This document shows positions 1 to 64,000 of a stretch of 64,000 nt of DNA, piece by piece. Every line of letters starts with the position of its first letter. Positions within the stretch are counted from its first letter, which is position 1. The position numbers and the translations under genes are program-made. The notes under the pieces are model-generated. The model made no database searches. It had not been told where the DNA came from and was given only the letters and a program-made list of their open reading frames with translations. This DNA is from a virus, in the IMG/VR virus record IMGVR_UViG_3300045988_130225, positions 35,703-99,702 of that record; one strand, 5' to 3'.

Positions 1-28
1 TAAAATCACCTCTTTTTGTTAATAAAAC

Positions 29-394
29 TTATCCAATAATCAGCACTTGGATGGGTAAATCTTCCGTTGGCTTATTCTTATAAGCTGTAAGAGTAATCTG
101 ATTTTCTGCTTGTGCTGTACACTGAATGATACATTTCATGGATAGTTTAATTTGGTCTAAGGTTGCATTTGAAGCTAAACCAACCTCAATATTATTCTCA
201 GCCGTAACACCATTTACTGTTAAAGTTAATGTATATGGTGCATTATCACCTTGCCAATCTGCACTAGGAGCATTTACTTGCACACTTACAGATTTAAAAG
301 CACCATTTTCTACATTTTTTATTTTAGTCTGAGGATATAATTGGTCATATCCAGTATCAGTTTTTACATTCATTTCTATGTTATAACTTGCCAT
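29..394 (-). CDS. small virion-associated protein, function unknown (last gene of fibre cluster)
   Basis: ORF 29..445; internal ATG at 394 follows a GGTGAAAAT RBS and removes the overlap with the upstream gene. Confidence 0.45.
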   Translation of the reverse strand: MASYNIEMNVKTDTGYDQLYPQTKIKNVENGAFKSVSVQVNAPSADWQGDNAPYTLTLTVNGVTAENNIEVGLASNATLDQIKLSMKCIIQCTAQAENQITLTAYKNKPTEDLPIQVLIIG

Positions 395-414
395 ATTTTC
401 ACCAACTTTCTTTA

Positions 415-1104
415 TTAAACTTCGATAGATAAAATTTTCCACCATTGACCACCAACTTCTAATTGTTCGTCAGTTGGTTCTGTTTCAGATACAATAACTC
501 TTGCTTTTGGAAACTTCATAAATACCTGCCATGTGCTAGGTGTGGTATCTGGTTGAACATTTGTATTCGCTTTTAAAGCAATATACATTACATTTTCATA
601 AGTAACAACGTCATTAATAGCATAATTTACTGTTTTATCCCAAACATCTTTTAACTGAACGTCAATACTTGTCGCACCAACCTCACCTTTTAAGCCAATC
701 AACACCCAGTATTCCATATCAGTAGGCAGATTTCCAGTTGATTGTTTTAAACACATATAAACTTGTTTGTCATAAACAACAAAGTTATACATTTCATATT
801 GTATATCAGCTTGATATTCTTTCTTATTTATGTAATTATTAAGCATTGTCTGAAATAATTGTTCATCTTCTGCAAGTTTAACCTCTACTGCATTGTAATA
901 TAAATTCTGTAAATATTCAAGAGCCGTATGAATCATATTGAAACATATTGGCATAACCGTTTCAGAATCAATGTCATCATTGTTCATAATTAACGCTAAT
1001 GCTTGACTAAAATAACCCTCTCTAAAATATTGAGAAAACTGTTGCATTAAGTTTCTATTACTTAATGATAAGTCTTGCCAACGTCTGACTTCAAAACTTG
1101 CCAT
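415..1104 (-). CDS. tail fibre / receptor-binding-like protein
   Basis: 229 aa ORF; C-terminal aromatic motif (VMYIALKANTNVQPDTTPSTW) resembles repeats in the neighbouring 243 aa ORF; lies distal to the baseplate genes. Confidence 0.5.
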   Translation of the reverse strand: MASFEVRRWQDLSLSNRNLMQQFSQYFREGYFSQALALIMNNDDIDSETVMPICFNMIHTALEYLQNLYYNAVEVKLAEDEQLFQTMLNNYINKKEYQADIQYEMYNFVVYDKQVYMCLKQSTGNLPTDMEYWVLIGLKGEVGATSIDVQLKDVWDKTVNYAINDVVTYENVMYIALKANTNVQPDTTPSTWQVFMKFPKARVIVSETEPTDEQLEVGGQWWKILSIEV

Positions 1105-1118
1105 ATTTTTTTCCTTTC

Positions 1119-1850
1119 TTAGTTCACAATTCTAAACCATAAATCACCAGTTTCTTGTTGACTTGGCGTTCCCCCTTGTACTGGAATTTCTCTAGGTCTA
1201 ACAGAACCAATATTAACCCAGTATTGCGAACCCTCAAAAGGTGCTTGGTTATTATTAGCTTCAATACAAGCCCACACATAGTTACCGTATGTTACTACGT
1301 TCTGTGTGGTGTAATGTACTGTACTATCCCATTCTCCTAAGAAAGACAATCCCTCACCAGAATCACCTTTTTCACCACGAATAGAAAGCACTCGCCAATA
1401 AGTTGTATTTGTGGGATCTGTTCCCAAAGGTGGATTAGTAACAGCAATATACACATAATTTACACCGTTATAGGTGTATGTTACAAAGTTATTCTTAGAA
1501 TAGGTTATAGTAGGGTTATATATTCCCTTATAGCCAAATAAATTGATGATATTCTGCCATTTAATTTGCTTGCCCTCTACATAAGGTTGCACATCAGTTT
1601 TATAAAAATTTTCCAACGCTTCACAAGTATTGATAATCGTATTTAATTTTTGAGCATTGATAATCTTTTGATTACCGTTTGGAATTTGTGCAAATATATT
1701 TTGTGCGGTTTCATAATCATTAGACTGAATAGCTGTCTGATATTGCTGAATTAATTGTGCGTCAGAAGCCGTAATATCCAAAAAAGTTGTAAATGTTTGT
1801 ACTTGATTAGGAAAAGTCGTACTCGGAAATTGAGGGTAACGTTCACTCAT
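1119..1850 (-). CDS. tail fibre protein with short collagen-like run
   Basis: 243 aa; RGEKGDSGEG stretch; two carbohydrate-binding-like motifs (YVYIAVTNPP..W and YVWACIEANNNQAP..YW). Confidence 0.55.
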   Translation of the reverse strand: MSERYPQFPSTTFPNQVQTFTTFLDITASDAQLIQQYQTAIQSNDYETAQNIFAQIPNGNQKIINAQKLNTIINTCEALENFYKTDVQPYVEGKQIKWQNIINLFGYKGIYNPTITYSKNNFVTYTYNGVNYVYIAVTNPPLGTDPTNTTYWRVLSIRGEKGDSGEGLSFLGEWDSTVHYTTQNVVTYGNYVWACIEANNNQAPFEGSQYWVNIGSVRPREIPVQGGTPSQQETGDLWFRIVN

Positions 1851-1910
1851 AAATCACACTTCCTTTCTATGTAATCTAAATATTATTATATATTATTCTT
1901 TATTTTATTA

Positions 1911-1946
1911 CAACAAAAAAGAGTGAATCTATTAAGAAACACTCTT
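1911..1946 (-). terminator. intrinsic terminator (minus strand)
   Basis: Stem AAGAGTG/CACTCTT (1919-1925 with 1940-1946), followed on the minus strand by TTTTTTGTTG. Confidence 0.55.
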
Positions 1947-2292
1947 TCTTGCTACCAAAAACGTATTACAGGAGGTTTAATGAAAATAAGAAAAATATGC
2001 TTAGTTCTTTTTTCCAAGCATTATGTCACCATTCACCTTTTATCTCTCGCACATAAAAGGGTTCAGCTTTTTGTGACTAACTACCTATCTAATCATAGGT
2101 TAGTTTGAATTGTCACCATCACAGGCTTTTTTCAACTTTAGCTGAATTAATTTCATTATCACTATGGCAAGTAAATGATAATGAAAATCCAGTTAAGAAA
2201 AGGAACGTTGTGGATTTTTCGCACATGGATACGAACAACAATGTATACAATTTATAAGGAGAACATATATCTTTTATTTCCTTTCCTTAACT
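1915..2292 (-). ncRNA. candidate ~375 nt non-coding transcript between baseplate and fibre genes
   Basis: Bounded by a sigma70-type promoter (2300-2328) and a terminator (1911-1946); no RBS-led minus-strand ORF; several internal stems (e.g. CCTTTTAT/ATAAAAGG). Confidence 0.3.
1980..2108 (+). CDS. possible 42 aa basic/hydrophobic peptide, antisense to the candidate ncRNA
   Basis: AGGAGG (1970-1975) 4 nt before the ATG at 1980; MKIRKICLVLFSKHYVTIHLLSLAHKRVQLFVTNYLSNHRLV; no clear plus-strand promoter. Confidence 0.2.
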   Translation: MKIRKICLVLFSKHYVTIHLLSLAHKRVQLFVTNYLSNHRLV

Positions 2293-2299
2293 TAATTAT

Positions 2300-2328
2300 A
2301 TCTTACCATACTTTACGCCTTGTGTCAA
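2300..2328 (-). promoter_or_regulatory. sigma70-type promoter (minus strand)
   Basis: TTGACA (reverse complement of 2323-2328), 17 nt spacer, TGgTAAGAT (-10 is the reverse complement of 2300-2305). Confidence 0.5.
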
Positions 2329-2355
2329 TAGTTATTTTGAAATATTTCCACTTAT

Positions 2356-3768
2356 TTAGAAACTTTCGTATTCTGGATAATAAGCAATCATACTTATATT
2401 CATTGAACCACTTTCTTGCATATCAGCACTAAAACTTTTTACAAGATACTGTTTTGGAACTGTAGAATCTTTAGGTGTGTATGAAACAACTATATTTACG
2501 TCAAGCCACCATATAGGGACACATGTCAAACTTACACTGTCATTCATTCTGGTTCGTAAATATAATTCATATTTAGCACGTTGTCTTGCTAAATCATTAG
2601 TATATATATTATCATATTCACCCCCAGACAAAGGAATTGCTATCTCACCTATTGTACCCCCTACATAATAAGGGCTTTGTGGATTATCGTCTTTAGCTTC
2701 ACCGTATATCTGTTGATAGCCTAGGTATATAAACTTACCATTCTGGTATCTGGCAACGTAATACTGGTTGTTACGGTCTAGTACCGCCGCTGTTCCGTCC
2801 TCATTAACCAAAGGTAATGCGCTGTTATCATTCACTTTAATATAAGGACTTGCAACTGCTGTAGTAGCCGTCCAACCTACTGTGAAACTTGTATCTGCAT
2901 CAAAAGTTGTTGGATAATCTGCAATAGTAAGAGTATAAGTATTTCCACTCTGAGTTATATTACTTGGATAATATGTTGGGTCGATTGATTTTCCAAATAC
3001 TCTTACTACATTTTTAACGCTTTCAAAATCAGACGTAATACTTTCTGATGTTACAATATTATCCCATACATCGTCATCCAATAAAGACGGTTCATTATGT
3101 CCACTTGGAATCTTTTGATACCTAAATACTCCGTTTACATCAAAGAAAATTTCCATAGTTGCATCTACATCTCTTAATTGAGAAAGTAATGAATAAACAC
3201 TATCACCAACGTCTACTTGTATATCATAAGGTAAAGCATATGGCAATTCTTCAAGGACATATTTAGTTACTCCTACTAACTTTAACACACTAATCATAGC
3301 GTTTCTTACGTTACTACCTTGTGGAATCGTTGTTGGCATATCTGAAATATAACCATTTCTTGTACCATTCAGTCTTGCCATAAGGTCAAGTCCCTCAAAT
3401 GATAATGAATTAGTAGAAGCGTCATAATTCCATGTAGGGGTATTGATAAGATAAATACCTAAATTTACCCATTCCCAGTCTTTTGCAAGTATATCATATT
3501 CACCTATATAAATCTGAACATATCTATCCAACCATATTCTTCCACCAGATTTTATCTCAAAATCAGCGGTATCTTTCAGTGCTAAAGTAATACTACATGA
3601 ACGCCTTTGGTCATTGTTACTATCACAATTTATATTACCACTGATAACATAACCCTGTATTTCATTTACGGTCTGATACTCATAATTGAGCAGATTTATC
3701 TTTATTTGACGTTCTCTCATTCGTTGTTTTGCGATATTGTATAAATTTTGCGTTATATTTAATGGCAT
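2356..3768 (-). CDS. baseplate / tail-tip structural protein
   Basis: 470 aa ORF in the tail module downstream of the tape measure; assigned by position only. Confidence 0.4.
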   Translation of the reverse strand: MPLNITQNLYNIAKQRMRERQIKINLLNYEYQTVNEIQGYVISGNINCDSNNDQRRSCSITLALKDTADFEIKSGGRIWLDRYVQIYIGEYDILAKDWEWVNLGIYLINTPTWNYDASTNSLSFEGLDLMARLNGTRNGYISDMPTTIPQGSNVRNAMISVLKLVGVTKYVLEELPYALPYDIQVDVGDSVYSLLSQLRDVDATMEIFFDVNGVFRYQKIPSGHNEPSLLDDDVWDNIVTSESITSDFESVKNVVRVFGKSIDPTYYPSNITQSGNTYTLTIADYPTTFDADTSFTVGWTATTAVASPYIKVNDNSALPLVNEDGTAAVLDRNNQYYVARYQNGKFIYLGYQQIYGEAKDDNPQSPYYVGGTIGEIAIPLSGGEYDNIYTNDLARQRAKYELYLRTRMNDSVSLTCVPIWWLDVNIVVSYTPKDSTVPKQYLVKSFSADMQESGSMNISMIAYYPEYESF

Positions 3769-3781
3769 AATTTATCCTCCC

Positions 3782-4714
3782 TTACGTTCCAGTAGTAGAA
3801 ACTCCACTTACTACTGGTTCTACTAATCCAAATTCCATAAGGTCTTTTTCGTTATTTGCGTCACCAACCTCAACGTAATCAAAGGAAATATCTACCTTTC
3901 CCATACCCCAGTTGTTGTCATATGTAATGTTTGGTTCTGAACTTGGATAAACCAAATGTATCGAGTTATTCCAATCCTTTATGATTTTTGCTTTATTATT
4001 TGTGATATAATTCAATATTTCTTCTGTTAATTTATTGATTTCGTATCTATTCATTATCCTATTCTTTTCATAATCCAAAGGTAGGACAGTAAAACTGATA
4101 CTATTGCTGTAATAATTCGTCTTAGCATTAGCAACAATTACTGGATATTTACTACCATAAGGCTCAAATACACCTATCTTCTTAACACGTTTACCAGTAC
4201 CATATGCTACCCCAGCGTAGAATTTATATATACTATCCTTTTCACAAATGAATACGCCCTTGAATTGAGAAGTGATACTATTGGTAATATAATCGCCCTC
4301 AGCACCGTTCAATATAGGAACTAAAGCATATTCATAATCTGTATTATTAGCGGCTATATAATCATTAAAAGCAAAGTTTAAATCTTCAAATGCTTTTACT
4401 GTAACTGTCTTTAAAGTAACCCAGTTAAATGTACCTTTAATTCTACGTTTTACTTTAATAGCGGTCAAATATTGCAGTAAGAAATCTACATTACCGCCAT
4501 TGATATTACCGTCAAAATTAGCAACAATAATATCAAGATAAGCCCATTCAGTATTTTTAATAGGTGAATAATCACTAGTTACATTACTAGTTAAATGAAA
4601 ATGGTCAAAGATACCGTTCTGAACTTGAACTGTTGTTACATTATTTACACTGGTAGGTGCAATATCTAGGCTGTTACCGTCTTGTACGAAATTGTACCCT
4701 AAGAAAGAAAACAT
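3782..4714 (-). CDS. tail/baseplate structural protein
   Basis: 310 aa ORF, tightly packed in the tail module. Confidence 0.4.
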   Translation of the reverse strand: MFSFLGYNFVQDGNSLDIAPTSVNNVTTVQVQNGIFDHFHLTSNVTSDYSPIKNTEWAYLDIIVANFDGNINGGNVDFLLQYLTAIKVKRRIKGTFNWVTLKTVTVKAFEDLNFAFNDYIAANNTDYEYALVPILNGAEGDYITNSITSQFKGVFICEKDSIYKFYAGVAYGTGKRVKKIGVFEPYGSKYPVIVANAKTNYYSNSISFTVLPLDYEKNRIMNRYEINKLTEEILNYITNNKAKIIKDWNNSIHLVYPSSEPNITYDNNWGMGKVDISFDYVEVGDANNEKDLMEFGLVEPVVSGVSTTGT

Positions 4715-4750
4715 ATTATCCTCTCACCTACTTTCTATTTGTTGTTATTA

Positions 4751-5875
4751 TTAATTTGTTGCAGTAGGAATTACGCTACCTAAATTTATCAAAGAAATAT
4801 TATAAACATTTCCTATTCTTCTCACCCATAAAGTAAGATAATCTGTATTTTGTGGTAATGGAATATATTGAGAATATCTATAATAAACATCTTCTGCAAT
4901 ACCACTGTCCACAGTCATATCTACATAGGCTTTAAGTTCTGTTTCGTTTCTATAATATCCGTTCCTATAAGTAAACGTAATCTTTTGACCTTGTGAATTA
5001 GTAAAAAATGAGATTGGTGTGTCTACGTTCATATCTCTAAACCACCATTGAGCCGTAAAATCTCCGTTTAATTGGAAACCACTTGTCCACTTTGTCCAGT
5101 AACCGTCTGGTCTTAAATCAATTTCTTTACCGTCTACATTAGTAATATATATTGGTTCTTCTGGATTGCTTGAACCCTCAATAATACTAACAATACTTTC
5201 ACCAGTGATATAACCATTAGTGCAATCATTAGTCAAACCAAGAATACCAAACACAGTTGGACTGGAATATGTAACAGTGATTAATATTTCACCAGTTGTT
5301 ACATAAGTTCCATAAATAGTATAACCCTTGATTTCAATGTAATAAGTTGCTTTATCATCTAATCCAGTCAATAAATAAGTTTGAGTTACTGGTGGTTTAA
5401 TACTCTGACCACCATAAATCTCACCACTGTTATTAATTTCAACATGGTTAGAATTATATAGAATCACATTATAATAGTTTAATAATTCACCCTCAATCTG
5501 ATTATATGTAAACTCAAATAAAAAACTTGAAGAATTGATAATATTATTTGCGGGTAAATTGGTAAACTCTATTGTAGGTTGAGTATAGCACCAAAACTGT
5601 ATAGGGTCACTTGGACTACTTACTTCGCCTTGTGCGTCATAAGTAGTTACATAAGCGTTATAATATGTACCATTAGTTAATGTATTAGGTGGAACAGTAT
5701 GCTCAAACTTAAATGAGTCCACAGACTGTTGGTATACAACTTGGTTTGTGGTGTTGTTACGAATTGTTAATTGGTTCTTTACAACTTGATTACCACCTGT
5801 TGAATAGAATGTAAATGTTGACTTTTGAGAAGCGTCAAATGCATTTATTGAATATAATATCGGTTTAGTTACCAT
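4751..5875 (-). CDS. tail/baseplate structural protein
   Basis: 374 aa ORF, beta-rich composition, in the tail module. Confidence 0.4.
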   Translation of the reverse strand: MVTKPILYSINAFDASQKSTFTFYSTGGNQVVKNQLTIRNNTTNQVVYQQSVDSFKFEHTVPPNTLTNGTYYNAYVTTYDAQGEVSSPSDPIQFWCYTQPTIEFTNLPANNIINSSSFLFEFTYNQIEGELLNYYNVILYNSNHVEINNSGEIYGGQSIKPPVTQTYLLTGLDDKATYYIEIKGYTIYGTYVTTGEILITVTYSSPTVFGILGLTNDCTNGYITGESIVSIIEGSSNPEEPIYITNVDGKEIDLRPDGYWTKWTSGFQLNGDFTAQWWFRDMNVDTPISFFTNSQGQKITFTYRNGYYRNETELKAYVDMTVDSGIAEDVYYRYSQYIPLPQNTDYLTLWVRRIGNVYNISLINLGSVIPTATN

Positions 5876-5895
5876 AAAATTTAATCACCTACTTT

Positions 5896-6750
5896 TTAAG
5901 ATGTTCTTTGCCAAATATAACAACAAAGATATGGCTGTACAGTTGAAATAGTTTGTGTTGTTAATGTTACATCTCCGTGTGTATGTCCTTGTTCTCCACC
6001 TGCACCTAATGTAGTTGTAATAGTACCTTTACTCCAATCATTAAACCAACCACCGTTGTTATGAATTTGAAAACCATTATTAGCCGAAATTGGAGAAAAC
6101 TCATTAGGCGCCGCAGAGTCATGTTTTACTGCTATAATACTTGTATTGCTATCCATACCATGTTGATGGTTTGGAATTTCATTTATTGTTAATACATGAT
6201 TTTGCGTTGTGTGTGCGTGAGTATAATCATTACTATACACACCGCCCAGTTTTCCTGCTTGATTAAAGCTATCTTGATTAGTGTCAACGCCTACTAAAGT
6301 TCTTCCTTGTCCTATTAACAACCAACTTCCACCAAAAAAAGTTGAAGGATTAGTAGCAACCAAAGAAAGATAAATTGAACCAACAGGATAAACATCTAAA
6401 GCACTAATACCACCAGATTTGCTACTTCCACCACCGCTTATATACATATTACTTGCTTGATTTTGTGGGTATGTGACTTTTACAATATCATTTATCTTAA
6501 AGTTTGCGACAGAGTAACTAGGAACTCTGCTATATTCTTTATTATCTATAACAACATTATATGTACCATCAGAATTTAAACTTTTAATCAAACCAGTTTT
6601 AGTAATATCTCTAGGTGCTTTATTAACTTCCTGCTTTGCAATAATTCTCATAGCTTCAAGTATTTCTTTATTTATATCCCATGTTTTAGCATCAAGGCTA
6701 CTATTCCCTCGCTTAACATCGGTTCCTTTATTGTTGTATAAATTTTGCAT
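5896..6750 (-). CDS. tail-collar-like fibre protein
   Basis: 284 aa; VGSIY..NP..GGSW..GRTLVG...GGxxxHxLTINEIPNHQH pattern typical of phage tail collar / fibre domains. Confidence 0.5.
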   Translation of the reverse strand: MQNLYNNKGTDVKRGNSSLDAKTWDINKEILEAMRIIAKQEVNKAPRDITKTGLIKSLNSDGTYNVVIDNKEYSRVPSYSVANFKINDIVKVTYPQNQASNMYISGGGSSKSGGISALDVYPVGSIYLSLVATNPSTFFGGSWLLIGQGRTLVGVDTNQDSFNQAGKLGGVYSNDYTHAHTTQNHVLTINEIPNHQHGMDSNTSIIAVKHDSAAPNEFSPISANNGFQIHNNGGWFNDWSKGTITTTLGAGGEQGHTHGDVTLTTQTISTVQPYLCCYIWQRTS

Positions 6751-6807
6751 AATTCAATTCACTTCCTTTACCAAAACAAACAAAATCTTTATAGTAAAAG
6801 GAGAGAA

Positions 6808-9800
6808 TTAATCTCTCCTTCCACCCATCTGTAATGCTCTGTTTTTTAAATTCTTTAATTCGTCAATAAATGATTGTGCGTTGGTAACATTTGGTAATGT
6901 AAGATTTTCAAAAGCGTAGTTATAAATAGGTGCAGACTGTCCACCCATTTTTCCTACAATACTGTTTAACCATTGTGTAGGTGAGAATTTACCAAGTTGC
7001 ATAAGATTCTCAGTCAAATGATTAGGAATAATACCGTCACCCTCATTAGACCTTGAACCAAGAACTCTTAATTCTCGACCTTTTTCACCAACCATAGATA
7101 AACCATAACCTTTTGTTGTACCGTTTGCATAAGCCCCCGGGCCATGTGAAGTATCATCTTCATACCAGTTATCACCACCAGACCCATGAGAATATTCAGG
7201 TTCTTTATCAGTCCAATGTTCTTCTGGGTCAAGTTCGTCACCAAATTCTTCATCATCATCATCATCGTAACTTTTATATCTTGTCTTAAGTGTACTCATT
7301 ATTTCATTATATCTATCTACATAATCTTGAAGATTACCAAGACGTTTCTCCCAGTTTTCACCCTCTAAACTAATGCCTAATACTTGTTCAGCAAGAAGTT
7401 TATTCTGTTCAGTTGTATAATTATCTGTAACATTTCCCCATTCATCTTTATACTTTTGCCAATACTTTATCTGTTCTTCAACTGAATTAATTGTAGCGTC
7501 ACGAATATCTTCTAATCGTTTTATCTCTTTCTTGGTGTCTTGCTCTTTCTTATATTGTGTAAGAGCAGTTTTAGCTTCGTCTACAGCAGATTGGTCTGTT
7601 TCGTAAACAAAACCTTGTCCCTCTCTATATATTCTTACTTTCTTTTGTTGTGCTTTTGCTAAAGCATCTAACTTTTCTTGTAGTTCAATTTCGTCATTTG
7701 TTGCATCGTTCTTTTCGTTTATTTTGTCAATCTCAGCATCGTACTGGTCTTGAATAGCTTGTTTTCTTTCGTTAAGTGCATCAATTTCTTTTTGCGCTAA
7801 TGAAGCAACATAACTAAACGCTGTTTCCAGATTAGATTGTTGTTCCTCATACCAAGCCTTTTCTTCCTCCCACTCTTCTTTACGTGCTTTCTTACGCTTT
7901 TCTGCTTCTTGCTCTGCTTTTCTTGTATTTTCTTCTTCAAGTTTATTACGTCCAGAATAAATCTCTTCTTCAATTTTCCAACGTTGCTCTGCGTATTTTT
8001 CTTCATTACTATAGAACTCTTTCATTAATTCTTCAAGTTCGTCATAGTATTCCTGTTCAGAAATCATATCCATAGCAAGTTGATGTTTTAAGAGGTTATA
8101 ACGCTCAGTATAAGCCGCATCATGGGCTTTTGTCATACCGTCTAAGGCTTTCTCATGATACTTGTTATATTCATCCTCATACCCCTCTTTATCTTTGTAG
8201 TATTTATTTGTAAGTTCTTCAAGCTGTTCATAATACCATTTATCTGTAGCGGCATTATCTTTCATTGAAGCCTTTTGTTTATCTAAAGTAGCAAGTTCTT
8301 TTTCAAATGCTTCTTTATATGCTTTAGCGTCTGCTTTTGCTTGTTTTTCTGCATCTGAGGTTGAGGATTTCTTAGAACCACCGCCACCTTTACCAGATTT
8401 GCCACCAGATGTAGACGGTTTAAACTGTAATCCTTTTCTCAATTCCTCTAAAAGTTTTTGATTTTGTTGATTACGGTAAGCTTGAACTTGTGCGTCAAAT
8501 CCTTCTGAGTAAGATTGAACACCAACACCGCTACTGCCTGTTCTAGCTTTTGGTGCGGCACCAGATACAGCATCTAAACTAGAAGCAAATTGTAAAATTC
8601 CTTGCGCTCCTTGTGCAAATTGGTTACCTGTTGTTATAGCCGTATTACCAATCGTTGTTAAATAAGGATTTGCTTGTGAACTTGCTGTTCCCACTTGTTG
8701 AATAGAAGTTCCTAAATTATCAGAACCTTGTTTCCCTATTTCTGCGTTTGTGCCAACTTTTTGCTCACTTTCACTAAAAGTATCTAATCCTTGTGAACTA
8801 GAAATAGCAGAAATCCCACTTTCAGTAAAGCTTTGTGCCATTGACATTAAAGAAGCATCGTTAACAACTAATTGACCATTTACCATTTGTAAAGAATTAA
8901 GATATTCTGGGTTTAAAGATAATAAATCAGCCATTGTATCTATTGTAACACTACCAGTTTTATTGTATTCGTCTGCTACTTCATGTAAAGTATCATAAGC
9001 GTCTTGAACACCTTTTAATTCTGATGTAAGACTTTTAATAGCTTCTTCAAATTCTTCTGTTTGAGAAGCGGCTTCACCTGCATCTTCACCATATTGATTT
9101 ACGCCATCAGCGGCTTCTTTTGCTTTATCACCATTATCTTGTAATTCAATTCCTAATGCTTTTGCAAAATCTGGAAATTGCGTAGCAACAACTTCATCTA
9201 ATGCTTCTTTAAATAACGGAATCTGCGAATTATTTTTAAGCAACGCATTGTATACACTTTCAAAAGAACTAAGACTATCATATTGAGTATTTATAAAAGA
9301 TTGCGTCTTTTTATCAACATCAACCGTTGCATCAGCGGCTTCTCTTGTAAGTGTAGCAGTTTTATTATATTTATCCTCTAATTCAACAAGAGTATTACTT
9401 AAGAACGCTAAAGTTTGCTGATGTAATTTTGTTTGATTATCTTCTTGTTGCATTGCGGTAATAGTAGTGTTTAAATCCGCTATTAATTCTTTATAACCAC
9501 CTGCCGCTTCATAAACGCCTTCACCCAAACTCTTTGTATATTTATTATAAAACGCCTTAAAAGATTCACTGGATTCAGTATCAGAGGTAAATTTCAAAGG
9601 AATATAAAACGAAGTTCTATTTAACATATCCTGTGTTGCTTTTTGCGCTTTCTGAATTTCAGCTTGATTTCTGTTCAAAAAATCTTGTGATTTTTCAGCA
9701 TTTTCTTTACTAAGTAAATCTAAACCTTCTGCTCTTGTTCCGTTCAAATTTGATAGTGCTTCTTCTTCAACACCATAAGCCTTAGCAAGTTTGGAAATTG

Positions 9801-11472
9801 TAGATTTCAATTTCTGCTTATCTTCATCTTCGTTGCTTGCGGCATCTTTAGCATTAATATATTCAAGTCTTAAATTATAAAGATTTTTTCTTTCATCTTC
9901 AAAACTACTACCTGCTTGTTCTGCGGCTCTTCTTGCGTTTTCTTGTTGAGTATTATAATAACCATAAGCGGCTACAAGTCCAGTAACAACAAGTGATACT
10001 GCACCTAAACTTGCAGTTAATAAACTACCTGCACCTGCCATAGCCGTAAATCCTTGTGCTAAAGAACCTGTAGCGGCATAAGCATAATCAAATTTAGCAA
10101 TCATGTCTAAAACATTTGTAGATATTTTTGCTATCATTTCTGGTACTTTATGTCCATTAAGAGTAATAAAAGCACCTGTAATAGCAGTAAGTACAGTGGG
10201 CATACCGCCTAAATCATTAATAAGTTTTAATACTTGCGTACCAAATTCTACAAGGCGTTTTACACTATCTGAAGAAATACCCTCAGTCCAAAACTTTTCT
10301 AATTCAGATGTGAACTGAGATACTTTACCTTGAATAGAATCAAGATAACGTGCGTTTTCTTTAAGTGCTGAACCTTGGGAGTCTAAAGCTATTTTATAAG
10401 CTTCTGTAGCCGAATTAAGGTTTAGCATAACCGAGTTAAATACAGAAAATTGGTTCTTACCTGCCAACGCCAAACCCAGTGATTGCTTTTCAGCTTGTGA
10501 CATATCATCCCAACTGGATTTTAAATCTTGAAAAACTTGATATGTACTTTTCATTTCTCCTGTAGATTTATCAAATAAATCTATGGATTTTGTCACACCT
10601 TGTACTTTAAAACTTAATTCACCTGCTTCATTAGCGGCTTTTGCTATATTGTTTCCTATTGTAGTTAATCCCCTTGCAACCTGTGCGCTTCTTCCTGTAA
10701 GTATTTCTGTACCTGAGGTGATTAACGCTATAGATTGCTCAAAATCGTTGCCTAATACGGAAAGACCTGCACCTGCTACAGTAAGACCTTTTGCTAAATC
10801 ATTAGTTCCAACAGCCATGTTATTAGCAACCTCATTAGTGACATCTATGATATGTTGAGCATCTTCCGCTGTCATATTAAATGCTTTCATCTGAGAGTTC
10901 ACAAAACTTGCACTATCTCCTGCTGAAATTGCAGTATCCGCAATATTCTGGAACATAGTTGCTACTTTTCCTAATTGTAAACTTTCTTGGTCTGAATAAC
11001 CCATTTTCTTGAACTGAGTTCCTGCTTCTATAAATTCAGTAGCACTTTTTCCTACTTCAAGACCCATTTCTCTTGCTGTGCTTACAAAACTTTTCATTCC
11101 CTCGTCTGTTAAATCAGACACTTTCTTATATTCAGTAACAGCCGCATCTAATTCCCTAACAGCATCTACACCTTCCATTAACGATTGTCTTAACTCATTA
11201 ATAACAAGTGTTACACCACCAAACTTAGACACCTTAGTAAATATATCACCAATACTTTGAGAAGTTTTTTCTGCACTTGTAGATGTATCATCAAATCCAA
11301 CTTTTAATCCTTTAAGTCCACTTAACGCATCGTTAAGTTTACTTGTATCAACATCAATGCCAACTTTCATAGTTGCATATTTTTGACTTATCTTATCTAA
11401 TTGTGCTTGAATATTTTTTGCGTCCAATACTGCGTTTACAAGTATTTGAAAATCTCTACTATTCAATGCCAT
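6808..11472 (-). CDS. tail tape measure protein
   Basis: 1554 aa; N-terminal TMP-like helical region, hydrophobic segment, long coiled-coil K/E-rich middle; position upstream of the baseplate genes. Confidence 0.85.
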   Translation of the reverse strand: MALNSRDFQILVNAVLDAKNIQAQLDKISQKYATMKVGIDVDTSKLNDALSGLKGLKVGFDDTSTSAEKTSQSIGDIFTKVSKFGGVTLVINELRQSLMEGVDAVRELDAAVTEYKKVSDLTDEGMKSFVSTAREMGLEVGKSATEFIEAGTQFKKMGYSDQESLQLGKVATMFQNIADTAISAGDSASFVNSQMKAFNMTAEDAQHIIDVTNEVANNMAVGTNDLAKGLTVAGAGLSVLGNDFEQSIALITSGTEILTGRSAQVARGLTTIGNNIAKAANEAGELSFKVQGVTKSIDLFDKSTGEMKSTYQVFQDLKSSWDDMSQAEKQSLGLALAGKNQFSVFNSVMLNLNSATEAYKIALDSQGSALKENARYLDSIQGKVSQFTSELEKFWTEGISSDSVKRLVEFGTQVLKLINDLGGMPTVLTAITGAFITLNGHKVPEMIAKISTNVLDMIAKFDYAYAATGSLAQGFTAMAGAGSLLTASLGAVSLVVTGLVAAYGYYNTQQENARRAAEQAGSSFEDERKNLYNLRLEYINAKDAASNEDEDKQKLKSTISKLAKAYGVEEEALSNLNGTRAEGLDLLSKENAEKSQDFLNRNQAEIQKAQKATQDMLNRTSFYIPLKFTSDTESSESFKAFYNKYTKSLGEGVYEAAGGYKELIADLNTTITAMQQEDNQTKLHQQTLAFLSNTLVELEDKYNKTATLTREAADATVDVDKKTQSFINTQYDSLSSFESVYNALLKNNSQIPLFKEALDEVVATQFPDFAKALGIELQDNGDKAKEAADGVNQYGEDAGEAASQTEEFEEAIKSLTSELKGVQDAYDTLHEVADEYNKTGSVTIDTMADLLSLNPEYLNSLQMVNGQLVVNDASLMSMAQSFTESGISAISSSQGLDTFSESEQKVGTNAEIGKQGSDNLGTSIQQVGTASSQANPYLTTIGNTAITTGNQFAQGAQGILQFASSLDAVSGAAPKARTGSSGVGVQSYSEGFDAQVQAYRNQQNQKLLEELRKGLQFKPSTSGGKSGKGGGGSKKSSTSDAEKQAKADAKAYKEAFEKELATLDKQKASMKDNAATDKWYYEQLEELTNKYYKDKEGYEDEYNKYHEKALDGMTKAHDAAYTERYNLLKHQLAMDMISEQEYYDELEELMKEFYSNEEKYAEQRWKIEEEIYSGRNKLEEENTRKAEQEAEKRKKARKEEWEEEKAWYEEQQSNLETAFSYVASLAQKEIDALNERKQAIQDQYDAEIDKINEKNDATNDEIELQEKLDALAKAQQKKVRIYREGQGFVYETDQSAVDEAKTALTQYKKEQDTKKEIKRLEDIRDATINSVEEQIKYWQKYKDEWGNVTDNYTTEQNKLLAEQVLGISLEGENWEKRLGNLQDYVDRYNEIMSTLKTRYKSYDDDDDEEFGDELDPEEHWTDKEPEYSHGSGGDNWYEDDTSHGPGAYANGTTKGYGLSMVGEKGRELRVLGSRSNEGDGIIPNHLTENLMQLGKFSPTQWLNSIVGKMGGQSAPIYNYAFENLTLPNVTNAQSFIDELKNLKNRALQMGGRRD

Positions 11473-11475
11473 TAT

Positions 11476-12060
11476 TTACATGCACCTACCTTTCTTGGCG
11501 TTTATATTTGGCTTCTTACCAAATCCCTTACTTATTTCAGTAGGTTTAATCTGTGACCATGCTATTCCAATAGCATCTCCAATATCATCATCATTTTTCA
11601 CGCTTTTAGGTTTATCTAAATCATAAAACAATTCCAACCCAAAAATATGATTGACTTTTTCTATAGTTTTCCATTTCATTACTGGGCGTTTAGTTCCATC
11701 TCTAGTACCATCATAAACACCCAAATCACTACGCCATTTACTAGGCATAAGAAATTCTATTTTTACATTATGTACTGCACAAACACCTAATACAATTCCT
11801 TGTAACACTGATAATTGTTTTACTGTTTGTACATTATTACCACATTCACCACTTAAAATTGTATCTTCACAATAAATAAAAAATGGGGAATAAGTGTCCA
11901 ATAGCGTGGATAACTCATTCCCCATATATATACAACGTTCTCTCCAAGCTATCTCTTGCTTCTGTTTCCAAACGCCAAATTTAATCAATTTACCATTTTT
12001 AAAAACTGAATATCCAGAACTTTTCGTTGACATATCCAGTCCAATTACAACATTTTCCAT
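11476..12060 (-). CDS. RuvC-like Holliday junction resolvase
   Basis: 194 aa; VIGLDMSTKSSGYSV ... IYCEDT ... DDDIGDAIGIAW acidic catalytic motifs of phage RuvC-type resolvases. Confidence 0.7.
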   Translation of the reverse strand: MENVVIGLDMSTKSSGYSVFKNGKLIKFGVWKQKQEIAWRERCIYMGNELSTLLDTYSPFFIYCEDTILSGECGNNVQTVKQLSVLQGIVLGVCAVHNVKIEFLMPSKWRSDLGVYDGTRDGTKRPVMKWKTIEKVNHIFGLELFYDLDKPKSVKNDDDIGDAIGIAWSQIKPTEISKGFGKKPNINAKKGRCM

Positions 12061-12080
12061 ATAATCCTCTTTTCCAAATT

Positions 12081-12590
12081 TTACCAGAAAGAGGATATAT
12101 TTTTGCCTCTTCCTACACTTCTACACTGTATTCCTTGTTTTTGCATACCCTCAATGAACCATTTCTTTAATTCGCCTTTGTTCAACTGTTCAATTAGTGG
12201 TGTCCAAGCATCTCTTGGTTTGCACCACCAACCGTATCCAAACAAATCACCACCAAGACCTTGATATATAATTCCAGTTAATTCATCTCTTACATCACCA
12301 TAAGTAGTATATAAACTACCATGCTGAAACATTTCTGGATTATAAGACATAAAAGTAGGGTCTTGAGATAAAATCCCAGACCCACCTTTGCTTGTTTTTT
12401 GTGAATTTGTTTGCCAACTTTCCAGAAACTCATATGTTCTTTCATACTCTTCTGGCATATGTGTATATACAATCTGATTGATTAATTCTTTGTATTTTAT
12501 AATCATTTGTTGCATTACATATTCAACAGCTTTAAAAACTGGTTCATTGTACAAGGAATAAAACTCAGCTACATTTTTAGCATAAGCCAT
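12081..12590 (-). CDS. hypothetical protein
   Basis: 169 aa ORF, no recognised motif. Confidence 0.5.
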   Translation of the reverse strand: MAYAKNVAEFYSLYNEPVFKAVEYVMQQMIIKYKELINQIVYTHMPEEYERTYEFLESWQTNSQKTSKGGSGILSQDPTFMSYNPEMFQHGSLYTTYGDVRDELTGIIYQGLGGDLFGYGWWCKPRDAWTPLIEQLNKGELKKWFIEGMQKQGIQCRSVGRGKNISSFW

Positions 12591-12599
12591 TTTACTTTA

Positions 12600-13049
12600 T
12601 CACTTCTTTCCAAACGCTTCAACCAACTTTTTACTGTCTGCTAACATATCCTCAATCTGCTTATTATTAGGCATTTTCTTAGCATATTTATCTAAAGTCT
12701 TATTCAACTGTTCTAAAAATTTATTTACATTAGTTCTGATTGATAATTCATCTTCTACATAATCGTCAATTTCACTAACGTTAAACACATCAAAATTCAC
12801 AGTTTCAATAATTCCAGATTTAACAAGCATATCATAATCTTTAGCAATTTCCTCTGGAATATCAGTCATTAACTTAACAAGCATTGTATTTTTAATAACA
12901 TTTCTCTCAACAGCATTTGAACACTTTAACATATTATTTCCAATAAGTTCAACCTGTTCTGGTGTTAAATAGTGTTTTACTGTATATTTTTCACCTTTTT
13001 TGTCCTCGGTATAAGGAATTGTTATCACTTTTTCTTCTAAATTAATCAT
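12600..13049 (-). CDS. hypothetical protein (tail-assembly-chaperone position)
   Basis: ORF 12600..13112; ATG at 13049 preceded by an AAAGGAATGGAA RBS. Confidence 0.4.
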   Translation of the reverse strand: MINLEEKVITIPYTEDKKGEKYTVKHYLTPEQVELIGNNMLKCSNAVERNVIKNTMLVKLMTDIPEEIAKDYDMLVKSGIIETVNFDVFNVSEIDDYVEDELSIRTNVNKFLEQLNKTLDKYAKKMPNNKQIEDMLADSKKLVEAFGKK

Positions 13050-13176
13050 TTTATTCCATTCCTTTCGTTTTATTCCATAATCTATGTACAAGGGTGTAAC
13101 GAAACGTGACACCCTTTCAAAAAGTTTACCCTACCAATTTATCATACAATCCATTCAAGCCAATGTCGCCCTATTT

Positions 13177-13446
13177 TTACTTATCAGTAACCACTTTCTT
13201 TGCAACTTGGTCTACCCATGTAGAAGCCATTCCAGACACAATACCAATAGCAACAGCCGTCATAATATCGTCAGCAGGAAAATCAACCATATATCTATAA
13301 CCTAAAACACCTGCAATTCCACCAATCAATCCAACAATCGGCAAAATTTTATTATTATCTAACTTAGTATAATTTTTAACAAACTGTCCTGCAAGATAAG
13401 CAATAACTACAATTACAGGTACACTTACAATTCCGAAATCTGGCAT
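13177..13446 (-). CDS. holin
   Basis: 89 aa with 2-3 hydrophobic helices and a charged C-terminus (..QVAKKVVTDK); adjacent to an XhlA-like gene. Confidence 0.6.
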   Translation of the reverse strand: MPDFGIVSVPVIVVIAYLAGQFVKNYTKLDNNKILPIVGLIGGIAGVLGYRYMVDFPADDIMTAVAIGIVSGMASTWVDQVAKKVVTDK

Positions 13447-13461
13447 AATATCAAGTCCTTT

Positions 13462-13842
13462 CTATTTGAATCCGTATTTAGTTGCTAATATATATCCTAC
13501 AAAAGATATTGCAATAATTATTGTGGGAAAATTTTTCTTTATGTATTCCATAATATTAAAATTGGATTCTTCTTTAATTTTATTAAAATCCGTTTTAATA
13601 TCGTTTACTTGAAGTTTAACGTCTGAAACGTCACTTTGTAAAGAAATCATTGTAATTTTAATATCTTGAATAGTTTCATTTAAAGCAGTATTAGTTTTTA
13701 CAACTTGTTCTGATAATTGCTGAATAAATTTATGACTTTCTTGAAGTCTGGTAATATCTTGTGTATGTTCATCTACTTTTAACTTAACTTCTCTTAAATC
13801 CTCTTTAATTTCATGTGCTGTCATATCTTCCACAAATCTCAC
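13462..13842 (-). CDS. XhlA-like lysis-associated membrane protein
   Basis: 126 aa; N-terminal coiled coil plus a single C-terminal TM helix (FPTIIIAISFVGYILA), directly upstream of the holin. Confidence 0.45.
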   Translation of the reverse strand: MRFVEDMTAHEIKEDLREVKLKVDEHTQDITRLQESHKFIQQLSEQVVKTNTALNETIQDIKITMISLQSDVSDVKLQVNDIKTDFNKIKEESNFNIMEYIKKNFPTIIIAISFVGYILATKYGFK

Positions 13843-13900
13843 CTACTTTACCATAAAATACCCTTCTTTCTTTTTTATCCGTCCATTCATTTCATTCCAA

Positions 13901-14275
13901 TTAATCACCACAAAGGTTAGCAAATACAATACCAGTAATTGCTCTCAAATCAGCCTTATTCAAAGTTCCAATATAGTTCTTAAACCTTGACTTATCCACA
14001 GCACGAATTTGTTCAGCACAAGCAACGCTATCATCTACAAGAAATTTATTTTTTTCTTTAGATAATGTATAGTGTGTAAGCAAATCTTCTCTTTTAACTT
14101 TAGAAGTTAAAGGTACTATGATTATGGTAGGGCTATAAAAATTTCCAGTATCATTCTGTAAAATTAATACTGGTCTTACTCCGCCTTGTTCTGAACCTTG
14201 GGTATTCCTTAAATCAGCATAATAAACTTCCCCTCTTTTGAATGTTCTTGCGTTATTGTTTATTGTTGTAAACAT
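13901..14275 (-). CDS. mazF: MazF/PemK-family endoribonuclease toxin
   Basis: 124 aa; RGEVYYADL..GSEQGGVRPVLILQND.GN..SPTIIIVPLTSK...EQIRAVDKSR matches the PemK/MazF core. Confidence 0.8.
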   Translation of the reverse strand: MFTTINNNARTFKRGEVYYADLRNTQGSEQGGVRPVLILQNDTGNFYSPTIIIVPLTSKVKREDLLTHYTLSKEKNKFLVDDSVACAEQIRAVDKSRFKNYIGTLNKADLRAITGIVFANLCGD

Positions 14276-14323
14276 ATTCAGTTCTCCTTATGTACTATAT
14301 TTTTATATAACTTTCATATAATA

Positions 14324-14352
14324 TATATAGCACTTTTTATTTACAAAGTCAA
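14324..14352 (-). promoter_or_regulatory. sigma70-type promoter for mazF
   Basis: TTGACT (reverse complement of 14347-14352), 17 nt spacer, TATATA (14324-14329); AGGAGA RBS before the ATG. Confidence 0.5.
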
Positions 14353-14357
14353 TACTT

Positions 14358-14705
14358 TTATTTACCATAACCCTTATTTTTATTAATACCATACCCATTT
14401 TTTGTCTTATATAAAGTAACATATTTAGGTACAAAATTAAAAGGATTTTTCAATGTAATCACCATATTGTTCTCAACTTCAATATACAATTCGCCTTTCT
14501 TTTCAAAACGAACCCTTGAAGCCTTTTCTGGAACAATATATTCACTTTTTAACCTACAAGTATCTTGACTTGGTAATGGTTTCCAACAATCTGATATATT
14601 GCACCAACGAACAAAAGGACAAATATTACCATTTTGTCTTTTACATAAAACCCTATTTCTATTATCTATTTTGCCAATATATGAATCTGGACACAAAATA
14701 ATCAC
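14358..14705 (-). CDS. Cys-rich hypothetical protein
   Basis: 115 aa; 7 Cys in the first 50 residues; start codon uncertain (GTG/TTG). Confidence 0.45.
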   Translation of the reverse strand: MIILCPDSYIGKIDNRNRVLCKRQNGNICPFVRWCNISDCWKPLPSQDTCRLKSEYIVPEKASRVRFEKKGELYIEVENNMVITLKNPFNFVPKYVTLYKTKNGYGINKNKGYGK

Positions 14706-14716
14706 TTCCTTTACAG

Positions 14717-14763
14717 CAAAATTTAAAATATGTAAAATGCGTAGAGCATATCACCCTACGCAT
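14717..14763 (-). terminator. intrinsic terminator after the major tail gene
   Basis: Stem ATGCGTAG/CTACGCAT (14737-14763), followed on the minus strand by a U-rich run. Confidence 0.55.
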
Positions 14764-14787
14764 ATAGATACAAGCCAGTAACAGAGA

Positions 14788-15834
14788 TTAACCGACAGTT
14801 ACGTTAGCATAGCCTTCAACTGCTTGATTCTTAGTAAGAACAGCGTGGATAGTGGTTGTACCAGTTGCTACGCCCTCTACCTCACCAGTTGCGTCATCTA
14901 CTTTAGCTGTACCAACAGCACCACTTGTAAAAGTAACAGCAGTTGGGTCTACTAACTTAGGCAGAGCATTTCTGATAAGAGCATAAACCTTAATGGTTTC
15001 TTTCTCAGCTACTTGTAAATCAATATCAGCCGGAGTTAAAGCTAATGCGTAAGCATCATTTTCCCACTGAGCAGTGGACAGAATTTCCTTAATAGTACCA
15101 TAAATAGCTTCGTCACTACAACTAGAGGTTTCAGCAGAAGCCAGAGCAGAACCATTAAGAGGTGTGTTAGCCGCACCAGTCATACTCATAGAAATCTCCT
15201 GTGAACCGTTTAACATTAAACGTGGAATATCAATCTGAACCTCACCGACCTTAGTAGTAGAAGCTTCATTTGGATTAGTGCTACTACCTGCAAACAAAGT
15301 ACCAGTCATTACAGCATGTACAGTAGCAGGAATAAAGTTAGCACCTACTGTAAGCACTCTCATGGAATCATTGTTTACTATATACTTAACGCAATAAACA
15401 TCACCAGACATAGCACCTGCGACAGTGATAATCTTGTTGTTGAAAGTACCCTTAGTCCATGTAGAATCATTAGGTTTCTTATACCAACCAATAGTACCAA
15501 AATTACCAAATGCTACAGGAATACCTGCTACAGTAATCTGTCCTGCATCTGTTACAGTAACTTCCTCAACAGTTAAAGCACTGCCACCAATCGCAATATC
15601 AGAACCAATGTTCTTTGCGATAAATTCAAGACGGAACATTACATCAGTAAGAGTTACGTCCATTGTGGAAGAATGTGCGTATTTACCATACAGTTTTGCA
15701 CCTTGTCCACCACGAATATCTTCAAGAGATACATCAAAACTAAAAGTAGAATCTGTTAAAGTTTTTGCAGTAGCAAACAGTTCATCACCTACAAAAAGGT
15801 CAACATTTGCTACACCGGCTAAAAAAGCATCCAT
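14788..15834 (-). CDS. major tail protein with C-terminal Ig-like (Big_2-type) domain
   Basis: 348 aa; raised GC and strong codon bias; C-terminal ..TFTSGAVGTAKVDDATGEVEGVATGTTTIHAV.. Ig-like motif; own terminator. Confidence 0.55.
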   Translation of the reverse strand: MDAFLAGVANVDLFVGDELFATAKTLTDSTFSFDVSLEDIRGGQGAKLYGKYAHSSTMDVTLTDVMFRLEFIAKNIGSDIAIGGSALTVEEVTVTDAGQITVAGIPVAFGNFGTIGWYKKPNDSTWTKGTFNNKIITVAGAMSGDVYCVKYIVNNDSMRVLTVGANFIPATVHAVMTGTLFAGSSTNPNEASTTKVGEVQIDIPRLMLNGSQEISMSMTGAANTPLNGSALASAETSSCSDEAIYGTIKEILSTAQWENDAYALALTPADIDLQVAEKETIKVYALIRNALPKLVDPTAVTFTSGAVGTAKVDDATGEVEGVATGTTTIHAVLTKNQAVEGYANVTVG

Positions 15835-15854
15835 TATATTACTCCTTTCATATT

Positions 15855-16655
15855 TCAGACATTTTTAAATCCTTGTCCAATATTCTTTTTATTTATAAAA
15901 GCATCTGCATATTTACCTTTCTTGTTTTTATACGCAAAATGCTCTATAGGTTTTTTAAACTTTCCACCATTTGCTTCAAAATTCTTGTTTACAATATAAT
16001 CAATTTGTTCAACAACAGCATTAAACAAAGACGTAAAGCTATAAAAAGTCATTTCAAGCAAATCTTTTTTTAACATGCCATTATGTGCTGAAATGATAGA
16101 TATTTTTCTTTCTAATGTTATAGGTTCTTTATTCTTATTCACCAAGCTATAATATTCATCAATAGCTTTCTTATAATCTGGGTCTAAATCTCTTTCATCT
16201 TCATAATCATAAATATTTTGATATTGTATTATCTGTATAATATCCTCAAAATCTTTATAATCTATGATAACTCCATTTATTTCAAGAATAAATTTACCCT
16301 TATCATCAACTTTGATTGTAAGTTGTTCTTCAATTTTATCAAGTCCAAAACACAGTTCTATAATTCTAACAAATTGCCAATATCTTATAGAGTGTTTTTC
16401 AACTTTTCCAAATAATTCTTCGCCTAAAACCATTTGCAAAAGAAATTGTAAATAAGAACTTTGAATAACTTGTATATCATTAATCGCATTTTTATCTATT
16501 GTTAATACATTGTAACAATTTATAAAATCATTAGCATTTTTTACCGTAACTGGATATAACATTATAACTTGTTTATGTCTTGTAATATAAGGAATAGGTT
16601 CATCCATTTCAATATAACTTTCATAAGGTGCTATATCAAATTTCACTGAACACAC
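15855..16655 (-). CDS. hypothetical virion/assembly protein
   Basis: 266 aa ORF in the head-tail joining block. Confidence 0.4.
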   Translation of the reverse strand: MCSVKFDIAPYESYIEMDEPIPYITRHKQVIMLYPVTVKNANDFINCYNVLTIDKNAINDIQVIQSSYLQFLLQMVLGEELFGKVEKHSIRYWQFVRIIELCFGLDKIEEQLTIKVDDKGKFILEINGVIIDYKDFEDIIQIIQYQNIYDYEDERDLDPDYKKAIDEYYSLVNKNKEPITLERKISIISAHNGMLKKDLLEMTFYSFTSLFNAVVEQIDYIVNKNFEANGGKFKKPIEHFAYKNKKGKYADAFINKKNIGQGFKNV

Positions 16656-17209
16656 CCACTTCCTACATCACCAATCTGAACAGCCATAAATATACTTGCA
16701 CCATTGTAGTTTCTTGTATTATTCAAAGCCGCCCTAGACCTACAATATTGTGATAGTTCTGCGTTAAACTGAAATTGTCCAACACCGTCCATAGCATAAG
16801 AACCATTAAGTGTTTTCATAATCTCAGTTTCCATAACATCAGCCCTATTACAAGGAATACCATTATAGTCCACAATAGCAATTTTATCACCAAATAAAAC
16901 ATCAAATTCATATACAACAGTACATAAATAAGGATTTATTGGATAACTGTCATACTTAAAACATTTCAATATGGTTGTTGCATCATATTGCATATTTTCA
17001 ACCAAAGGATTTAAAAATATCCTATATTTTTGTTGTTGGTCTTTATTTTTATAAATCATTCCCATTTTTTCTTCAAACGTAAGATTAGGTTTGCTTAAAC
17101 AATCATAAGTACCATACTTAAGAAGTTTAAATATATTTTCATTATTTTGAGCCAATGTCATTATAATTTTATAAGGAACATATGGCAAATTTGCAAAATT
17201 ATTAAACAT
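16643..17209 (-). CDS. hypothetical virion/assembly protein
   Basis: 188 aa ORF overlapping the downstream gene by 13 nt (coupled). Confidence 0.4.
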   Translation of the reverse strand: MFNNFANLPYVPYKIIMTLAQNNENIFKLLKYGTYDCLSKPNLTFEEKMGMIYKNKDQQQKYRIFLNPLVENMQYDATTILKCFKYDSYPINPYLCTVVYEFDVLFGDKIAIVDYNGIPCNRADVMETEIMKTLNGSYAMDGVGQFQFNAELSQYCRSRAALNNTRNYNGASIFMAVQIGDVGSGCVQ

Positions 17210-17225
17210 TTACACATACTCCTTT

Positions 17226-18503
17226 CTAAAACGCAGACACTAGCTTGACTTCTTTTTGTAATGTTAAATCTTCAGCTTCTATTGTTAAAACCAATACATC
17301 AGACGTAGGTTTTATACAAGTTAAAGCATATGTATTATCTGATTTAGACAAAGTATAATATCCTTGTTTAACACCAGCTGCAGTTACAGTAATATCAACA
17401 TTTTGTTTAATGCCATTAATCATCAACATTGGTTCAAAAATTTGAACATTACCTTGACGTACTTGTGTGAAAACAGGTGTTATAACAATCTCTTTTTTCT
17501 CAGCTACAGTTTCTACCACAGTACATATTGCTTCGTCTTGTACTGTCTTGTACTGACTGGTAGCCACATGAAATTCAATTTTAGACCCCAACTCAACATC
17601 AGCTGAAATCTGATAATTACCGTTTTCATCTATTGTCGCACTTTCAGACGGTACAGCCCACCATTGCAAAGGAATAGACAACTGCTCGTTGTCCCTCATT
17701 ACAATAGCTTGTAACCTACCGCTACCACCTTGTACCACTTCAAATTCACCATCTTGTATCATAATCGAAAAAGTATGTTCGTAACGATTAGCCACATTAT
17801 TTTCAATATCATCAGACGGTTGAATTTCATCAAGATATAAGTCTATATAAAGAATAGTAGTATCTTGGTCTATATAACTATTCTGCATATAATTATTATA
17901 CCCAGTAATCTTAAAAGGTCTACCGTTAAATATAAACCTTTTATTTTGTTTCCATTTAATTGTTTCCTTGTTTCCTTGCACTATCATTACAACATGATTA
18001 TCTGGGGTAACAATATCTTCCATGTACTTAGGTGAAGGTGATGTAGGTGTATAGTCCAAAATACAAGGTATTGATATAATATCACCAGTATTTTCATCTA
18101 CATATTTTGCAAGATTATTACAACGTCTGACAACAACAGCCTCGGAAACACTGTTATAGTTGTCTGTAAATGTTGTAATCCAGAAATTATCGTCAAATTG
18201 ATATAATAATCCTCTAGTATTTCTATCAGAAGAACCATTTTCTTGAATAATATCCTTGAAAATTAACTTTCTGAAATCATCACCATTTTTACGTCCGGTG
18301 CTTGTTTCCTCTATGACATGGTTTATATAAACAGCTATAGGATTAAACTCAAAAGAACCTATTTCAGTTTCTTCACTCACATCATATTGCACAGTGGTAT
18401 TATCCCATTGAGAATCAACTGATGCTTGCATATCGTTTCTATACTTACTGTTAGGGGTCATAGCCAGACCCTCTAGGTAAGCACCATAATAAGTTAATGC
18501 CAT
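17226..18503 (-). CDS. structural protein with C-terminal Ig-like repeats
   Basis: 425 aa ORF; the C-terminal third looks beta-sandwich-like. Confidence 0.45.
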   Translation of the reverse strand: MALTYYGAYLEGLAMTPNSKYRNDMQASVDSQWDNTTVQYDVSEETEIGSFEFNPIAVYINHVIEETSTGRKNGDDFRKLIFKDIIQENGSSDRNTRGLLYQFDDNFWITTFTDNYNSVSEAVVVRRCNNLAKYVDENTGDIISIPCILDYTPTSPSPKYMEDIVTPDNHVVMIVQGNKETIKWKQNKRFIFNGRPFKITGYNNYMQNSYIDQDTTILYIDLYLDEIQPSDDIENNVANRYEHTFSIMIQDGEFEVVQGGSGRLQAIVMRDNEQLSIPLQWWAVPSESATIDENGNYQISADVELGSKIEFHVATSQYKTVQDEAICTVVETVAEKKEIVITPVFTQVRQGNVQIFEPMLMINGIKQNVDITVTAAGVKQGYYTLSKSDNTYALTCIKPTSDVLVLTIEAEDLTLQKEVKLVSAF

Positions 18504-18518
18504 GGCTATGTCCTCCTT

Positions 18519-18755
18519 TTATTTTACTAAATCTATTGCTTGAAAAATAGAAGCCTTTACCATATAATGTGTAGCTTCTGTTCCTAATTTGTTTAAACCT
18601 CTTATGATAATAATAACTTGTTCGTTTATCTCGTTTTTCTTTACACCGTTTAACCAAACTAATAAGGTTTCTAAATATTTATAATAATCTTCTCTTGAAG
18701 TTTCATAAATACATAAAGCCTTATACAATTTCCCAATAATCAAATTCTTATTCAT
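18519..18755 (-). CDS. hypothetical protein
   Basis: 78 aa ORF, abuts the upstream gene. Confidence 0.4.
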   Translation of the reverse strand: MNKNLIIGKLYKALCIYETSREDYYKYLETLLVWLNGVKKNEINEQVIIIIRGLNKLGTEATHYMVKASIFQAIDLVK

Positions 18756-19201
18756 TAAAACACCAACTGCAAATCTTTTATTTTGTCTATATTATCATTC
18801 TGATAATCCAAACTATCTTGCTTTATCTTTTCTCTCATTCTATCCAGATATTCAGATTTAGCGTCCAGATTATTTGCTTCTGCATAATGTTTAAAGTCTG
18901 TATTAGTAAGGTGTAAATTAAATTGAGTAACATCATTAACATTGGTTTCAAACCAAGTGTATACAAACCAATCTGCTAAAATACTTTGTTCTTTCAAAGT
19001 TAATTCATTAGCAAATTCTCTAGTTTCCACATCATAATCAAGAGGTTGTAAACATTCAACAAATTTAGGTATAGATTTAATTAACATTCCATCAGTATAT
19101 TTTTGAAAATCATCAGCACTTTTTTCATAAAGTTTATCCAATTTGTAGTCACGAATAATAATTAATGCTAAGTCTTTTATAGAATCAAAGGAAGTAGCCA
19201 T
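18755..19201 (-). CDS. head-tail connector-like protein
   Basis: 148 aa ORF; assigned by position only. Confidence 0.4.
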   Translation of the reverse strand: MATSFDSIKDLALIIIRDYKLDKLYEKSADDFQKYTDGMLIKSIPKFVECLQPLDYDVETREFANELTLKEQSILADWFVYTWFETNVNDVTQFNLHLTNTDFKHYAEANNLDAKSEYLDRMREKIKQDSLDYQNDNIDKIKDLQLVF

Positions 19202-19225
19202 AGTCTTTCACCTCCTTTTCATTAA

Positions 19226-19888
19226 TTATTCAGCTTCGATTCCAACAAAATCAATTCCAGTAAGTTCACCAAGTTTAACCAGAACATTTGCATCTACATC
19301 AATTCCTTGTAAACGCTTATTCTTAATCATTTCTACAATGGTTTCTTTCTGACCTCTTGGAGCCATATTATAAAGGTCAATGATTTTATTTGCATCATTC
19401 TTGAAAATATTCTCAATGACATCTGGTGGTAACATCTTATTATATTCAGACGTTTTTCTTAATTTCTTAACAACTTCTTCGTCAGCGATATAGAAATATC
19501 CCTCATTAGCAAATCTCTGATTGTGCTGTACAATATCTTTCAAATCACCAAATGGAATATCCATAATCTGTCCAAAATCAGTAAAGGTGTAAATATTTCC
19601 TTGACCTCTACCTTGTGTTGCTAAGTTTAATTCGCCTTGACACATACTTACAACTGGTACTTCAACTTCGAGGTAGTTGTAAAACCTATCGTTACCAGAC
19701 GGTACAGACTGGGCAACTCCTTGTGTCTTAACCTTCCCCTCTAAGTCATTAAGTCTGTTCATAAGTGCTTCAAATTGCTCTGTACTAAGTGTTACCGTAT
19801 TAGCAGATTTTTCTTCTACGTTTTCTGTTACAGTTTCCTCAACAATAGGTGCTGTAGCAGTCTTTTTTGCTGTTTTTGCGGTTGCCAT
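19226..19888 (-). CDS. hypothetical head-associated protein
   Basis: 220 aa; Ala/Thr/Lys-rich N-terminus; follows the capsid gene terminator. Confidence 0.45.
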   Translation of the reverse strand: MATAKTAKKTATAPIVEETVTENVEEKSANTVTLSTEQFEALMNRLNDLEGKVKTQGVAQSVPSGNDRFYNYLEVEVPVVSMCQGELNLATQGRGQGNIYTFTDFGQIMDIPFGDLKDIVQHNQRFANEGYFYIADEEVVKKLRKTSEYNKMLPPDVIENIFKNDANKIIDLYNMAPRGQKETIVEMIKNKRLQGIDVDANVLVKLGELTGIDFVGIEAE

Positions 19889-19928
19889 ATCGTTTCATTC
19901 CTTTCATTCATTTTATTCATTAAAAAAG

Positions 19929-19964
19929 AAATGCCAAGAAAGCATAAAACTTCCTTGGCATTTT
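19929..19964. terminator. hairpin terminator after the capsid gene (bidirectional shape)
   Basis: AAATGCCAAGAAAG / CTTCCTTGGCATTT stem with T-runs on both strands. Confidence 0.55.
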
Positions 19965-19995
19965 TATGCTTAAGTCTTAAAAAGACCAATTAAAA

Positions 19996-21105
19996 TTAGT
20001 CAAGTTTAACTAAACCAGCAGTTGAGTTAGTAATAAGTTCACATGCCCAACTCTTATTAATAGTAGTGTTAGATGTAAGATTTGCGTTATCGTAGTAGTT
20101 ATTTCCATTGCTGAGTTGAGTACCTTCAATTACCATTTTAACTAACTTATCTGTAGACGGAGATACAACATAAATCTTCTTATCATCAAGTGCCAGAGAA
20201 TACTTAGAGTAATCACCAGTAGCGACCTGTGGCAGAACCATAATGTCATAGTCAAAGAAGTTCTTGATAAGCTGAATACTCTGGGAGTTACTATCTGTTA
20301 CGATTCTGTAACCATTAGCGGCGTTTGGAATAATCTTAGATAATGCAAGTGCAGTACCTACGATTACAGCCTTATCACCCTGATTATAAGCGGTTACAGT
20401 CTGACACAGACCAAGCAGAGTGTCCTGTGTATAACCAGTCTTAACTAAAGCCGTAGGATAAGTAGCCGCAGTTAAACCTGCGTTCAGTGCATTGTAAGCG
20501 TCCAGAGAGAAAGCAGTTTCCATAGAACGAACAGCGGTTCTTACAAACTCAGCTAAATTCTCCTTGCCTGCTAGAGCCTTATACAGAGAAGCGTAAACAG
20601 TGATGTTGTGGTTTACTGGATTAAGGGTCTTGTTTGCACTAAACTGTTTCTGACGAATAGTAGTTCTCTGACCATGTGCGCCAGTAGAAACAGTCATTAA
20701 CGCTCTTGGCTTAATCTCAAACTGTGCAGAATCACCCCAAGCAACATTACGAACTTCGGTATACACTCCAACAGAACGAATAATGGTTTCTGGTAATACT
20801 GCCTGAATCAGCATATCAACAACAGCAAAAGCTGCCCACTGCATCATTGGATTAGCAACTAAATGCATAGGCTGAATATCTTCTGGCAGATTACAACCTG
20901 CAAATCTCTGAACTTCACCTAAGAAAGACTTGTTAATCTTATCTTCCTTTTCACTCAGAGAAACAGAATTATCAAAATCACCTAATTCTTTTTTGTTTAC
21001 CTTAGACATGTAATGGAAATAATAATCTCTGAATCTGTCAACAAATTTTAAAGTGTCCTCATTACCGTTAGAGAACTTAATAATGGATAAATCCTTAATA
21101 GCCAT
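19996..21105 (-). CDS. major capsid protein
   Basis: 369 aa; highest-GC, strongly biased ORF; follows the protease/scaffold gene and is followed by a terminator. Confidence 0.65.
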   Translation of the reverse strand: MAIKDLSIIKFSNGNEDTLKFVDRFRDYYFHYMSKVNKKELGDFDNSVSLSEKEDKINKSFLGEVQRFAGCNLPEDIQPMHLVANPMMQWAAFAVVDMLIQAVLPETIIRSVGVYTEVRNVAWGDSAQFEIKPRALMTVSTGAHGQRTTIRQKQFSANKTLNPVNHNITVYASLYKALAGKENLAEFVRTAVRSMETAFSLDAYNALNAGLTAATYPTALVKTGYTQDTLLGLCQTVTAYNQGDKAVIVGTALALSKIIPNAANGYRIVTDSNSQSIQLIKNFFDYDIMVLPQVATGDYSKYSLALDDKKIYVVSPSTDKLVKMVIEGTQLSNGNNYYDNANLTSNTTINKSWACELITNSTAGLVKLD

Positions 21106-21156
21106 AAGTCTAAAATCCCCTTTCTAATATATACTCAATTATATACCCAATCAAAA

Positions 21157-21705
21157 TTACTGAACTCTTTCAAGAATCCAACCTGCTTCGCTATCAGTAC
21201 CAATAGCAAAAGGCATAGCTTTGCGAATAGCAAATCTTAAACCAGTATAAGCACTTGTAGCTTCTGCAATAGCTTTCCAACCAGTACCTGCGGTATATTC
21301 TACAAACTTAGCTGTAGCACCAATGGTTGCAGGGTCTTGTGCGCTTGCGAAGAATGGTGTAGAAATTTGCACACAGTCACCAATCTGTACAGAAAATACA
21401 TCAAATTCTACATTCTTAACATTGGTGTAATTTCTTGGGTCAACACTAATACCTTTGTACAGTAAAGTACCATCAGCAAGTACGTTTACTTCTGGAGCGC
21501 AAGCCATCCAATACTGAGCGTGTTTACCTGCATCACCTAAAGGGGTAGCTGTCCATACAAATTCCTTACCTGCTGTTTCACTAAAACCATTTTCAAGAGT
21601 AACTACAGTACCGTTCATAACATCTTCACTACAAATAGCACTACGATTATAAGCGTCTACGTTATCAGCCGCAATTCTGGATAAAACTAAAACTGTATTA
21701 GCCAT
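21157..21705 (-). CDS. capsid accessory / decoration-like protein
   Basis: 182 aa; high-GC biased ORF immediately upstream of the capsid gene. Confidence 0.4.
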   Translation of the reverse strand: MANTVLVLSRIAADNVDAYNRSAICSEDVMNGTVVTLENGFSETAGKEFVWTATPLGDAGKHAQYWMACAPEVNVLADGTLLYKGISVDPRNYTNVKNVEFDVFSVQIGDCVQISTPFFASAQDPATIGATAKFVEYTAGTGWKAIAEATSAYTGLRFAIRKAMPFAIGTDSEAGWILERVQ

Positions 21706-21739
21706 ATTCTAATTACCTCACTTTTCTTATTATTTTTTA

Positions 21740-23506
21740 TTAATCAGCCCATAAACCAGTATTTTTATTTGTTTCAACAGGTGAACCCATACGCCATAAT
21801 CCCTGTCTTGATTTATTAGACTTTTTACTTGCTTCAAAAGCTACACTCTTAACCTTGTTCTTCCAACCGTCTAATTCAGACATCTTACAAAGTTTTCCCT
21901 CACACTCAAACTTTTCAAATTCGTCTTTGTCAACAAAATTTTTAACTTCTTCAAGTGTCTTTGCAACTTCCATTTCTACAGATTTCTTTTCTGTATCTTC
22001 TTTGAACTTTCTCAATTCACCAAGTTCTGTATCTTTCTGCATGATAATATTGTCTTTATCCTCTAAATCTTTTGCTAACTTAGCGTTCTTTTCAGCTTCT
22101 TTTTCAAGCATTTCACAATAAGCAGAAGCATCTACATTAGCATCTGTGGAAAGCTTTTTAATGAAATCTACACATTCAGACATAGTAATTGCCTTGTCCT
22201 GTTTTTCTTCCATTTTAGCTTTTTCTTTATTATCTTCATGTTCATCATCATCTGCTTTTTCTTCCATTTTCTGAACTTTATCTTTCTTTACAGTGTTCCA
22301 CTTAATATCAGCAGAAACCTTTTTATCGTCTTTACTAACTTTAACATCAGCTTCAACACGATACCTTTCATCACCTTTAGTATAAATAATATGGTCTTTT
22401 TCTACGGAATCAACATAGACATCTTTACCCTCATGGTCTTGAACCTTAGCAATAATATCACCCCATGCTTTTCTTCCTTCAATTTCAAATTTCTGTTCTT
22501 GCATAGTTTTACTTTCCTTTCCTTTACTCTCTTTATTATCGTCATTATCTTCAATATCAAGACTTTTATAAATCTTTTCAATTTTAGACACAACATCAGT
22601 TTCATTTTCAGCTTTAGCGTAACCTAAAGCAGAACTTAAACCATTACGATTATATACTAAAGTATCACCTTTAAACTGCATAACTGGATATTTCAGCTTA
22701 TCAGATGGTGCGTCTTTCCAACCATTTTCTACTTTCATGTATACATCTTTAACGAGAGTATCAGCATTAGAAGCATCAATAATTTTCTTATAAAGTTCAG
22801 TTTTATCTACTTCACCCCATGGTGTATCTACCATAGAATCCTTAGATTTATCTACTTTATATGTTTTCTTTTCCATGTTTACCCTCCTTTCTTTTGCGAA
22901 TTTCTTTAATTCAGATAAACTATTACTTTTGCAATTTTCGTAAAATTTATTAGCTTTTTCTTCAAACTTTACCAATTTTGCATTTGCTCCGGGACTACTT
23001 GGATTTATCCTTTTGCCCAGAACAGTTAAACCTACGATACAAAAATTGGAAATCAAATTATTATCAACTTCACCGTTTTCCAATTCTGTGCCTACGGTCA
23101 ACATTTCCACTGATACGCTTCTGCGATTATCGTTATATTTAAACATATTATACACATCTTCTGCATAAATCTTAGAAATAACAAAATCACATATTGCTAA
23201 AAGATAGCCGTCTTTATCATATTCAAAGCGAATATCTTGATTTTCAGGTATTCTTCCAGATATGCACTCGTCAACCGTATGACCTTCACCATCTTTTGTA
23301 TAAGGATTTACCTTACACACAAGCCATTTACCCTTTATTGTATCAGCACAATTTCTTAATACTTCTTCTGAAATAATTAACCCATGGGTATTAGGTCTTG
23401 TACTCAGAAAAAGTGTAGTTCCATAGGCAAATTCTGGGTCATCATCATCAACAAATTTTTCAATAACATCTACTGAAAAATTTCGTTTAATCTGTTTTAT
23501 TTCCAA
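21740..23506 (-). CDS. prohead protease-like N-domain fused to an acidic coiled-coil scaffold-like region
   Basis: 588 aa; N-terminal ~180 aa resemble prohead protease folds (..GEGHTVDE.., ..LGKRINPSSPGA..); C-terminal K/E/D-rich coiled coil. Confidence 0.45.
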   Translation of the reverse strand: MEIKQIKRNFSVDVIEKFVDDDDPEFAYGTTLFLSTRPNTHGLIISEEVLRNCADTIKGKWLVCKVNPYTKDGEGHTVDECISGRIPENQDIRFEYDKDGYLLAICDFVISKIYAEDVYNMFKYNDNRRSVSVEMLTVGTELENGEVDNNLISNFCIVGLTVLGKRINPSSPGANAKLVKFEEKANKFYENCKSNSLSELKKFAKERRVNMEKKTYKVDKSKDSMVDTPWGEVDKTELYKKIIDASNADTLVKDVYMKVENGWKDAPSDKLKYPVMQFKGDTLVYNRNGLSSALGYAKAENETDVVSKIEKIYKSLDIEDNDDNKESKGKESKTMQEQKFEIEGRKAWGDIIAKVQDHEGKDVYVDSVEKDHIIYTKGDERYRVEADVKVSKDDKKVSADIKWNTVKKDKVQKMEEKADDDEHEDNKEKAKMEEKQDKAITMSECVDFIKKLSTDANVDASAYCEMLEKEAEKNAKLAKDLEDKDNIIMQKDTELGELRKFKEDTEKKSVEMEVAKTLEEVKNFVDKDEFEKFECEGKLCKMSELDGWKNKVKSVAFEASKKSNKSRQGLWRMGSPVETNKNTGLWAD

Positions 23507-23714
23507 TGAACTCCACTCTCCTTTCTTTTAATATTCCATGAGTTTCGCTCAATTTCATATACTTATCTACAAATTTCTTATCAATCTTATAATAAGTTGC
23601 TTCTCTATCCATATACATAGGCATAAGACCATTTTCTTGTAACAACAAATTCTCTTGTGAATTGGTTACTCGCCAATAGTCTGTATCATTTAAAGGTGTA
23701 CTACGAAAAATCAT
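23487..23714 (-). CDS. hypothetical protein
   Basis: ORF 23487..23738; ATG at 23714 after an AGGGGTGA RBS. Confidence 0.4.
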   Translation of the reverse strand: MIFRSTPLNDTDYWRVTNSQENLLLQENGLMPMYMDREATYYKIDKKFVDKYMKLSETHGILKERRVEFIGNKTD

Positions 23715-24217
23715 AATTTCACCCCTTTGATACCCCATTTGCTAATATTAAAATCGAACTTATCAAAATCTGTAGGCATTTGTTGTGCTTTATCATTTAA
23801 TGTATTTACTTGTCCCATAATGATATTGTATTTTCTAAATAATCTATACATATCGGAAGTTACGTTTCTATCCCTATGAGCAATAGCAATGTCTACTACT
23901 TTATTCATAATTTCATAAACTTCGCTAAACTCTTTTAAGACCGTAGAAAACATATCAGATAAATTAGAATAATTTCTATCATCTTTATGGACTTCTGGGC
24001 GAATAGAAGATAAATTATAATTATCTTTAATTTCACTCACAACATCTGCAAGCAAAGGCATAGTATGACTTATGTTAAGATGTACAATTTCTCCTGCGTT
24101 TGGCATAGAAAAATCGTTTAGCATAACAGAAGCTACTCTATCCAAAGTTGCGTTCAAATCAAAAAACGCTCCATACAGCACGTCTAACGCTTCACTTGTT
24201 TCTTCATGTATCAACAA
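23711..24217 (-). CDS. hypothetical protein (TTG start)
   Basis: 168 aa ORF; GGTGAG RBS. Confidence 0.45.
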   Translation of the reverse strand: MLIHEETSEALDVLYGAFFDLNATLDRVASVMLNDFSMPNAGEIVHLNISHTMPLLADVVSEIKDNYNLSSIRPEVHKDDRNYSNLSDMFSTVLKEFSEVYEIMNKVVDIAIAHRDRNVTSDMYRLFRKYNIIMGQVNTLNDKAQQMPTDFDKFDFNISKWGIKGVKL

Positions 24218-24234
24218 ATCAACTCACCGTTACT

Positions 24235-25705
24235 GAAAACTTATAAAAAGTTATAAACTTTTATGTTTCATTCCTACTTCAACGAGTATGCTTTCATAAT
24301 TATTTCTAATATACTACTCACAAGTTCTTGCACTCTCCATAGGCGTAAATTCCGAACTAACGTATTCGTACATATTTATATCAACCTGAAATGCTATGAT
24401 ACAGATTGATTTAAAACATTTTCTCCATATCTTTTAAGATTTAAAGATGCTTGATAATCTCTGTCAATCATATTACCGCAATCACATTTATAAACACGGT
24501 CTGATAATTTTAAATCTTTTTTAATTTTGCCACAACAACTGCATAATTTAGAACTAGGAAAAAACCTATCAGCAACTATTACAGTAATATTATTCCATTT
24601 ACTTTTATATTTAATTTGCCGTCTAAACTCATAAAATCCTTGCTGTTGTATAGCTTTGGATAAATGTTTATTTTTCATCATACCTTTTACATTCAAATCT
24701 TCAATACAAATAAAACTTGGTTCTCGCTTTATAATTTCAGAAGTTATTTGATGTAAATAATTCTTGCGAATATTTGTTAGTTTATGATTTACTTTTAAAA
24801 GTTTCTTTTCGCTTTTTACAATGTTACTTGTTTTACAATAACTATCTCCTTTCTTGTTTTTTAAATATTCCCTAGAAACAGAACGCTGTAACCTACGTTT
24901 TTTCTTCTCTAACTGTTTTATCTTTTGTGATTTATTTATATTTTGATATTTATAATTATTAGAACAAATAGCTAAATCTTTAATTCCTAAATCAATACCA
25001 ATTCCTTCTTTATTAGGAATATTTACACTATCTGGATATTCTACACCAACTGTAATCCACCAATTTAATCCGTCAAATTTAATTCTAGGATTATAATATT
25101 TACAATCTGTCGGTATACGATTACGTTCAGCAAGTCGTATCCAGTTTAATTTCTGCTTATTTTTCTTTTTAGATTTTGTAAATCCTTCAACTTTTACATG
25201 AGTTTCAGAAAATTGAATTTTTACACTATCTTGGTAAAAGGAGGGTGTAGATTTTTTTCTGTTTTTAAATTTAGGAAAGTTTGTCAAGCCTTTAAAAAAT
25301 TTCTTATAAGCATCACAAGCATCTTTAATAGCTTGTTTTGTGACATTGTTAGAAATATCATTTAACCAGACATATTTCTGTGTATGTTTCATTTTTGTAA
25401 ATTCTTTTCGCAAATCCGTATCAGATAGAAATTTACCACCATTTTTATAATTTTCTTGTTCTCTTGCTAATGCCCAGTTATAAGCAAATCGAGCAGTGTA
25501 AGCATACTGAAGCAATTTTGTCTTTTGTTTATTGTTTGGAATTAACATTACTCGAATCGTTTTTAACACATTGTTCGCCACCTTCATCTATAAGTTCTTT
25601 TACAAATTTCTTTGCTTTGTCTTATAAAACTTATAAAAATCAACATTCAATTATAACTTTTTATAAGTTTATAATCATTGTTATTCACCTCTTTCAACCA
25701 GTGTT
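24235..25705 (-). mobile_element. TnpB-only IS200/IS605-superfamily element (element 1)
   Basis: tnpB flanked by a perfect 20 bp inverted repeat (24237-24256 versus the reverse complement of 25651-25670) and by 13 nt direct repeats ACTCAC(C/T)GTTACT (24222-24234, 25706-25718). Confidence 0.6.
24394..25587 (-). CDS. tnpB: TnpB RNA-guided nuclease
   Basis: 397 aa; RuvC motifs GIDLGIKDLA / ICIEDLNVKGM / DRDYQASLNL and a CxxC..CxC zinc ribbon. Confidence 0.9.
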   Translation of the reverse strand: MKVANNVLKTIRVMLIPNNKQKTKLLQYAYTARFAYNWALAREQENYKNGGKFLSDTDLRKEFTKMKHTQKYVWLNDISNNVTKQAIKDACDAYKKFFKGLTNFPKFKNRKKSTPSFYQDSVKIQFSETHVKVEGFTKSKKKNKQKLNWIRLAERNRIPTDCKYYNPRIKFDGLNWWITVGVEYPDSVNIPNKEGIGIDLGIKDLAICSNNYKYQNINKSQKIKQLEKKKRRLQRSVSREYLKNKKGDSYCKTSNIVKSEKKLLKVNHKLTNIRKNYLHQITSEIIKREPSFICIEDLNVKGMMKNKHLSKAIQQQGFYEFRRQIKYKSKWNNITVIVADRFFPSSKLCSCCGKIKKDLKLSDRVYKCDCGNMIDRDYQASLNLKRYGENVLNQSVS

Positions 25706-25728
25706 ACTCACTGTTACTAATCAGTACC

Positions 25729-27342
25729 CTATTGATTTCGTGACCGTTCAGCAGAATCAGAAATGGCTTCTTCACTTTGAGGTCTACCAACTTGTCCACT
25801 ACCCCCACTCATGGTATGAATAGACAAAAGTTGTGATAAATTGTCTAAGAAATCACTATTATGTGCTTCTTCCAACATTCTCTCAAAATCCATAGGTTTA
25901 TATCCAAAAGCAGACGCATAAGCACTTGAATTAAGTACCATACCCACATCTGCTAATTTCATAATAGCATCTTGCTTCTTTTTACGCCAAAATGGTTGTG
26001 TACATCCATCAAACGTAAACTTAAACTTAAATTGTTTAGTTTTCTGATTAGCATAGAACTCTAAGAAATTGTTAAATTGAGTATATAATTTAGCCACAAT
26101 CTCATAATCAGCAGTAATAGCCGCTTGAAGTTCTTCGTTTGACATTCTATCCGTAGCGTAAATTAAACGGCTTGCAGAACTACCATATCCCACTGTATCT
26201 TTAGCGGCAGTAGTAGCCATATCTGTGTTTTTATCCTCAAACTGTTTAAATTCAACTTCTTCAAGAGGTAAAGCAATAGAACGAACAATTTTATCTTGTG
26301 TCATAGAGTTTTTCAATCCACTAGCGACAAGTTTCATTAATCGTCCTAATGTACTTGGTTTGACTGCAAACCTATCAGCAACCTCACCAGATTTTGCAGA
26401 ATCTTGCATTTTCATCTCACCGTAAAGTATACCAAAAGCACTGGCAATATCTTTATTTTTTTGTAACTTTGCAATCTCTGTGTTATTGAAAACATTCTTT
26501 AAATACGGAGCCATAAAAGGAACACTTGCAAAATTACTTGTGTCAAACTTGAAAGCCCAGAAACCATCATTAGGACTTGTCTGGTGATAAAGAGTAAAAG
26601 TACCATCACGATTACTTAAGCCGTTTGACGGAATATAATCTTTAAAATCTTTACCGTCCCATACTTCTCTAAGGTATTTTTTAAACACAGGAGCATAGCA
26701 ATCTATATCTACACCTTGCATACCAATAAAGTACATCATGTCGAAGTCGAATAATAAGCCACTTTCAAAATAACCAGTTAAGATACATCTATCTTGTGGC
26801 AATGTTTGTAGAGCATATTTAGGATTGTTTCTATCCATGTTTGTTCTAAAACTTGTATAGTGTACTTCATGTCTTAAAAGCTGTTTTACAACTTTTTTAA
26901 ATTCACCTTTGTAATCAAAATTATCAAGGAATTTATAAATTCTTGCTTTATCAGCTTTATAATTATCAGACTTATAATCTTCTTTCTTAGCGTTTTTACA
27001 AGTAATTTGCAAATCAAAAGAAAGGAGATTTGTGTAGTATTCAATAGTTCTGTTATAAATCATATCGAATACTTCCATAAACTCACTATAAGCCTGTAAG
27101 TTTGTAGCACCAGTTTTATACTCGCTTAAAGCCTTTATAATATCGTCATATTTTGGAATCTTAGCATTGTTGTTAAGATTAACCAAATTCTGATTACTTA
27201 ACCATGGACTATATACTCCAAAACTATCCAATCCATATAAACTCTGAGCAAAACTTACTACATCATAAACCTGTTGTTCTGATAACATAACAGGTTCTTC
27301 TACTTTAGGAGTTAATCTTTGACTATTTTTCGTAGTTCTCAT
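25729..27342 (-). CDS. portal protein
   Basis: 537 aa ORF immediately downstream of terL; size and position are typical. Confidence 0.6.
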   Translation of the reverse strand: MRTTKNSQRLTPKVEEPVMLSEQQVYDVVSFAQSLYGLDSFGVYSPWLSNQNLVNLNNNAKIPKYDDIIKALSEYKTGATNLQAYSEFMEVFDMIYNRTIEYYTNLLSFDLQITCKNAKKEDYKSDNYKADKARIYKFLDNFDYKGEFKKVVKQLLRHEVHYTSFRTNMDRNNPKYALQTLPQDRCILTGYFESGLLFDFDMMYFIGMQGVDIDCYAPVFKKYLREVWDGKDFKDYIPSNGLSNRDGTFTLYHQTSPNDGFWAFKFDTSNFASVPFMAPYLKNVFNNTEIAKLQKNKDIASAFGILYGEMKMQDSAKSGEVADRFAVKPSTLGRLMKLVASGLKNSMTQDKIVRSIALPLEEVEFKQFEDKNTDMATTAAKDTVGYGSSASRLIYATDRMSNEELQAAITADYEIVAKLYTQFNNFLEFYANQKTKQFKFKFTFDGCTQPFWRKKKQDAIMKLADVGMVLNSSAYASAFGYKPMDFERMLEEAHNSDFLDNLSQLLSIHTMSGGSGQVGRPQSEEAISDSAERSRNQ

Positions 27343-27412
27343 CTCCTTTCTTCAAATATTTTTATTTAAAGGCAGTCAAATCATAGCAGTTGATAAGACC
27401 GCCTATATACAC

Positions 27413-29293
27413 TTAGAACACAAGTTGGTCTAACTCATCTAAATTGGTATCTCTTTGTTCATCTACAGCATACTTATCACCTATTAAGGTTGCAATATGG
27501 TTTCCGTAACTCAAAGCTACAATTTTATCCTTTGTCGCACTATTTCTGTTAGGTTCTGATAATTTCAAAATACCGTTATTCCATGTTTGAGTTAAACTAA
27601 TAGCTTCTGACATCATTAATGCAGTTTGAACATATGGCAACTTAATATTAACTTTTTCCTCAGAACTCATAGTAAGATAATTTACATCTTCTTCAAGTTC
27701 TGTTTCAATCGTTAATTCATCTACCAAAAATTCAATCATTTCATTATCTAGGGCTTTCTTTAAATCAAGCCACATTAAACTATTTCGTTCACTTGTACCA
27801 ACAATAGGTATGATACATGGTATAGCTTCTGCATCAACCGTTTTGCCTTTAAGTTCTTGAATTTTAGCGTCTGGAACTATCTGTAAAGCAGATTCATAAC
27901 AAACTGTAAATCCATGTGGATTCCAATTACTTCGTGATGGGTGTTCAAAAGGTTTAGATAACTCTGTATAATAAAGAGTACCACCGCTTCTTTCGTCCAT
28001 TACGATATAATCTGCTTGGTAATCCCAAAAGAACTCTCTAATCTTTTGTTGAAATCCCTCACTATCACTAGCAGGGTGCGTTCCAATATATTCTACTTTT
28101 CGTCTTGTCTTACCATCTTTCATAATGACAGACATACAACCAATAACACTATTATCGTTATCGTTTGTATTGCTGTTTACAAAAGCATAATCAATGAAAA
28201 GTAAACGTTTTTCAAATTCACCTTTAGGTCTGTTACCTAAATCAGTTGACATAAATATATCCATAGGCGTAGGTGGTTTATAGGCTTTTTTTATCACTTG
28301 ATTCTTTCTGAAATCTTCAAGTAAGAAGAAAGCACCCTCTGTTTCACCATACATTTCATTCAAATCTTCTGTTACAAAGTCAATATCTGAATCAAATTCT
28401 TTATCATGCCAGTAATCAGCCCATGTTTTAAGGTTAAATAAAATTGCAAGAAAAATATTAGAAGCAAAGAAATTATATGTATGGTCTTTTCGTATCATAC
28501 TTTGTTGAACAACAAGTTTAAATTCTTGCCAGAAACTTTCACTTCTAAATCTTGCAGATGTAATACTTATAGTTTTACATTGCTCAACCCAACGTGGCAA
28601 TGTTTTTCCATTACTATCTTTATATTCGTCCAACAACGAAAATTTAGATTGTCTTGGGTGAGCCATTTTAGAGAATACAGAATCTATTAAACTTTTCTTC
28701 AAAAGTCTACGTTCTTCATATATAAGCATAGTTGCCCTAGAACCTCTACTGCTGTTCAGACAAGGTAAAACCGTTATCATACTGCCATTTATTTTGCTCA
28801 AATCTACTTCTACACAATCATTATTATACCTAAAAACTATATCGCCATTCTCATAATAATATTGTAAAACTGGTGAAAGTTTCTTGCAAAGTTCATCTTC
28901 TATTTTCTTTTTTACTAGCTTTGTAGCCTGTGGAATAGTAGAAGATGTAATAACAACTTCTGCAAACGGGTATAAACATGAGTGTATGACAGCGAGAAGT
29001 CCTGCAATCATTGACTTAGAAGCACCTCTCGAACAAATCGCATACCAATATTGGCTAATTCCTGCTAAATAAACCATAACATGCTGAAACGGATATAATT
29101 TAATCTTTAATCTTCTTTCAGCATATATATTCCAATTACGTCTATAAAATGTTGTCCATTCCTTAATATTTTTCTTTCTTTGTTCCCACGGTAATCTTCT
29201 GTCAGTCTTTTTCTTTTCTTCTTGTTTTTTCTTTCTTTTTTCCACAAGACTAATAATATCTATATCTTTGTTTTCCTCTAACATAGACATCAC
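27413..29293 (-). CDS. terL: terminase large subunit
   Basis: 626 aa; Walker A-like CSRGASKS near the N-terminus, C-terminal nuclease-like acidic motifs. Confidence 0.8.
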   Translation of the reverse strand: MMSMLEENKDIDIISLVEKRKKKQEEKKKTDRRLPWEQRKKNIKEWTTFYRRNWNIYAERRLKIKLYPFQHVMVYLAGISQYWYAICSRGASKSMIAGLLAVIHSCLYPFAEVVITSSTIPQATKLVKKKIEDELCKKLSPVLQYYYENGDIVFRYNNDCVEVDLSKINGSMITVLPCLNSSRGSRATMLIYEERRLLKKSLIDSVFSKMAHPRQSKFSLLDEYKDSNGKTLPRWVEQCKTISITSARFRSESFWQEFKLVVQQSMIRKDHTYNFFASNIFLAILFNLKTWADYWHDKEFDSDIDFVTEDLNEMYGETEGAFFLLEDFRKNQVIKKAYKPPTPMDIFMSTDLGNRPKGEFEKRLLFIDYAFVNSNTNDNDNSVIGCMSVIMKDGKTRRKVEYIGTHPASDSEGFQQKIREFFWDYQADYIVMDERSGGTLYYTELSKPFEHPSRSNWNPHGFTVCYESALQIVPDAKIQELKGKTVDAEAIPCIIPIVGTSERNSLMWLDLKKALDNEMIEFLVDELTIETELEEDVNYLTMSSEEKVNIKLPYVQTALMMSEAISLTQTWNNGILKLSEPNRNSATKDKIVALSYGNHIATLIGDKYAVDEQRDTNLDELDQLVF

Positions 29294-29319
29294 CTAATCT
29301 TTCTTTCGTGGAATTAAAG

Positions 29320-29442
29320 GATACTCCTTTGTGCCTGCTCTGAACCTCCCACGACTAAAGTCGCAGGGTTCTCGGTCAATAACTCTATTGAGTTAAGTAT
29401 CACCAAGCTAACCCCGTAGTTCCTACGGTTTTTATATATCAT
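29320..29442 (-). ncRNA. omega-RNA / intron 3' segment of element 2 (scaffold 29340-29442 plus about 20 nt flanking guide)
   Basis: Structured tail after the tnpB stop: hairpins CCGTAGGAACTACGG and CCCTGCGAC-TTTA-GTCGTGGG, ending GGGAGGTTCAG like element 3. Confidence 0.45.
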
Positions 29443-30555
29443 TTAAACATTTAAAATTCTTAAACCCTCATTCAAAATATTAATAGAAGCATTATCATCT
29501 CTATTCAATTTTGAACCGCAGTTAGAACAAATCCAGTATCTAATCTCAACAGGCTTTTTACCACCATTAACACCACAACAATGACAAATTTGTGAAGAAG
29601 GAAAATATCTATTAATTACAGATAATATTTTTCCATACCAAATAGATTTATAAGTCAACATTCTACGAAATTCAGACCAAGAAACATCATTCACATGTTT
29701 ATTACGAACACTGGAATCTGTTTCCCTCATAGACTGTACATCTAAATCTTCAATACAAATAATATCATATTGTTTAACAATATTAGTAGTCAATTTCTGT
29801 AAAAAGTCTTTACGTTGATTAGATATATGTTTTTGTAAATTTGCGACTTTAATTCTTGCTTTATTCCAATTAGAACCACCGATTGCTTTTCTCGATAATT
29901 CTCTTTGTAACTTAGCAAGTTTCTTTTCTGACTTTTCATAAAATCTAGGATTTTTAATCTTAATACCGTCAGATAAGATTGCAAAATCTACAATCCCTAA
30001 ATCTATTCCAACATTTTTATTTGTTTTTGGATATTGTGGAAATTCTATATCAGTACAGCATAATGAACAATAGTAATGTCCGTTTGGTTCTTGTGATATA
30101 GTAGCGTTAAGTATTCTTCCTTGCGGAATTTGCTTATCACGAACTTTTACAAAACCTAATTTTGGAAGCCTGATATGCTTACTTTCAAATCTTATATTAT
30201 TAGTAGTACAACTTGTAGTATAAGATTGATGTCTATTTTTCTTAGATTTAAAATTAGGAAAACCAGTTTGCTTTTTAAAAAGTTTTTGATATGCATTATC
30301 TAAATTTTTCAAAGTTTTCTGTAAAGCATCTTTATCTGGTTCTTTAAGCCATTCATTTTCTTTCTTTAACTGAGTAAGCATTTTACTTGTGTCGTAATAG
30401 TTTAAAGTTTTCTTATTTTCTTTATACTCAGTTATTCTTTTGTCTAAGAAATAATTATAAACATATCTACAGCAACCAAAAGTTTTCTGTATTAATTCTT
30501 GCTGTTTCTTATTCGGATAAATTCTATACTTAAAAGCCTTTTCCAACAATATCAC
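29443..30555 (-). CDS. tnpB: TnpB RNA-guided nuclease
   Basis: 370 aa; VGIDLGIVDFA / IICIEDLDVQSM / NRDDNASINIL and zinc ribbon CHCCG..CSNCG. Confidence 0.9.
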   Translation of the reverse strand: MILLEKAFKYRIYPNKKQQELIQKTFGCCRYVYNYFLDKRITEYKENKKTLNYYDTSKMLTQLKKENEWLKEPDKDALQKTLKNLDNAYQKLFKKQTGFPNFKSKKNRHQSYTTSCTTNNIRFESKHIRLPKLGFVKVRDKQIPQGRILNATISQEPNGHYYCSLCCTDIEFPQYPKTNKNVGIDLGIVDFAILSDGIKIKNPRFYEKSEKKLAKLQRELSRKAIGGSNWNKARIKVANLQKHISNQRKDFLQKLTTNIVKQYDIICIEDLDVQSMRETDSSVRNKHVNDVSWSEFRRMLTYKSIWYGKILSVINRYFPSSQICHCCGVNGGKKPVEIRYWICSNCGSKLNRDDNASINILNEGLRILNV

Positions 30556-30572
30556 TTCCTTTCATAAATTAA

Positions 30573-30601
30573 CTTATAACATATTTATATATAAATGTCA
30601 A
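30573..30601 (-). promoter_or_regulatory. sigma70-type promoter inside the IStron, upstream of tnpB
   Basis: TTGACA (reverse complement of 30596-30601), 17 nt spacer, TATAAG (reverse complement of 30573-30578). Confidence 0.45.
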
Positions 30602-30639
30602 GTTAAATTATGAAAAGAATTACTTTAGTTTAAATAATA

Positions 30640-31111
30640 TATAAAAACCGTAAGTTACTTTAGTTACGTTTTGAGATTGTCGTTCACATAGGTTCGCTAC
30701 TCCTATGCAGTTCTCCAATGAACTTCTTGTACTTTCATACAAGCACAGACTATATCTTATCCCTCACCATTACGTGTTAGGGTCTACCCACTTCCACACG
30801 CTTGTGTGTACTTCCCTCAAGAGGAATAGTCGTTGAAGTTTTCCTTTCGGACTTACCTGCTAATTGCCTATTTTTCAGTGTTTAGGATTTAACCATGCAC
30901 CATTCATTCAATTTTTTCTACTTTCGTCACATTCACGCTTATACCCTTTAAGGTATTACGTTGTAGTTTGAATGACTTTAAGGTTTCCTAGCAATTCAAG
31001 TAGTATTGGATGCTAAAAGCATCGCTACGTGCAAGTTTCCCTACACGCTAACTATTTCGTAAAACGTTCGCTTACTCACGACTAAAGTTATGAATATGCG
31101 TTCACGATTTA
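30640..31111 (-). ncRNA. group I intron ribozyme portion
   Basis: GC-enriched and ORF-free; GGGATAAGATATAGTC core signature (reverse complement of 30748-30763), P8-like CTTGTATGAAAGTACAAG, and GACCCTAACACG resembling the Tetrahymena P7/P3 strand. Confidence 0.6.
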
Positions 31112-31956
31112 ATCAAATTCTTTACAGCAGAAACTACATACTTAAACCAGTCAGCTTCAATATTACAGAAATCCTTATATTTTTCCAAATCTTCACATTC
31201 ACAAGGTTCAGTGTTTTCGATTTCCCAAATCTGATGTTCAAGCATTTGTTCAGTTAAAGTCTTTTCTTTCTTCTGAGTAAAGTTATCAAGTTTTAAAGTT
31301 TTCATTAATTTTAAAACCATATCTTGTTCTTCTTTACCAGAATTACCCATGTCCACTTCTTTTTTATATCTTAATTCAGCAATACAAAGTTTACGATACA
31401 AACTCTCTTGTGCAGGTGTCAACTTAATATCATCAGTGTAGAATCCCCATCTATACTCAAGATAGGCATAATCTTCATCTGATTGCTCTCCCCAATCCAG
31501 AATTAAATCTTGTATATTTAATTTACGTTGTGTTTCTTCGTCATTGGAAGTCATAGAACTTCTATCTACATCTGTTTGTCCAAAACAATCCCATTTATCT
31601 GATTTTTTCTTTAAAGCTAAAAAAGTTACATAATACTGTCCCCAGTAGTTATATGTACTAGACAAAGTACCTTCTTCTTTTTCTTTTTCAACTTTTTCCA
31701 TCAGACCATCATATACTTTTTGTATAAACGGTATTCCTATCTCAGCACATGTTGACCATAAAGCTAATTTAATATCTCCATATTTACTGTAATAGTTTTG
31801 ATAAATCGTTTTACAACAAGTGGTACAATAAGGAACTACTTTATTTGCATGGTTTGGATTGTCAGATTTATAAAATTTCTTAATATCATAAGGTCTGTTG
31901 CAACGAATACAAAATGATTCTGTTATGGGTCTTTCTTTTCTTATAATGGTTGCCAT
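31102..31956 (-). CDS. terminase small-subunit-position protein (unspliced form)
   Basis: ORF 31102..31992; ATG at 31956 after a GAGGGAA RBS; N-terminal Cys4 zinc-ribbon motif; located upstream of terL. Confidence 0.4.
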   Translation of the reverse strand: MATIIRKERPITESFCIRCNRPYDIKKFYKSDNPNHANKVVPYCTTCCKTIYQNYYSKYGDIKLALWSTCAEIGIPFIQKVYDGLMEKVEKEKEEGTLSSTYNYWGQYYVTFLALKKKSDKWDCFGQTDVDRSSMTSNDEETQRKLNIQDLILDWGEQSDEDYAYLEYRWGFYTDDIKLTPAQESLYRKLCIAELRYKKEVDMGNSGKEEQDMVLKLMKTLKLDNFTQKKEKTLTEQMLEHQIWEIENTEPCECEDLEKYKDFCNIEADWFKYVVSAVKNLIKS

Positions 31957-31998
31957 AACATTCCCTCGTTTCCAACAAAAAAAGAAAGACAATATTAA

Positions 31999-32517
31999 TT
32001 ATTTGCCTTTCTTTTTCTCTACGAACTCGACATAATCTGGTTCAAGCATTTCAGCTAATCTTTTTTGCTTTCTTACTCTTTTTTGCTTTTCTATCATTAC
32101 TTCTCTTTGAAATTCTGGCTTTACAGCTTCTTTTATTTTAGCCGCAGATTTATTTTTTACTTTTAATGACGGTTCAAGGTTGTTTAAATATCCTTTGAGA
32201 TATTCAGAGGTTTTAAATCTAACCATGTACGTCAATGGTATCATAACATTATTTTTCTGTTTCGTCTGAATATTATATACTCTCTTGATTGCACCACCGC
32301 AAGTGGAAATCTTAAAAGTACCAATATTAGGAATATTGAAATAACCGTTATTTTTTATTTCATCTGCCATAATTTCAATAAAAGTTTTCATACATAACTT
32401 AGCCATTTCAGTTGTGAAACTTGGTTTAGTTTTCTTAACTGAAATGGCTATCAGTTCTGCGAGTTCGTTAGGGCTTAAAGACTTAACAATGACACCATCT
32501 TTATTAGGTCTTGCCAT
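31999..32517 (-). CDS. HU/IHF-fold DNA-binding protein with C-terminal basic extension
   Basis: 172 aa; ..IGTFKISTCGGAIKRVYNIQT..MIPLTYMVRFKTSEYLK.. HU-like beta-arm pattern. Confidence 0.5.
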   Translation of the reverse strand: MARPNKDGVIVKSLSPNELAELIAISVKKTKPSFTTEMAKLCMKTFIEIMADEIKNNGYFNIPNIGTFKISTCGGAIKRVYNIQTKQKNNVMIPLTYMVRFKTSEYLKGYLNNLEPSLKVKNKSAAKIKEAVKPEFQREVMIEKQKRVRKQKRLAEMLEPDYVEFVEKKKGK

Positions 32518-32537
32518 AACTTGTTACTCCTTTATGA

Positions 32538-32891
32538 TTACTCTACAAAAGGTGCGTCCTGTGTCTTTTCCTTAACGGTTTCTCTTAACTTCTTAGACAT
32601 CTTAAATACTGGTTTAGTATAATCTGGGGTTGCACTTAACTGTCCAACTTCGCCAGTAGCAGGATTGATAATACCAGTTCTTTCTGGTCTGCCCTTAATA
32701 GTGGTGAAATCAATCTTTCCAAAACCGTTCATATCAAACTTCTTACCAGAAGCAATGCAAGTAGCGGCAATCTCATAAAATGCAGTCAGAACAGCCTTTG
32801 TGTCCTTCTGAGTAGCCTGTGCCTTGTATGCTACCATCTTTACTAACTCTGCGGTGCTAACCTTAGATACCTTAATTGCTTTCTTTGCCAT
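32538..32891 (-). CDS. HU-like DNA-binding protein
   Basis: 117 aa; ..GFGKIDFTTIKGRPERTGINPATGE....KPVFKMSKKLRE.. canonical HU pattern. Confidence 0.75.
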   Translation of the reverse strand: MAKKAIKVSKVSTAELVKMVAYKAQATQKDTKAVLTAFYEIAATCIASGKKFDMNGFGKIDFTTIKGRPERTGIINPATGEVGQLSATPDYTKPVFKMSKKLRETVKEKTQDAPFVE

Positions 32892-33137
32892 AATAAATTA
32901 CCTCATTTCTTTCTTTTTATTCGTTTTATTCATTTTTATTTCTTAGGGGAATTGGTGAGTGCCTAAAAGGTCACTCCCATACCCCTTTGATTTTTTATTT
33001 TTGGACGTTCTCTATCCATTAATAGAAAACGATTTTGCTCTTTCAAAAAGTGATTTAATCTTCAATACTTTTTATACAAAATAATTTTATTTTTGAAAGT
33101 GCATATTTTGCACCCTTATTTCACCTTATTGAAAAAA

Positions 33138-33896
33138 TTAGACTGTTTTTGAACATTTTTTACAAACTGCAAATAAAGTGTTGTCAACCTTAATAAGTTT
33201 ACCGCATTTTGAACACATTGCATACCCCTCTTTGTAAGTCGCAATTAAAAGGTTTCCCAAATTTTCCATTTCACTGATTCTGAAAACTGGTTCCATTCCC
33301 TCATAATCTTCTAACATTTTTACTTTAATGTTCAAGTTATCGCAAGAGTTTGTAACCTCAACTAAACCTTTGTTTTTCAACTCACCAATCAGTTTCATGC
33401 GTTCAAAAACGGTACAAGCCACATTTGATAGTTCAAACCAATCACCAATGTCTTTTATGGTTTTAAGGTTCAACCAGCCGTTAGCCGCTTTATAATGAGC
33501 CATAACATATGCAGAAAACATCAACTTACGTTCTCGGTCTGTTTCGCCTTTGAATACTTGTGTCATATCCCATGCATAAACATCTATATACCGTATATGA
33601 CTTAAAGATTTAATAACACCATTTCTTAAATTATCATATACATTCATAATCATTTTACGCCATTTTTCATGCACATATTCTTTTTGATAAATTTTAGTCA
33701 TTGCGTTTCTTACCAAATCTTCTACATGATGTAACGCATAATCAAACTCTTTATCGGAATAATATTTAATCAGCCATAAGAGAAATTTAAAAAAACCTAT
33801 ATCTGGTTTAACAATTTCTTCTGTTTTATCAGAATAAATATTTATTAAAATATCTCTTACATACTGATTTTCATTAAGAATGATTTTGTTTTTCAT
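33138..33896 (-). CDS. hypothetical protein with C-terminal zinc ribbon
   Basis: 252 aa; CSKCG..CKKC at the C-terminus. Confidence 0.5.
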   Translation of the reverse strand: MKNKIILNENQYVRDILINIYSDKTEEIVKPDIGFFKFLLWLIKYYSDKEFDYALHHVEDLVRNAMTKIYQKEYVHEKWRKMIMNVYDNLRNGVIKSLSHIRYIDVYAWDMTQVFKGETDRERKLMFSAYVMAHYKAANGWLNLKTIKDIGDWFELSNVACTVFERMKLIGELKNKGLVEVTNSCDNLNIKVKMLEDYEGMEPVFRISEMENLGNLLIATYKEGYAMCSKCGKLIKVDNTLFAVCKKCSKTV

Positions 33897-33934
33897 ATCT
33901 TACACTCCTATTCTATTACATTTTAATTGTTTTG

Positions 33935-36430
33935 TCAACCATTTTCATGTAATTTCTTTAAATTTTCTATTATTAAATCACCGACAACAGCCCAACAAAA
34001 ATATTTATTCTTATTCTGTCCATAACATAAGTCAAGCATAATATTAACAAGTCTATCTTTGTTTGGACAAATTTCTTCTGCTCTTGCTCTAAATTCATGC
34101 TGTATGCTCATAACTCTTGTATTTGCTTCTTCCGTACTTAAATTTTTCTCAATCACAATTTTCTTAAACTGTTTAATACGTTTAATGTATTCTTTTTCAA
34201 GATTTTCAATATCTTCTCTTGTTTTAGGTGAACTTCTTTGAATAGGAGATTTAAGAAATTCATAATTAAAACCCTTGGATTTAAGTTCTACCACTCTGCC
34301 ATCAAATTCACTTTCCACATATCGGCAAATTCGGTTCATAGTAGAACCAGAAATGTTTACTGGCATTTTTATATCGTACCATTCTAAAAACTTTTGCTGT
34401 TCTTCTGTAAGATTTTTCTTTTCTTTTAATTCATTTACTTTACAACCATAAAGCATAACACATTTAAGGTCACAATTTTTTATATAACTATCATAATCTT
34501 TTTTTAAAGAAGAATAATTATAAATAAAATAATAAGGCTTTTTATCTGTTACGATTGCTTTATCTAAAGGTGTGGTACACAGCTTTGAAACGTACCAATA
34601 CTTAGGCATTTCCTTACAAATAACTCCCTTCAGTTTGTCCAGAGTTGACTGTTGATATAACTGTCCACACAAAATACGTTTTGATAATTCTTTATATTCA
34701 TTTGTATTTTCATTAAATAAAGCTAATTTATCTATTTGTGCCGATACTCTATTAGTGATTGTTCCAACTTCTGAGCCTAAGCCCATACGGTTACTTTTTC
34801 TAATATCGTTTCTTTTAACAATTCTTTTCTCTCCTTTACGTTGTACACAATCAATAGCATTTGTATATTTATAAGCACTTAAAAGTACGTTATTATTAGT
34901 AGAATATATAGAATCACTATCAAAATCGCTCCCGTTCAATGCCATACATATAGTGTCCCAATCATTTAGCACCATCATTGTATTAGAATATTTATACCAT
35001 TCTTGGCATTTTTTATCGTTATTTACTTTCATTTTCCTAATATTATTATGTGAAGTCATAGGAGAACGAAAACAAACTACCTCATTCACACCTTTATCTA
35101 TCCAATATTGTGAATATATTTCGTTAGCTTTAAGTAAACCAGTAACCTCTAATCCATATATACTCTGCATTAAAGCATAAGAATCACCCATAACTATCTG
35201 ATAATTCCCTTCAACTTTCAGTTTACCTATCTTAGCTTGATTAATCTTTTTCTTAATCATTTTATTGATTCTGTCAATCACATAAGGGTCATTCATCATT
35301 CTCTCATCTAAATATAAGGCTTGTGCATAATCTTTGGTTTTAGTTTTTTCACCAACACCCAAAAATTCTTTTGTTTTCTGGTAATCACCACCAAACGCCA
35401 TTTTCAGCCAATCAACAGTAGGTTTACATAATTCTACAATCTGTTCATCTGTCAATTCATAACTTTGCAAATACTGATAATTTGTTTCTCTTGTATCTTC
35501 CAACTTTTTAGGTGTTACTTTTGTAGCAGAAAACCTATAACCATTTTCATAATAACATTTGTGGTATTCTTCCCAACTAGAATAATTATCCCATAACTTA
35601 AGACTGGATTCAGTAATAATCATATCCACATCTCGAATATCTCTTTCAGTACCCCAAATATCTTTTACTTTATATCCCTTACCAACTTCCTCAGCAAATT
35701 TTATAATCTCAAAGACATTCAACATACCTTTCATATAAGCATTTCTTAAACAAATACCACTTGGCAAATAATCAAGACCTAATTTATCAGCAACTCTTTG
35801 CATATATTCTGGTGTACAAAGATTCATGCCGTCACTGCCGTTGTTTTCTAACTCTACACCAAATTTTTCCTCAACGATAGGTTCATCTGTTTCACTATCA
35901 TCAATCCTAACCACATCACCCTTAAATTTAGTGATACAATCTCGTACAACCAATACAGAGCGTGGTTCTGGTATCTCAACGGACGCTGAATAGGTCAGAG
36001 CAATATAAGCCTCTAATTTAGCCGGTATAGCCTTGTAATCTTTCTTCCTACCACAATCAGTCCTTTTAATTAACTCTGGTAAAATATCTTCTCTCACAAA
36101 CAATAAAGTATTATTTTTAAGACCACCAGTAGTTCCAACAACCCACAAAAACCTTTTACCATTTAAAATCACACCAGTTTTAGACGTAACTTTGTCATAG
36201 TCACTCATTGAGGAAATCTCCACAGCAAGCATTAAATCCGTCATATCTTGCTTGTATTGTTTGTTACCTATAATTGTAATTAAATCTATCAGTCGAAATG
36301 CTTGTGAATCAAATAAGTCAATCAATTCATCTAAACGAACCGCCAACTCTTTGGATAAAGTAATTTGCCAGTTGTTTATTCGGAAACGTTCAGATGAAAC
36401 TTTGAAAATCTTTCTACGTTTATTTTGCAT
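33935..36430 (-). CDS. YonO / RdRP-like single-subunit (two-barrel) RNA polymerase candidate
   Basis: 831 aa; VVCFRSPMTSHNNIRKMKV followed by NGSDFDSDS mirrors the R.P...gD and GxDxDGD motifs of cellular RdRPs and SPbeta YonO. Confidence 0.6.
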   Translation of the reverse strand: MQNKRRKIFKVSSERFRINNWQITLSKELAVRLDELIDLFDSQAFRLIDLITIIGNKQYKQDMTDLMLAVEISSMSDYDKVTSKTGVILNGKRFLWVVGTTGGLKNNTLLFVREDILPELIKRTDCGRKKDYKAIPAKLEAYIALTYSASVEIPEPRSVLVVRDCITKFKGDVVRIDDSETDEPIVEEKFGVELENNGSDGMNLCTPEYMQRVADKLGLDYLPSGICLRNAYMKGMLNVFEIIKFAEEVGKGYKVKDIWGTERDIRDVDMIITESSLKLWDNYSSWEEYHKCYYENGYRFSATKVTPKKLEDTRETNYQYLQSYELTDEQIVELCKPTVDWLKMAFGGDYQKTKEFLGVGEKTKTKDYAQALYLDERMMNDPYVIDRINKMIKKKINQAKIGKLKVEGNYQIVMGDSYALMQSIYGLEVTGLLKANEIYSQYWIDKGVNEVVCFRSPMTSHNNIRKMKVNNDKKCQEWYKYSNTMMVLNDWDTICMALNGSDFDSDSIYSTNNNVLLSAYKYTNAIDCVQRKGEKRIVKRNDIRKSNRMGLGSEVGTITNRVSAQIDKLALFNENTNEYKELSKRILCGQLYQQSTLDKLKGVICKEMPKYWYVSKLCTTPLDKAIVTDKKPYYFIYNYSSLKKDYDSYIKNCDLKCVMLYGCKVNELKEKKNLTEEQQKFLEWYDIKMPVNISGSTMNRICRYVESEFDGRVVELKSKGFNYEFLKSPIQRSSPKTREDIENLEKEYIKRIKQFKKIVIEKNLSTEEANTRVMSIQHEFRARAEEICPNKDRLVNIMLDLCYGQNKNKYFCWAVVGDLIIENLKKLHENG

Positions 36431-36449
36431 TTGTTGAACTCCTTTATAA

Positions 36450-37376
36450 TTAGTGTTTATAAATATAATCTAAATTAGAAATATCATTAGGATAATCATT
36501 ATTTTTAGCGTGTTCAATCATTTTATCACATTTAATATTCCTACGCTCTAACATACCTACAACTACAGAAGCCACAAAAGGTAATTCGTTTTTATCAATA
36601 TAAGTTGTAATATCACCATGCCCACGTTCTTCAATTCTAGCAAGTAAATCTATACCTTGACGATATAACAATTCTTTTTCAAACAATTCCCAAGTATATT
36701 CATATTTTTCATTCCAATTTGTAGGGTCTACATTTACACTATAACATTCTTCATCAGTAATTGCATTTTTTAGTCTTTCTATCAGAACAAGTAAAAATCT
36801 ATAAGTACACCATTCGTAACTTTTTAAATTAAGCAATCTTATAATAGTGTAACATTTTTCTATTTCTGTATTAGATTTTTCTAAATCTTTTTCTAATTTT
36901 TTTATTTGATTTTCTTTGTCAATATTTTCTATCTCTTTTTCTTTTAATAATTCATCTTTTTTAATTGGTGATACATCGCCGTTCTCACTACAAATATCAA
37001 GAAAAACTATTCTTTTTTTATTACATAAATCAGTAATACATCTTGCAACTTTTTCATATTTTTCTGTATCATTACTTACATTATAAATAAGACTATCATA
37101 ACTTACAATATTACAATAATTTTCACCTTTTATCTGTTGCATTGTCATAAGGTCAATAGATGTTTTAGATTTAACATAAGGTGCAATAATATTTATCCAA
37201 CAATCTTTTCTCATTTTTTTTCTTATGTCACCATTACTCTCTTTATATCCCATATAAACATTTTCGCAATATCTTCTTACCAAAGCATTGATTCTTTTAT
37301 TTCGTGCTTGTCTTGTTGCTTCTTTTATAGTTTTTACTTCAGAATTTTTAGTCTTAACATTTTTCCCAAATCCCAT
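36450..37376 (-). CDS. hypothetical early protein
   Basis: ORF 36450..37439; ATG at 37376 after an AAGGAGGA RBS. Confidence 0.5.
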   Translation of the reverse strand: MGFGKNVKTKNSEVKTIKEATRQARNKRINALVRRYCENVYMGYKESNGDIRKKMRKDCWINIIAPYVKSKTSIDLMTMQQIKGENYCNIVSYDSLIYNVSNDTEKYEKVARCITDLCNKKRIVFLDICSENGDVSPIKKDELLKEKEIENIDKENQIKKLEKDLEKSNTEIEKCYTIIRLLNLKSYEWCTYRFLLVLIERLKNAITDEECYSVNVDPTNWNEKYEYTWELFEKELLYRQGIDLLARIEERGHGDITTYIDKNELPFVASVVVGMLERRNIKCDKMIEHAKNNDYPNDISNLDYIYKH

Positions 37377-37429
37377 TATAATATCCTCCTTTATACTTTT
37401 ATTTATATTAATTATAATATTATATATAA

Positions 37430-37458
37430 TATATATCATTTTTTATTATAAAAGTCAA
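37430..37458 (-). promoter_or_regulatory. sigma70-type promoter of the minus-strand early operon
   Basis: TTGACT (reverse complement of 37453-37458), 17 nt spacer, TATATA (37430-37435). Confidence 0.5.
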
Positions 37459-37505
37459 TAGTATTTATTTAACTTTTATTAATAATATTTTAATGTATAA
37501 TATAC

Positions 37506-37536
<31 letters not shown>

Positions 37537-37567
37537 GTCTATTATAAAGTAAAGAATTAGCAATCTT

Positions 37568-37800
37568 TGATGCCGTAATTAACAACACACGCTATGGCTA
37601 TAATTTGAAAAAAGGCTACCCTCAAGGGTAGACTTTTGAAAATTTGTGCCATGTGTTGTTGATTACGGTATCAAACAAGCGGGGAAGAATGTAGAAATAA
37701 CATGGTGCGAAACCCTTGGGTTGAGCATGCTACCATGTTATTTATATATTCTGGGGTGCAACGCCCAGAGACGGGGTGTGGGTGTCCTCAACCCCACCAT
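37568..37800. other. GC-rich nested-helix element in the divergent control region (strand unknown)
   Basis: 21-22 nt arms 37568-37589 / 37652-37673 (19/21 complementary) enclose a terminator-like hairpin; then a 12 bp helix AAATAACATGGT/ACCATGTTATTT, CTGGG/CCCAG and GGGGT/ACCCC stems. Confidence 0.4.
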
Positions 37801-37860
37801 AATAATATTCATTACTAATTTTATATTTATATTAATATTATATAATATATATTATACCCC

Positions 37861-37889
37861 TTGACATATTCTATATTATATGATATAAT
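37861..37889 (+). promoter_or_regulatory. consensus sigma70 promoter of the plus-strand arm
   Basis: TTGACA, 17 nt spacer, TATAAT. Confidence 0.6.
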
Positions 37890-38073
37890 CGGAGTATGAA
37901 GTTGATTAATAGTAATAGAAAGTATAAGAGTTTTTGAATTTTTGTACTATCAAATGTATCTAATAAGGTGTTCTCTATATCTGATACATTTACTAGTACA
38001 AAAAATTAAAAACTATATAATTTTTATTGAGTTTGCTTACATTTTAAAAAATACCAAAAAAGGAGAAATGATT

Positions 38074-39087
38074 ATGGAATTAGAATTTAACAAACCCTAT
38101 AAATACAAAGATTTATGTAATTTTTTTAATTTAGAGCCAAAAACAGGAACAACTAAAATTTACCAAATTAAAAGATTACAAAAAGAATACGAAATTGAAA
38201 AATTAGGAACAAACTATGTTTTTATTAAAAAATATACAAAAGAAGAAATAGAATTAGCTGAACAAACAGAAAAATTAAAAGGTGTTTATCAATCTTATGT
38301 AGAATCTATTCTTACTGAATTAATCGCAAGACAGAATAACGGTATTCTTAGAATGTCTACTACAGAATTATTAAGAGAAGTAGGTTTTATAAATGAAGAT
38401 TTTAGCTACTGTAAATATAATAGTTACTTTTCTTCTTTAATTCTTAAAACAGATGAAATAGATTTACATGAATATACAGAAATTGTATATAAACAGTTAT
38501 CTCATTTATTAAGAACCATTATCCAAAATTTACATGATAAGCATTATCTTATTAGTAGACAATGTTTTAGATTATTAAAAGTTGTCAATACTAGAATGAA
38601 TGGAACTAAAATTCAATCACAATATGAGGTTCCTATTGAAACAAAAGAAGAACAAGATATTTTAAAGATTTATCTTCGTACGGCACGTTCTTTAGGGTAT
38701 AATGACGTTAAAGAATTATATGTTAAATTTAAAGATGTAGAAAAATTTAAAGATTTAGTAGGTAAAGAAATTAATAAAATTTATCCAGAGTATAATGCTG
38801 TATGCAAAGTATATAGTTTAAGTAGCGATAGAATGACAGCTTTAGATAATAGTACAAAGATTAAGAATGAACTTACTCAAAAGATTAGAAAAAAGATTGA
38901 GGGTTCAAAAGCAACTATCGGCATGGAAGATTTAGCATTATATGTTGAAGCTACAATAGACCCAAAAAGAATCTATCAGATTAAAGAGAAATTTTCTAAA
39001 TATGGTCATTTACTTAGAGAAAACCCAGAATTATTAAGACAGACTTTATTTAAAGAAAATGAAGATATTATGTTTTTCCATAATTAA
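38074..39087 (+). CDS. hypothetical early protein, paralog A
   Basis: ORF 37942..39087; ATG at 38074 lies 7 nt after AGGAGA; collinear similarity to 39900..40835. Confidence 0.6.
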   Translation: MELEFNKPYKYKDLCNFFNLEPKTGTTKIYQIKRLQKEYEIEKLGTNYVFIKKYTKEEIELAEQTEKLKGVYQSYVESILTELIARQNNGILRMSTTELLREVGFINEDFSYCKYNSYFSSLILKTDEIDLHEYTEIVYKQLSHLLRTIIQNLHDKHYLISRQCFRLLKVVNTRMNGTKIQSQYEVPIETKEEQDILKIYLRTARSLGYNDVKELYVKFKDVEKFKDLVGKEINKIYPEYNAVCKVYSLSSDRMTALDNSTKIKNELTQKIRKKIEGSKATIGMEDLALYVEATIDPKRIYQIKEKFSKYGHLLRENPELLRQTLFKENEDIMFFHN

Positions 39088-39093
39088 AAATTA

Positions 39094-39121
39094 AGAGCGT
39101 CCAAACGGACGTTCTTTTTTA
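39094..39121 (+). terminator. intrinsic terminator
   Basis: AGAGCGTCC-AAAC-GGACGTTCT followed by TTTTTT. Confidence 0.7.
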
Positions 39122-39170
39122 TTGCTTATTTCCACTAATATATTTATTACAAAATATTTTAAAATTACCC

Positions 39171-39199
39171 TTGACTTATATGTTTTCTTATGCTATTGT
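39171..39199 (+). promoter_or_regulatory. sigma70-type promoter
   Basis: TTGACT, 17 nt spacer, TATTGT. Confidence 0.4.
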
Positions 39200-39232
39200 A
39201 TAAGTATCACATACAGAAAGGTGGTATAACAA

Positions 39233-39895
39233 ATGGAGAAACCGATAAAGAAAATTATTATTATCAACGGCTCTGGTGGAGTTGGTAAGGACGCTTTTGC
39301 TAAAAGAGTTATTGAAGAAACTCTTAAATTGTCGAAACGTATTGTTCCAGTTGAGAATGAAGATTATTGTGTAGACCCAGAAGTTTTTTACAAAAGAAAT
39401 AATATTTCTACTATTGATTGCGTAAAAAATATTGCCAAAATGTTTAACTGGAATGGTGAGAAATCTGAAAAAGACAGAAAAATGTTAAGTGACCTAAAAG
39501 ATTTAATGACGGTCTATAATGATTATCCTTTTAAATGTATTACAATACAAATTAGTAATTGGCTACATTGTGTTGGGTGTATGTATGACCATTCATTTCT
39601 TTTTGTACATTGTAGAGAGCCTAAAGAAATTGAAAGAATAAAAAATCAGTTTCCTAATGACACTTTTACTTTATTAGTACAGAATCCTAAAGTTGCAAAA
39701 GTAACTGGTAATCATGCTGATAGAGAAGTTGAAAATTACAATTATGATTTTACTGTAGTTAACGATTCTGACCTTAGAGCATTAAGAAAAGTTGCTATTG
39801 ACTTTTATAAGAAAATCTTTAACCAAGGTTTTACAAAGTATAAGTTTGTTGCTTCTGATTATGATTTCAACCCAGAGGAGAATGGGATATTTTAA
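39233..39895 (+). CDS. P-loop kinase (dNMP-kinase-like)
   Basis: 220 aa; N-terminal IIIINGSGGVGKD Walker A. Confidence 0.5.
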   Translation: MEKPIKKIIIINGSGGVGKDAFAKRVIEETLKLSKRIVPVENEDYCVDPEVFYKRNNISTIDCVKNIAKMFNWNGEKSEKDRKMLSDLKDLMTVYNDYPFKCITIQISNWLHCVGCMYDHSFLFVHCREPKEIERIKNQFPNDTFTLLVQNPKVAKVTGNHADREVENYNYDFTVVNDSDLRALRKVAIDFYKKIFNQGFTKYKFVASDYDFNPEENGIF

Positions 39896-39899
39896 AAAA

Positions 39900-40835
39900 A
39901 TGATAGAAATTGGTAGGACTTATCGTTATAAAGAACTTTGTGAAGCTATAGGAAAAAATAATGTTATAGGGTCTTATAAAACAACCTTACTTAAAAGTAT
40001 TTATAAGAATTATGAGGTAGTTCATAAAAACGGCTTTTATAAAATCATAAGAGAATATTCACAACAAGAAAAAGATGCAAAAGAAATTAAAGGAATGTAT
40101 CAAAAACTGCTTGAAGCTATATTAAGTAATTTTTTATCTCAACAAGACAATTATTCAGTCTGTACCTCAATGATGGAATTACTTTTAGCTTGTGGGATTA
40201 TTAATACAGATTTTAAATACTGTAGGTATAATATTGATTCTTCATCTAAAATACTTAAAAGTGACCCTTATGACTTAGAAGAATATATCACAAAATCTTA
40301 TAATCTTCTTAGCCGAATGTTTAAAGATATTCTTGACCAACTTGAAAATAAAGCTTTAATCAAATGTCGAAAAGGTTACAAGCTGTTCAAAGTTAATAAC
40401 ATGGGGTTACAAAGTGGTAGCAAGGTGATAACTCTTGGCTCAAAAGAGGAAACGATAATTATTAAGGCTGAGGAAGAAGGACTTAAGGAAATGGGTCTTA
40501 CTAAGCTATTTGAAGTATATAGAAATGAAATTAGTATTGAAACATTTAAAAAAATCACAAACAGAAAGATAAAAGAACAGTTTCCAGATTATGACGGTTA
40601 TTACAAAGTATATCATATCACTTTAAATCGTACAGGACTTTGGGAGAACAAGAATAATATCTATAAAGAACTTAATAAAAAAATTCAAACCAAGTTATTA
40701 AAAAATAAAGGTTTATCTGAAATAACGCAATTAAAGAAAATGGTAGACGCTACAATTAATTTGTCCAGACCATTTAAAATACAAGAAAATTTAAAGCTTA
40801 TGAAAAAGTTGGAAGGAGAAAATAACAATGAGTGA
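39900..40835 (+). CDS. hypothetical early protein, paralog B
   Basis: ORF 39792..40835; ATG at 39900 aligns with the paralog A start (MIEIGRTYRYKELC versus MELEFNKPYKYKDLC). Confidence 0.55.
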   Translation: MIEIGRTYRYKELCEAIGKNNVIGSYKTTLLKSIYKNYEVVHKNGFYKIIREYSQQEKDAKEIKGMYQKLLEAILSNFLSQQDNYSVCTSMMELLLACGIINTDFKYCRYNIDSSSKILKSDPYDLEEYITKSYNLLSRMFKDILDQLENKALIKCRKGYKLFKVNNMGLQSGSKVITLGSKEETIIIKAEEEGLKEMGLTKLFEVYRNEISIETFKKITNRKIKEQFPDYDGYYKVYHITLNRTGLWENKNNIYKELNKKIQTKLLKNKGLSEITQLKKMVDATINLSRPFKIQENLKLMKKLEGENNNE

Positions 40836-41085
40836 GATTAAAAAAACAGAAAATGGTGTTACAACTAAGTACAAAGGCGTATGGAACGCTACAATCTGTG
40901 TTGAAGAAAATTTTACAAGTGATGAATTTACAGAAGAAGATTTACATGATTTTATAAACAGATGTGGTAAATATGCTGAGGAAAAATTACAGAAAATTAT
41001 TGAAGAGATTTTATCAAAAGCTTTAGACGGTAAAGTAAGTGTAAGTAATTTCAATTATAATTTTAATGAAATTGAAAATAAATAA
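40828..41085 (+). CDS. hypothetical protein
   Basis: 85 aa; GGAAGGAGAA RBS. Confidence 0.55.
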   Translation: MSEIKKTENGVTTKYKGVWNATICVEENFTSDEFTEEDLHDFINRCGKYAEEKLQKIIEEILSKALDGKVSVSNFNYNFNEIENK

Positions 41086-41152
41086 TAATAAAACGGAATA
41101 TATTAATGAAAATAAATAAAACAATAAAATAAATCAGAAAGGATAAATACAT

Positions 41153-41290
41153 ATGAATTCAAAAGTATTAAAGAAGAAATATGTAGGATATTTAACTAAA
41201 TCAGGAAAATATATCTCTACAGGATTAGTTTTCAACATTAACAACTGGATTTATAAAATTACAACAACACCATATGGTGGAGGTGCCTAG
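41153..41290 (+). CDS. small hypothetical protein (45 aa)
   Basis: AAAGGA RBS; below the ORF-track length cutoff. Confidence 0.35.
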   Translation: MNSKVLKKKYVGYLTKSGKYISTGLVFNINNWIYKITTTPYGGGA

Positions 41291-41451
41291 TGAAGAATAT
41301 AATGCTAGATTTCATGATGGGAATAATTTGTATTCTATTAATAATAACAGTAATTGAAATGCTTGCGCTTCCGTGTACGTTAAGTGCTTGGTCAGCAATG
41401 AGATTAAATGAAAAATGGGAGGAGAAGGAAGAAAATGAAAACGGTTTTTAA
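41290..41451 (+). CDS. small membrane protein (53 aa, GTG start)
   Basis: GGAGGTG RBS; hydrophobic core FMMGIICILLIITVIEMLALP; overlaps neighbours at TAGTG. Confidence 0.35.
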   Translation: MKNIMLDFMMGIICILLIITVIEMLALPCTLSAWSAMRLNEKWEEKEENENGF

Positions 41452-42106
41452 TTGGATTGGCGATGATTGGAGAAGAGTAAAAAATCATTGCCGTACAACA
41501 GATAACAAAGATTTTACAGAAAAAGATGCTACAGATATTTTTAAGAAAAAACTGCTTATTTCTGAGCATAGTCCTATTAGGTTGCTTGAATTTGATTGGA
41601 CTTGGAAAACAATTAAATACTGGTTAAGTACCGAAATGAGCCGTCATAAGTATGAAAAATTTATATCTACAGCAAGAGATGATAGAGGATTTTCAGAAAG
41701 AAAAACAGAAGAGGGCTATACAGTATGGGACGAAGTTACAAAACAGAATATTGAATACCACCCATTATCCAGAGATGACGCACCACAGAAAAATCCTGTA
41801 AATTTTGATGGTTACGCTAACATGCAGAATTTAATTGACGTTTGGCGTAAGAGATTGTGTTTCTGCTGTACTAAGGACGCAAGAGAATTAGCAGAAGATT
41901 TTAAATACGTTTTACATGAAACTCACCCTATTGAAGCTGATGTATTACAGAAAAATTGTATATACAGATGTGGTTGTCCAGAGTTTAAATCTTGTGGATA
42001 TTGGGAAAATTTTTGCAAGAAACATAGTAAAGAAGATTTGATAAATATTCAGACAAGATATGATTTGGCTAATAAAGAGTTTTATGAAAATTATAAGGAG
42101 AAATAA
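41435..42106 (+). CDS. ThyX (Thy1)-like protein
   Basis: ORF 41408..42106; ATG at 41435 after GGGAGGAGAAGG; EHSPIRLLEF and MSRHKYEKFISTARDDR resemble the ThyX H.SplEh and RHR..S..S.R motifs. Confidence 0.45.
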   Translation: MKTVFNWIGDDWRRVKNHCRTTDNKDFTEKDATDIFKKKLLISEHSPIRLLEFDWTWKTIKYWLSTEMSRHKYEKFISTARDDRGFSERKTEEGYTVWDEVTKQNIEYHPLSRDDAPQKNPVNFDGYANMQNLIDVWRKRLCFCCTKDARELAEDFKYVLHETHPIEADVLQKNCIYRCGCPEFKSCGYWENFCKKHSKEDLINIQTRYDLANKEFYENYKEK

Positions 42107-42108
42107 TC

Positions 42109-42282
42109 ATGTTAAAAGCAAAATTTGAAAAATATTTAGGAAAACACATATCAATTAGATTATTTGATGGTAACGTTTATACTGGATATTTATACAAGTC
42201 TGGAAATAAAGAACGCTTTCCAAATGACCCTAACTTATATGTACCAAGAAATTATTATTTTTTAATAGGAGAATGGTTATGA
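42109..42282 (+). CDS. small hypothetical protein (57 aa)
   Basis: TAAGGAGAAATAATC before the ATG; below the ORF-track cutoff. Confidence 0.45.
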   Translation: MLKAKFEKYLGKHISIRLFDGNVYTGYLYKSGNKERFPNDPNLYVPRNYYFLIGEWL

Positions 42283-42557
42283 AAGAATTAAAAGAAACAA
42301 TGGAAATGATGAACAGTGAAAATTATAAAGAAAGATTTAAAGCTGAATATTGGCAGACTTATATTAGATATGAAAAATTAACAAAAATGGTTGAAAACTG
42401 GGAGAAAGGTGAATTAAATTTTACACCTACTTGTGATAAAAAAATATATAAGATACAGTTACTTCATATGGCTAACTATCTTAGTATTCTTAGAGTAAGA
42501 GCAAAGATTGAAAACGTAGATTTAGGAATTGAGGAAGAAAATGAAAAAGACTGTTAA
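42279..42557 (+). CDS. hypothetical protein
   Basis: ORF 42273..42557; ATG at 42279 lies 7 nt after GGAG. Confidence 0.5.
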   Translation: MKELKETMEMMNSENYKERFKAEYWQTYIRYEKLTKMVENWEKGELNFTPTCDKKIYKIQLLHMANYLSILRVRAKIENVDLGIEEENEKDC

Positions 42558-42828
42558 TAATTCTACAAAGTTAAGTCAAGAAGAATTTGTTTCGTTTAGT
42601 AAAAGAATGATTCAAAGATACTATACAGAATTGTTTGGTGGCAATACAGTATCATCTGATGAAATATTTTTAGTATGGTATTGTAAGACTTTACAGAATC
42701 ATAAGGCGTTACTGGGTGTTATTGGTCGGTATGATGAATATTTTGAAGCTACCTATGACGGTGATAATAATAAAGTTTATCTGGACGTATATAAGAAAGA
42801 TAAGAATATTATAGTTGAACCGATATGA
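42541..42828 (+). CDS. hypothetical protein
   Basis: ORF 42529..42828; ATG at 42541 after GAGGAAG. Confidence 0.5.
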   Translation: MKKTVNNSTKLSQEEFVSFSKRMIQRYYTELFGGNTVSSDEIFLVWYCKTLQNHKALLGVIGRYDEYFEATYDGDNNKVYLDVYKKDKNIIVEPI

Positions 42829-42875
42829 ATTGAATAAAAAAGAATAAAAAGTTTTAAAATTTTTTAAAAAAGTTC

Positions 42876-42904
42876 TTGACGGATTAAGGATTATATAGTA
42901 TAGT
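42876..42904 (+). promoter_or_regulatory. sigma70-type promoter with A/T UP-like element
   Basis: TTGACG, 17 nt spacer, TATAGT; upstream AAAATTTTTTAAAAAAGTTC nearly identical to the promoter at 43253. Confidence 0.55.
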
Positions 42905-42951
42905 ATGAAATATAATGAATAAAAAAATAATATTAAAGGAGATTAAAAGAA

Positions 42952-43200
42952 ATGGAGAGTTTAGCAATGAATTTAACAGATGCACAGAAGAGAGCAGTAG
43001 AGTTAAAAGATGAAATTATTAAAATTTGTGAAGAAAAGAAGTTAATTCTGGTTGCTCCTAAAGAGGGAATTGGTTTTTATGATTTAGAGTCAAAGGAACT
43101 GGTTGCTATTTGGTCTGATAGTAAAGCCAATGAAGAAACAAAACCAGTTGATGAAGATAGCGAAGCACCAGAAGCACCGGAAATTCCAGAACAGGAATAA
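42952..43200 (+). CDS. hypothetical protein with acidic tail
   Basis: 82 aa; AAAGGAGA RBS. Confidence 0.55.
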   Translation: MESLAMNLTDAQKRAVELKDEIIKICEEKKLILVAPKEGIGFYDLESKELVAIWSDSKANEETKPVDEDSEAPEAPEIPEQE

Positions 43201-43252
43201 ACCATTATGATCAAGGACTTAATAAAAATAATTAAAAATTTTTAAAAAGTCC

Positions 43253-43281
43253 TTGACTTATCTAATAAAATATGTTATAGT
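43253..43281 (+). promoter_or_regulatory. strong sigma70-type promoter driving an ORF-free segment
   Basis: TTGACT, 17 nt spacer, TGtTATAGT; same UP-like box as 42876. Confidence 0.6.
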
Positions 43282-43287
43282 ATATAC

Positions 43288-44017
43288 ATAGCAAACAAGA
43301 GAACAAGTAAATGAGTAAACGTAATTAATTATTTAGTCGAAAGTTTACAGAGTTTGACAGTTGCTAAAATAACTAAATTTATAGGTTTGGCATGAGGAAG
43401 AGTTATTGTGTAACAAGGGCCGTCGAATGTAATTAAAATCTACGGAGAACAAACTCCGGTAAAAGCCCTGCGTATGAAAGTGGTGTATATCTTTTTTGTT
43501 AGGTTCAGCTTTTGCCTAAATCGTGTGTAGACGAAGAAAAGATATATAAAAGCAAAAATAGGTTTTTTCTCTGAATCATGTTAAATCGGCGGTTGGTTGG
43601 TTATTAAGTGTAAGCGCAAACACGTAATAACGCAACATGATGTGTCACTACTCACAACCGCTTTTGGTATGCTATCCACACATACCAAAGCCTCCTAATT
43701 CGCAATACAAAAGATTAATTTTCTCCTTTTTGACTAGTAACTTTTCTGGTAGATGGACGTGAATAGTCAAAGGTGGCAACTTGTTTTATCGAGGAATAAG
43801 TTGCCACATACATAGTAATTGAAAACTGAATATTTGAGATTACTAAAAAATCCGTTAATAATGAAAATGCTAAGTATTCATAGATACGATAAATATTTAG
43901 CTTAAAATGTTATTAAAAACCTACTCTGTAGAGATATAAACCATGGCAGTGAGAACGTATCTAGTCTGTGATTACAGAATATTATCCTTTGGTAGCGGTT
44001 GAGGGGATATTAATTAA
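43288..44017 (+). ncRNA. candidate large structured ncRNA (~730 nt) abutting tRNA-Gln
   Basis: No ORF; many 7-11 bp helices (ATATATCTTTT/AAAAGATATAT, GCGGTTG/CAACCGC, GTTATTA/TAATAAC, TTTGGTATG/CATACCAAA, GTGGCAACTT/AAGTTGCCAC); GC above the local background. Confidence 0.5.
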
Positions 44018-44089
44018 AGGGCATTAGCCAAGCGGAAAGGCAAAACACTTTGACTGTTTCATGCGTAGGTCCGAATCCTACATGCCCTG
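44018..44089 (+). tRNA. tRNA-Gln (UUG)
   Basis: Manual fold: 7 bp acceptor AGGGCAT/ATGCCCT, D-arm GCCAAGCGGAAAGGC, anticodon stem AAACA/TGTTT with loop CTTTGAC, T-arm GTAGG-TCCGAAT-CCTAC. Confidence 0.85.
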
Positions 44090-44119
44090 TTTATAAAAAT
44101 AAATGTTTGGTGATTAAAA

Positions 44120-44868
44120 ATGAATACTAATATTAAATATTATGAACGTAAAGTTCCAATAGTTGATACTTATTCTGTTAAAGAATTAGAAGAAATTGTG
44201 AAAAATTCATATTCTTTTAAAGAAGTAATTTTAAAATTGGGGTATAAAACGCAGAATGGAAGTAATATAAAAACAGTAAGAAACAGATTAGAAAACTTAA
44301 ACATTGATTATAGTCATTTTGCTTCTACTATGCAAATAAAAAGAACCTATGAAAATGTATTTTGTAAAAATAGTACAACTACACAGCATGTTTTAAGACG
44401 GTGGTATAAGAAAATAAGTAATGATAATATTTGTACTATTTGCAGACAGGATAAAATCTGGAATAATAAAGAATTGACTATGATTTTAGACCACATTGAT
44501 GGCAACAATCATAACAATGTAACTTCAAATCTACGGTGGATTTGTCCTAATTGCAACAGTCAGTTGCCTACATTTGCAGGCAGAAATTTAAGATTAGAAA
44601 TGTAAAGTTAAAACATACAAGAGAAAAGAAAATTTGTCCTATTTGCAACAAAAATATCCTTTCTAACAGTGATAATAAAATGTGTATTGATTGCTACAAA
44701 AATTATCAATCCAGAAATATTCCTGCTAAAGAAGAGTTAGAAAAATTAATTTATAATACGCCTTTTGTAAAAATTGGTAAAAAATACGGGGTATCAGATA
44801 ACGCTGTAAGAAATTGGTGTAAGAAATACGGCTTACCTTATAAATATAATGATTTACACAAAAGATAA
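44120..44868 (+). pseudogene. HNH homing-endonuclease-like gene split into two frames (44120..44605 and 44551..44868)
   Basis: N-part carries DHIDGNNHNNVTSNLRWICPNCN (HNH); C-part carries a zinc ribbon plus the GKKYGVSDNAVRNWCKKYGL HTH typical of the same protein family. Confidence 0.6.
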
Positions 44869-44973
44869 TTAATTTATTATGTTTAAGTCTTGTTGGAAAG
44901 AATTAGTAGATATTATAGGTAATCTATTAAACAATGCAAGTTCAACTCTTGCACCTAAATTTTTATCATAAAC

Positions 44974-45047
44974 GGAACAATATTTCAACTGGTTAGAAAG
45001 TTCGGCTCATAACCGAAAAGTTATAGGTTCGAGTCCTATTTGTTCCA
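44974..45047 (+). tRNA. tRNA-Met (CAU; could be an Ile2-type)
   Basis: Manual fold: acceptor GGAACAA/TTGTTCC, D-arm TTTC..GAAA, anticodon stem TTCGG/CCGAA with loop CTCATAA, T-arm ATAGG-TTCGAGT-CCTAT. Confidence 0.85.
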
Positions 45048-45149
45048 TTAGAAGAATAATCAATATTGCACACCATCACCTTATAATTATAATGACGTTC
45101 CCCCTAAAATAACGTTTATTACTGCAATATTAATTGTTCTTCACAATAC

Positions 45150-45210
45150 AAAACAGTAATACAGTATAACAACTCCCACCACCAATGTTTATGCTGTATT
45201 ACTGTTTTTT
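45150..45210 (+). terminator. long hairpin with T-run (tRNA operon terminator or IS left-end structure)
   Basis: 15 bp stem AAAACAGTAATACAG/CTGTATTACTGTTTT, then TT. Confidence 0.45.
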
Positions 45211-45211
45211 A

Positions 45212-46467
45212 TAGAACAGTAAGCCAAAAACCCCCATTAGCTTTAGCTGATGGGAAGAATAGTGGAGAACAATTAACTGAGAGTGAGGTGATTATAGATG
45301 TTGGTAGCATACAAATACAGATTGTATCCGAATAAAGAACAACAAGAATATTTTGCTAAATGTTTTGGGTGTGTACGATTTATCTATAATCGTATGCTTT
45401 CAGATAAGATTGACTATTATAAAGAAACAAAGAAAAAGCTGAATAATACACCTGCTCAGTACAAGAAAAAGTTTGAGTGGCTAAAAGAAGTAGATTCACT
45501 TGCATTAGCAAATGCTCAAATGAATTTGCAGACAGCCTATAACAATTTTTTCAAACGTCCAGAAGTGGGTTTTCCAAAATTCAAAAGCAAGAAGAATAAT
45601 CACTTCTCTTATACTACAAATAATCAGGGAGGAAACATTTATGTGACAGACCGATACATAAAACTCCCTAAGATTGGACTTGTTAGAGTTCGGAAACATA
45701 GAGATTTTGAAGGATTAATTAAGTCTGTTACTATTTCTAAAAGTCCGTCTGGTAAATACTTTGTTTCAGTATTAGTAGACCAAAAAGATAAAGAAAAATT
45801 AATTCCAAACAATAACCAAATTGGAATTGATTTAGGTATTAAAGAATTTTGTATTACTTCTGATGAAGAGATGATTCAAAATCCAAAGTTTCTTAGAAAG
45901 TCTGAAAAGAAATTAAGAAAATTACAAAAGGATTTATCTCGTTGTCAAAAAGAAAGTAAAAATAGAGAAAAATGCAGAATTAAAGTCGCAAGACAACATG
46001 AAAAGATTGCAAATCAACGTAAAGATTTTCTACATAAGTTATCTAGGCGATTTATTGATGAAAACCAAATCATTGCATTAGAAACTTTGAAAATTAAAAA
46101 TATGATGAGTAATCATAAATTAGCAAAATCAATAGCAGATGTATCATGGTCTGAATTTGTAAGACAATTAGAGTATAAGGCTCAGTGGTATGGTAGAGAA
46201 ATCGTAAGGATTGATACTTGGTATCCATCAAGTCAGATATGCTCTAATTGTGGTCACAAAGACAGAAGAAAGCCATTATCAGTAAGAGAATGGATCTGTC
46301 CTAATTGTGGTACACATCATGAAAGGGATATAAATGCAGCTATAAATATTCTTAAAGAAGGTTTGAGAATTAAAACGGCAGGAACTGTCGAGATAGTCTA
46401 AGTAAACTTGTGCGGTTACGCATATTGATTAGAAAATCCAATGAGTTTTAACTCATGGGTAGTTCAG
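45212..46467 (+). mobile_element. TnpB-only IS605-type element (element 3); left boundary uncertain
   Basis: Similar subterminal hairpins at both ends (CCCATTAGC-TTTA-GCTGATGGG at 45232-45253; CCAATGAG-TTTTAA-CTCATGGG before 46459); right end GGGTAGTTCAG parallels element 2. Confidence 0.55.
45298..46401 (+). CDS. tnpB: TnpB RNA-guided nuclease
   Basis: 367 aa; [11 protein letters not shown] / [12 protein letters not shown] / [11 protein letters not shown] and zinc ribbon CSNCG..CPNCG. Confidence 0.9.
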
Positions 46468-46487
46468 AGGTAAGTTAATGAGTAGAT
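46402..46487 (+). ncRNA. omega-RNA 3' scaffold plus guide of element 3 (scaffold probably starts inside the tnpB 3' end)
   Basis: Hairpin CCAATGAG/CTCATGGG then TAGTTCAG, followed by flanking sequence AGGTAAGTTAATGAGTAGAT. Confidence 0.4.
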
Positions 46488-46513
46488 GTAGAGGTAAGTT
46501 AATGAGTAGATGT
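46466..46513 (+). repeat. perfect 24 nt tandem duplication at the element 3 right junction
   Basis: AGAGGTAAGTTAATGAGTAGATGT at 46466-46489 and 46490-46513; each copy carries an RBS and ATG. Confidence 0.95.
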
Positions 46514-46855
46514 AATTGTCAGCATTGTGATGCTTATATCAACATTCCAATAAACTGGTTCACAATGTATTTCTATGAGGACTTAACAAGATGTTGGATT
46601 TTTTGGCATATGAAAATGAATCATGATTTTCAGAGTACAGAAGATAATTGGTTTACTTTTGTATTAAGATTTATTGGGTTAATGTTAAAATTTGATTTAG
46701 CTTGTGTGTTGATTTCAGTGAAGATTGTGCTGACACCATTTTTAATGTTGGATAAATTTTTATTCTTTGACGCTAGAAGAGATATGGATTTTGAATATTT
46801 GGATAGTGATGAAGTTGAGGAAGATGAAGATAAAAGTGAGGATAAGGAGAATTAA
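46478..46855 (+). CDS. hypothetical membrane-like protein with acidic tail (start 46478 or 46502)
   Basis: 125 aa ORF; two in-frame RBS+ATG copies created by the 24 nt duplication. Confidence 0.5.
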   Translation: MSRCRGKLMSRCNCQHCDAYINIPINWFTMYFYEDLTRCWIFWHMKMNHDFQSTEDNWFTFVLRFIGLMLKFDLACVLISVKIVLTPFLMLDKFLFFDARRDMDFEYLDSDEVEEDEDKSEDKEN

Positions 46856-46861
46856 ATAAAA

Positions 46862-48455
46862 ATGAAAAACAGTAAAAGGATTGTATCGAAGATACAGAAG
46901 AATGTTCAAAAAGAAATAGTGTTAGTATCAAAAAATAGAGAGAGGAAATGGCAACTCGTTAATTTTTGTGAATTTGACAAATATGCAACAAAATCATACT
47001 GTGCCATTCATGGTGTTGATGAATCATTGAATCTTGGTGATATTACAAAGGTTGATGAAACAAAGCTTAAACCATTTAATATGATTTGTGGAGGTAGCCC
47101 GTGTCAAGATTTTTCTATAGCAGGTAAGCAAAAGGGTTCTGTTTGGACTTGCAAAGAATGTGGACATGAATATAATCCATTGACGGTACATTGGCTAAAA
47201 AGAGATAAGTGTCCATGCTGTGGAAGTAACAATATTGAAAAAAACTCGTTCATCTCTTTTAGTAGAGTATTTAAGAGTAATAAGAGCGAACAAACCCAAT
47301 TTTGGTTTGTATGAAAATGTTAAAAATATTGTTGGAAAACAATTTAAAGAAACTACTTTTAAATTATTTACTGATGAATTGAAAGAATATGATTATAATG
47401 TGTATTGGAAAGTTTTAAATGCAAAAAATTACGGTATTCCGCAGAATAGAGAACGTGTTTATTTAATTTTTATCAAGAAAGACTTGGATAATGGCAAGTT
47501 TAAGTTTCCAGAGCCATTTGATAATGGTGTTCGATTGAAAGATATGCTTGAAGATAAAGTAGATGAAAAGTATTATATTTCAAAAGATAAAATTGAAAAA
47601 TTTTTAAAGAATTTTAATTATGATTTTAGTAAAAATCAGTTAGGCAGTATTGAAAATAATAATTCTCAAACCAATAGAGTATATAATATAGATAAAGAAT
47701 CACCAACTTTAAACACTTGTTCTGGTGGTAATCATCAACCAAAAGTTTTATTAGGAGTTGATAAAACTTTTAATAACCCAAAAATTATAGATGAAGCTAA
47801 TTGTTTATGTGCAAGATATGATTGTGGTTTTACTAAAAGAGTTTCAGAAGGCACAGCAGTTTTAGAAAGTATTCCAATTTTAGTTTCAAAGAAAGGCGAA
47901 AAGTTTGATAAAAAGATTAATGAAGCAAATACGTTATTAGCCCGTGATTATAAAGGGTTTGGAAATCAAACTATGAACGCAGTTATTCAAATCCCGCAAG
48001 CAACTAAAAAAGGCTATATTGAATGTGAGCAAAATGGTGTTGCAGATTTATCATATCCAACTTCTACTACAAGAAGAGGGCGTGTACAAGAAAACGGAAA
48101 TATTTCACCAACTCTTACAGCATCAGAAACAAATATTTGTAAGATAGAATCATTGATTAGAATTAGAAAATTAACACCAAAAGAATGTTTTAGACTTATG
48201 GGTTTTTCTGATAATGATTTTGAAAAAGCTGAGAAAACGGTAAGTAATTCACAATTATATAAACAAGCAGGTAACTCTATTGTTGTAGATGTGCTTTATT
48301 ATATATTAGTTGAATTATATAAAGCAATGCCATATCTGTTCGATGATTTGAAACTAAGTAGTTTTTTCTCTGGAATTGGAGCGTTTGAGATAGCATTGGA
48401 TAGATTATATAAAGGAATAAATTCTGGAAATTTTATAAGTCTACAAGTAGATTAA
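46862..48455 (+). pseudogene. C5 cytosine DNA methyltransferase, frame broken at an A7 tract; motif order rearranged
   Basis: Frame 1 (46862..47314) has GGSPCQDFS; frame 2 (47220..48455) has TRSSLLVEYLRVI, ENVKN, QNRERV, TRD-like SPTL modules and AGNSIVV; frames join if A7 (47238-47244) is read as A6. Confidence 0.75.
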
Positions 48456-48660
48456 GTTCTGCTTGTGGTAAAAATAAATTTATATATTGTTTAAAATATC
48501 AACGTACTGAATATGGTAAAAAGATTAGAAAAGATTATGAAAATGGCAAAATAAAAGAAAAACGTTGTAATATGAGAAATTATACAATAAGAGAAGATGA
48601 ATGTTGTAATACTTTAACAACAGTACAGAAAGATAATTATATTATAATAAAAAGAGGTGA
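48413..48660 (+). pseudogene. methyltransferase TRD-like fragment without a start codon
   Basis: Open frame ..RTEYGKKIRKDYENG...YTIREDECCNTLTTVQKDNYII resembles the target-recognition modules of the upstream MTase. Confidence 0.4.
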
Positions 48661-48665
48661 AGCAA

Positions 48666-48992
48666 ATGAAAGTAAAGAAAGTAAAAGGAATATCTGAAAT
48701 GGGATTTTTTGAAATGAGTTTTGATTTTAAATTTGGAGATAAAGTAAAACCTGTAAACCTCTGTCAATATACTCTTGCTATCGACAGTGAAGTATATTTG
48801 CAAAGTATAAGCAACATGAAAATAATCAATGCTAAAAGTCTTATCGCACTTAGCCAGTTTCCTTATTTCCCCACTGAAACTGTAAGACTTATTATTAAAG
48901 ATAACAAGTCAAGTGAAGCAAACAAGGCTTTAGAATATTTTCTAAGTCAGAACACATTTATTGTCAGAAAGCGAGTTGTTCAACATGATTGA
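48666..48992 (+). CDS. HPr-like domain protein lacking the His15 motif
   Basis: ORF 48657..48992; ATG at 48666 after AAGAGGTGA; ..NMKIINAKSLIALSQF.. matches the HPr Ser46 region (N.KS.mg.m). Confidence 0.45.
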   Translation: MKVKKVKGISEMGFFEMSFDFKFGDKVKPVNLCQYTLAIDSEVYLQSISNMKIINAKSLIALSQFPYFPTETVRLIIKDNKSSEANKALEYFLSQNTFIVRKRVVQHD

Positions 48993-49416
48993 TAAATTAA
49001 GAGAAGCAAAAAAAGGTAAACTTACCAAAGAAGAAAACGCAATTAAACAGGTTTCAGCATGTATAAAGGCATGGGAAAATAATGAACCTGCGACACTTAG
49101 CACTGAAACAATGAAAACAATCCTTAAAACTTTAAAAGAGATAAAAGATTTTCGTGACGTTGGCAACGTAAAAACTATAAAAGAATTAAAAAAACTCAGC
49201 CTTAAACGTCAACCTAAAAATCTTAATAAAAAATATTGCGACTACAAAGTTGACGATGAAGAAATCCATTCTTTCTATGGCATCTGCCCCAACTGCGAGC
49301 AACCATTAAATTTCTACTGGCATCAGAAATATTGCGGCAACTGTGGACAAGCCCTTATCTGGCGAAACTTAAAGTCAGTAATAAGCAAGAAAGACCTTGA
49401 CAAAATCATAAAGTGA
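48961..49416 (+). CDS. hypothetical protein with C-terminal zinc ribbon (start uncertain)
   Basis: 151 aa; CPNCE..CGNCG. Confidence 0.45.
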   Translation: MSESELFNMIDKLREAKKGKLTKEENAIKQVSACIKAWENNEPATLSTETMKTILKTLKEIKDFRDVGNVKTIKELKKLSLKRQPKNLNKKYCDYKVDDEEIHSFYGICPNCEQPLNFYWHQKYCGNCGQALIWRNLKSVISKKDLDKIIK

Positions 49417-49432
49417 CACGTTCACATTTTTA

Positions 49433-49475
49433 AACCCCTTAGTAACACAAAGTACAAGGGGTTCTTTTTTATTTT
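49433..49475 (+). terminator. intrinsic terminator
   Basis: AACCCCTT...AAGGGGTT stem followed by CTTTTTTATTTT. Confidence 0.7.
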
Positions 49476-50399
49476 CAACCAAGTTATCACATTCAGAACA
49501 AAATTCCCCTATATCTACTTTCTACGGACTGTTACCACCCTAAATCAGAATAAATCCCCCTAACTCAGAGCACGAGATTTCGCCCTATATTGCAAAACAC
49601 TACATGAAGCCCAAGGGAGTAATTATTTGCAATGTCCTATAAATTGGACACCTAAAACACTAATGAAAATCATTTAAGACTTGAAGCATTGCAATTCGCC
49701 CACTCGAAAACGCCTACGCAAAAACCATTACTTTTCGACTATAGGGGGTCAAGGCACTTTTCGCCAATAGTTCTTTTTAGAACCATTTTTCCGTTATTCA
49801 TAAATTTTAATAACGAACAGTGAAATGACAAAACACCTGTCTTTACAACTGACAAGACAACTGACAAGACATTTCTTAATTTTCCACTATGGTTATGATA
49901 TACCACTCTCCCCTAAATTTAACTACCTGTGGTCACTCTTATATACCGTTACAACTCATTTAAACGCCCCTAGAAACGATTTTAATAGATAAGACGATTA
50001 AGTTATCATACGCAGACTAAAACGCCCACATTTGCCTTGTACTGTTTCATATAAAAAGTGACACCTTATCATGCTCCTAAAACCTCTACAGAAATAATAG
50101 TCAAAATTTAAACCAGTATACCGGTATACGGCGAATGACCCCCTTGTTCCCCAGTATACAATTACCCCCCTCTATCAGATAATATATTATCTATTGTAAA
50201 GAGTAGATGACTAAGAGATAGAACTACAAGAATTATAAGAATAGATAAGAGATAAGAGGATTGAGAACTGGATAATATGTTGGTTATTACATACTCGTAA
50301 ATGTTGCAAAATCCCTATTCTGTGTTATCACCTACACCTATAAAACCACTAGGCATAAAGAGCAAAATGATACACACATTTTCGTCATATATATCTTAA

Positions 50400-50820
50400 A
50401 TACTCTTAGACGATTTACTGTGTGCTATTGTTGTGAGAAATGATATGAAAAGTATAGGTGGTTAAGGTGGTGTGAAAATGGTCTGGGATAGGTATGGGGA
50501 ATTTGGTTATCGTGCGTGTGCGTTATATATAATTATATATAGTGGGAGTTAATAAGTAGGAAACGGTGAAGTGATGAGAGATGAAAAACTAAGGATTGAT
50601 ATGAACATAAGGATTTAGGAATATAGAGGGCAGAAGGATATATAAGGATATATGATATAAGGTGAGAGTGGGCGTGAGTGGGTGCGGAGATAATGATGAT
50701 AGTTGGGATAGAGCAATAGCAATGGGGGATAGGGGGTAACAGGAGCAATAGATAGAGAGATAATTGAAATACTATGAATATTGGGTGAATATTGAGTTGT
50801 GGGAGTGTGCGGTGTATCAG
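50400..50820. repeat. C-depleted (G/A/T) block
   Basis: Manual count, e.g. 50461-50520 has 25 G versus 3 C; recurring GGGATA, GGTATGGGG, GTGCGG, TATAAGG motifs. Confidence 0.8.
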
Positions 50821-50997
50821 CTATTCCGAGTATGCGAAAATCGTATATACGAATTGTCTGAAAATACCCCGGTTATACGTGACTAACAGAATGAGTGTTC
50901 GACTAGCCCAGAGGAGGGGGCGATATACTCTGCCTGCATAGGTTCGGAACGTCAAAAAACATGGCTATAATAAATCATTATAGACACGTTTTGCATG

Positions 50998-51015
50998 TTA
51001 TCAATATATTGATAA
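50998..51015. repeat. perfect 18 bp palindrome in the core between the two skewed blocks
   Basis: TTATCAATATATTGATAA equals its reverse complement. Confidence 0.95.
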
Positions 51016-51149
51016 TACTATACGTTCAAAACTAATGGTTTTTATTGATACTTGAACACTTTTAACGTGATTGATATATTGGAAGTATTATATTATGTTA
51101 AAAAAATGACGTAATAAGAAGGTACTATATATGTGATACCGCATACCAT

Positions 51150-51650
51150 TAGCTAAGTTATCTTCCTTTATGTTTCTTCTTTCCCCTCTTCTCTTCATAC
51201 GCTCTCAATAGTCCGCATGAAACATTGTATATACTTATTATATCTATATTATTCCATCATCCTCTTTCTCCATCTTCCCATATCCTACTATACCATCTTC
51301 CATTCTTTCACCTATCAACCCACTTTCCATCCGTTCATATATCCCACTTATACCAGATCCATTTCAATTCCATTTCCATTTCCACCTGTCATCATTCCCC
51401 ACACTTCCACATCTTACAATTAATCCCATGTCTTATCATATCTCATATCACATCTTCTGTTATCTCATACCACCGCACAACATACCCATACCATCTTACA
51501 TAGTAACAATAACCACATACATAGTATTCAATACTACTTGTAATCTTACTCATATCCCATATCATGTTTTACAATACTATCTCATATCCCTATTAATCCA
51601 CTATGTTAATATGTTACCCATAAACCCATTATCCATATAGGTTAATATAT
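51150..51650. repeat. G-depleted (C/A/T) block
   Basis: Manual count, e.g. 51241-51300 has 0 G versus about 21 C; recurring CCATCTT, CCCATA, TATCCC motifs. Confidence 0.8.
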
Positions 51651-51722
51651 AAATCATAAACCCTATAACATACTATGTTATTGAATTATAACATAATTAT
51701 ATGAGTTGTTGTTATTGATATC

Positions 51723-51808
51723 ATTTTAGGCAATACTTTTATCGCAACGGCTCAATTTTAGTCAATACTTAAAATTTGTACGAAAACTATTGGCATTTTA
51801 GCAATAAT
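51723..51808 (+). repeat. three iteron-like direct repeats ATTTTAG(N)CAATA
   Basis: 51723-51737 ATTTTAGGCAATACT, 51755-51769 ATTTTAGTCAATACT, 51795-51808 ATTTTAGCAATAAT. Confidence 0.7.
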
Positions 51809-52643
51809 GATACATACTAAAACGTTTAATATATATATTATATATGGCACGAAAATGTATGTGTTATTGTTTGAAAAATTGCTACAATTTTCATTATGTT
51901 AGCACAACTCCAATTTTTTGGTTTACATAAGGTGTGAATATTCAGACGCAATTTGAATTTTAGAATAATTTAGCTGTACTTATTAATAAGTGGCGTTTTT
52001 AATAAGTGTATCTAATAATAAATGGCAAGCGATCCAATGCCGGATTTATGTAAATGCCGTTTAAAGCCCTTAGAAGCCGTTTTAAAGCGTTTTAGGGCTT
52101 TCAAAGCATATTTTATCATTAAATGTTTTTCCAATCGAAACTATGTTATGTGGTATTGAAAACTACGTTATTATCTGACAATTTGGCACTCATTAGTGGT
52201 AAGTGCTAATAAGTAAACATATGTGAATTATTGCCATATATGAATAGTAAATAAATGTTTATTAATGGGCTTCTAACATAAAAGCAAAAACACCTATATA
52301 AGCAATGGGGCTTGTATGTATGCTTACTTATATATATGTATATATGCATGGTGTTTTATATGGGACTTGCATATGCTTTTATATAGTAGTCTGCTTTTTT
52401 TGTAAATCCCTTATATATAGGAAGTAATACAATCGAATAGATGTTTTTATGAAAAATGTATAAAAAAATATATGTTTTTTGGTAGTTTTTACCATTGAGT
52501 ATATATATACTTTTTGCTATACTTGCATTATCAAATGAATCAAATCATTTCCATATCGGAAATATTAAGAATATACGTTCTGTATATTCCAAAAAAAATA
52601 AAATTAAACATTAAATCATACATATAAAAGGAGAAGAAAAACA

Positions 52644-52937
52644 ATGAAAAAAATATTAAAAGCAAGTACAAAGAGTGGCGCGCGTTGGATCGTATCCGCA
52701 AAAAAAGAAGAAGGCTATAGACTTTCCGATATTTATGAAAGCTATAGCATAGGCAAAGAAAACGCCTATAACGATTGCTTCAACAAATATGTTTCTGCTG
52801 AAACTTCAAAAAATTTCCGTATTTTTTCTCATAATACTTTTGGTTTTTCTGTAGCTTGGGAGGAAACCATAGAAAATGAAGAATATTTACATATTGAAAC
52901 ACCACAAAACACATATATTGTGGCTTTAAATCAATAA
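52644..52937 (+). CDS. hypothetical protein
   Basis: 97 aa; AAAAGGAGAAG RBS. Confidence 0.6.
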   Translation: MKKILKASTKSGARWIVSAKKEEGYRLSDIYESYSIGKENAYNDCFNKYVSAETSKNFRIFSHNTFGFSVAWEETIENEEYLHIETPQNTYIVALNQ

Positions 52938-52979
52938 ATAGTTTAATTGTCTGAAAAATAAAACAGGAGGATTTATATT

Positions 52980-53246
52980 ATGAGATTGTCAAAAGAAGAA
53001 AGATTAAATTATCAAGAGAAAGAACCAATTTCCGTTTATGGTATATCAAATTTTGGCGGTATAGCCATTATTGATATAATTCATGATGTGGACGAATATA
53101 TTGTGTGGTATGATTCCCAGATTGAATCTTCTGAAAAGCGTAAAATTCATGTTTCAAAGATTTATTATTCTGAAAATGACTGTTATTTTAAACCATACGG
53201 AAGCATGTATATCAAGTTGTCGGAATGTTCACGCATTCTGGCATAA
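52980..53246 (+). CDS. hypothetical protein
   Basis: 88 aa; ACAGGAGGA RBS. Confidence 0.6.
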   Translation: MRLSKEERLNYQEKEPISVYGISNFGGIAIIDIIHDVDEYIVWYDSQIESSEKRKIHVSKIYYSENDCYFKPYGSMYIKLSECSRILA

Positions 53247-53270
53247 AAATATAAAAAAGGAGAAAACAAA

Positions 53271-53423
53271 ATGAAAGAACTGAAAAATATCATAGAAGCA
53301 ATTAATAATTCTGAAAATTGGGCTGATTGCCTAGAAGAATGTGAAAAATTGTGCGAACTTGCTGGACTGTCCGAAGAATGGAACAAGGCAAGCGGAGAAA
53401 GGGAAATTTGCCCCAAAGGGTAA
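53271..53423 (+). CDS. small Cys-containing protein (50 aa)
   Basis: AAAAGGAGAAAACAAA before the ATG; below the ORF-track cutoff. Confidence 0.45.
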   Translation: MKELKNIIEAINNSENWADCLEECEKLCELAGLSEEWNKASGEREICPKG

Positions 53424-53547
53424 TATCGTTTAATTTGAAAAGTCAATTTGAAAATGAAAAGTTTTTTCTTTTTTATTTTTTCTTTTCCTTTATAATAAGG
53501 AAGTCTTTCATTTCTTTTATTTTTTTAATCTTTTTATATTATATCTA

Positions 53548-53576
53548 TTGATTTTTCTTTTCTTTAATGGTATAGT
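53548..53576 (+). promoter_or_regulatory. sigma70-type promoter
   Basis: TTGATT, 17 nt spacer, TGgTATAGT. Confidence 0.5.
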
Positions 53577-53634
53577 GCAACCATAGTAACAAAGTAATAA
53601 ACAGTATAAATAAGTAAATAGGAGGATTTTAAAA

Positions 53635-54111
53635 ATGAGATTAAGAGAAGGAAAGCTTATATCAGAATGGGAAGATGAATATGAAAACAAAGCGTTAATT
53701 GAAGAAGTGGAAATCAAACCACATAAAGAAGCTAAACTGGAAAAGGTATATAGACTTTCTTGTTATGCGGAGTATGATGATAATTTTTGCTATCATATTT
53801 CAATTTTTGATTCCGCAGAAAGTGCGGAAAATCAGCTTAAAGAGTTTAGTTGCGGTAGTTTTAGAAATATTTTGGAAATCATGGTAGAAAATATTCTTGC
53901 AGGTTTTGACGAAAAATTTAAGAACTCAATTTATGAAAGTCGAAAATCTATGAAAAATTTTTTAAAAAAATACAATCGCACTGATAAAGATGAATGTATT
54001 GATAGAATTAAAAAAATTGTAAACGATTTAATTAATCGTTATGAAATAAGTTATGAAGAAGCAATGATATTATTTGATTATATTTGCGGAAAAGAAAAAA
54101 CAAGATATTAA
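53635..54111 (+). CDS. hypothetical protein
   Basis: 158 aa; TAGGAGGA RBS. Confidence 0.6.
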   Translation: MRLREGKLISEWEDEYENKALIEEVEIKPHKEAKLEKVYRLSCYAEYDDNFCYHISIFDSAESAENQLKEFSCGSFRNILEIMVENILAGFDEKFKNSIYESRKSMKNFLKKYNRTDKDECIDRIKKIVNDLINRYEISYEEAMILFDYICGKEKTRY

Positions 54112-54178
54112 TGATATTAAAAAATTCAAATTGCTTTTTATTTTTTAGACTTTGAAAAAATTAAATGTTGTCCAAAAT

Positions 54179-54221
54179 TCAGAAGTTGGATTATTTACAT
54201 GGTTTGACTTCTGATTTTTTT
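54179..54221 (+). terminator. intrinsic terminator
   Basis: TCAGAAGT...ACTTCTGA followed by TTTTTTT. Confidence 0.65.
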
Positions 54222-54278
54222 GTATTTGATAGAGAAAAAATATAAATCAAAAAAATATAAAAAACATAATGAAAAGTA

Positions 54279-54315
54279 TTGACTTATTTATATATATGTG
54301 GTATATTATAACCAT
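54279..54315 (+). promoter_or_regulatory. sigma70 promoter with conserved TGGTATATTATAACCAT box
   Basis: TTGACT, 17 nt spacer, TATATT; the 17-mer at 54299-54315 is identical at 56741 and 57110. Confidence 0.6.
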
Positions 54316-54375
54316 GTTAAACATAACATAGTTATATCAAAACCAAAGATAACAAAAAGAAAAGGAGAATGAATT

Positions 54376-54960
54376 ATGGCAAGTTGTTATAATCTGGACG
54401 GAATCAAGACAAGTTTAAAAATTGAGATTGAGGAAAGAGAAGCAATACTCAAAGCATGGGAAAATGTAACATTCCCAACAAAGAAAAATGGTGAACCATT
54501 TGCAGTAATGAGCAAAAATATCAATGGTGCGACTTATAAAAAAGCAGATTATGGTTTAAGTGCTAACAATGTTGAATTGAAAGTTGTTGCAAACAATAAT
54601 CATAAATGGACAACTGATAGTATTGATTGCTATACGTTAGTTAGATATTTAAAAGATAAAAGCAAAATTGCAAAAACTGAAAATTATATGCCTAAAGAAC
54701 TTTGTTTGGAACAAGTTTATAAGTTTGATTTAGAGGACATTAAAGAAGCTGTAAATAATAGAATTGAATACCTTAAAGGATATGTGGAATCTTTGAAAAA
54801 GCAATTAGAAATTGCAGATAAAGCATATGCAGGTTTCAGAAAAGTATATGAAGATGCAATGGCAGTTCTGGACAATGTGACGGAAACAAAGAAAGATGAA
54901 TACAGCTTTTTAAAATCTAGTATTTTAGATACAATTAAAAATCGTTATCCATATTGCTAA
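54376..54960 (+). CDS. hypothetical protein
   Basis: 194 aa; AAAGGAGAA RBS. Confidence 0.6.
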   Translation: MASCYNLDGIKTSLKIEIEEREAILKAWENVTFPTKKNGEPFAVMSKNINGATYKKADYGLSANNVELKVVANNNHKWTTDSIDCYTLVRYLKDKSKIAKTENYMPKELCLEQVYKFDLEDIKEAVNNRIEYLKGYVESLKKQLEIADKAYAGFRKVYEDAMAVLDNVTETKKDEYSFLKSSILDTIKNRYPYC

Positions 54961-55032
54961 AAATCACAGCGCAGAGGAAAAAGAAAAAATTCCTCTGCCA
55001 TACATAAAAAAATCAGAAGGGAAAAACAGAAA

Positions 55033-55338
55033 ATGGATTTTAAAAACATAACAGTGAAAAGTTATAATCTTACTAACAATCAGATTGTAACAGAAATTAA
55101 AACGATAGGTGATAAAACATTAGCTTATTTTTTCAGTAGTTACGATTCTACTATTTGTAAGTTGGATATTGTAAATAATGTTATTTATGTCCATAAAAAC
55201 TGGAATTATTCAACAACCACAACAAAATGGTTCAATAAATTTCTTTCTATTGTTCTGGAAGAAGAAGTTAAATTTAAACAGCAAAAAGAAATTAAAGCAA
55301 AAAATAATATTTTTACTGTAATAATGCTTGACAAATAG
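55033..55338 (+). CDS. hypothetical protein
   Basis: 101 aa ORF. Confidence 0.5.
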   Translation: MDFKNITVKSYNLTNNQIVTEIKTIGDKTLAYFFSSYDSTICKLDIVNNVIYVHKNWNYSTTTTKWFNKFLSIVLEEEVKFKQQKEIKAKNNIFTVIMLDK

Positions 55339-55356
55339 TAGAAAATGTTATACAAT
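55328..55356 (+). promoter_or_regulatory. sigma70-type promoter
   Basis: TTGACA, 17 nt spacer, TACAAT. Confidence 0.5.
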
Positions 55357-55403
55357 CTATTACAGAAACAAAGAAAAACGCATATAGAAAAGGAGAAAAT
55401 ATT

Positions 55404-56627
55404 ATGTATACAATCGCAAATGCACAGTGGTCATTCAAAAAAATCGCACAGGAGATTAAAAAAGGAAACATTGACTTTAAATGCGGAGGCGTTCAAAGAG
55501 GGGACGTTTGGGATAATGCAAGACGTTCTTTACTTATCCAGTCTGGATTAAAAGGAGATATTATTCCTTGTCTTTATATCCGCAGAAATGGAGAAAATAA
55601 AGATAAATACGAAATGCGTGACGGCAGACAGCGTTGCACAACTTTAGCAAAATTCATTAATGATGGTTTTGTAACTTCTGGTATTCCAGAATATGAAGAT
55701 GGGGATAAATTAGATTATCGTATTTGCAGGAATGGTGAAATGGTATCAGCAAACGGTATTAGTTTTGAAAGTCTTTCAGATGATGAAAAAATGGATTTTC
55801 TTACAAGAAATATTACAGTTTATTATATTGACGGTGCAACGGATGCAGAAGCCGATATGATTTTTTTGAAACTTAACAACGGAAAAGCATTGACTACAGC
55901 AGAAAGAAACAGAGCAGAAGCAAAATCAAGAAGTGAAATCATTGATATTGCTAACCATAATATTTTCAAGTTGATGTTTAGTGAAAAAACGTTAGATAAT
56001 AACGCTTTTGATACCGTTGTAAAATCTTATATCATGTTAAATAATGATAATCCGTCATTGCTTAACAAAGACGTTAAACCGTTGATGAAATCTATTGATA
56101 TTACAGAAGAAGACAAAAAACAGCTTACAGCAGTATTTGATTACATTCTGGAAGTTTATAATCTTTTGGAAACAAAGAAAGTTAAGAAAAGAATCATTGG
56201 AAAGACTAGCTTTTTATCTTTAATTCCAGTTGCAGAACAAGCATTAAATGATGGAAAGATAGCAGAAGAGTTTGCAAGCTTTCTGGATAAATTTTTCTCT
56301 GGAAAGACAACAAAGGAACCAACAATCAGTAAGACTTATAACGATAACTTCTTCGATTCTTCCGCAAGTCGTATGAAGATTAGATTACGCCACAATGCAT
56401 TAATGAATGAATATGAAAAAATGTTCAATGGTGAAACTGAAAATATATATAGCGAAAATGCAGAGGATTTACAGGAGGAGATTGACGAAGCGGAAACAGT
56501 AGAGGATTATATTAGTATTGACGAATTAAGCAAGCCAGATACAGATGAAGAAGTAACAGTAACAGAAGATTCTACACCAGAAGAACATATAGAGGAACAG
56601 CAGACAGAAGATATAGAAGAATTTTAA
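55404..56627 (+). CDS. DUF262 / ParB-Srx-fold protein with long acidic C-terminal tail
   Basis: 407 aa; ..VQRGDVWD.. and MRDGRQRCTTL (DGQQR-type motif); no HNH/DUF1524 half. Confidence 0.6.
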   Translation: MYTIANAQWSFKKIAQEIKKGNIDFKCGGVQRGDVWDNARRSLLIQSGLKGDIIPCLYIRRNGENKDKYEMRDGRQRCTTLAKFINDGFVTSGIPEYEDGDKLDYRICRNGEMVSANGISFESLSDDEKMDFLTRNITVYYIDGATDAEADMIFLKLNNGKALTTAERNRAEAKSRSEIIDIANHNIFKLMFSEKTLDNNAFDTVVKSYIMLNNDNPSLLNKDVKPLMKSIDITEEDKKQLTAVFDYILEVYNLLETKKVKKRIIGKTSFLSLIPVAEQALNDGKIAEEFASFLDKFFSGKTTKEPTISKTYNDNFFDSSASRMKIRLRHNALMNEYEKMFNGETENIYSENAEDLQEEIDEAETVEDYISIDELSKPDTDEEVTVTEDSTPEEHIEEQQTEDIEEF

Positions 56628-56654
56628 TAATTTATAATCTATCTGGAAAAGAAA

Positions 56655-56687
56655 AAGGATATGTATAAAAGCATATCCTTTTTTTTA
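56655..56687 (+). terminator. intrinsic terminator
   Basis: AAGGATATG...CATATCCTT followed by TTTTTT. Confidence 0.65.
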
Positions 56688-56720
56688 TTGTAAAAAATAT
56701 AAAAAAGTATAAATAAACCA

Positions 56721-56757
56721 TTGACATTTTAATGTTTATATGGTATATTATAACCAT
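56721..56757 (+). promoter_or_regulatory. sigma70 promoter with conserved TGGTATATTATAACCAT box
   Basis: TTGACA, 17 nt spacer, TATATT; box at 56741-56757. Confidence 0.6.
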
Positions 56758-56786
56758 AGAAATTACAACAAAGGAGAATGAAAGAT

Positions 56787-57062
56787 ATGAAAAAGATTTT
56801 ATTAACAGTTTTAGGAACAGCGGGATTTATTGGAATGTTTGCTTATTGCTGTACACTTGCAAACAGAACAGAAGTAATGACTTGTATTTCCTGTGAAGGT
56901 AATGATATTGTATCAACCTTTGAGGATGCAGACGGCAACTTGTGGGAATACGATCATTACTATGCTGTAGTTGGTGATGATTACAAGGTTACAATGCACG
57001 ATAATGATACAATCAATATTTATGACGATTTTATTGTTAAAGTTGTACCAGTAGAAGATTAA
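56787..57062 (+). CDS. membrane-anchored small protein
   Basis: ORF 56778..57062; second ATG better spaced from AAAGGAGA; N-terminal TM/signal KKILLTVLGTAGFIGMFAYCC. Confidence 0.55.
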   Translation: MKKILLTVLGTAGFIGMFAYCCTLANRTEVMTCISCEGNDIVSTFEDADGNLWEYDHYYAVVGDDYKVTMHDNDTINIYDDFIVKVVPVED

Positions 57063-57089
57063 AAAATCAAAAAAAGTTATAATATACCA

Positions 57090-57126
57090 TTGACAAAACT
57101 ATAAATCAGTGGTATATTATAACCAT
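57090..57126 (+). promoter_or_regulatory. sigma70 promoter with conserved TGGTATATTATAACCAT box
   Basis: TTGACA, 17 nt spacer, TATATT; box at 57110-57126. Confidence 0.6.
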
Positions 57127-57172
57127 AAGATTTAAGCCATTAAAGAAAACAATTAAAAAGGAGAAATCAAAA

Positions 57173-57838
57173 ATGAAAAACGAAAAGATTCTGGAAATGT
57201 TAAATAACGGCGAAATTGAGGAATTGAAGAAAGTAATCTCAGAGGAAATCTATAATAGTTCTCTGGATAAAAACGGTAATGCAAAATCCAGATATAAAGC
57301 AATGAAAGATTTTTATAAATTTCCTAGTGACAAAACAGATACAAGATTTTTAAAACCATGTAAAAAGTCTATAAGAGGGCAACTTTATAATTGTTTTTTA
57401 AGTTCTGATGTTTTGGTATGTACCAAAGAAAGCACTGGAAATATTGAACTGTATAACGAGAAAGAAGAAGCTAGGGAATGGTTTAATGTAGAAAAATTAA
57501 TTAATGCTAGTGACTTTGAAATTATTGAAGATATTGATTTTAATGATATTCTTTCAGAAGCTAAAAGCAAAGGATTTAAACCAGTAAAGCAAGAGATTCA
57601 ATACGGTAACTGCGCTAAGTATTATTTGCGTTTCAGAGATGCTTATTATAAAATAGGGCATCTAAATAAAGGTTATAGCATTATAGATGGTGGAAAGCAT
57701 CAAGAAGTATTTTATAATGATAAAGTATCACCATTATACATTTATAATTCCTTGGGAATAGTAATGTTATTGCCTGTAAGAATTGATATAGCTTTAAGAG
57801 ATAATAAAGATAAAGACTTTGTATACGTTGAAAGATAA
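57173..57838 (+). CDS. hypothetical protein
   Basis: 221 aa; AAAAGGAGAA RBS. Confidence 0.6.
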   Translation: MKNEKILEMLNNGEIEELKKVISEEIYNSSLDKNGNAKSRYKAMKDFYKFPSDKTDTRFLKPCKKSIRGQLYNCFLSSDVLVCTKESTGNIELYNEKEEAREWFNVEKLINASDFEIIEDIDFNDILSEAKSKGFKPVKQEIQYGNCAKYYLRFRDAYYKIGHLNKGYSIIDGGKHQEVFYNDKVSPLYIYNSLGIVMLLPVRIDIALRDNKDKDFVYVER

Positions 57839-57862
57839 AAAAAAGAAAAGAGGACAAAAACA

Positions 57863-58111
57863 ATGGCAGTATTAAAAAATGATGAACTGGAAGTAATGAA
57901 CAGAATCAATAAATTACTTTCACCGAATACGCAAGGATTTTTTGAATTGTATTTTAATCTCACAGAAGAACAGAAAGCAGATATAGTGAAGTTTACCAGG
58001 CTTATAGGAAAGTTGGAAAATGATAGGGATATGCAAAGGATAAGAACAAAATTAGCAAATAGAGAAAAGCGAAAAATCAATAAAGATTATGGGAGAAGAA
58101 AGCAGGCGTAA
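57863..58111 (+). CDS. hypothetical basic protein
   Basis: 82 aa; AGAGGA RBS. Confidence 0.55.
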   Translation: MAVLKNDELEVMNRINKLLSPNTQGFFELYFNLTEEQKADIVKFTRLIGKLENDRDMQRIRTKLANREKRKINKDYGRRKQA

Positions 58112-58129
58112 CGCTTGCTTTTCTTTTTT
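58100..58129 (+). terminator. intrinsic terminator overlapping the stop codon
   Basis: AAGCAGGCG-TAA-CGCTTGCTT followed by TTCTTTTTT. Confidence 0.6.
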
Positions 58130-58200
58130 GGTTTAATACCAGCTAAAATAACAGCGTTTAGATTTTAGATGATAAATGTATCATGTAACGTGCTAGAACT

Positions 58201-58230
58201 GCTTGTAGTGGCTTGTAGCGCGTTGTAGCT
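58201..58230 (+). repeat. three tandem 10-mers (one helical turn each)
   Basis: GCTTGTAGTG GCTTGTAGCG CGTTGTAGCT. Confidence 0.85.
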
Positions 58231-58341
58231 GTATCCTGATAATTGATTTATGTATTTTATTCCGGATGTTTGTATGTTATCCAATTATTGATAATATTAT
58301 AAAAAGCATAATAAAAATCATTATATTTTTTAAAATAAATA

Positions 58342-58370
58342 TTGACAAAGCATATAAAAAGTATTATAAT
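58342..58370 (+). promoter_or_regulatory. perfect-consensus sigma70 promoter with no obvious ORF downstream
   Basis: TTGACA, 17 nt spacer, TATAAT. Confidence 0.55.
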
Positions 58371-58509
58371 TAAGATAGTTAAAAAAGAATAGTTGTGGTG
58401 GAGAGTCCTAGCCCGGATATAGGAAAAACATTGAAGATACAATTTTTTAATTGTCTGATAATTTTAATGTTTCCTTATGCTATTCTAAACATTTATTTAT
58501 GATATTCCA

Positions 58510-58538
58510 TTGACTTTTATATATAAATTTGTTATACT
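58510..58538 (+). promoter_or_regulatory. sigma70-type promoter
   Basis: TTGACT, 17 nt spacer, TATACT. Confidence 0.5.
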
Positions 58539-58571
58539 TTATATAATTATAAAAAAGAGGGAAGTGAAAAG

Positions 58572-58718
58572 ATGTATTTTACAAAGGACTACAGACAACT
58601 TGATACTGTAGCATTGTATTTATTGTATAATAAGGATAGAAAACAGTATAAGACAGTATACAGCTTTAAACAGTGGTTAAACAAGTCTTTATTGACCGGA
58701 AGTATTAAAAGGCTGTAA
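58572..58718 (+). CDS. small hypothetical protein (48 aa)
   Basis: AGAGGGAAGTGAAAAG before the ATG; has its own promoter and terminator; below the ORF-track cutoff. Confidence 0.45.
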   Translation: MYFTKDYRQLDTVALYLLYNKDRKQYKTVYSFKQWLNKSLLTGSIKRL

Positions 58719-58765
58719 CAAGGTTTACAATCGTATATAAAGCCGATATAAAGCGAATAAAGCAT

Positions 58766-58813
58766 AGGCATAAACATAGGAATAAAATTTCTTGTGTTTA
58801 TGCCTGTTTTTTA
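58766..58813 (+). terminator. intrinsic terminator
   Basis: AGGCATAAACA...TGTTTATGCCT followed by GTTTTTTATTT. Confidence 0.7.
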
Positions 58814-59381
58814 TTTCAGAAAAATCAAATACAGAAAAGATCGTAGTTGTCCAGAATAAACCTATTAGAATAGTATGAATTATTACAAGCTAAAACTAGA
58901 CGTTTTAACACGTCAATAGTAATTTATTCAAATAAGTATGTAAAACGGCTAGAAACGGCTTGTAGCATGTTATAACATGGTTTAAATAGTTTTTAATCGG
59001 TCTGGAAGGTTGAAAACGGGCAGATTATCCGGTTATAGGTTATCTGGTTTACTGTATGGGAGTTTTTTAGTAAATGAAAAATACTGTTCAATTTTAAATG
59101 ACTTAAGGGAAATTTGAACTGAATTGTCAAATTGTTTGAAACAATTCACAATCGAACAAGTGTTCGGTGATTATCTTTCAGAATTTTCTGAAATTTCCCA
59201 GAGGTAAGAAATTCCCCCAGAATATGCGAGAATAATTTTTCCCCACGAAGTTAGTGGGGATTTTCGTTTTGGTAATAGCGAGATTTAAAAATTCCCCACG
59301 GAGTTTTTTAATTTATTTTTTTATTTTCTTTTATTTTCTTTATTGTTTAAACATTTTCTTTTATAATTTTTATCTTATCTA

Positions 59382-59410
59382 TTGACAAAATCTAATGTTT
59401 ATGTTATTCT
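59382..59410 (+). promoter_or_regulatory. sigma70-type promoter
   Basis: TTGACA, 17 nt spacer, TATTCT. Confidence 0.45.
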
Positions 59411-59456
59411 TTTGTATAGAAGTTATTAGTGTATAACGAAAGGAGAAAAATTTTTT

Positions 59457-59942
59457 ATGAAAATGGAAATAGTTTTGACTGAGAAAGAGATTGAAAATTT
59501 ACCATATATAAGTAAGGGTGAGATTATTAATAATTGTGATTTTTGCATTGAAATCAATAAATTTTTAAGACATATAATACCTATTGAAATTAATAAAGAA
59601 AAATATTGTAGGTGTAATGGTTGTAATGAAAATATTAATGTTGCTTTTTATGTAGAAAAAGAACTTAGCAAGAAAGAATATTTCCGTAGATTTATTGAAG
59701 AACCTTTTTATAAAAATATTTGCGATTCTTATGTAAAGATTTTAAACTGTGGTGTTATATTTATTGATGAAACAAGTTCAGACAAAGAAATAAAGTATTT
59801 TATTAAACAAGCTATCAATCCAGAAGTAATGTTTGAAGGAAATTTCAAAGATTTTAAATTTAACGAGCAACTTGATAAAACTTTAGACCTTACTGAAACT
59901 GTTGAAAAAAGATGGTTCGTATGTGTTGAAAGCATATTATAG
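59457..59942 (+). CDS. Cys-rich hypothetical protein
   Basis: 161 aa; GAAAGGAGAA RBS; CDFC...CRCNGC. Confidence 0.55.
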   Translation: MKMEIVLTEKEIENLPYISKGEIINNCDFCIEINKFLRHIIPIEINKEKYCRCNGCNENINVAFYVEKELSKKEYFRRFIEEPFYKNICDSYVKILNCGVIFIDETSSDKEIKYFIKQAINPEVMFEGNFKDFKFNEQLDKTLDLTETVEKRWFVCVESIL

Positions 59943-60008
59943 AGTATATAAGACATTAAGAAATCCAAAACGGTTTTTAATATAAAAAGTATGAAAGGAA
60001 TATAAAAA

Positions 60009-60584
60009 GTGGAAACTACCCCCTCTATTGATAGAAAGAAACTAGCAGAAGAAAACCACAATCTTATCTATTGGTTTTGTTGGAAAAATCATTTAGATAT
60101 AGAAGAGTGGTATGATATAATTGCTATTGGATATATGAAAGGTATTAATTCTTATGACGAAACAAAAGGTGTTAAATTAAGCACTTACTTAATTAAAATA
60201 ATGAAAAATGAATATCTGCTAGTATTAAGAAATAAAAAATATGCTAAGTATATTCCAGACGAAGAGATTTTATCTTTGGATTTTGAATATAAATTTGATA
60301 AAGATAAAGAGAGTTATAATATTTTAGATTTTATTGTAAATGAAAATTCGTTTTTTGAAAATGATGTTTGCTTTAAGATTGATATTAAAAAAGTATTTAG
60401 TGAATTGAAAATTTCAAAACGAAATTATGAAATTTTCATAATGAGATTACAAGGTGATACATTAGAGAAAATAGCTTCTGAATTTGGAATAACAAGAGAA
60501 AGAGTTAGAATAATATGTAAAGATATAGGGAAAAAATTGAAATGTAAATTAGACGAAAATGGAGTTGATTATTTTGAAAACTAA
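60009..60584 (+). CDS. sigma-70 family (group 4-like) sigma factor
   Basis: 191 aa (GTG start); region-2-like N-terminus and region-4 HTH LQGDTLEKIASEFGITRERVRIICKD. Confidence 0.7.
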   Translation: METTPSIDRKKLAEENHNLIYWFCWKNHLDIEEWYDIIAIGYMKGINSYDETKGVKLSTYLIKIMKNEYLLVLRNKKYAKYIPDEEILSLDFEYKFDKDKESYNILDFIVNENSFFENDVCFKIDIKKVFSELKISKRNYEIFIMRLQGDTLEKIASEFGITRERVRIICKDIGKKLKCKLDENGVDYFEN

Positions 60585-61020
60585 AAAAAGACCTTTGAAT
60601 TTTGATAGTGCTGATGAATATTTAAGTTATAAACGTAGACTATTAGATGAAAAAGATGAAGAAGAGCAAAAAAAGAATCCGACTTTTAATGTTTATTCTT
60701 TTTATTTTAGTTATCTTGATAGTGAAACCAATCGTAGGCGAGTGGCAAAACCTATTAATATTGCCGCTGAAACTCAATATGAAGCAGAACAGATATTTGA
60801 AATTTGGGCTGAATTTCACAGTATAAAAAACGTAAGTTTTAGAAATATCACAGAAGTATTTTGGGTGACACGTAGTTCTGATACAGCAAGTCAGAATATT
60901 AATTTTGCTTACGATTATAGTAAAAAAGAAATCACAGAGGTTTATCAAGATGATTACTTAGAATGGTACTGGAATCATGTAGACACTTGGAATACGGAAG
61001 GAGATAAATTTGGCAGGTAG
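60559..61020 (+). CDS. hypothetical protein (start uncertain)
   Basis: 153 aa ORF overlapping the end of the sigma gene. Confidence 0.45.
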   Translation: MELIILKTKKRPLNFDSADEYLSYKRRLLDEKDEEEQKKNPTFNVYSFYFSYLDSETNRRRVAKPINIAAETQYEAEQIFEIWAEFHSIKNVSFRNITEVFWVTRSSDTASQNINFAYDYSKKEITEVYQDDYLEWYWNHVDTWNTEGDKFGR

Positions 61021-61585
61021 AGCATTAATGGCTAGGCGTAGAGCAAATAAAAAACGCAGTGAAACAATGAAGAAGAATAGGAAATATACAGTAGACGTTA
61101 ATAGACGTATTGTACTCTTTTCTACTTATTTATATCCTAACTTTTTATGTTTTGTTTTAAAGTCAAAGAAGTATGATGATACACATTTACTGTTAAAAGT
61201 GGCAACACTTAACTCAGATTATAGTGTTAAACTTGATGAAGAAGTAAAAGATTTAATTGTGGAAACAGAAAAAATAAAAGTTCTCTGGCAAGGTGAAGCT
61301 AAATTAGCAAGGGAAAAATTAGACAAGATATTTAGATATGTTGAAGATATAACTTATAAAGAAAAGGCAGAAGCTAGACGAAAAATGATGAAACGTCTGA
61401 ATAATTTATACTGCCCTAAGTGCGGTAAACGTAGAGTGTCTATTACTTATCCAATGTATAATAATGCTTATCTTCATTGCAAGATTTGTGATTATGATAT
61501 TACTAGGATATTTATTGCAGAAATTCCTTTAATTAGAGAATTTCTTGAAAGAAATAAAGATAAGAAAGATAAAAAATGTTTTTAA
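61010..61585 (+). CDS. hypothetical zinc-ribbon protein (start uncertain)
   Basis: 191 aa; CPKCG...CKICD. Confidence 0.45.
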   Translation: MAGRALMARRRANKKRSETMKKNRKYTVDVNRRIVLFSTYLYPNFLCFVLKSKKYDDTHLLLKVATLNSDYSVKLDEEVKDLIVETEKIKVLWQGEAKLAREKLDKIFRYVEDITYKEKAEARRKMMKRLNNLYCPKCGKRRVSITYPMYNNAYLHCKICDYDITRIFIAEIPLIREFLERNKDKKDKKCF

Positions 61586-61626
61586 CAAAAATGTAATACT
61601 TTTTATAAGAAAATGTAGCATAGGTA

Positions 61627-61655
61627 TTGACAAAAATCAGTATCTATGCTATTAT
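61627..61655 (+). promoter_or_regulatory. sigma70-type promoter
   Basis: TTGACA, 17 nt spacer, TATTAT. Confidence 0.5.
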
Positions 61656-61686
61656 TTATGTATAAAAACAAAGGAGAATAAAAGTT

Positions 61687-62490
61687 ATGACAAATATTAC
61701 AAGATTTTTAAATGGTTTAAAGAGTGAACATACAAAGGTAGCATACGAGAATGATTTAAAACAGTTCTTTGATTTTACTGGTAAAGACGAAACTGAAATC
61801 ACTTATGCTGATATTTACGATTACAAAGTGTCTATGAGTGAGTACAGCAGTGCTACAACAGCACGTAAACTGACAGCTATTAAATCCTATTTCAATTTTC
61901 TTTCTGACATGGAATTTATTTCTACTAATCCTTCTGCTAAAATCAAAATTCCAAAAGTAAAGAATCACGAAAAAGAATATATCCCTATGGACGAAGCAAA
62001 GAAATTATTAGGCGTTGCTAAATCCCCTAGAGATAAAGCTATCATTGCATTATACCTTTCAACTGGTATGCGAGTTAATGAACTGGTAAATTTAACTGTA
62101 GAGCAGTATGAGAAAGATGAAATCGTATTCGTTGCTAAAGGTGACAAGGAAAGAAAAGTATATCTTAATGATAAATGCAGAGGATATATTGACGAATACT
62201 TAAAGGTTCGTAAAGATAGTGGTATTGATAATCTGTTTGTAAGCAATTATGGCACTCCTATGCGACATGATTTAATTGCTAAAATGTTAAAGAAAAACGC
62301 TAAAAAAGCAGGGATAAGTGAGGATATAACTAATCATAGTTTACGCCATTCGTTCATATCGGCTGTAACTTTAACAAGTGGTGTTGCTGTAGCAAGAGAG
62401 GTTGTGGGGCATGTAAATCTTTCTACGACCCAGAGATATGTGCATAATACTGAGGAAACTATTAAAAATGCCATGGTATCTGTTTTTTAA
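61687..62490 (+). CDS. Xer-like tyrosine recombinase (short, no arm-binding domain)
   Basis: 267 aa; SAM-like N-domain, GMRVNEL (Arg), HSLRHSF (H-x-x-R), GHVNLSTTQRYVH (His...Tyr). Confidence 0.8.
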   Translation: MTNITRFLNGLKSEHTKVAYENDLKQFFDFTGKDETEITYADIYDYKVSMSEYSSATTARKLTAIKSYFNFLSDMEFISTNPSAKIKIPKVKNHEKEYIPMDEAKKLLGVAKSPRDKAIIALYLSTGMRVNELVNLTVEQYEKDEIVFVAKGDKERKVYLNDKCRGYIDEYLKVRKDSGIDNLFVSNYGTPMRHDLIAKMLKKNAKKAGISEDITNHSLRHSFISAVTLTSGVAVAREVVGHVNLSTTQRYVHNTEETIKNAMVSVF

Positions 62491-62499
62491 GAGGTGAAT

Positions 62500-62682
62500 A
62501 TGACACGAGATTATGAAAAATTATTAAGAGCAAAAATGCTTTTAGTTAAAGTACAAAACATTGTTTTCTTTTTTTCTGATGAGATAATTTCACCAGAAGA
62601 AAAGAAAACTTTGATTAAAAGCATAGAAAATTTAATTCAATTTTTGGAACTAAAATGTGATAAGTTTGGTGAAAGTAGGTGA
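62500..62682 (+). CDS. small hypothetical protein
   Basis: ORF 62494..62682; ATG at 62500 after AGAGGTGA. Confidence 0.45.
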   Translation: MTRDYEKLLRAKMLLVKVQNIVFFFSDEIISPEEKKTLIKSIENLIQFLELKCDKFGESR

Positions 62683-62748
62683 ACCTATATATGGAAGTTT
62701 ATGAATTGTGGTATGAGTTAGTAAAAAAGAGATAAAGGAGTTTGAATA

Positions 62749-63210
62749 TTGAAGTCAATAATTTATAAGATGAAACTACTTGTAGCCGTTTTAACCATGT
62801 GCTACTTGTTTGTAACTACGTCATTTGCAGACGAAATGACTAAATTGAATCCGTATGACGAAATTGAAATTTCAGAAGAAGATATAGACCTAATGAGCCG
62901 CTTGGTCTACTGTGAATCAAGAGGCGAAAGCACTGAGGGCCAACGTGCAGTAGCAGAAGTGGTATTAAATCGTTGCCTTAGTAGTGATTTTCCAGATAAC
63001 GTGAATGATGTTATTTATCAGAGAAAACAGTTTTCTACAGCTAAAATGTTAAGTAAGACAACGCCTAATGAAGAAAATATTGAAGCTGTAAGATATGTTT
63101 TAGAAAATGGAAATACATCACTATCAACAACTGAATATGTTTATTTTTCTACGGGTAAATCTAATGGTCACGGGTTTACTAAGTTAGGTAATCATTGGTT
63201 TTCTAAGTGA
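62749..63210 (+). CDS. SleB-type cell wall hydrolase with signal peptide
   Basis: 153 aa (TTG start); LVYCESRGES..GQRAVAEVVLNR.. Hydrolase_2 motif; hydrophobic N-terminus ending FADE. Confidence 0.7.
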   Translation: MKSIIYKMKLLVAVLTMCYLFVTTSFADEMTKLNPYDEIEISEEDIDLMSRLVYCESRGESTEGQRAVAEVVLNRCLSSDFPDNVNDVIYQRKQFSTAKMLSKTTPNEENIEAVRYVLENGNTSLSTTEYVYFSTGKSNGHGFTKLGNHWFSK

Positions 63211-63217
63211 GGACAAT

Positions 63218-63466
63218 ATGGAAAGAATATATTATAGAGTAAAATTTAACAGTAAAGATGATTTGTTTCAGTTTAATAAGTGGGCTGATAGTTGCAATTA
63301 TAATATTGATATTAGGTACAACAGTAAAGTTTTAAATGGTAAATCCTTAATTGGTCTTATGGGAACGGATATTTCTAATCCTATTATTGTTATTTTGTAT
63401 ACCGATAATGCTAATGATTTTGTTGAGAAATTTAGTAATATTATCCTTGACAAAATTGTAATGTAG
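63218..63466 (+). CDS. HPr-like domain protein lacking the His15 motif
   Basis: 82 aa; RYNSKVLNGKSLIGLMGTDISNPIIVILYTDNANDFVEKF aligns with B. subtilis HPr [39 protein letters not shown]. Confidence 0.5.
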   Translation: MERIYYRVKFNSKDDLFQFNKWADSCNYNIDIRYNSKVLNGKSLIGLMGTDISNPIIVILYTDNANDFVEKFSNIILDKIVM

Positions 63467-63475
63467 TGGTATTAT
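63447..63475 (+). promoter_or_regulatory. sigma70-type promoter
   Basis: TTGACA, 17 nt spacer, TGgTATTAT. Confidence 0.5.
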
Positions 63476-63510
63476 TACTATATAAATCAATAGGAAAGGA
63501 GAAAATCAAT

Positions 63511-63783
63511 TTGCCAAGAACCAGTAAAAAGCAGAAAGTAATCAATCAAATTACAGAAAACTTGAAGCAAAAAGAAAAAGAAATTGCTATCAATGCGGCT
63601 ATGGGTGGTTATTATTCTGCAATTAAAATTGTACAAGACATGATTACAAAAGGTAAAACCATTGCAGACCTTAGTACATTCTGTGCCGCTGAGTTGTCAA
63701 GAAAAGAAATAGTAGAACAGGGAACTAAAAGTAATTATTTAAAATCAAATAAAGAAATCAAAGGAGGAAAGATAAGTAACTAA
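63511..63783 (+). CDS. hypothetical protein (TTG start)
   Basis: ORF 63466..63783; the promoter at 63447 forces a start downstream; AAGGAGA lies 7 nt before the TTG at 63511. Confidence 0.45.
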   Translation: MPRTSKKQKVINQITENLKQKEKEIAINAAMGGYYSAIKIVQDMITKGKTIADLSTFCAAELSRKEIVEQGTKSNYLKSNKEIKGGKISN

Positions 63784-64000
63784 AAATACAATTAAATGTG
63801 AACAAATAGGTTCAAATATACTCAAAATCCAGAGTATTCGTTTGTGCTAACGTCAAAGCAGTCGGAAACGTCGAGAAGTAACCAGTGCAAGTTGGAACAG
63901 CCTTGCTAATTATAGGATAGAACCTTGATGGTGGCGTTTGGACAATGGTAGAAGTCTACGAAAACCAAGTAGCAAAACATAAAATATTAAGAAAGGAAAA

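Follow-up and report, generated by a model that had tools for sequence, protein, structure and literature searches.

The window, the 64-kb stretch of DNA analysed here, derives from a phage in which the gene preceding the large terminase gene terL is interrupted, 46 nt ahead of its stop codon, by a 1,772-nt element at positions 31111-29340 of the minus strand that encodes TnpB and no TnpA. The features of this locus are as follows.

27413-29293, minus strand: terL (large terminase), directly downstream of the interrupted gene; probable start ATG 29284.
29294-29339, minus strand: 3' exon of the interrupted gene, (I)AGTKEYPLIPRKKD plus the stop codon TAG 29296-29294; holds the terL Shine-Dalgarno sequence AGGTGA 29295-29290.
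29320-29339, minus strand: predicted omega-RNA guide, the first 20 nt of the 3' exon, AGCAGGCACAAAGGAGUAUC, by analogy with the ISDra2/CdiIStron architecture.
29340-31111, minus strand: whole IStron (group I ribozyme, spacer, tnpB, omega-RNA/right end), its limits set by empty-site alleles.
29340-29430, minus strand: 3' tail, the predicted end of the omega-RNA scaffold plus the right end, with the terminus AGGUUCA-G29340 (terminal G and 3' splice site); its helices are a hairpin 29428-29414, a stem of 29407-29402 with 29376-29371 round a hairpin 29395-29380, and the right-end hairpin 29367-29348.
29443-30555, minus strand: tnpB, longest ORF 370 aa; probable start TTG 30546 (MEKAFKY..) by homology with other copies.
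30573-30601, minus strand: candidate internal promoter, TTGACA 30601-30596, N14, TGT, TATAAG 30578-30573, read from the sequence only.
30680-30725, minus strand: hairpins P9.1 and P9.2 of the predicted fold, then GAACGA (30685-30680).
30726-31052, minus strand: group I core, P2 to P9, by RF00028; J8/7 AAGAUAUAGUC; P7.1/P7.2 hairpins at about 30825-30789.
31048-31054, minus strand: internal guide sequence (IGS) 5'-UA[G31052]UUAG-3', pairing with exon UUGAU and with U31111 and A31110 of the intron as P1 (7 bp).
31057-31107, minus strand: covarying 7-bp stem, UCGUGAA 31107-31101 with UUUACGA 31063-31057, surrounding the left-end hairpin and stacked on P1.
31075-31094, minus strand: left-end subterminal hairpin TTCATAAC-TTTA-GTCGTGAG, the IS200/IS605 TnpA recognition structure, holding the first copy of ACTTTAGTCGTG.
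31112-31116, minus strand: TTGAT, target/TAM and end of the 5' exon (its last 5 nt), with the U at the splice site being U31112.
31112-31956, minus strand: 5' exon of the interrupted gene; spliced protein of 296 aa from ATG 31956, with an N-terminal CxxC..CxxC.

The boundaries of the element were fixed by alleles lacking it, which read ...AATTTGAT followed at the junction by [A/T]GC[A/G]GG.... In the window, TTGAT, the element and AGCAGG follow one another, as against TTGAT joined directly to [A/T]GC.GG in the empty alleles that retain the TAM (L070, L071, PMBT24 and CB457P1); the terminal G (29340) and the rule that insertion occurs 3' of TTGAT together settle the remaining T/A ambiguity of 1 nt. 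The first-pass annotation had placed the insertion right after TTGAT 31116-31112, a placement confirmed by the sequence and the empty sites, and had named TTGAT as the target of ISDra2-type elements and of C. difficile IStrons, in agreement with the TAM published for ISDra2 (PMC8612924) and for group A IStrons (PMC4227781). Insertion occurred without target duplication, as in group A IStrons, for which TTGAT, ATTAT and TTTAT are allowed. The 3' terminus, ...GGGAGGTTCAG at 29340, has the TCAG end of that group, GAACGA directly past the P9.2 hairpin forms the joint to the IS part, its motif and position agreeing with PMC4227781, and the IS part combines an ORF B of IS200/IS605 type with subterminal hairpins at both ends. 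No tnpA was found in the IStron or elsewhere in the 64-kb window; ORF A is optional in group A IStrons, "ORF B only" copies being listed for CdISt1 (PMC4227781). Judged by its sequence, the 31111-29340 element thus shows every published hallmark of a group A IStron (PMC4227781).

The Rfam Intron_gpI model (RF00028) matches 31052-30726 over its full length (model positions 1-253 of 253) with 70.6 bits against a gathering score of 50 (E 2.4e-17). This match was lost to the Infernal filters when the whole 64 kb was searched and was recovered when about 2.3 kb were searched, so that default filters can overlook group I introns in AT-rich phage windows. The covariance search had been proposed in the first-pass annotation, which described the first ~460 nt as ORF-free and GC-enriched; indeed, open stretches in the ribozyme part (31111-30680) are at most 38 codons long and its GC content is 39.1%, versus 30.9% for the window. 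The group I identity read from core signatures also stood, but the hairpin taken as P8-like, CTTGTATGAAAGTACAAG, aligns to P9 in the Rfam model, in which GACCCTAACACG is the 5' strand of P8. A 34-nt insert between the P7 5' strand and P3' is predicted to fold into two hairpins, a hallmark of IA2 introns, and all core helices and IA2 peripheral hairpins are foldable. With P7.1/P7.2 and an extended P9 domain (P9.1 and P9.2), the modelled ribozyme is of subclass IA2. The closest database relative of the intron part is only ~79% identical.

P1 includes a U31112-G31052 wobble, the pairing of the last 5' exon U with a G of the IGS that is expected of a group I intron, and is reproduced by the minimum free energy (MFE) fold. 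It was found in all 15 distinct intron-bearing copies and is missing from the intron-less derivative L058. Over 12 distinct family members 100% of its cells are paired, the TTGAT-type motif pairing to the IGS in every one; TAM position -3 pairs with the IGS as GC in seven copies, GU in three and UA in two, and TTTAT elements carry the IGS GUAAG, a compensatory change where the TAM differs. At the other end, G29340 is the last base ahead of the 3' exon (omega-G), so that the exon ends in U and the intron in G, as anticipated in the first-pass annotation. The 3' exon forms only a poor P10, its first base A lying opposite A31053; the base directly after the element is A, and some empty alleles have T there.

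Joining 31112 to 29339 is predicted to give ..SAVKNLIAGTKEYPLIPRKKD*, with the stop codon TAG at 29296-29294. This product is matched exactly by 17 uninterrupted relatives, which read ..NLIAGTKEYPLIP(R/K)K(K/R)D*: the insert-free genes of PMBT24 and CB457P1 end ..SAVKNLIAGTKEYPLIPKKRD*, and 15 metagenomic phage contigs match the predicted 296-aa product contiguously with 99-100% identity. The claims that this joining keeps the frame and restores the native C-terminus, and that insert-free relatives would end accordingly, were thereby borne out. The C-terminal 15 residues, restorable only by splicing, are kept even in PMBT24, in which the portal region shows ~76% DNA identity. C. difficile relatives splice at exactly corresponding boundaries in vivo (10.1101/2023.11.20.567912).

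The upstream 309-aa protein has no match in Pfam or PHROG. The gene does lie upstream of terL, but the label "TerS-like" given to it is unproven and depends on that gene position. terL itself was assigned by synteny and by homology with the PMBT24 terL; its PHROGs (15503, 26582 and 24618) are also hit by a terL-like protein of contig L003, which additionally hits the terminase family phrog_2. The TAG had been described as abutting a terL start GTG at 29293; the TAG is as described, but that GTG only marks where the longest ORF begins; comparison with the homologous PMBT24 gene makes ATG 29284 the more probable terL start, with a Shine-Dalgarno sequence that overlaps the TAG.

The tnpB ORF is intact and its product contains the Pfam domains HTH_OrfB_IS605, OrfB_IS605 and Cas12f1-like_TNB. 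It aligns over its full length with ISDra2 TnpB (8bf8/8exa; E ~1e-99 to ~3e-99); D185 corresponds to D191 and the E of ICIEDL to E278, and both NRDDNA and CxxC...CxxC are retained. The catalytic residues of ISDra2 TnpB were shown to be essential (PMC8612924). With the RuvC residues and the zinc finger present, the nuclease active site is intact at the sequence level. TnpB is intact and conserved across dozens of phage copies, and ORF B was reported never to be the lost component (PMC4227781). Of the internal promoter and intact tnpB noted in the first-pass annotation, the latter stands, but the promoter is only a candidate, passed over by a consensus promoter scan because of the final G in its -10 hexamer, and in the occupied sibling L012 a stretch of 7 nt (30602-30596) that includes the candidate -35 box is missing.

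In the 3' tail, 98.3% of cells are paired across 22 distinct sequences, with nine pairs changed on both sides, in four helices; this pairing was reached by none of 500 shuffles, and slid controls pair at 29-49%. By the guide architecture of ISDra2 and CdiIStron (PMC8612924; 10.1101/2023.11.20.567912), the guide would begin at the 3' splice site, and empty alleles carry the guide sequence beside the TAM with one or five mismatches within its first 16 nt.

At the left end, the family consensus of the subterminal hairpin is CTCGTGAC-TTTA-GTCRTGAG, with 99% of cells paired; A31089 x C31080 in the window is the only unpaired cell of the family. The surrounding stem is a helix of 5-8 bp in 10 of 12 distinct copies, each formed from a different sequence, and the nested fold of 31119-31046 has an MFE of -18.8 kcal/mol. 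This shows one stem-loop in which P1, the covarying stem and the TnpA hairpin are nested, the same sequence serving transposase, ribozyme and TAM. Because the left-end hairpin of the window copy is damaged and the window has no tnpA, classical transposition of this copy is doubtful. The repeat ACTTTAGTCGTG is part of the IS200/IS605 left- and right-end hairpins and no intron feature, P1 using UAGUUAG 31054-31048; it does occur near both ends, but at 31088-31077 and 29361-29350, 1-2 nt from the coordinates first given.

Taken with the Intron_gpI match, the TnpB domains and the empty sites, the reading of this insertion as an IStron (group I intron plus TnpB) proved essentially right. We consider it very likely that the element is a non-autonomous, IS200/IS605-type group A IStron resident in a phage genome, with both a spliced and a TnpB-guided fate.

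The family is widespread. The same right end is shared by 64 viral contigs, and intron-bearing copies recovered with both ends occupy 13 distinct sites, all in frame in phage ORFs that include terL, portal, head closure, integrase and tape-measure-like genes; the two other tnpB elements of the window lie between genes and lack an intron. The family has inserted at many different TTGAT and TTTAT sites, and autonomous copies with a 136-aa Y1 TnpA occur in viral contigs L032, L039, L025 and L052. The group A IStron family is therefore common in phage contigs, and IS200/IS605-type IStrons are common in phage structural and packaging genes; in a 2014 survey the phage IStrons were only of IS607 type, in two C. 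botulinum phages (PMC4227781).

According to the mechanism that we propose, the transcript would fold as an IA2 group I ribozyme with P1 formed by exon UUGAU and the internal guide UAGUUAG, guanosine would attack after U31112, and the terminal G29340 would set the 3' splice site. Joining of the exons would restore ..NL-I-AGTKEYPLIPRKKD, so that the phage retains the full-length protein. Alternatively, the 3' end of the transcript would be bound by the encoded TnpB as omega-RNA, with a guide of ~16-20 nt consisting of the first bases of the 3' exon and a predicted target of TTGAT plus AGCAGGCACAAAGGAG. The complex would cut a co-infecting related phage that has TTGAT and the matching sequence and no insert, and the element would then be copied into it (intron homing) when the break is repaired with the occupied genome as template. 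Because the splice site sits between scaffold and guide, the splicing and guide-RNA fates would be mutually exclusive. The overlap of 3' splice site and guide was recognized in the first-pass annotation, but it is not novel (10.1101/2023.11.20.567912, PMC13521648); IStrons and their splicing/guide-RNA trade-off are already established, and the element itself is not a discovery. We infer splicing, cleavage by TnpB, and cleavage rather than ordinary recombination as the driver of spread from sequence data.

At the site of the window, four occupied and 15 empty alleles coexist. Between the window and L012 there are 10 differences in the 1,772 nt of the element and 345 in 7,116 nt outside (p ~1e-25), with a near-identical tract from ~28981 to 31980. 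L082 and L083 show 3-4 changes in the 1,772-nt element, as against 28% divergence in terL 250-750 nt further downstream. Over ~5.3 kb the window and the empty allele L068 are isogenic apart from 11 differing positions, which all fall within -186 to +6 relative to the insertion point. At a second site, with at least five occupied and 16 empty alleles, the elements of L009, L034 and L043 are identical (0/1,590 nt), and in their flanks the number of differences per 100 nt climbs from 0-2 next to the element to ~30 at a distance of 300-400 nt. Occupied alleles are thus near-identical while their backgrounds differ by 4-28%, divergence growing with distance from the element. This co-conversion pattern is a homing-like signature, confounded by general phage mosaicism, and the presence/absence polymorphism is that of a young occupied allele in old backgrounds. 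The opposite pattern was seen at another site (L024, L037 and L056), where the elements differ by 4.5-10% and the flanks are identical.

On these grounds we tentatively suggest, as a possibility to be taken seriously, that TnpB-only group A IStrons are natural RNA-guided homing introns (gene drives) in gut phage populations, which copy a few hundred bases of flank as well and do so without a transposase. If so, the linked synonymous TAM and seed changes of empty alleles would be drive-selected resistance alleles: at the site of the window 13 of 15 empty alleles read CTGAT at the junction and at guide position 7 all 15 carry T instead of C, and at the second site the changes are TTGAC and T6. 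The same cut could also arm the carrier against competitors too diverged to repair. None of the 15 empty alleles at the window's site is a perfect target, which implies that homing into the sampled alleles may be inefficient now and that the association could be linkage within the co-converted tract.

That absence also favours a rather unlikely alternative, in which the element is a bona fide IStron with a nuclease arm irrelevant in phage, a single insertion being tolerated by splicing and the near-identical tract reflecting ordinary recombination or a hitch-hiking sweep instead of TnpB breaks. It agrees with the pervasive mosaicism of these phages, in which blocks of 25-50% divergence come and go between empty alleles as well, and with the second site, where 11 of 16 empty alleles have a perfect TAM and target yet are still empty. 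It is at odds with a TnpB and omega-RNA kept intact, with compensatory changes, in dozens of phage copies, an ORF B that is never lost (PMC4227781), identical elements at the same site in flanks diverging up to ~30% within 400 nt, and low-divergence tracts centred on the element in three independent comparisons.

Repeated transposition into the same site, with TnpA supplied in trans by the host or another element, is quite improbable as a substitute for homing. Autonomous Y1 TnpA copies do exist, and since the family spans many TTGAT and TTTAT sites, transposition must found new ones; however, TnpA needs the pentanucleotide only, which makes repeated hits on the same TTGAT in a ~95-kb genome improbable, transposition carries no flanking markers, yet adjacent flanks are co-inherited, and the window copy combines the family's only left-end mismatch with the lack of tnpA. 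Barely credible is a plain ISDra2-like insertion that truncates the gene to ..NLIKS* and bears vestigial group I similarity without splicing: the weak P10, the whole-window gathering-threshold scan that reported no intron, and the position of terL and its ribosome-binding site downstream of the element, for which splicing is not needed, would fit it, but the full-length, above-threshold and foldable ribozyme, a P1 maintained in covariation with the TAM, the 15 C-terminal residues kept in PMBT24, the restriction of the intron to the intragenic one of the window's tnpB elements and the in vivo splicing of the C. difficile relatives all oppose it.

Several known systems are close to this element. 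The group A IStrons (CdISt1/CdiIStron of C. difficile and CcISt1 of Clostridium (Enterocloster) citroniae; Braun 2000; Tourasse 2014, PMC4227781; Zedaveinyte et al., 10.1101/2023.11.20.567912) share with the window element a 5' IA2 ribozyme, an IS part that is joined at GAACGA past P9.2, insertion 3' of TTGAT, a TCAG 3' end, no target duplication, a retained TnpB and lost TnpA, splice sites coinciding with transposon ends, an omega-RNA from the 3' region of tnpB whose guide begins at the 3' splice site, and a similar size (1.77 kb here, 1,779 bp for CcISt1). They reside in bacterial chromosomes, whereas this copy lies in a ~95-kb phage of the Enterocloster phage PMBT24/CB457P1 type, with no detectable tnpA remnant, ~125 nt between ribozyme and tnpB, ~79% intron identity to the nearest relative, a damaged left-end hairpin and, in population data, spread among phages in a homing-like manner. 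ISDra2 (IS8301) of Deinococcus radiodurans (Karvelis 2021, PMC8612924) has the same TTGAT target/TAM, a TnpB matching over its full length (E ~1e-99) and identical in its catalytic residues, a subterminal hairpin at each end and a guide taken from DNA flanking the right end, but it has tnpA and no ribozyme and therefore cannot sit harmlessly inside a coding sequence. The group B (IS607-type) IStrons (CbISt3 and CbISt4 of the C. botulinum phages c-st and D-1873; the CboIStron used in experiments) follow the same ribozyme, TnpB and omega-RNA logic, set the documented precedent for phage-borne IStrons and are those on which the splicing/guide-RNA antagonism was demonstrated; their serine-recombinase family, GG-ending targets, TGGG TAM, CGG end, 5' exon ending in G and long AU-rich inverted-repeat stem are all absent here.

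Intron homing by TnpB-only IStrons has been implied but described as "awaiting experimental validation" (2026 review, PMC13565253). The alleles reported here provide natural sequence-level support for it, and the matchable occupied and empty phages, the 11 perfect-target empty alleles of the second site and the candidate resistant alleles form a ready test system. Homing-endonuclease group I introns of phages (T4 td/I-TevI type) likewise show co-conversion of flanking markers and presence/absence polymorphism among related phages, but there a protein recognizes a fixed site, whereas here targeting would be RNA-guided (TnpB plus omega-RNA), with its specificity taken from the flanking exon. The terL gene of CB457P1 carries a GIY-YIG intron.

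The IStron interrupts the ORF directly upstream of terL, and its parts can be placed on the minus strand as follows.

Parts of the IStron and of the interrupted gene
31992-31102, minus strand: interrupted ORF, unspliced, ending ...AAG AAT TTG ATT AAA TCG TGA (..KNLIKS*)
31116-31112, minus strand: TTGAT target/TAM, read from the sequence
31111-30680, minus strand: ribozyme part, 432 nt, no open stretch longer than 38 codons, GC 39.1% versus 30.9% in the window
30685-30680, minus strand: GAACGA motif; in IStrons the IS part is attached 3' of it
30601-30573, minus strand: candidate internal promoter TTGACA-N14-TGT-TATAAG, good match by eye
30555-29443, minus strand: tnpB ORF, 370 codons
ending at 29340, minus strand: 103-nt 3' tail, ending ...GGGAGGTTCAG

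The window is akin to the Enterocloster phages PMBT24 and CB457P1 (portal gene 76% identical, same gene order), in both of which a 302-aa gene directly upstream of terL is uninterrupted and ends ..SAVKNLIAGTKEYPLIPKKRD*, the DNA reading ..AATTTGAT|TGCAGG... Protein-guided retrieval from IMG/VR and metagenomes yielded 15 more empty alleles with 99-100% amino-acid identity, as well as three more occupied contigs, L082, L083 and L074 (the same contig as the occupied sibling L012). Because the empty alleles read through uninterrupted, the insertion comprises exactly 31111-29340, without target duplication; the terminal G and the TTGAT rule decide a 1-nt boundary ambiguity (5'-end T, 3'-end A). Joining 31112 to 29339 leaves an open frame, ..SAVKNL-I-AGTKEYPLIPRKKD-TAG (TAG 29296-29294), and the C-terminus predicted for this spliced form is the native one. 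The first-pass annotation had anticipated that insert-free relatives would end in this way, which PMBT24, CB457P1 and the 15 empty alleles bear out, and its description of the insertion (TTGAT, ORF-poor and GC-rich 5' part, tnpB, tail, in-frame join) was accurate apart from the coordinates of ACTTTAGTCGTG, whose two copies are present but lie 1-2 nt away, at 31088-31077 and 29361-29350. Two of its readings of the neighbouring genes were revised. The GTG at 29293 is the start of the longest ORF, and alignment with PMBT24 terL (VKEENNE..) favors the ATG at 29284 (MLEENKD..), where the window terL most likely starts; the terL Shine-Dalgarno sequence AGGTGA (29295-29290) overlaps the TAG of the interrupted gene. 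The term "TerS-like" for the upstream 309-aa protein derived from its position, and Pfam and PHROG searches with this protein gave no hits.

The group I identity proposed from sequence signatures was verified by an Rfam covariance search of 29100-31400 (2.3 kb), in which Intron_gpI matched over its full length at 31052-30726, scoring 70.6 bits (gathering score 50; E 2.4e-17). No intron was reported when the whole 64-kb window was scanned with Rfam, at either the gathering or the E-value threshold, the former scan returning RAGATH-18 and two tRNAs only. These misses are filter artefacts, and further introns of the AT-rich window could have escaped likewise; the sensitive sub-searches covered 23800-26200, 29100-31400 and 43800-46800. 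In the Rfam alignment AAGAUAUAGUC corresponds to J8/7 and P8 is formed by ACCCUAACAC...GGUGAGGG, while the hairpin CUUGUAUGAAAGUACAAG, formerly labelled P8-like, aligns as P9. Fold prediction resolved the 34 nt inserted between P7 (5' strand) and P3' into two hairpins, P7.1 and P7.2, and two further hairpins, P9.1 and P9.2, were predicted 3' of P9; the same IA2 features have been described for every IStron (PMC4227781). A pairing of GAAC (30685-30682) with the GUUC that immediately precedes the terminal G is possible, the right-end sequence being fixed by the retrieval pattern of the comparison set.

By every published criterion (TTGAT target, ...TCAG terminus, IA2 ribozyme, IS joined after P9.2 at GAACGA, and an ORF B of IS200/IS605 type; PMC4227781) the element is a group A IStron, and its 1,772 nt compare with 1,779 bp for CcISt1 of Clostridium (now Enterocloster) citroniae. 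tnpA is absent from the element and was undetectable anywhere in the window. That the 3' splice site overlaps the omega-RNA, with conflict as the consequence, is established biology (10.1101/2023.11.20.567912; PMC13521648). Already in the literature, too, are IStrons as such, the division into two groups, the group B examples in C. botulinum phages, and the antagonism of splicing and guide RNA. In the literature searched we found no paper describing group A IStrons in phage populations, and a 2026 review lists homing by TnpB-only IStrons as "awaiting experimental validation" (PMC13565253). What this element adds is comparative evidence for homing and a dual-coded 5' stem-loop.

The tnpB gene is intact, as first annotated, with HTH_OrfB_IS605, OrfB_IS605 and Cas12f1-like_TNB domains and intact catalytic residues. 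Its product aligns over the full length with ISDra2 TnpB (8bf8/8exa; E ~3e-99), D185 corresponding to D191 and the E of ICIEDL to E278, both indispensable in ISDra2 TnpB (PMC8612924), and conservation extends to the zinc finger (CxxC...CxxC) and to the third acidic motif. The TTGAT at the insertion site is also the TAM of ISDra2 TnpB. The candidate tnpB promoter is absent from the consensus scan list because its TATAAG ends in G, which is excluded by rule; the promoter/terminator scan gives no support in any case, since its hits (10) were no more numerous than in shuffles (10.2). In the occupied sibling L012/L074 a stretch of 7 nt is missing (30596-30602, CTTGACA on the minus strand), including the -35 box of this candidate, while L082 and L083 retain the full 1,772-nt length; the loss may represent natural variation in tnpB/omega-RNA expression.

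The end structures were compared among 64 contigs from an IMG/VR scan with the right-end motif. The repeated ACTTTAGTCGTG is part of the left- and right-end subterminal hairpins, that is, the IS200/IS605 TnpA recognition structures, the consensus being CTCGTGAC-TTTA-GTCRTGAG for the left hairpin and CCYRCGAC-TTTA-GTCRTGGG for the right; the window left-end hairpin carries the sole mismatch of the family (A31089 x C31080). ACTTTAGTCG was rejected as the IGS: UUUAGUCG (31085-31078), at first given this role with UGAU|UAAA as its partner, is invariant even in TTTAT-targeting copies, where a mismatch would result, and is knotted with a strongly covarying stem, and another IGS, before P2, covaries with the TAM and nests cleanly. 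In the family alignment this IGS is UAGUYAG, directly 5' of P2, and it forms a 7-bp P1 with UUGAU and the first two intron bases, in which the U-G wobble has pairs on either side, as described for group A IStrons. P1 is found in 15 of 15 distinct intron-bearing copies and is missing from the intron-less derivative L058. Copies targeting TTTAT have GUAAG in place of GUCAG, a compensatory change, with GC, GU and UA as the TAM-IGS pair in 7, 3 and 2 copies, respectively. A stem of 5-8 bp, differing in sequence, separates P1 from the left-end hairpin in 10 of 12 distinct copies, and the unconstrained MFE fold of 31119-31046 yields the full nested set of P1, stem and left-end hairpin. Therefore, the splice-site helix, the TnpA hairpin and the TAM are encoded by one stem-loop.

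The 3' tail comprises four helices, and AGGUUCA-G|guide comes after the last of them, the right-end hairpin. Of the cells in these helices, 98.3% are paired across 22 distinct sequences and 9 pairs are changed on both sides, a level reached by none of 500 shuffles, slid controls pairing at 29-49%. The omega-RNA tail (29305-29434, minus strand) also gave a weak Rfam match, far below gathering, to the Enterococcus sRNA Ref70 (24.9 bits, E 0.18), hinting that Ref70 itself may be an IS200/IS605 right-end/omega-RNA transcript.

In comparisons of alleles, the window and L012 showed 10 differences within the 1,772 nt of the element (7 of them one indel, the loss of the candidate -35 box) against 345 in 7,116 nt of flanks (binomial p ~1e-25), with a near-identical tract at ~28981-31980. 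The elements of L082 and L083 differ at 3-4 positions, with ~1 kb upstream identical and terL 28% different 250-750 nt downstream. Over the interval -1800 to +3500 the empty contig L068 matches the window at all but 11 sites, every one of which lies -186 to +6 from the insertion point; the TAM (TTGAT to CTGAT) and guide position 7 are among them. At a second site, three contigs (L009, L034 and L043) carry identical elements (0/1,590 nt), flank divergence rising from 0-2 per 100 nt beside the element to ~30 per 100 nt at 300-400 nt. This pattern is that expected of homing with co-conversion, in which a young occupied allele would lie in old, diverse backgrounds, with the caveat that these phages are mosaic everywhere; that TnpB cleavage started the recombination is beyond what these data can show. 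The reverse of the homing pattern is seen in L024, L037 and L056, three contigs sharing one TTTAT site (guide AAAAAGTATTACGAAGAACA), whose elements differ by 4.5-10% and whose downstream flanks are nearly identical, with 0-3 differences in 500 nt. This could come from one IStron variant replacing another, from recombination between copies, or from counts inflated by indels.

Occupied and empty alleles at two insertion sites
Site upstream of terL, occupied: 4; TTGAT and C at guide position 7 in each
Site upstream of terL, empty: 15; TAM CTGAT in 13, TTGAT in 2; T at guide position 7 in all 15; in the first 16 nt, 1 mismatch in 7 and 5 in 8
Second site (NlpC/P60-containing tail gene), occupied: at least 5 (including L034, L043, L064 and L009)
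Second site, empty: 16 (within L088-L108); 11 TTGAT alleles (L088, L090 and L091 types among them), perfect match (20/20); 5 TTGAC alleles, one seed mismatch

A perfect target for the window's guide would be TTGAT+AGCAGGCAC.., and the empty alleles depart from it: L070 has TTGAT+AGCAGGTAC.., L068 has CTGAT+AGCAGGTAC.. and L071 is a 5-mismatch allele. The exact empty-site pattern AAGAATTTGATNGCAGGCACAAAGGAG had no hits in viral contigs because, as the protein-based retrieval revealed, every empty allele carries T, not C, at guide position 7. All changes in empty alleles at this site are synonymous. It is possible, if speculative, that these TAM and guide changes were selected as resistance (TAM-escape) alleles; the association is complete at this site, but 11 of 16 empty alleles at the second site remain perfect targets, and one to three changes in 21 nt lie within background divergence. 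The second site offers a natural set of susceptible and putatively resistant targets for experiments.

All intron-bearing copies with both ends recovered (13 distinct sites) lie in frame within an ORF, the host genes including terL-like (L003, L048), portal (L020), head closure (L004), integrase (L033) and tape-measure-like genes, and the copy of Clostridioides phage ES-S-0173-01 also interrupts a terL-like gene in frame. The window's two other tnpB elements are both intergenic and without intron, and this distribution fits the ribozyme permitting residence inside coding sequence. Autonomous copies with a 136-aa Y1 TnpA exist. Contigs L058 and L036 carry a 1,297-nt derivative with the same left and right ends and tnpB, without ribozyme and IGS, which shows that intron-less and intron-bearing versions of one IS lineage coexist in phages. 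In CB457P1 the terL annotation (~4385-7836) is broken up by an "intron-associated endonuclease 1" of the GIY-YIG, I-TevI-like kind; thus, the packaging module of PMBT24/CB457P1-type phages hosts both protein-guided and RNA-guided intron nucleases.

The second TnpB-only element of IS200/IS605 type (~45213-46467, plus strand; boundaries by analogy; tnpB ~45299-46371, with 47.5% identity to the IStron TnpB) lacks a group I intron and lies in an intergenic region just past a tRNA (44974-45047) and a terminator-like hairpin that ends in TTTTTTAT. The right end of the element, ...CTCATGGGTAGTTCAG, is directly followed by a 24-nt unit, AGAGGTAAGTTAATGAGTAGATGT, twice in tandem (46466-46513, plus strand), which corresponds to the last two bases of the element plus the predicted 22-nt guide region and could be a repair or cleavage footprint. 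The third tnpB (25563-24409, minus strand; element ~24230-25690; 29% identity to the IStron TnpB) occupies the gap from the portal stop codon to the following gene, with a RAGATH-18 RNA (24343-24271, minus strand, 70.6 bits) ~65 nt 3' of the end of tnpB homology, and the whole 1.5-kb segment is missing from L012. The juxtaposition of RAGATH-18 and tnpB was discarded as a novelty, RAGATH-18-derived guide RNAs of IS607 TnpBs having been described (PMC11061315); given this precedent and the absence in L012, the element is of a known type and polymorphic between sibling phages. Finally, an 831-aa ORF (33935-36430, minus strand) has a syntenic 831-aa counterpart in PMBT24 annotated as "RNA-dependent RNA polymerase", which is unusual for a tailed dsDNA phage.

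What the first reader, a model, noticed from the sequence alone, without database searches (positions are those of the whole stretch)
33935..36430. Candidate YonO/RdRP-like single-subunit RNA polymerase in the early minus-strand operon
The 831 aa ORF carries FRSPMTSHNNIRKMKV followed about 35 residues later by NGSDFDSDS. The order and spacing resemble the R.P....GD and (S/G)GxDxDGD catalytic-loop motifs of eukaryotic RNAi RdRPs (QDE-1) and their phage relatives (SPbeta YonO, the crAss-like virion RNAP). An N-terminal GKRFLWVVGTTGGLKNNTLLFVRED resembles the RdRP 'y.fL.fS.SQlR....wF' segment.

The gene is expressed from a host-type promoter (37430-37458). Long late operons without obvious sigma70 promoters lie downstream of it. 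This fits a phage polymerase that transcribes late genes from unknown promoters.
Basis: partly seen in the sequence, partly recalled or inferred. Interest (0 to 1): 0.65.

Follow-up and report, generated by a model that had tools for sequence, protein, structure and literature searches.

The report
YonO-type phage RNA polymerase gene
This 831-residue phage gene encodes a single-chain "two-barrel" RNA polymerase of the known YonO family, related to cellular RNA polymerases and RNAi polymerases; it is a correct but fairly ordinary identification, and the most useful new point is a conserved partner gene next to it.

Summary

**Family membership**
- BLASTP to SPbeta YonO gives E = 3e-24.
- A family profile reaches plant RDR2 (E = 7e-7) and QDE-1 (E = 3e-3) by sequence.
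- A confident AlphaFold model (pLDDT 91) matches RDR2 and QDE-1 over its full length (Foldseek E 1e-17 to 1e-15, TM about 0.55).
- All eight residues invariant in two-barrel RNA polymerases are present: D200, R229, K234, R455, P457, D502, D504, D506. All eight are invariant in 41 relatives. With YonO and more distant relatives added (38 sequences), seven stay invariant and R229 is at least 90% conserved.
- The serine in DFDSD sits at a naturally variable position.

**Novelty.** The family is known. YonO is a proven DNA-dependent late-gene transcriptase. The closest isolate's homologue is labelled "RNA-dependent RNA polymerase" in GenBank. This is a new member of a known kind.

**What the tools added**
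- The polymerase lacks YonO's C-terminal zinc ribbon. A conserved 252 aa gene immediately downstream supplies it.
- That gene follows the polymerase, and is itself followed by HU genes, in all 20 non-SPbeta genomes examined. It is fused to the polymerase in one lineage.
- It is probably a polymerase cofactor.

**Caveat.** The phage also encodes a SigK-like sigma factor, so which genes this polymerase transcribes is inferred, not shown. The cited host promoter is no better than chance.

The parts
33935..36430 (-). Gene for the 831 aa YonO-family single-chain two-barrel RNA polymerase
   Evidence: ORF. BLASTP to YonO E = 3e-24. AlphaFold pLDDT 91.1. Foldseek RDR2/QDE-1 E 1e-17 to 1e-15. Family profile to RDR2 7e-7.
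36439..36445 (-). Shine-Dalgarno AAAGGAG of the polymerase gene
   Evidence: Read directly from the sequence.
36086..36160 (-). Residues 91-115, N-terminal 'SQLR-like' segment conserved with YonO and cellular RdRPs
   Evidence: Aligns to YonO [23 protein letters not shown]. Through the family profile it aligns to maize RDR2 KKYEFLAFSASQLRGNSVWMF.
35726..35833 (-). Beta-like barrel active-site residues D200-G201, R229 and K234-G235 (equivalent to Qde1 D709, R738, K743)
   Evidence: Invariant in 41 sequences. D200 and K234 are invariant and R229 is at least 90% conserved in 38 sequences including YonO. The D-to-R (29) and R-to-K (5) spacings are identical to Qde1. Aligns to RDR2 SDGIGKIS...QIRYGGYKG.
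35060..35068 (-). R455-S-P457, the beta-prime-like barrel R-x-P (equivalent to Qde1 R962/P964 and Rpb1 R446/P448)
   Evidence: Invariant in A1 and A2. Aligned to YonO RSP.
34913..34927 (-). D502-F-D504-S-D506, the catalytic metal-binding aspartate triad
   Evidence: The three Asp are invariant. Position 505 varies (G14, Y14, S7, M3, F3 of 41). Aligned to YonO DNDGD, whose 3D>3N mutant is inactive (PMC5467207). Relatives carry an intron after codon 504.
34634..34639 (-). D598-K599 in the long helix 577-601; invariant D598 and K601; second intron insertion site in relatives
   Evidence: Invariant columns. Insertions of 290-1112 nt after residue 598 in 11 related loci.
33138..33896 (-). 252 aa partner gene: helical N-terminal domain, probable winged helix, then a C-terminal C4 zinc ribbon; candidate polymerase cofactor
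   Evidence: Follows the polymerase in all 20 non-SPbeta sources, scoring 66-385 bits. Matches the YonO C-terminus at 20.3 bits against background of at most 7.6 bits. Fused to the polymerase in P0337. Model pLDDT 89.2. Only weak winged-helix fold hits.
33153..33215 (-). Zinc ribbon of the partner (C228, C231, C245, C248), counterpart of YonO residues about 799-820
   Evidence: C231, C245 and C248 are invariant and C228 is at least 90% conserved. Aligned to YonO CCICGK...CQSCG.
32892..33137 (-). 246 nt gap between the partner and the first HU gene. Its length is conserved in relatives. It contains a weak terminator-like hairpin (33096-33116) and a stable stem-loop (32941-32990). Candidate boundary or promoter region for the late block.
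   Evidence: The gap is about 220-250 nt in all related loci. Window stem-loop: dG -22.5, z -3.8. PMBT24-group stem-loops at the same relative place: z -4.3 and -3.8. No sigma70-like match of at least 9 of 12 on the sense strand. No conserved sequence motif could be derived.
32538..32891 (-). HU-family DNA-binding protein 1 (117 aa), part of the conserved polymerase-partner-HU module
   Evidence: Pfam Bac_DNA_binding 4.7e-15. An HU gene follows the module in SPbeta (yonN), BUCT082, c-st, L019 and L020.
31999..32517 (-). HU-family DNA-binding protein 2 (172 aa)
   Evidence: Pfam Bac_DNA_binding 7.9e-10.
36450..37376 (-). 308 aa ORF of unknown function immediately upstream in the same operon (true start probably 37376)
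   Evidence: RBS AAGGAGG before the ATG at 37376. No Pfam, NCBIfam or PADLOC match. Present only in the close relatives.
37440..37941 (.). Divergent intergenic region with the best sigma70-like matches in the area. Probable site of host-polymerase promoters for the polymerase operon (minus strand) and the right arm (plus strand).
   Evidence: TTGACA-17-TATAAT, 12 of 12 with TG, on the plus strand at 37861-37889. TAGACA-16-TATAAT, 11 of 12, on the minus strand at 37541-37514. These are consensus matches only.
60009..60584 (+). Phage sigma-70-family (SigK-like/ECF-like) factor; rival or complementary route to middle and late transcription
   Evidence: Pfam Sigma70_r2 29.3 bits and r4 25.2 bits, both above cutoff. 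TIGR02937 65.6 bits against cutoff 42.9.

Best explanation
**What it is.** The gene encodes a catalytically competent single-chain two-barrel RNA polymerase of the YonO family.

**Shown here**
- It is homologous to YonO.
- It has the full-length fold of QDE-1/RDR2-type polymerases.
- It keeps all eight active-site residues common to two-barrel polymerases. These are the Mg-binding triad D502/D504/D506, R455-x-P457 in the beta-prime-like barrel, and D200, R229 and K234 in the beta-like barrel.

**Inferred from the YonO precedent and the gene layout**
- Despite the database label 'RNA-dependent', it most likely copies the phage's double-stranded DNA.
- It is made early by the host polymerase, from the divergent promoter region at about 37.4-37.9 kb.
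- It then transcribes the promoter-poor block of structural genes on the minus strand that lies downstream of it.

**Inferred from conserved linkage and gene fusion**
- It works together with the adjacent 252 aa winged-helix/zinc-ribbon protein.
- That protein supplies in trans the zinc ribbon that YonO carries at its own C-terminus. It may provide DNA or promoter recognition.
- The two HU-like proteins encoded next may be architectural helpers.
For: **Homology**
- tblastn and BLASTP to SPbeta YonO: E = 1e-17 and 3e-24 over residues 22-563.
- A polymerase profile built without YonO matches YonO residues 86-602 and 709-794: 192 bits, 7e-61.
- 1,515 family clusters at E <= 1e-3.
- 21 of 38 family members hit Pfam RdRP PF05183.
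- Family profile against PDB sequences: maize RDR2 7e-7, Arabidopsis RDR2 6e-6, QDE-1 3e-3.

**Structure**
- AlphaFold pLDDT 91.1, pTM 0.85.
- Foldseek: RDR2 2.4e-17; QDE-1 about 1e-15 with TM 0.54-0.56 over about 950 columns; phage gp64 polymerase 8f72 1e-4; bacterial beta-prime about 1e-3.
- Viral library: phage 'RdRP' 1.4e-39; P23-45 gp64 2e-4.

**Active site**
- All eight residues are invariant in A1. Seven are invariant in A2, and R229 is at least 90% conserved.
- The spacing is the same as in Qde1.
- Mutating the YonO triad abolishes activity (PMC5467207).

**Function by precedent**
- YonO is a processive DNA-dependent polymerase needed for 37 late SPbeta genes.

**Layout**
- The order polymerase, partner, HU, HU, p296, terminase, portal and structural genes, all on the minus strand, is conserved in 15 relatives.
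- The late block has 1 sense-strand intergenic sigma70-like match of at least 10 of 12. The right arm has 11.

**Partner**
- Conserved in all 20 non-SPbeta sources.
- Specific match to the YonO zinc ribbon.
- Natural fusion P0337, seen in at least three sequencing runs.
Against: - No biochemical or transcriptomic data exist for this phage. Template preference, timing and target genes are all inferred.
- The phage encodes its own SigK-like sigma factor. Host polymerase plus this factor could transcribe some or all late genes.
- No promoter motif for the phage polymerase could be derived. No repeated intergenic motif was found, and there is no conserved block in the 32892-33137 gap between phage groups.
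- The low count of sigma70-like sites in the late block partly reflects its small amount of intergenic DNA: about 1.5 kb, against about 6 kb in the right arm.
- The query itself does not reach any Pfam, NCBIfam or PDB sequence hit on its own.
- The partner's winged-helix assignment rests on non-significant fold hits (best E = 0.18). No interaction between the two proteins was modelled.
Confidence: 0.72

Rival explanations
1. The protein is a genuine YonO-type polymerase, but the structural late genes are transcribed by host core polymerase redirected by the phage's own SigK-like sigma factor. The YonO-type enzyme then serves a narrower or different task. It might transcribe one class of genes or a few transcripts, or make primers or non-coding RNAs.
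For: - A sigma-70-family factor is encoded at 60009-60584 (Pfam r2 and r4 above cutoff; TIGR02937 65.6 bits).
- The related phage PMBT24 also has one (PMC11035940).
- No promoter motif specific to the phage polymerase was found.
Against: - The only characterised family member, YonO, transcribes the late structural and lysis operon.
- The polymerase-partner-HU module sits directly at the head of the structural block in every relative.
- A phage sigma factor and a phage polymerase can serve successive temporal classes, so the two are not mutually exclusive.
Confidence: 0.2
2. It is a true RNA-dependent RNA polymerase, as GenBank and UniRef label its homologues. It would copy or amplify RNA, for example for regulation or to counter host defences, as its closest structural relatives QDE-1 and RDR2 do.
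For: - The best structural matches are cellular RdRPs.
- Homologues are named 'RNA dependent RNA polymerase'.
- Many relatives hit Pfam RdRP.
Against: - These names derive from the Pfam family name, not from experiments.
- YonO was shown to be DNA-dependent (PMC5467207).
- The host is a double-stranded DNA tailed phage with terminase, portal and tail genes.
- No RNA-silencing partners are present, and there is no PADLOC hit.
Confidence: 0.05
3. It is a virion-packaged polymerase that is injected with the DNA and transcribes early genes, like crAss-like gp66 or N4 vRNAP.
For: - The gene lies next to and is co-oriented with the packaging and structural genes.
- crAss phi14:2 gp66 appears among the fold hits.
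Against: - The match to gp66 is marginal (E = 9e-3, TM 0.17).
- The protein has 831 aa and lacks the very large extra domains of injected polymerases. This comparison rests on general knowledge.
- The right arm carries 11 sense-strand intergenic sigma70-like promoter matches, as expected if the host polymerase transcribes the early genes.
- YonO acts after prophage induction, not from the virion.
Confidence: 0.04
4. It is an inactive or degenerate relic, because DFDSD departs from the canonical DxDGD.
For: Serine replaces the glycine of NADFDGD/DYDGD/DNDGD.
Against: - The three aspartates and the other five active-site residues are all intact and conserved.
- Position 505 varies freely in the family: G, Y, S, M, F.
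- Relatives read DFDSD, DTDGD, DFDGD and DFDYD.
- The gene is full length with a good ribosome-binding site.
- Near-identical copies occur in many metagenomes.
Confidence: 0.02

Closest known systems
YonO of Bacillus subtilis prophage SPbeta (Forrest et al. 2017, PMC5467207)
   Same: - Significant collinear sequence homology over the whole polymerase body.
- Both barrels on a single chain.
- The same eight active-site residues.
- Phage-encoded.
- Followed by an HU-like gene (yonN) and then the late structural genes.
   Different: - Only 24% identity.
- The window protein ends where the YonO polymerase body ends, at about YonO residue 796. It lacks YonO's terminal zinc ribbon and basic tail.
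- A similar ribbon sits at the end of a separate 252 aa downstream protein that YonO has no gene for.
- The motif is DFDSD rather than DNDGD.
- The phage also has a sigma factor.
Polymerase homologues of Enterocloster phage PMBT24 (63% identity), Clostridium phage c-st CST179/CST178 (39%) and Bacillus phage BUCT082 (30%)
   Same: - Full-length homologues.
- The same polymerase-partner-HU gene order.
   Different: - They are annotated only as 'RNA-dependent RNA polymerase', 'hypothetical' or 'YonO-homolog N-ter/C-ter'.
- The PMBT24 paper does not discuss the polymerase.
- The c-st gene is split by a 320 nt insertion at the catalytic motif.
- The window copy has no insertions.
Cellular RNAi RNA-dependent RNA polymerases (Neurospora QDE-1, plant RDR2; Pfam RdRP PF05183)
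   Same: - Best structural matches over the full length (TM about 0.55).
- Shared motifs SDGxG, R....KG, (R/N)-x-P..H and DxDxD, with nearly the same spacing.
   Different: - 11-13% identity.
- The query does not reach the Pfam model on its own.
- The cellular enzymes are larger (about 1,000-1,100 aa).
- They act on RNA templates in silencing pathways. The phage family's one tested member is DNA-dependent.
Other phage two-barrel single-chain polymerases: Thermus phage P23-45 gp64 (PDB 8f72 is labelled 'Phage P32 gp64') and crAss-like phi14:2 gp66
   Same: - The same two-barrel catalytic core.
- Phage transcription enzymes.
   Different: - Much weaker similarity: 1e-4 and 2e-4 for gp64, 9e-3 for gp66.
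- gp66 is a very large virion protein.

Membership tests
Two-barrel RNA polymerase superfamily (eight invariant residues; Ruprich-Robert & Thuriaux 2010, PMC2919709) | Aspartate triad DxDxD in the beta-prime-like barrel (Qde1 D1007/1009/1011) | tested here: met
   D502, D504 and D506 are invariant in 41 and in 38 sequences. They align to YonO DNDGD and RDR2 DLDGD.
Two-barrel RNA polymerase superfamily (eight invariant residues; Ruprich-Robert & Thuriaux 2010, PMC2919709) | R-x-P about 45 residues before the triad (Qde1 R962/P964) | tested here: met
   R455 and P457 are invariant. R455 lies 47 residues before D502, against 45 in Qde1.
Two-barrel RNA polymerase superfamily (eight invariant residues; Ruprich-Robert & Thuriaux 2010, PMC2919709) | Aspartate plus two basic residues in the beta-like barrel (Qde1 D709, R738, K743) | tested here: met
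   D200, R229 and K234 have spacings of 29 and 5, identical to Qde1. D200 and K234 are invariant; R229 is invariant in A1 and at least 90% conserved in A2.
Two-barrel RNA polymerase superfamily (eight invariant residues; Ruprich-Robert & Thuriaux 2010, PMC2919709) | Fold with two double-psi beta-barrels forming the active site | tested here: met
   The high-confidence model matches QDE-1 and RDR2 over its full length, and no other fold is significant. Strand clusters lie at 159-239 and 405-511. Barrel topology was not inspected residue by residue.
YonO-like phage and bacterial polymerases | Significant sequence homology to YonO across the polymerase body | tested here: met
   BLASTP 3e-24. Profile hit 7e-61, covering YonO 86-602 and 709-794.
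YonO-like phage and bacterial polymerases | DNA-dependent, processive RNA synthesis | not testable with these tools
   Known only for YonO itself.
YonO-like phage and bacterial polymerases | Required for transcription of phage late genes | not testable with these tools
   Only layout evidence is available: the gene heads the structural block. A sigma factor is a competing route.
YonO-like phage and bacterial polymerases | C-terminal zinc ribbon on the polymerase chain, as in YonO (a feature of YonO, probably not defining for the family) | tested here: not met
   There is no CxxC...CxxC at the C-terminus of the query, and only 1 of 345 full-length relatives has one. The ribbon lies in the next gene.
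Pfam RdRP (PF05183) / eukaryotic RNAi RdRPs | Scores above the Pfam gathering threshold | tested here: not met
   No PF05183 hit for the query even at E <= 1. 21 of 38 relatives hit it at E < 0.01.
Pfam RdRP (PF05183) / eukaryotic RNAi RdRPs | RNA-templated synthesis in a silencing pathway | not testable with these tools
   The context is a tailed double-stranded DNA phage. No silencing components were seen.
crAss-like virion RNA polymerase (gp66) | Close structural similarity and a very large virion-protein architecture | tested here: not met
   Foldseek E = 9e-3, TM 0.17. The query is a free-standing 831 aa protein.

The most novel reading that the evidence does not exclude
The YonO-type polymerase here, and in most of its family, may be a two-component enzyme. 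The adjacent 252 aa winged-helix/zinc-ribbon protein would be its dedicated initiation or promoter-specificity subunit. That would be functionally comparable to a sigma factor or to TFE/TFB, but for a minimal two-barrel polymerase. YonO would be a derived form that kept only the zinc ribbon by fusion. The HU-like proteins that always follow would shape the promoter DNA. This would address how YonO-type polymerases find promoters, which Forrest et al. (2017) left explicitly open.
Probability: 0.3. Interest if true: 0.6.

Novelty: new member of a known kind. Interest (0 to 1): 0.3.

Why it matters
**Main value: correct annotation.**
- This large family has at least 1,515 clusters at 50% identity.
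- It is mostly unnamed or mislabelled 'RNA-dependent RNA polymerase' in databases.
- The window protein escapes Pfam, NCBIfam and PDB sequence searches entirely.
- It shows that an abundant group of gut Clostridia phages carries its own minimal two-barrel transcriptase.

**More interesting lead: the partner gene.**
- The polymerase is almost always followed by a conserved partner gene. That gene is occasionally fused to the polymerase, and its zinc ribbon is what YonO carries at its own end.
- This gives a concrete candidate for the missing initiation factor of these enzymes.

**Introns.** The recurrent introns at the catalytic DxD|xD motif and at D598 in relatives independently mark these sites as the most constrained parts of the gene.

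Tried and rejected
**Searches with the query alone**
- Pfam, NCBIfam, PADLOC and PDB-sequence searches gave nothing significant. Only PHROGs of unknown function matched. Profiles and structure were needed.

**Promoter derivation**
- A search for a repeated intergenic motif in the late block gave only chance-like families.
- Aligning the partner-HU gap between the window group and the PMBT24 group showed no convincing conserved block in AT-rich sequence. No polymerase-specific promoter could be proposed.
- I did not map the SPbeta YonO start site onto SPBc2 coordinates.

**Partner protein**
- Its fold search gave no significant match (best E = 0.18). The winged-helix reading rests on topology and weak hits.
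- The partner profile's alignment to YonO residues 739-796 was rejected as an over-extension. The polymerase profile claims YonO 709-794 with a better score. Only the zinc ribbon and basic tail are treated as partner-like.

**Insertions in relatives**
- Rfam at gathering threshold did not call the insertions in relatives' polymerase genes.
- Only sub-threshold group I intron hits were obtained. 'Group I intron' is therefore probable, not proven.
- Inteins were rejected because the reading frame changes across each insertion.

**Other**
- The sigma70-like site TTGACA-17-TAGAAT at 33938-33910 was rejected as the partner's promoter. Its -10 element abuts the ribosome-binding site.
- A literature search for recent YonO work was swamped by an author surname and found nothing newer on promoters or cofactors.
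Full report
**Observation**

The ORF at 33935-36430 on the minus strand is real: ATG start, 831 aa. It has a good Shine-Dalgarno sequence.

R-x-P followed 25-45 residues later by D-x-D-x-D occurs in only 0.5% of shuffles of this protein. The real support is homology, described below.

**Direct database searches**

With the single sequence, searches fail.
- Pfam gives no match, even at E <= 1.
- NCBIfam and PADLOC give no match.
- PDB sequences give nothing meaningful.
- Only three PHROGs of unknown function match strongly.

**Homology**

tblastn against phage genomes finds full-length relatives:
- Enterocloster phage PMBT24 at 63% identity, annotated 'RNA-dependent RNA polymerase'.
- Clostridium phage c-st at 39%.
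- Bacillus phage BUCT082 at 30%.
- SPbeta YonO and its close relatives at 24% (E about 1e-17).

Pairwise BLASTP to YonO gives E = 3e-24 over residues 22-563. In that alignment FRSPMTSH lies on YonO LRSPHLF, DFDSD on DNDGD, SDG on TDG, and the N-terminal motif on [19 protein letters not shown].

A polymerase profile built without YonO matches YonO in two collinear pieces, 86-602 and 709-794. The whole body is therefore homologous.

The family is large: 1,515 clusters at 50% identity with E <= 1e-3. In a 38-sequence sample, 21 members hit Pfam RdRP directly. The sample's profile reaches maize RDR2 (7e-7), Arabidopsis RDR2 (6e-6) and QDE-1 (3e-3) by sequence, aligning all the motifs.

**Structure**

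An AlphaFold model built from a 41-sequence alignment is confident: pLDDT 91.1, pTM 0.85.

Foldseek against the PDB returns only RDR2 and QDE-1 as its top 21 hits. E-values run from 2.4e-17 to 1.7e-12, with TM up to 0.56 over about 950 columns. Below them come a phage gp64 polymerase (8f72, 1e-4) and bacterial beta-prime (about 1e-3 to 1e-2).

In the viral library the order is as follows:
- phage 'RdRP' proteins, 1.4e-39;
- P23-45 gp64, 2e-4;
- crAss phi14:2 gp66, 9e-3.

That condition is not met.

**Active site**

Ruprich-Robert and Thuriaux list eight residues invariant in all two-barrel polymerases. In Qde1 they are D709, R738, K743, R962, P964, D1007, D1009 and D1011.

The query has D200, R229, K234, R455, P457, D502, D504 and D506. 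The D-to-R (29) and R-to-K (5) spacings are identical to Qde1, and R-to-D is 47 against 45.
- All eight are invariant in 41 sequences.
- Seven are invariant, and R229 is at least 90% conserved, in 38 sequences that include YonO and go down to 22% identity.

Position 505, the serine, varies freely in the family: G, Y, S, M, F. Close relatives read DFDSD, DTDGD, DFDGD or DFDYD. DFDSD is therefore not a sign of decay.

**What it most likely does**

YonO is the only characterised member (PMC5467207).
- It is a processive DNA-dependent RNA polymerase.
- Mutating its aspartate triad kills activity.
- It is required for 37 late structural and lysis genes of SPbeta.
- Its promoter and any cofactors are unknown.

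The window belongs to a tailed double-stranded DNA phage. A divergent control region lies at about 37.4-37.9 kb.
- To the right is an arm with many sigma70-like sites.
- To the left, all on the minus strand and conserved in 15 relatives, the order is: a 308 aa ORF, the polymerase, a 252 aa ORF, two HU genes, a 296 aa ORF, a TnpB insertion, terminase, portal and the structural genes.

By analogy and layout I infer two steps. The host polymerase makes the enzyme early. The enzyme then transcribes the structural block.

This inference is not tested.
- The late block has one sense-strand intergenic sigma70-like match of at least 10 of 12, and the right arm has eleven. But the late block also has about four times less intergenic DNA.

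The phage encodes a sigma-70-family, SigK-like factor at 60009-60584. PMBT24 does too. Host polymerase with this factor could transcribe some or all late genes. It is the main rival for the polymerase's role, though not for its identity.

**The partner gene**

The 252 aa ORF immediately downstream (33138-33896) has its own ribosome-binding site. It ends in an invariant ENLGN motif and a C4 zinc ribbon.

Its family profile behaves as follows.
- It finds the gene directly after the polymerase in every non-SPbeta source examined. There are 20 such sources, including c-st CST177, BUCT082, a 191 kb metagenomic contig and a Paenibacillus polymyxa prophage. Scores are 66-385 bits.
- Among 2,816 ORFs, the next hit is YonO itself: 20.3 bits, E = 3.9e-5, at its C-terminal zinc ribbon and basic tail.
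- All other ORFs score at most 7.6 bits, even though the set includes several zinc-ribbon TnpBs.

The polymerase profile shows that the YonO body ends at about residue 796. YonO therefore equals the polymerase body plus a partner-like zinc ribbon. The window enzyme lacks the ribbon, and the next gene encodes it.

One lineage, P0337 (1,173 aa), has the whole partner fused after the polymerase. It was recovered identically from at least three sequencing runs.

Conserved adjacency together with fusion argues that the partner works with the polymerase.

The partner's model is confident (pLDDT 89.2). It has no significant structural neighbour. The weak hits are nearly all winged-helix DNA-binding proteins such as Fur, PerR, Zur and ORC, which fits the helix-helix-helix-hairpin topology at residues 120-191. 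A role in DNA or promoter recognition is a hypothesis, not a finding.

HU-family genes follow the module in all lineages, including yonN in SPbeta.

**Promoter search**

I could not derive a promoter for the phage polymerase.
- The 246 nt gap upstream of the first HU gene keeps its length in relatives.
- It has no sense-strand sigma70-like match of at least 9 of 12.
- It holds a stable stem-loop at 32941-32990 (z = -3.8). The PMBT24 group has a different-sequence stem-loop at the same relative position (z = -4.3 and -3.8).
- No conserved sequence block emerges, and no repeated intergenic motif was found.

**Verdict**

The finding is correct and well supported. It places the gene in a family described since 2003-2010 and characterised in 2017.

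It is a new member of a known kind, of modest interest.

The added value is threefold: a firm annotation, correction of the 'RNA-dependent' label, and the partner-gene lead.

Noticed in passing
Window 34918/34919 (after codon 504) and 34636/34637 (after codon 598); relatives L003-L006, L010-L016, L018: Many relatives' polymerase genes are interrupted at two fixed sites. One is inside the catalytic DFD|SD motif (320-428 nt). The other follows the invariant D598 (290-1112 nt). The reading frame shifts across each insertion. Both L010 insertions give sub-threshold group I intron hits. The 1.1 kb insertion in L005 carries an ORF that looks, by eye, like an HNH/AP2-type homing endonuclease. The window copy and L007 have no insertions. 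Many database 'proteins' end at residue 502 for this reason, and the 'split' YonO homologue of phage c-st is probably an intron-containing gene.
   Followed up: partly
Window 60009-60584 (+): Phage-encoded sigma-70-family factor, SigK-like (TIGR02937 65.6 bits; Pfam r2 and r4 above cutoff). The phage therefore has both its own polymerase and its own sigma factor.
   Followed up: partly
Window 24394-25587 (-), 29443-30555 (-), 45298-46401 (+); RNA at 24271-24343 (-): Three TnpB (IS605 OrfB / Cas12f-like) paralogues at 29-48% identity. The first is followed directly by a RAGATH-18 RNA (70.6 bits against gathering score 44.9). In phage c-st a RAGATH-18 copy also lies just 3' of a transposase gene (L018 10944-11004), so this RNA may be the element's guide or omega RNA. 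The TnpB at 29443-30555 is an insertion that PMBT24 and several close relatives lack at this site, between the 296 aa ORF and terminase.
   Followed up: partly
Window 37605-37800 (-): A GC-rich island in the AT-rich divergent intergenic region folds stably (z = -3.2). It ends in a terminator-like hairpin with a T-run at 37631-37616 on the minus strand. It may be a small RNA gene. No Rfam family matches at gathering threshold.
   Followed up: partly
Window 32941-32990 (-); L002 about 9353-9396; L008 about 13111-13147: A stable stem-loop ends about 50 nt before the first HU gene. It is present at the same relative position in two phage groups, with different sequences.
   Followed up: partly
L005, L008, L014-L016 (terminase large subunit); L016 9013-9343: The terminase large-subunit gene of several relatives is also split by insertions. 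One holds a bona fide group I intron (RF00028, 96 bits). The window's terminase (27413-29293) is uninterrupted.
   Followed up: no
Window 44018-44089 (+) and 44974-45047 (+): Two phage tRNA genes: tRNA-Gln(TTG) and tRNA-Met(CAT).
   Followed up: no
Window 37942-39087 (+) and 39792-40835 (+): Two paralogous proteins of unknown function (31% identity, E = 5e-43) are the first large genes of the right arm. Neither has a Pfam match.
   Followed up: no
Window 47220-48455, 55404-56627, 61687-62490, 62749-63210 (all +): A C5 cytosine DNA methylase, a protein with a GmrSD N-terminal domain, a tyrosine recombinase and a cell-wall hydrolase lie in the right arm.
   Followed up: no
Window 33910-33938 (-): A near-consensus sigma70-like site, TTGACA-17-TAGAAT (11 of 12), straddles the end of the polymerase gene. 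Its -10 element abuts the partner's ribosome-binding site, so it is probably not a functional promoter.
   Followed up: partly
P0337; L021 4001-7522: A 1,173 aa natural fusion of the polymerase and the full partner protein lies in an SPbeta-like context (YonV_C and GIY-YIG genes upstream). The identical sequence was found on 5 contigs from at least 3 sequencing runs.
   Followed up: partly

Follow-up and report, generated by a model that had tools for sequence, protein, structure and literature searches.

The window, that is, the entire 64 000-nucleotide stretch of viral DNA analyzed here, is a segment of a phage genome that encompasses a structural module and a gene for a YonO-like RNA polymerase, with the structural genes on the minus strand up to ~37.4 kb and the early genes on the plus strand after 37.9 kb. 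The structural module adjoins the polymerase gene in Enterocloster phage PMBT24, and the same arrangement is found in the window; the overall GC content is 30.9% in the window and 32.1% in PMBT24. The polymerase gene is the following:

33935-36427 (-), YonO-type single-subunit RNA polymerase relative, 830 aa, 63% identity to the YonO-type polymerase of Enterocloster phages PMBT24 and CB457P1

This ORF has no Pfam match. Its counterpart in PMBT24 is annotated as ‘RNA-dependent RNA polymerase', and the YonO type is that of SPbeta-like phages. The phage is one of Firmicutes (Lachnospiraceae-type), and the carriers of the RNA described below are a narrow clade of uncultivated human-gut siphophages related to PMBT24. 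The RNA locus (43286-44017) is located in the early region, flanked by small hypothetical genes and DNA-methylase genes, and comprises the following elements:

43222-43252 (+), A/T-rich UP-like box upstream of the -35 element
43253-43281 (+), sigma-70-type promoter with an extended -10 element (-35 TTGACT at 43253-58, 17-nt spacer, TGtTATAGT at 43273-81)
43286-44017 (+), whole non-coding RNA gene, ~732 nt, with no ORF, 20 variants, strand-specific folding and no Rfam match
44018-44089 (+), tRNA-Gln(UUG), directly abutting the RNA, identified by ARAGORN and Rfam cmscan
44120-44868 (+), decayed HNH homing-endonuclease gene, an optional insert between the two tRNAs, with weak HNH_3 and HNH_5 matches
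44974-45047 (+), tRNA-Met(CAU), the second tRNA of an RNA-only operon

The promoter scores 10 of the 12 consensus matches and carries the TG extension. The upstream box, AAAAGTYCTTGAC, has mismatch-free copies only here and at 42868, where it is shared with the promoter at 42876. With 29 promoter-like sites found vs 25 expected, the region shows no overall enrichment, so that the promoter call is based on the quality of the site and on its conservation. This conservation extends to all relatives; in L007 and L125, the same RNA start is joined instead to a promoter of the 42876 type, which has the same architecture. Two interchangeable promoter versions precede one RNA start, ACATAGCAA. The most distant relative, L153, has TTGACA-17-TGcTATAGT. 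The promoter, including the box common with that at 42876, had been pointed out in the sequence-only reading, an earlier reading of this DNA made without database searches, and it stands. The 5′ end of the RNA is placed by the promoter together with the invariant ACAUAGCAA, and the 3′ end is the base before tRNA-Gln. No intrinsic terminator is predicted between the promoter and tRNA-Gln.

The same reading had described the ~730 nt downstream of the promoter as free of ORFs, GC-enriched relative to its surroundings and packed with helices of 7-11 bp. The first of these properties holds for the 732 nt at 43286-44017: the longest ORF in 43201-44017 encodes 41 aa and is broken in relatives, acquiring an in-frame TAG in L005 and L011. 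An alternative genetic code was considered for the locus and rejected, given that reassignment of TGA or TAG creates no ORF in 43201-44017. The GC enrichment is genuine but small, with 33.6% in the RNA region compared with 27.6% and 29.6% in the flanks, and does not extend to the most conserved 3′ part (29.8%). No paralog of the RNA was found elsewhere in the window.

The folding energy of the full-length segment departs from that of shuffled sequences on the plus strand (z -4.26) much more than on the minus strand (z -0.93). Locally, the 200-nt windows inside the RNA region reach z of ~-3.2 at best, against a genome background with a mean of -0.8 and a standard deviation of 1.6, so that the local folding energies of this region are unremarkable for the genome, and much more extreme values occur elsewhere in the window.

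The RNA ends at 44017 and, as claimed earlier, runs straight into tRNA-Gln(UUG) at 44018. In all 17 full-length variants checked, tRNA-Gln(UUG) starts 0-5 nt past the RNA end and is followed by tRNA-Met; in L154, tRNA-Gln comes 3 nt after the RNA, and in L153, it is tRNA-Ser that abuts the RNA, with tRNA-Gln coming next. Every complete variant of the RNA ends 0-5 nt ahead of a tRNA, which is tRNA-Gln or, in one lineage, tRNA-Ser, and tRNA-Gln itself occurs in clearly different alleles among the variants. Because the junction is invariant while the tRNAs interchange, co-transcription of the RNA with the tRNA and its release by RNase P appear likely.

The homing-endonuclease-like gene and the tRNA-Met that had been noticed downstream are both present, the former in a decayed state. 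It reads as two overlapping ORFs (44120-44605 and 44551-44868) because 49 nt inside the gene are missing by comparison with L125, where it is intact and encodes 265 aa; the resulting frameshift shows in the alignment, which runs in frame 1 and then in frame 3. The gene is absent in L005, L011 and L012. In the variants checked for both features, the HNH gene is accompanied by a 72-nt tRNA-Gln allele, and variants lacking it have a 77-78-nt allele, a pairing that suggests co-conversion of the flank.

Altogether, 20 distinct variants of the RNA, with lengths of ~495-740 nt, were found, all in relatives of PMBT24; this number is a lower bound on the breadth of the family, all homologs coming from metagenomes and from one phage clade. 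IMG/VR and the metagenome collection yielded only close relatives, 92-97% identical: five exact-pattern scans of IMG/VR returned the same five contigs along with chance matches, one such scan of metagenomes returned five near-identical contigs, and one scan of genome_contigs returned only chance 18-mer matches. Further contigs from ENA and Logan were reached by searching a protein collection with the 82-aa upstream and 125-aa downstream ORFs and then collecting the contigs that encode the matching proteins. The informative variants are the following:

L117, ~85% identical, with changes throughout
L125, 5′ 330 nt strongly diverged, alternative promoter
L149/L151 (2335-2834), deletion of ~nt 35-268 (~235 nt of the 5′ domain), with the promoter, the first ~34 nt and the rest retained
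L154, with an almost unchanged 5′ 520 nt and a strongly diverged 3′ 200 nt
L153, a 106-kb contig with an ORF-free segment of ~495 nt (2005-2499) preceded by the same type of promoter, in which only the central segment aligns

The deletion in L149/L151 implies either that the 5′ domain is dispensable or that these are defective copies; given this natural loss of ~235 nt, much of the length of the RNA may be dispensable. L153 and the 3′ domain of L154 are misaligned by MAFFT and were read by eye or through a covariance model.

Outside this clade, the RNA was not detected. BLAST searches of GenBank phages with the RNAs of the window and of L153 gave only tRNA or promoter-like matches, or none, and one of these matches, H2, was dismissed as mere A/T-rich promoter similarity. 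The RNA is absent from 79 other phage loci that share the adjacent Thy1-like gene, and the ORF-poor gaps at such loci, which were considered as candidates, contain small genes instead. In PMBT24, which is the closest relative in culture, tRNAs are lacking, and nhmmer, BLAST and a covariance model all failed to detect a homolog of the RNA. No description of the RNA turned up in literature searches. The ORF-poor stretches beside tRNAs in L041, L049 and L152 proved unrelated to the RNA of the window. That in L152 (IMG/VR contig 3300021400_003582, 7612-9126, minus strand) consists of ~1.5 kb of ORF-poor, partly purine-rich sequence with a GGGG-repeat, lies upstream of a tRNA-Gln/tRNA-Ser pair and has no Rfam match.

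The variants provide for comparative analysis of the structure, in which the following peripheral domains are distinguished:

43286-43581 (+), variable 5′ domain, strongly diverged in L125, L117 and L153
43289-43366 (+), 5′ hairpin region
43384-43395 / 43578-43589 (+), closing helix of the branched 5′ domain
43704-44017 (+), 3′ domain, with predicted hairpins at 43730-43773, 43774-43808, 43814-43846 and 43856-43917

Eight close variants gave a weak signal, with 4 compensatory pairs only, all in one lineage. With 18 variants, the RNAalifold consensus structure consists of 193 pairs, including many G-U pairs, and 11 of these are changed on both sides, compared with 0.9 +/- 0.9 when columns are shuffled (0 of 500 shuffles) and 0-2 with slid partners. 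Overall, including the core described below, four divergent sequences, namely L117, L125, L154 and L153, account for most of the covariation. Variable columns are enriched in unpaired positions of the plus-strand folds (Fisher p = 1e-5 for the alifold consensus and 3e-5 to 0.29 for single-sequence folds), with no such enrichment in the reverse-complement fold (p = 0.70). In the 5′ domain, compensatory pairs are located in the A5 helices 17-20/69-72, 101-112/302-313, 160-164/171-175 and 277-281/288-292, and also in 152-159/282-290.

The 3′ domain contains conserved blocks that follow the hairpins (UGGCAGU, UCUAGUCUG, UUACAGAA and CGGUUGAGG). The segment ~43790-44005 is identical in 16 of the 18 variants and diverged in L117 and L154; L153 has a shorter, unrelated 3′ part in its place. 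There are 0 differences per 100 nt in this segment vs 1-10 elsewhere, and other blocks in this mosaic neighborhood also show 0-2% divergence. The near-identity of the last ~215 nt across 16 variants is no more than moderate evidence of constraint, and could in part result from recent recombination. The hairpin at 43856-43917 shows compensatory changes in L117 and is replaced in L154 by a different hairpin, the outer stem of which, as read by eye, is compensated. The other hairpins of this domain are mostly invariant in 16 of the 18 variants, which precludes any covariation signal. The predicted long-range closure of the 3′ domain, pairing ~43694-43721 with 43989-44008, shows uncompensated changes in L154, L117 and L006, and these closing helices are not supported; when the alignment was searched for long-range helices by covariation, the candidates did not rise above noise. 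The description of the segment as packed with 7-11 bp helices holds only in part: helices of the core and of parts of the 5′ domain show covariation, and the predicted long-range closing helices are contradicted by the uncompensated changes.

The strongest comparative evidence comes from a short central segment:

43582-43703 (+), conserved 122-nt core, retained in the most distant member, L153, as detected with covariance model R1
43588-43595 / 43655-43662 (+), core helix a
43596-43611 / 43620-43636 (+), core helix b, with the loop UAAGCGCAA
43646-43654 (+), unpaired conserved core motif CACUACUCA
43663-43671 / 43681-43689 (+), core hairpin c
43692-43696 (+), CCUCC motif of the core, just past the third helix

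Model R1, which was built from nine variants with L153 left out and includes the three-helix structure, detects L153 with 79.9 bits and an E-value of 1.6e-16, and nothing besides L153 in 1.33 Mb of other phage loci, PMBT24 included. In L153, 8 of the 32 core pairs are changed on both sides and none is broken, compared with 0.6 +/- 0.8 two-sided changes in shuffles and 0-1 in slid controls; all eight compensatory events come from L153 alone, on the model-fitted alignment. The minimum-energy fold of the L153 sequence itself reproduces the same core, and around the core, L153 has diverged beyond alignment. The comparison of homologs, both across the 18 variants and in the core, supports genuine RNA helices. 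A possible tertiary contact between CUCAC (43651-55) and GUGAG (43949-53) shows a single compensatory event, in L154, and is only a lead. Close to the start of the core, a GGTT unit (43591-43602, GGC-GGTT-GGTT-GGTT-A) is present in two to four copies among the variants (L129, L130, L150 and L149), presumably through slippage, and the junction that separates helices a and b becomes longer or shorter with the copy number.

The RNA matches no family represented in Rfam. All 4227 families of Rfam 15 were scanned with cmscan, at the gathering score and then at E<=10 with lax filters, over 2.4 kb and over the 751-nt region. There is no family match for 43270-44020 at E<=10, apart from two chance-level matches of the 751-nt region to unrelated eukaryotic and viral families, and the same search of relatives, PMBT24 and L153 gave no match for the RNA. 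Membership in the classes that had been named for checking, namely GOLLD, ROOL, raiA, group I and II introns and tmRNA, is therefore not supported, for the window as well as for L153. The models of RNase P RNA, OLE, HEARO and omega RNAs, riboswitches and T-box elements likewise give no match. ARAGORN finds no tmRNA and only the two flanking tRNAs; a degenerate tRNA array is discounted as well, with no tRNA-model match inside 43270-44017 at E<=10 and none by ARAGORN. The omega RNA (reRNA) of a TnpB/IS605 element, which overlaps the 3′ end of its tnpB gene or comes directly after it, inside the transposon end, is further discounted by position, the nearest tnpB (45298-46401) being 1.3 kb downstream, beyond the two tRNAs, and absent or located elsewhere in relatives that keep the RNA.

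The RNA, then, is non-coding and conserved, is encoded on the plus strand, contains helices that covary, has a tRNA directly next to it in every case and is without a match in Rfam. Its transcription, processing by RNase P, stability, action in trans and target are predictions from sequence. On this evidence, we lean, without great assurance, to the view that the product of the locus is a large, structured non-coding RNA which belongs to a new, clade-restricted family, is co-transcribed with the tRNAs, is released by RNase P and acts in trans. Host sigma-A RNA polymerase would start at ~43286 from the extended -10 promoter, which looks like an early promoter of the host type, and the RNA would be transcribed together with tRNA-Gln and probably onward through tRNA-Met. 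Cleavage by RNase P at the 5′ end of the tRNA would then free an RNA with a defined 3′ end. The functional center would be the 122-nt core, with its three-helix junction, loop, unpaired motif, hairpin and CCUCC, and the 5′ and 3′ domains would be lineage-specific peripheral elaborations. During infection, the released RNA would most likely function in trans, by binding other molecules or serving as a scaffold, in a parallel to the tRNA-island RNAs GOLLD and ROOL, with the translation machinery as a possible target. Such an RNA probably does a job nobody has described.

Precedents for this mode of 3′ end formation exist: transcripts of the tRNA cluster of phage T4 carry small stable RNAs, and the eukaryotic MALAT1/mascRNA has a tRNA-linked 3′ end generated by RNase P. 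In these cases, too, a non-coding RNA is located immediately 5′ of a tRNA or a tRNA-like structure, and the cut by RNase P at the tRNA 5′ end would make the 3′ end of the upstream RNA. The T4 species differ in being much smaller and unrelated in sequence, and the processing proposed here is deduced from the 0-5 nt junction alone.

The main rival to a trans-acting RNA is a structured leader that acts in cis within the phage tRNA operon, by analogy with the leaders of rRNA operons, and that would aid or regulate transcription, folding or RNase P processing and then be degraded, with no function in trans. Such a leader would fit with the constant proximity of a tRNA, whatever its allele or identity, with the single promoter for the RNA and the tRNA and no terminator between them, and with PMBT24, which lacks both the tRNAs and the RNA, as if the two come and go together. 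However, a size of 500-730 nt, the covarying three-helix core and the conserved unpaired motifs go far beyond the needs of known bacterial tRNA leaders, and the swaps of the tRNA partner (two Gln alleles and Ser), with the core unchanged, argue against specific pairing between leader and tRNA. This explanation appears unlikely, even if it has to be taken more seriously than those that follow. If the RNA is only the leader of a tRNA operon, it is still an unusually elaborate one.

That the segment is a non-functional spacer or the remnant of a decayed gene, which looks conserved through the close kinship of the phages, appears improbable. Most variants are more than 90% identical, the mosaic neighborhood includes other blocks of low divergence, and one variant has a large internal deletion, all of which would be compatible with lack of function. 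Against this stands the core of L153, where 122 nt are retained with eight compensatory pairs and no broken ones while the surroundings have diverged beyond alignment; in addition, substitutions avoid paired positions, and there is neither a preserved frame nor a protein-like remnant.

The case for a structured RNA raises the question of its relationship with GOLLD and ROOL. As the sequence-only reading had pointed out, these RNAs typically occur next to tRNA genes in phages and prophages of Firmicutes, and the locus in the window shares this setting. GOLLD is a large non-coding RNA of phages and prophages that is encoded beside or among tRNA genes, in the same orientation (PMC12286853), and consists of a conserved 3′ part and a variable 5′ part (PMC12286853, PMC5737381); a GOLLD profile is included in Rfam (PMC12286853). 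ROOL (Rumen-Originating, Ornate, Large) is an Rfam family of ~580 nt that occurs in Firmicutes phages and prophages, in many cases close to tRNA islands, with which it is possibly co-transcribed (PMC5737381). GOLLD assembles into a homo-oligomeric nanocage (14-mer), and oligomerization is also seen for ROOL.

The RNA of the window resembles GOLLD in being phage-encoded, adjacent to a tRNA and co-oriented with it, several hundred nucleotides long, and composed of one conserved and one variable part. It resembles ROOL in its size, its occurrence in phages of Firmicutes and its tRNA island setting. The differences are, nevertheless, substantial. The Rfam model of GOLLD is unmatched at E<=10 and so is that of ROOL, in the window and in L153. 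The universally conserved part is central here (43582-43703) whereas that of GOLLD is the 3′ half, and the pattern of a conserved 3′ and a variable 5′ part is observed here only within the main clade and is lost with the inclusion of L154 and L153. The members of the present family are shorter (~495-740 nt) and confined to one phage clade, whereas GOLLD occurs in several phyla. In contrast to ROOL, the structure with comparative support here is limited to one junction, that is, the three-helix core, and one branched 5′ domain, with a few peripheral hairpins and one weak lead to a pseudoknot, over a length of 495-740 nt. Because both the sequence and the conserved architecture differ from those of GOLLD and ROOL, the RNA is assigned to neither and is regarded as a new family of a similar general type; this is the favored reading, and it agrees with the earlier suggestion that the class could be a new one.

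A highly divergent GOLLD or ROOL missed by the Rfam models would share the context (phage, tRNA island, co-orientation), the similar size class and, within the main clade, the GOLLD-like combination of a conserved 3′ and a variable 5′ part (PMC12286853, PMC5737381), but this is very unlikely given that no match appears even with permissive filters in either the window or L153, and that the conserved part shifts from the 3′ end to the center once L154 and L153 are included. Equally remote is a DNA-level element conserved for protein binding, such as a replication origin, packaging site, recombination hotspot or homing-endonuclease target, which would fit the ~215 bp of near-identity across most variants and the location in the early region next to a mobile HNH gene, but not the lack of iterons and tandem repeats in the RNA region, the compensatory changes and G-U pairs that are meaningful only for a plus-strand RNA, the asymmetry of folding between the strands, the persistence of the same sequence in HNH-less variants or the conserved promoter directed into the segment.

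To our knowledge, bacteria and phages seldom encode large structured RNAs that lack both a protein partner and a known function, and the small number of such RNAs on record, namely GOLLD, ROOL and OLE, have extraordinary architectures. If the RNA described here is a further unrelated family, the tRNA-fused niche in phages repeatedly generates large RNAs, which sharpens the question of how the phage benefits. A more far-reaching version of the trans-acting RNA, speculative and rather doubtful at this stage, is that it represents a third independent class of tRNA-island phage RNAs, with a 122-nt core that would be catalytic or would bind a ligand or a protein, and that, once excised by RNase P, would act on host translation, for example, via the anti-Shine-Dalgarno-like CCUCC together with CACUACUCA. 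The family offers several handles, namely a small, defined core, natural deletion and domain-swap variants, and cultivable relatives, the phages of Enterocloster bolteae.

The early region of the window contains three more ORF-poor stretches of 1-1.8 kb (49417-51216, 51640-52644 and 58111-59457), with ORFs of at most 71 aa, and in relatives, ORF-poor gaps also directly follow the homolog of the gene at 48961-49416. These three stretches have no Rfam match and no similarity to the RNA of 43286-44017; they could contain many tiny genes or other non-coding RNAs. Similar stretches of 0.7-1.2 kb in the GenBank record of PMBT24 (L116; 87131-88100, 93553-94273 and 98189-99441), in which only tiny opposite-strand ORFs of 30-50 aa are annotated, look like unrecognized non-coding regions, also with no Rfam match or similarity to the RNA of the window.

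At the gathering score, the only Rfam match in the window besides the two tRNAs is a full-length RAGATH-18 RNA at 24271-24343 on the minus strand, between two ORFs of the structural module (70.6 bits vs a gathering score of 44.9); PMBT24 has zero Rfam matches. Two genes for TnpB (IS605 OrfB/Cas12f-like) are present, at 45298-46401 on the plus strand and at 29443-30555 on the minus strand, and the former is present, absent or relocated among relatives. The 200 nt directly 5′ of this gene (45101-45300, plus strand) are among the strongest folding segments in a scan of 36-56 kb (z -9.1) and are possibly a transposon end. Far stronger local folding than at the RNA locus is also observed at 37501-37800, the switch between the divergently transcribed modules, on both strands (z -9.9 and -7.8), and at 54801-55000 on the plus strand (z -8.1).
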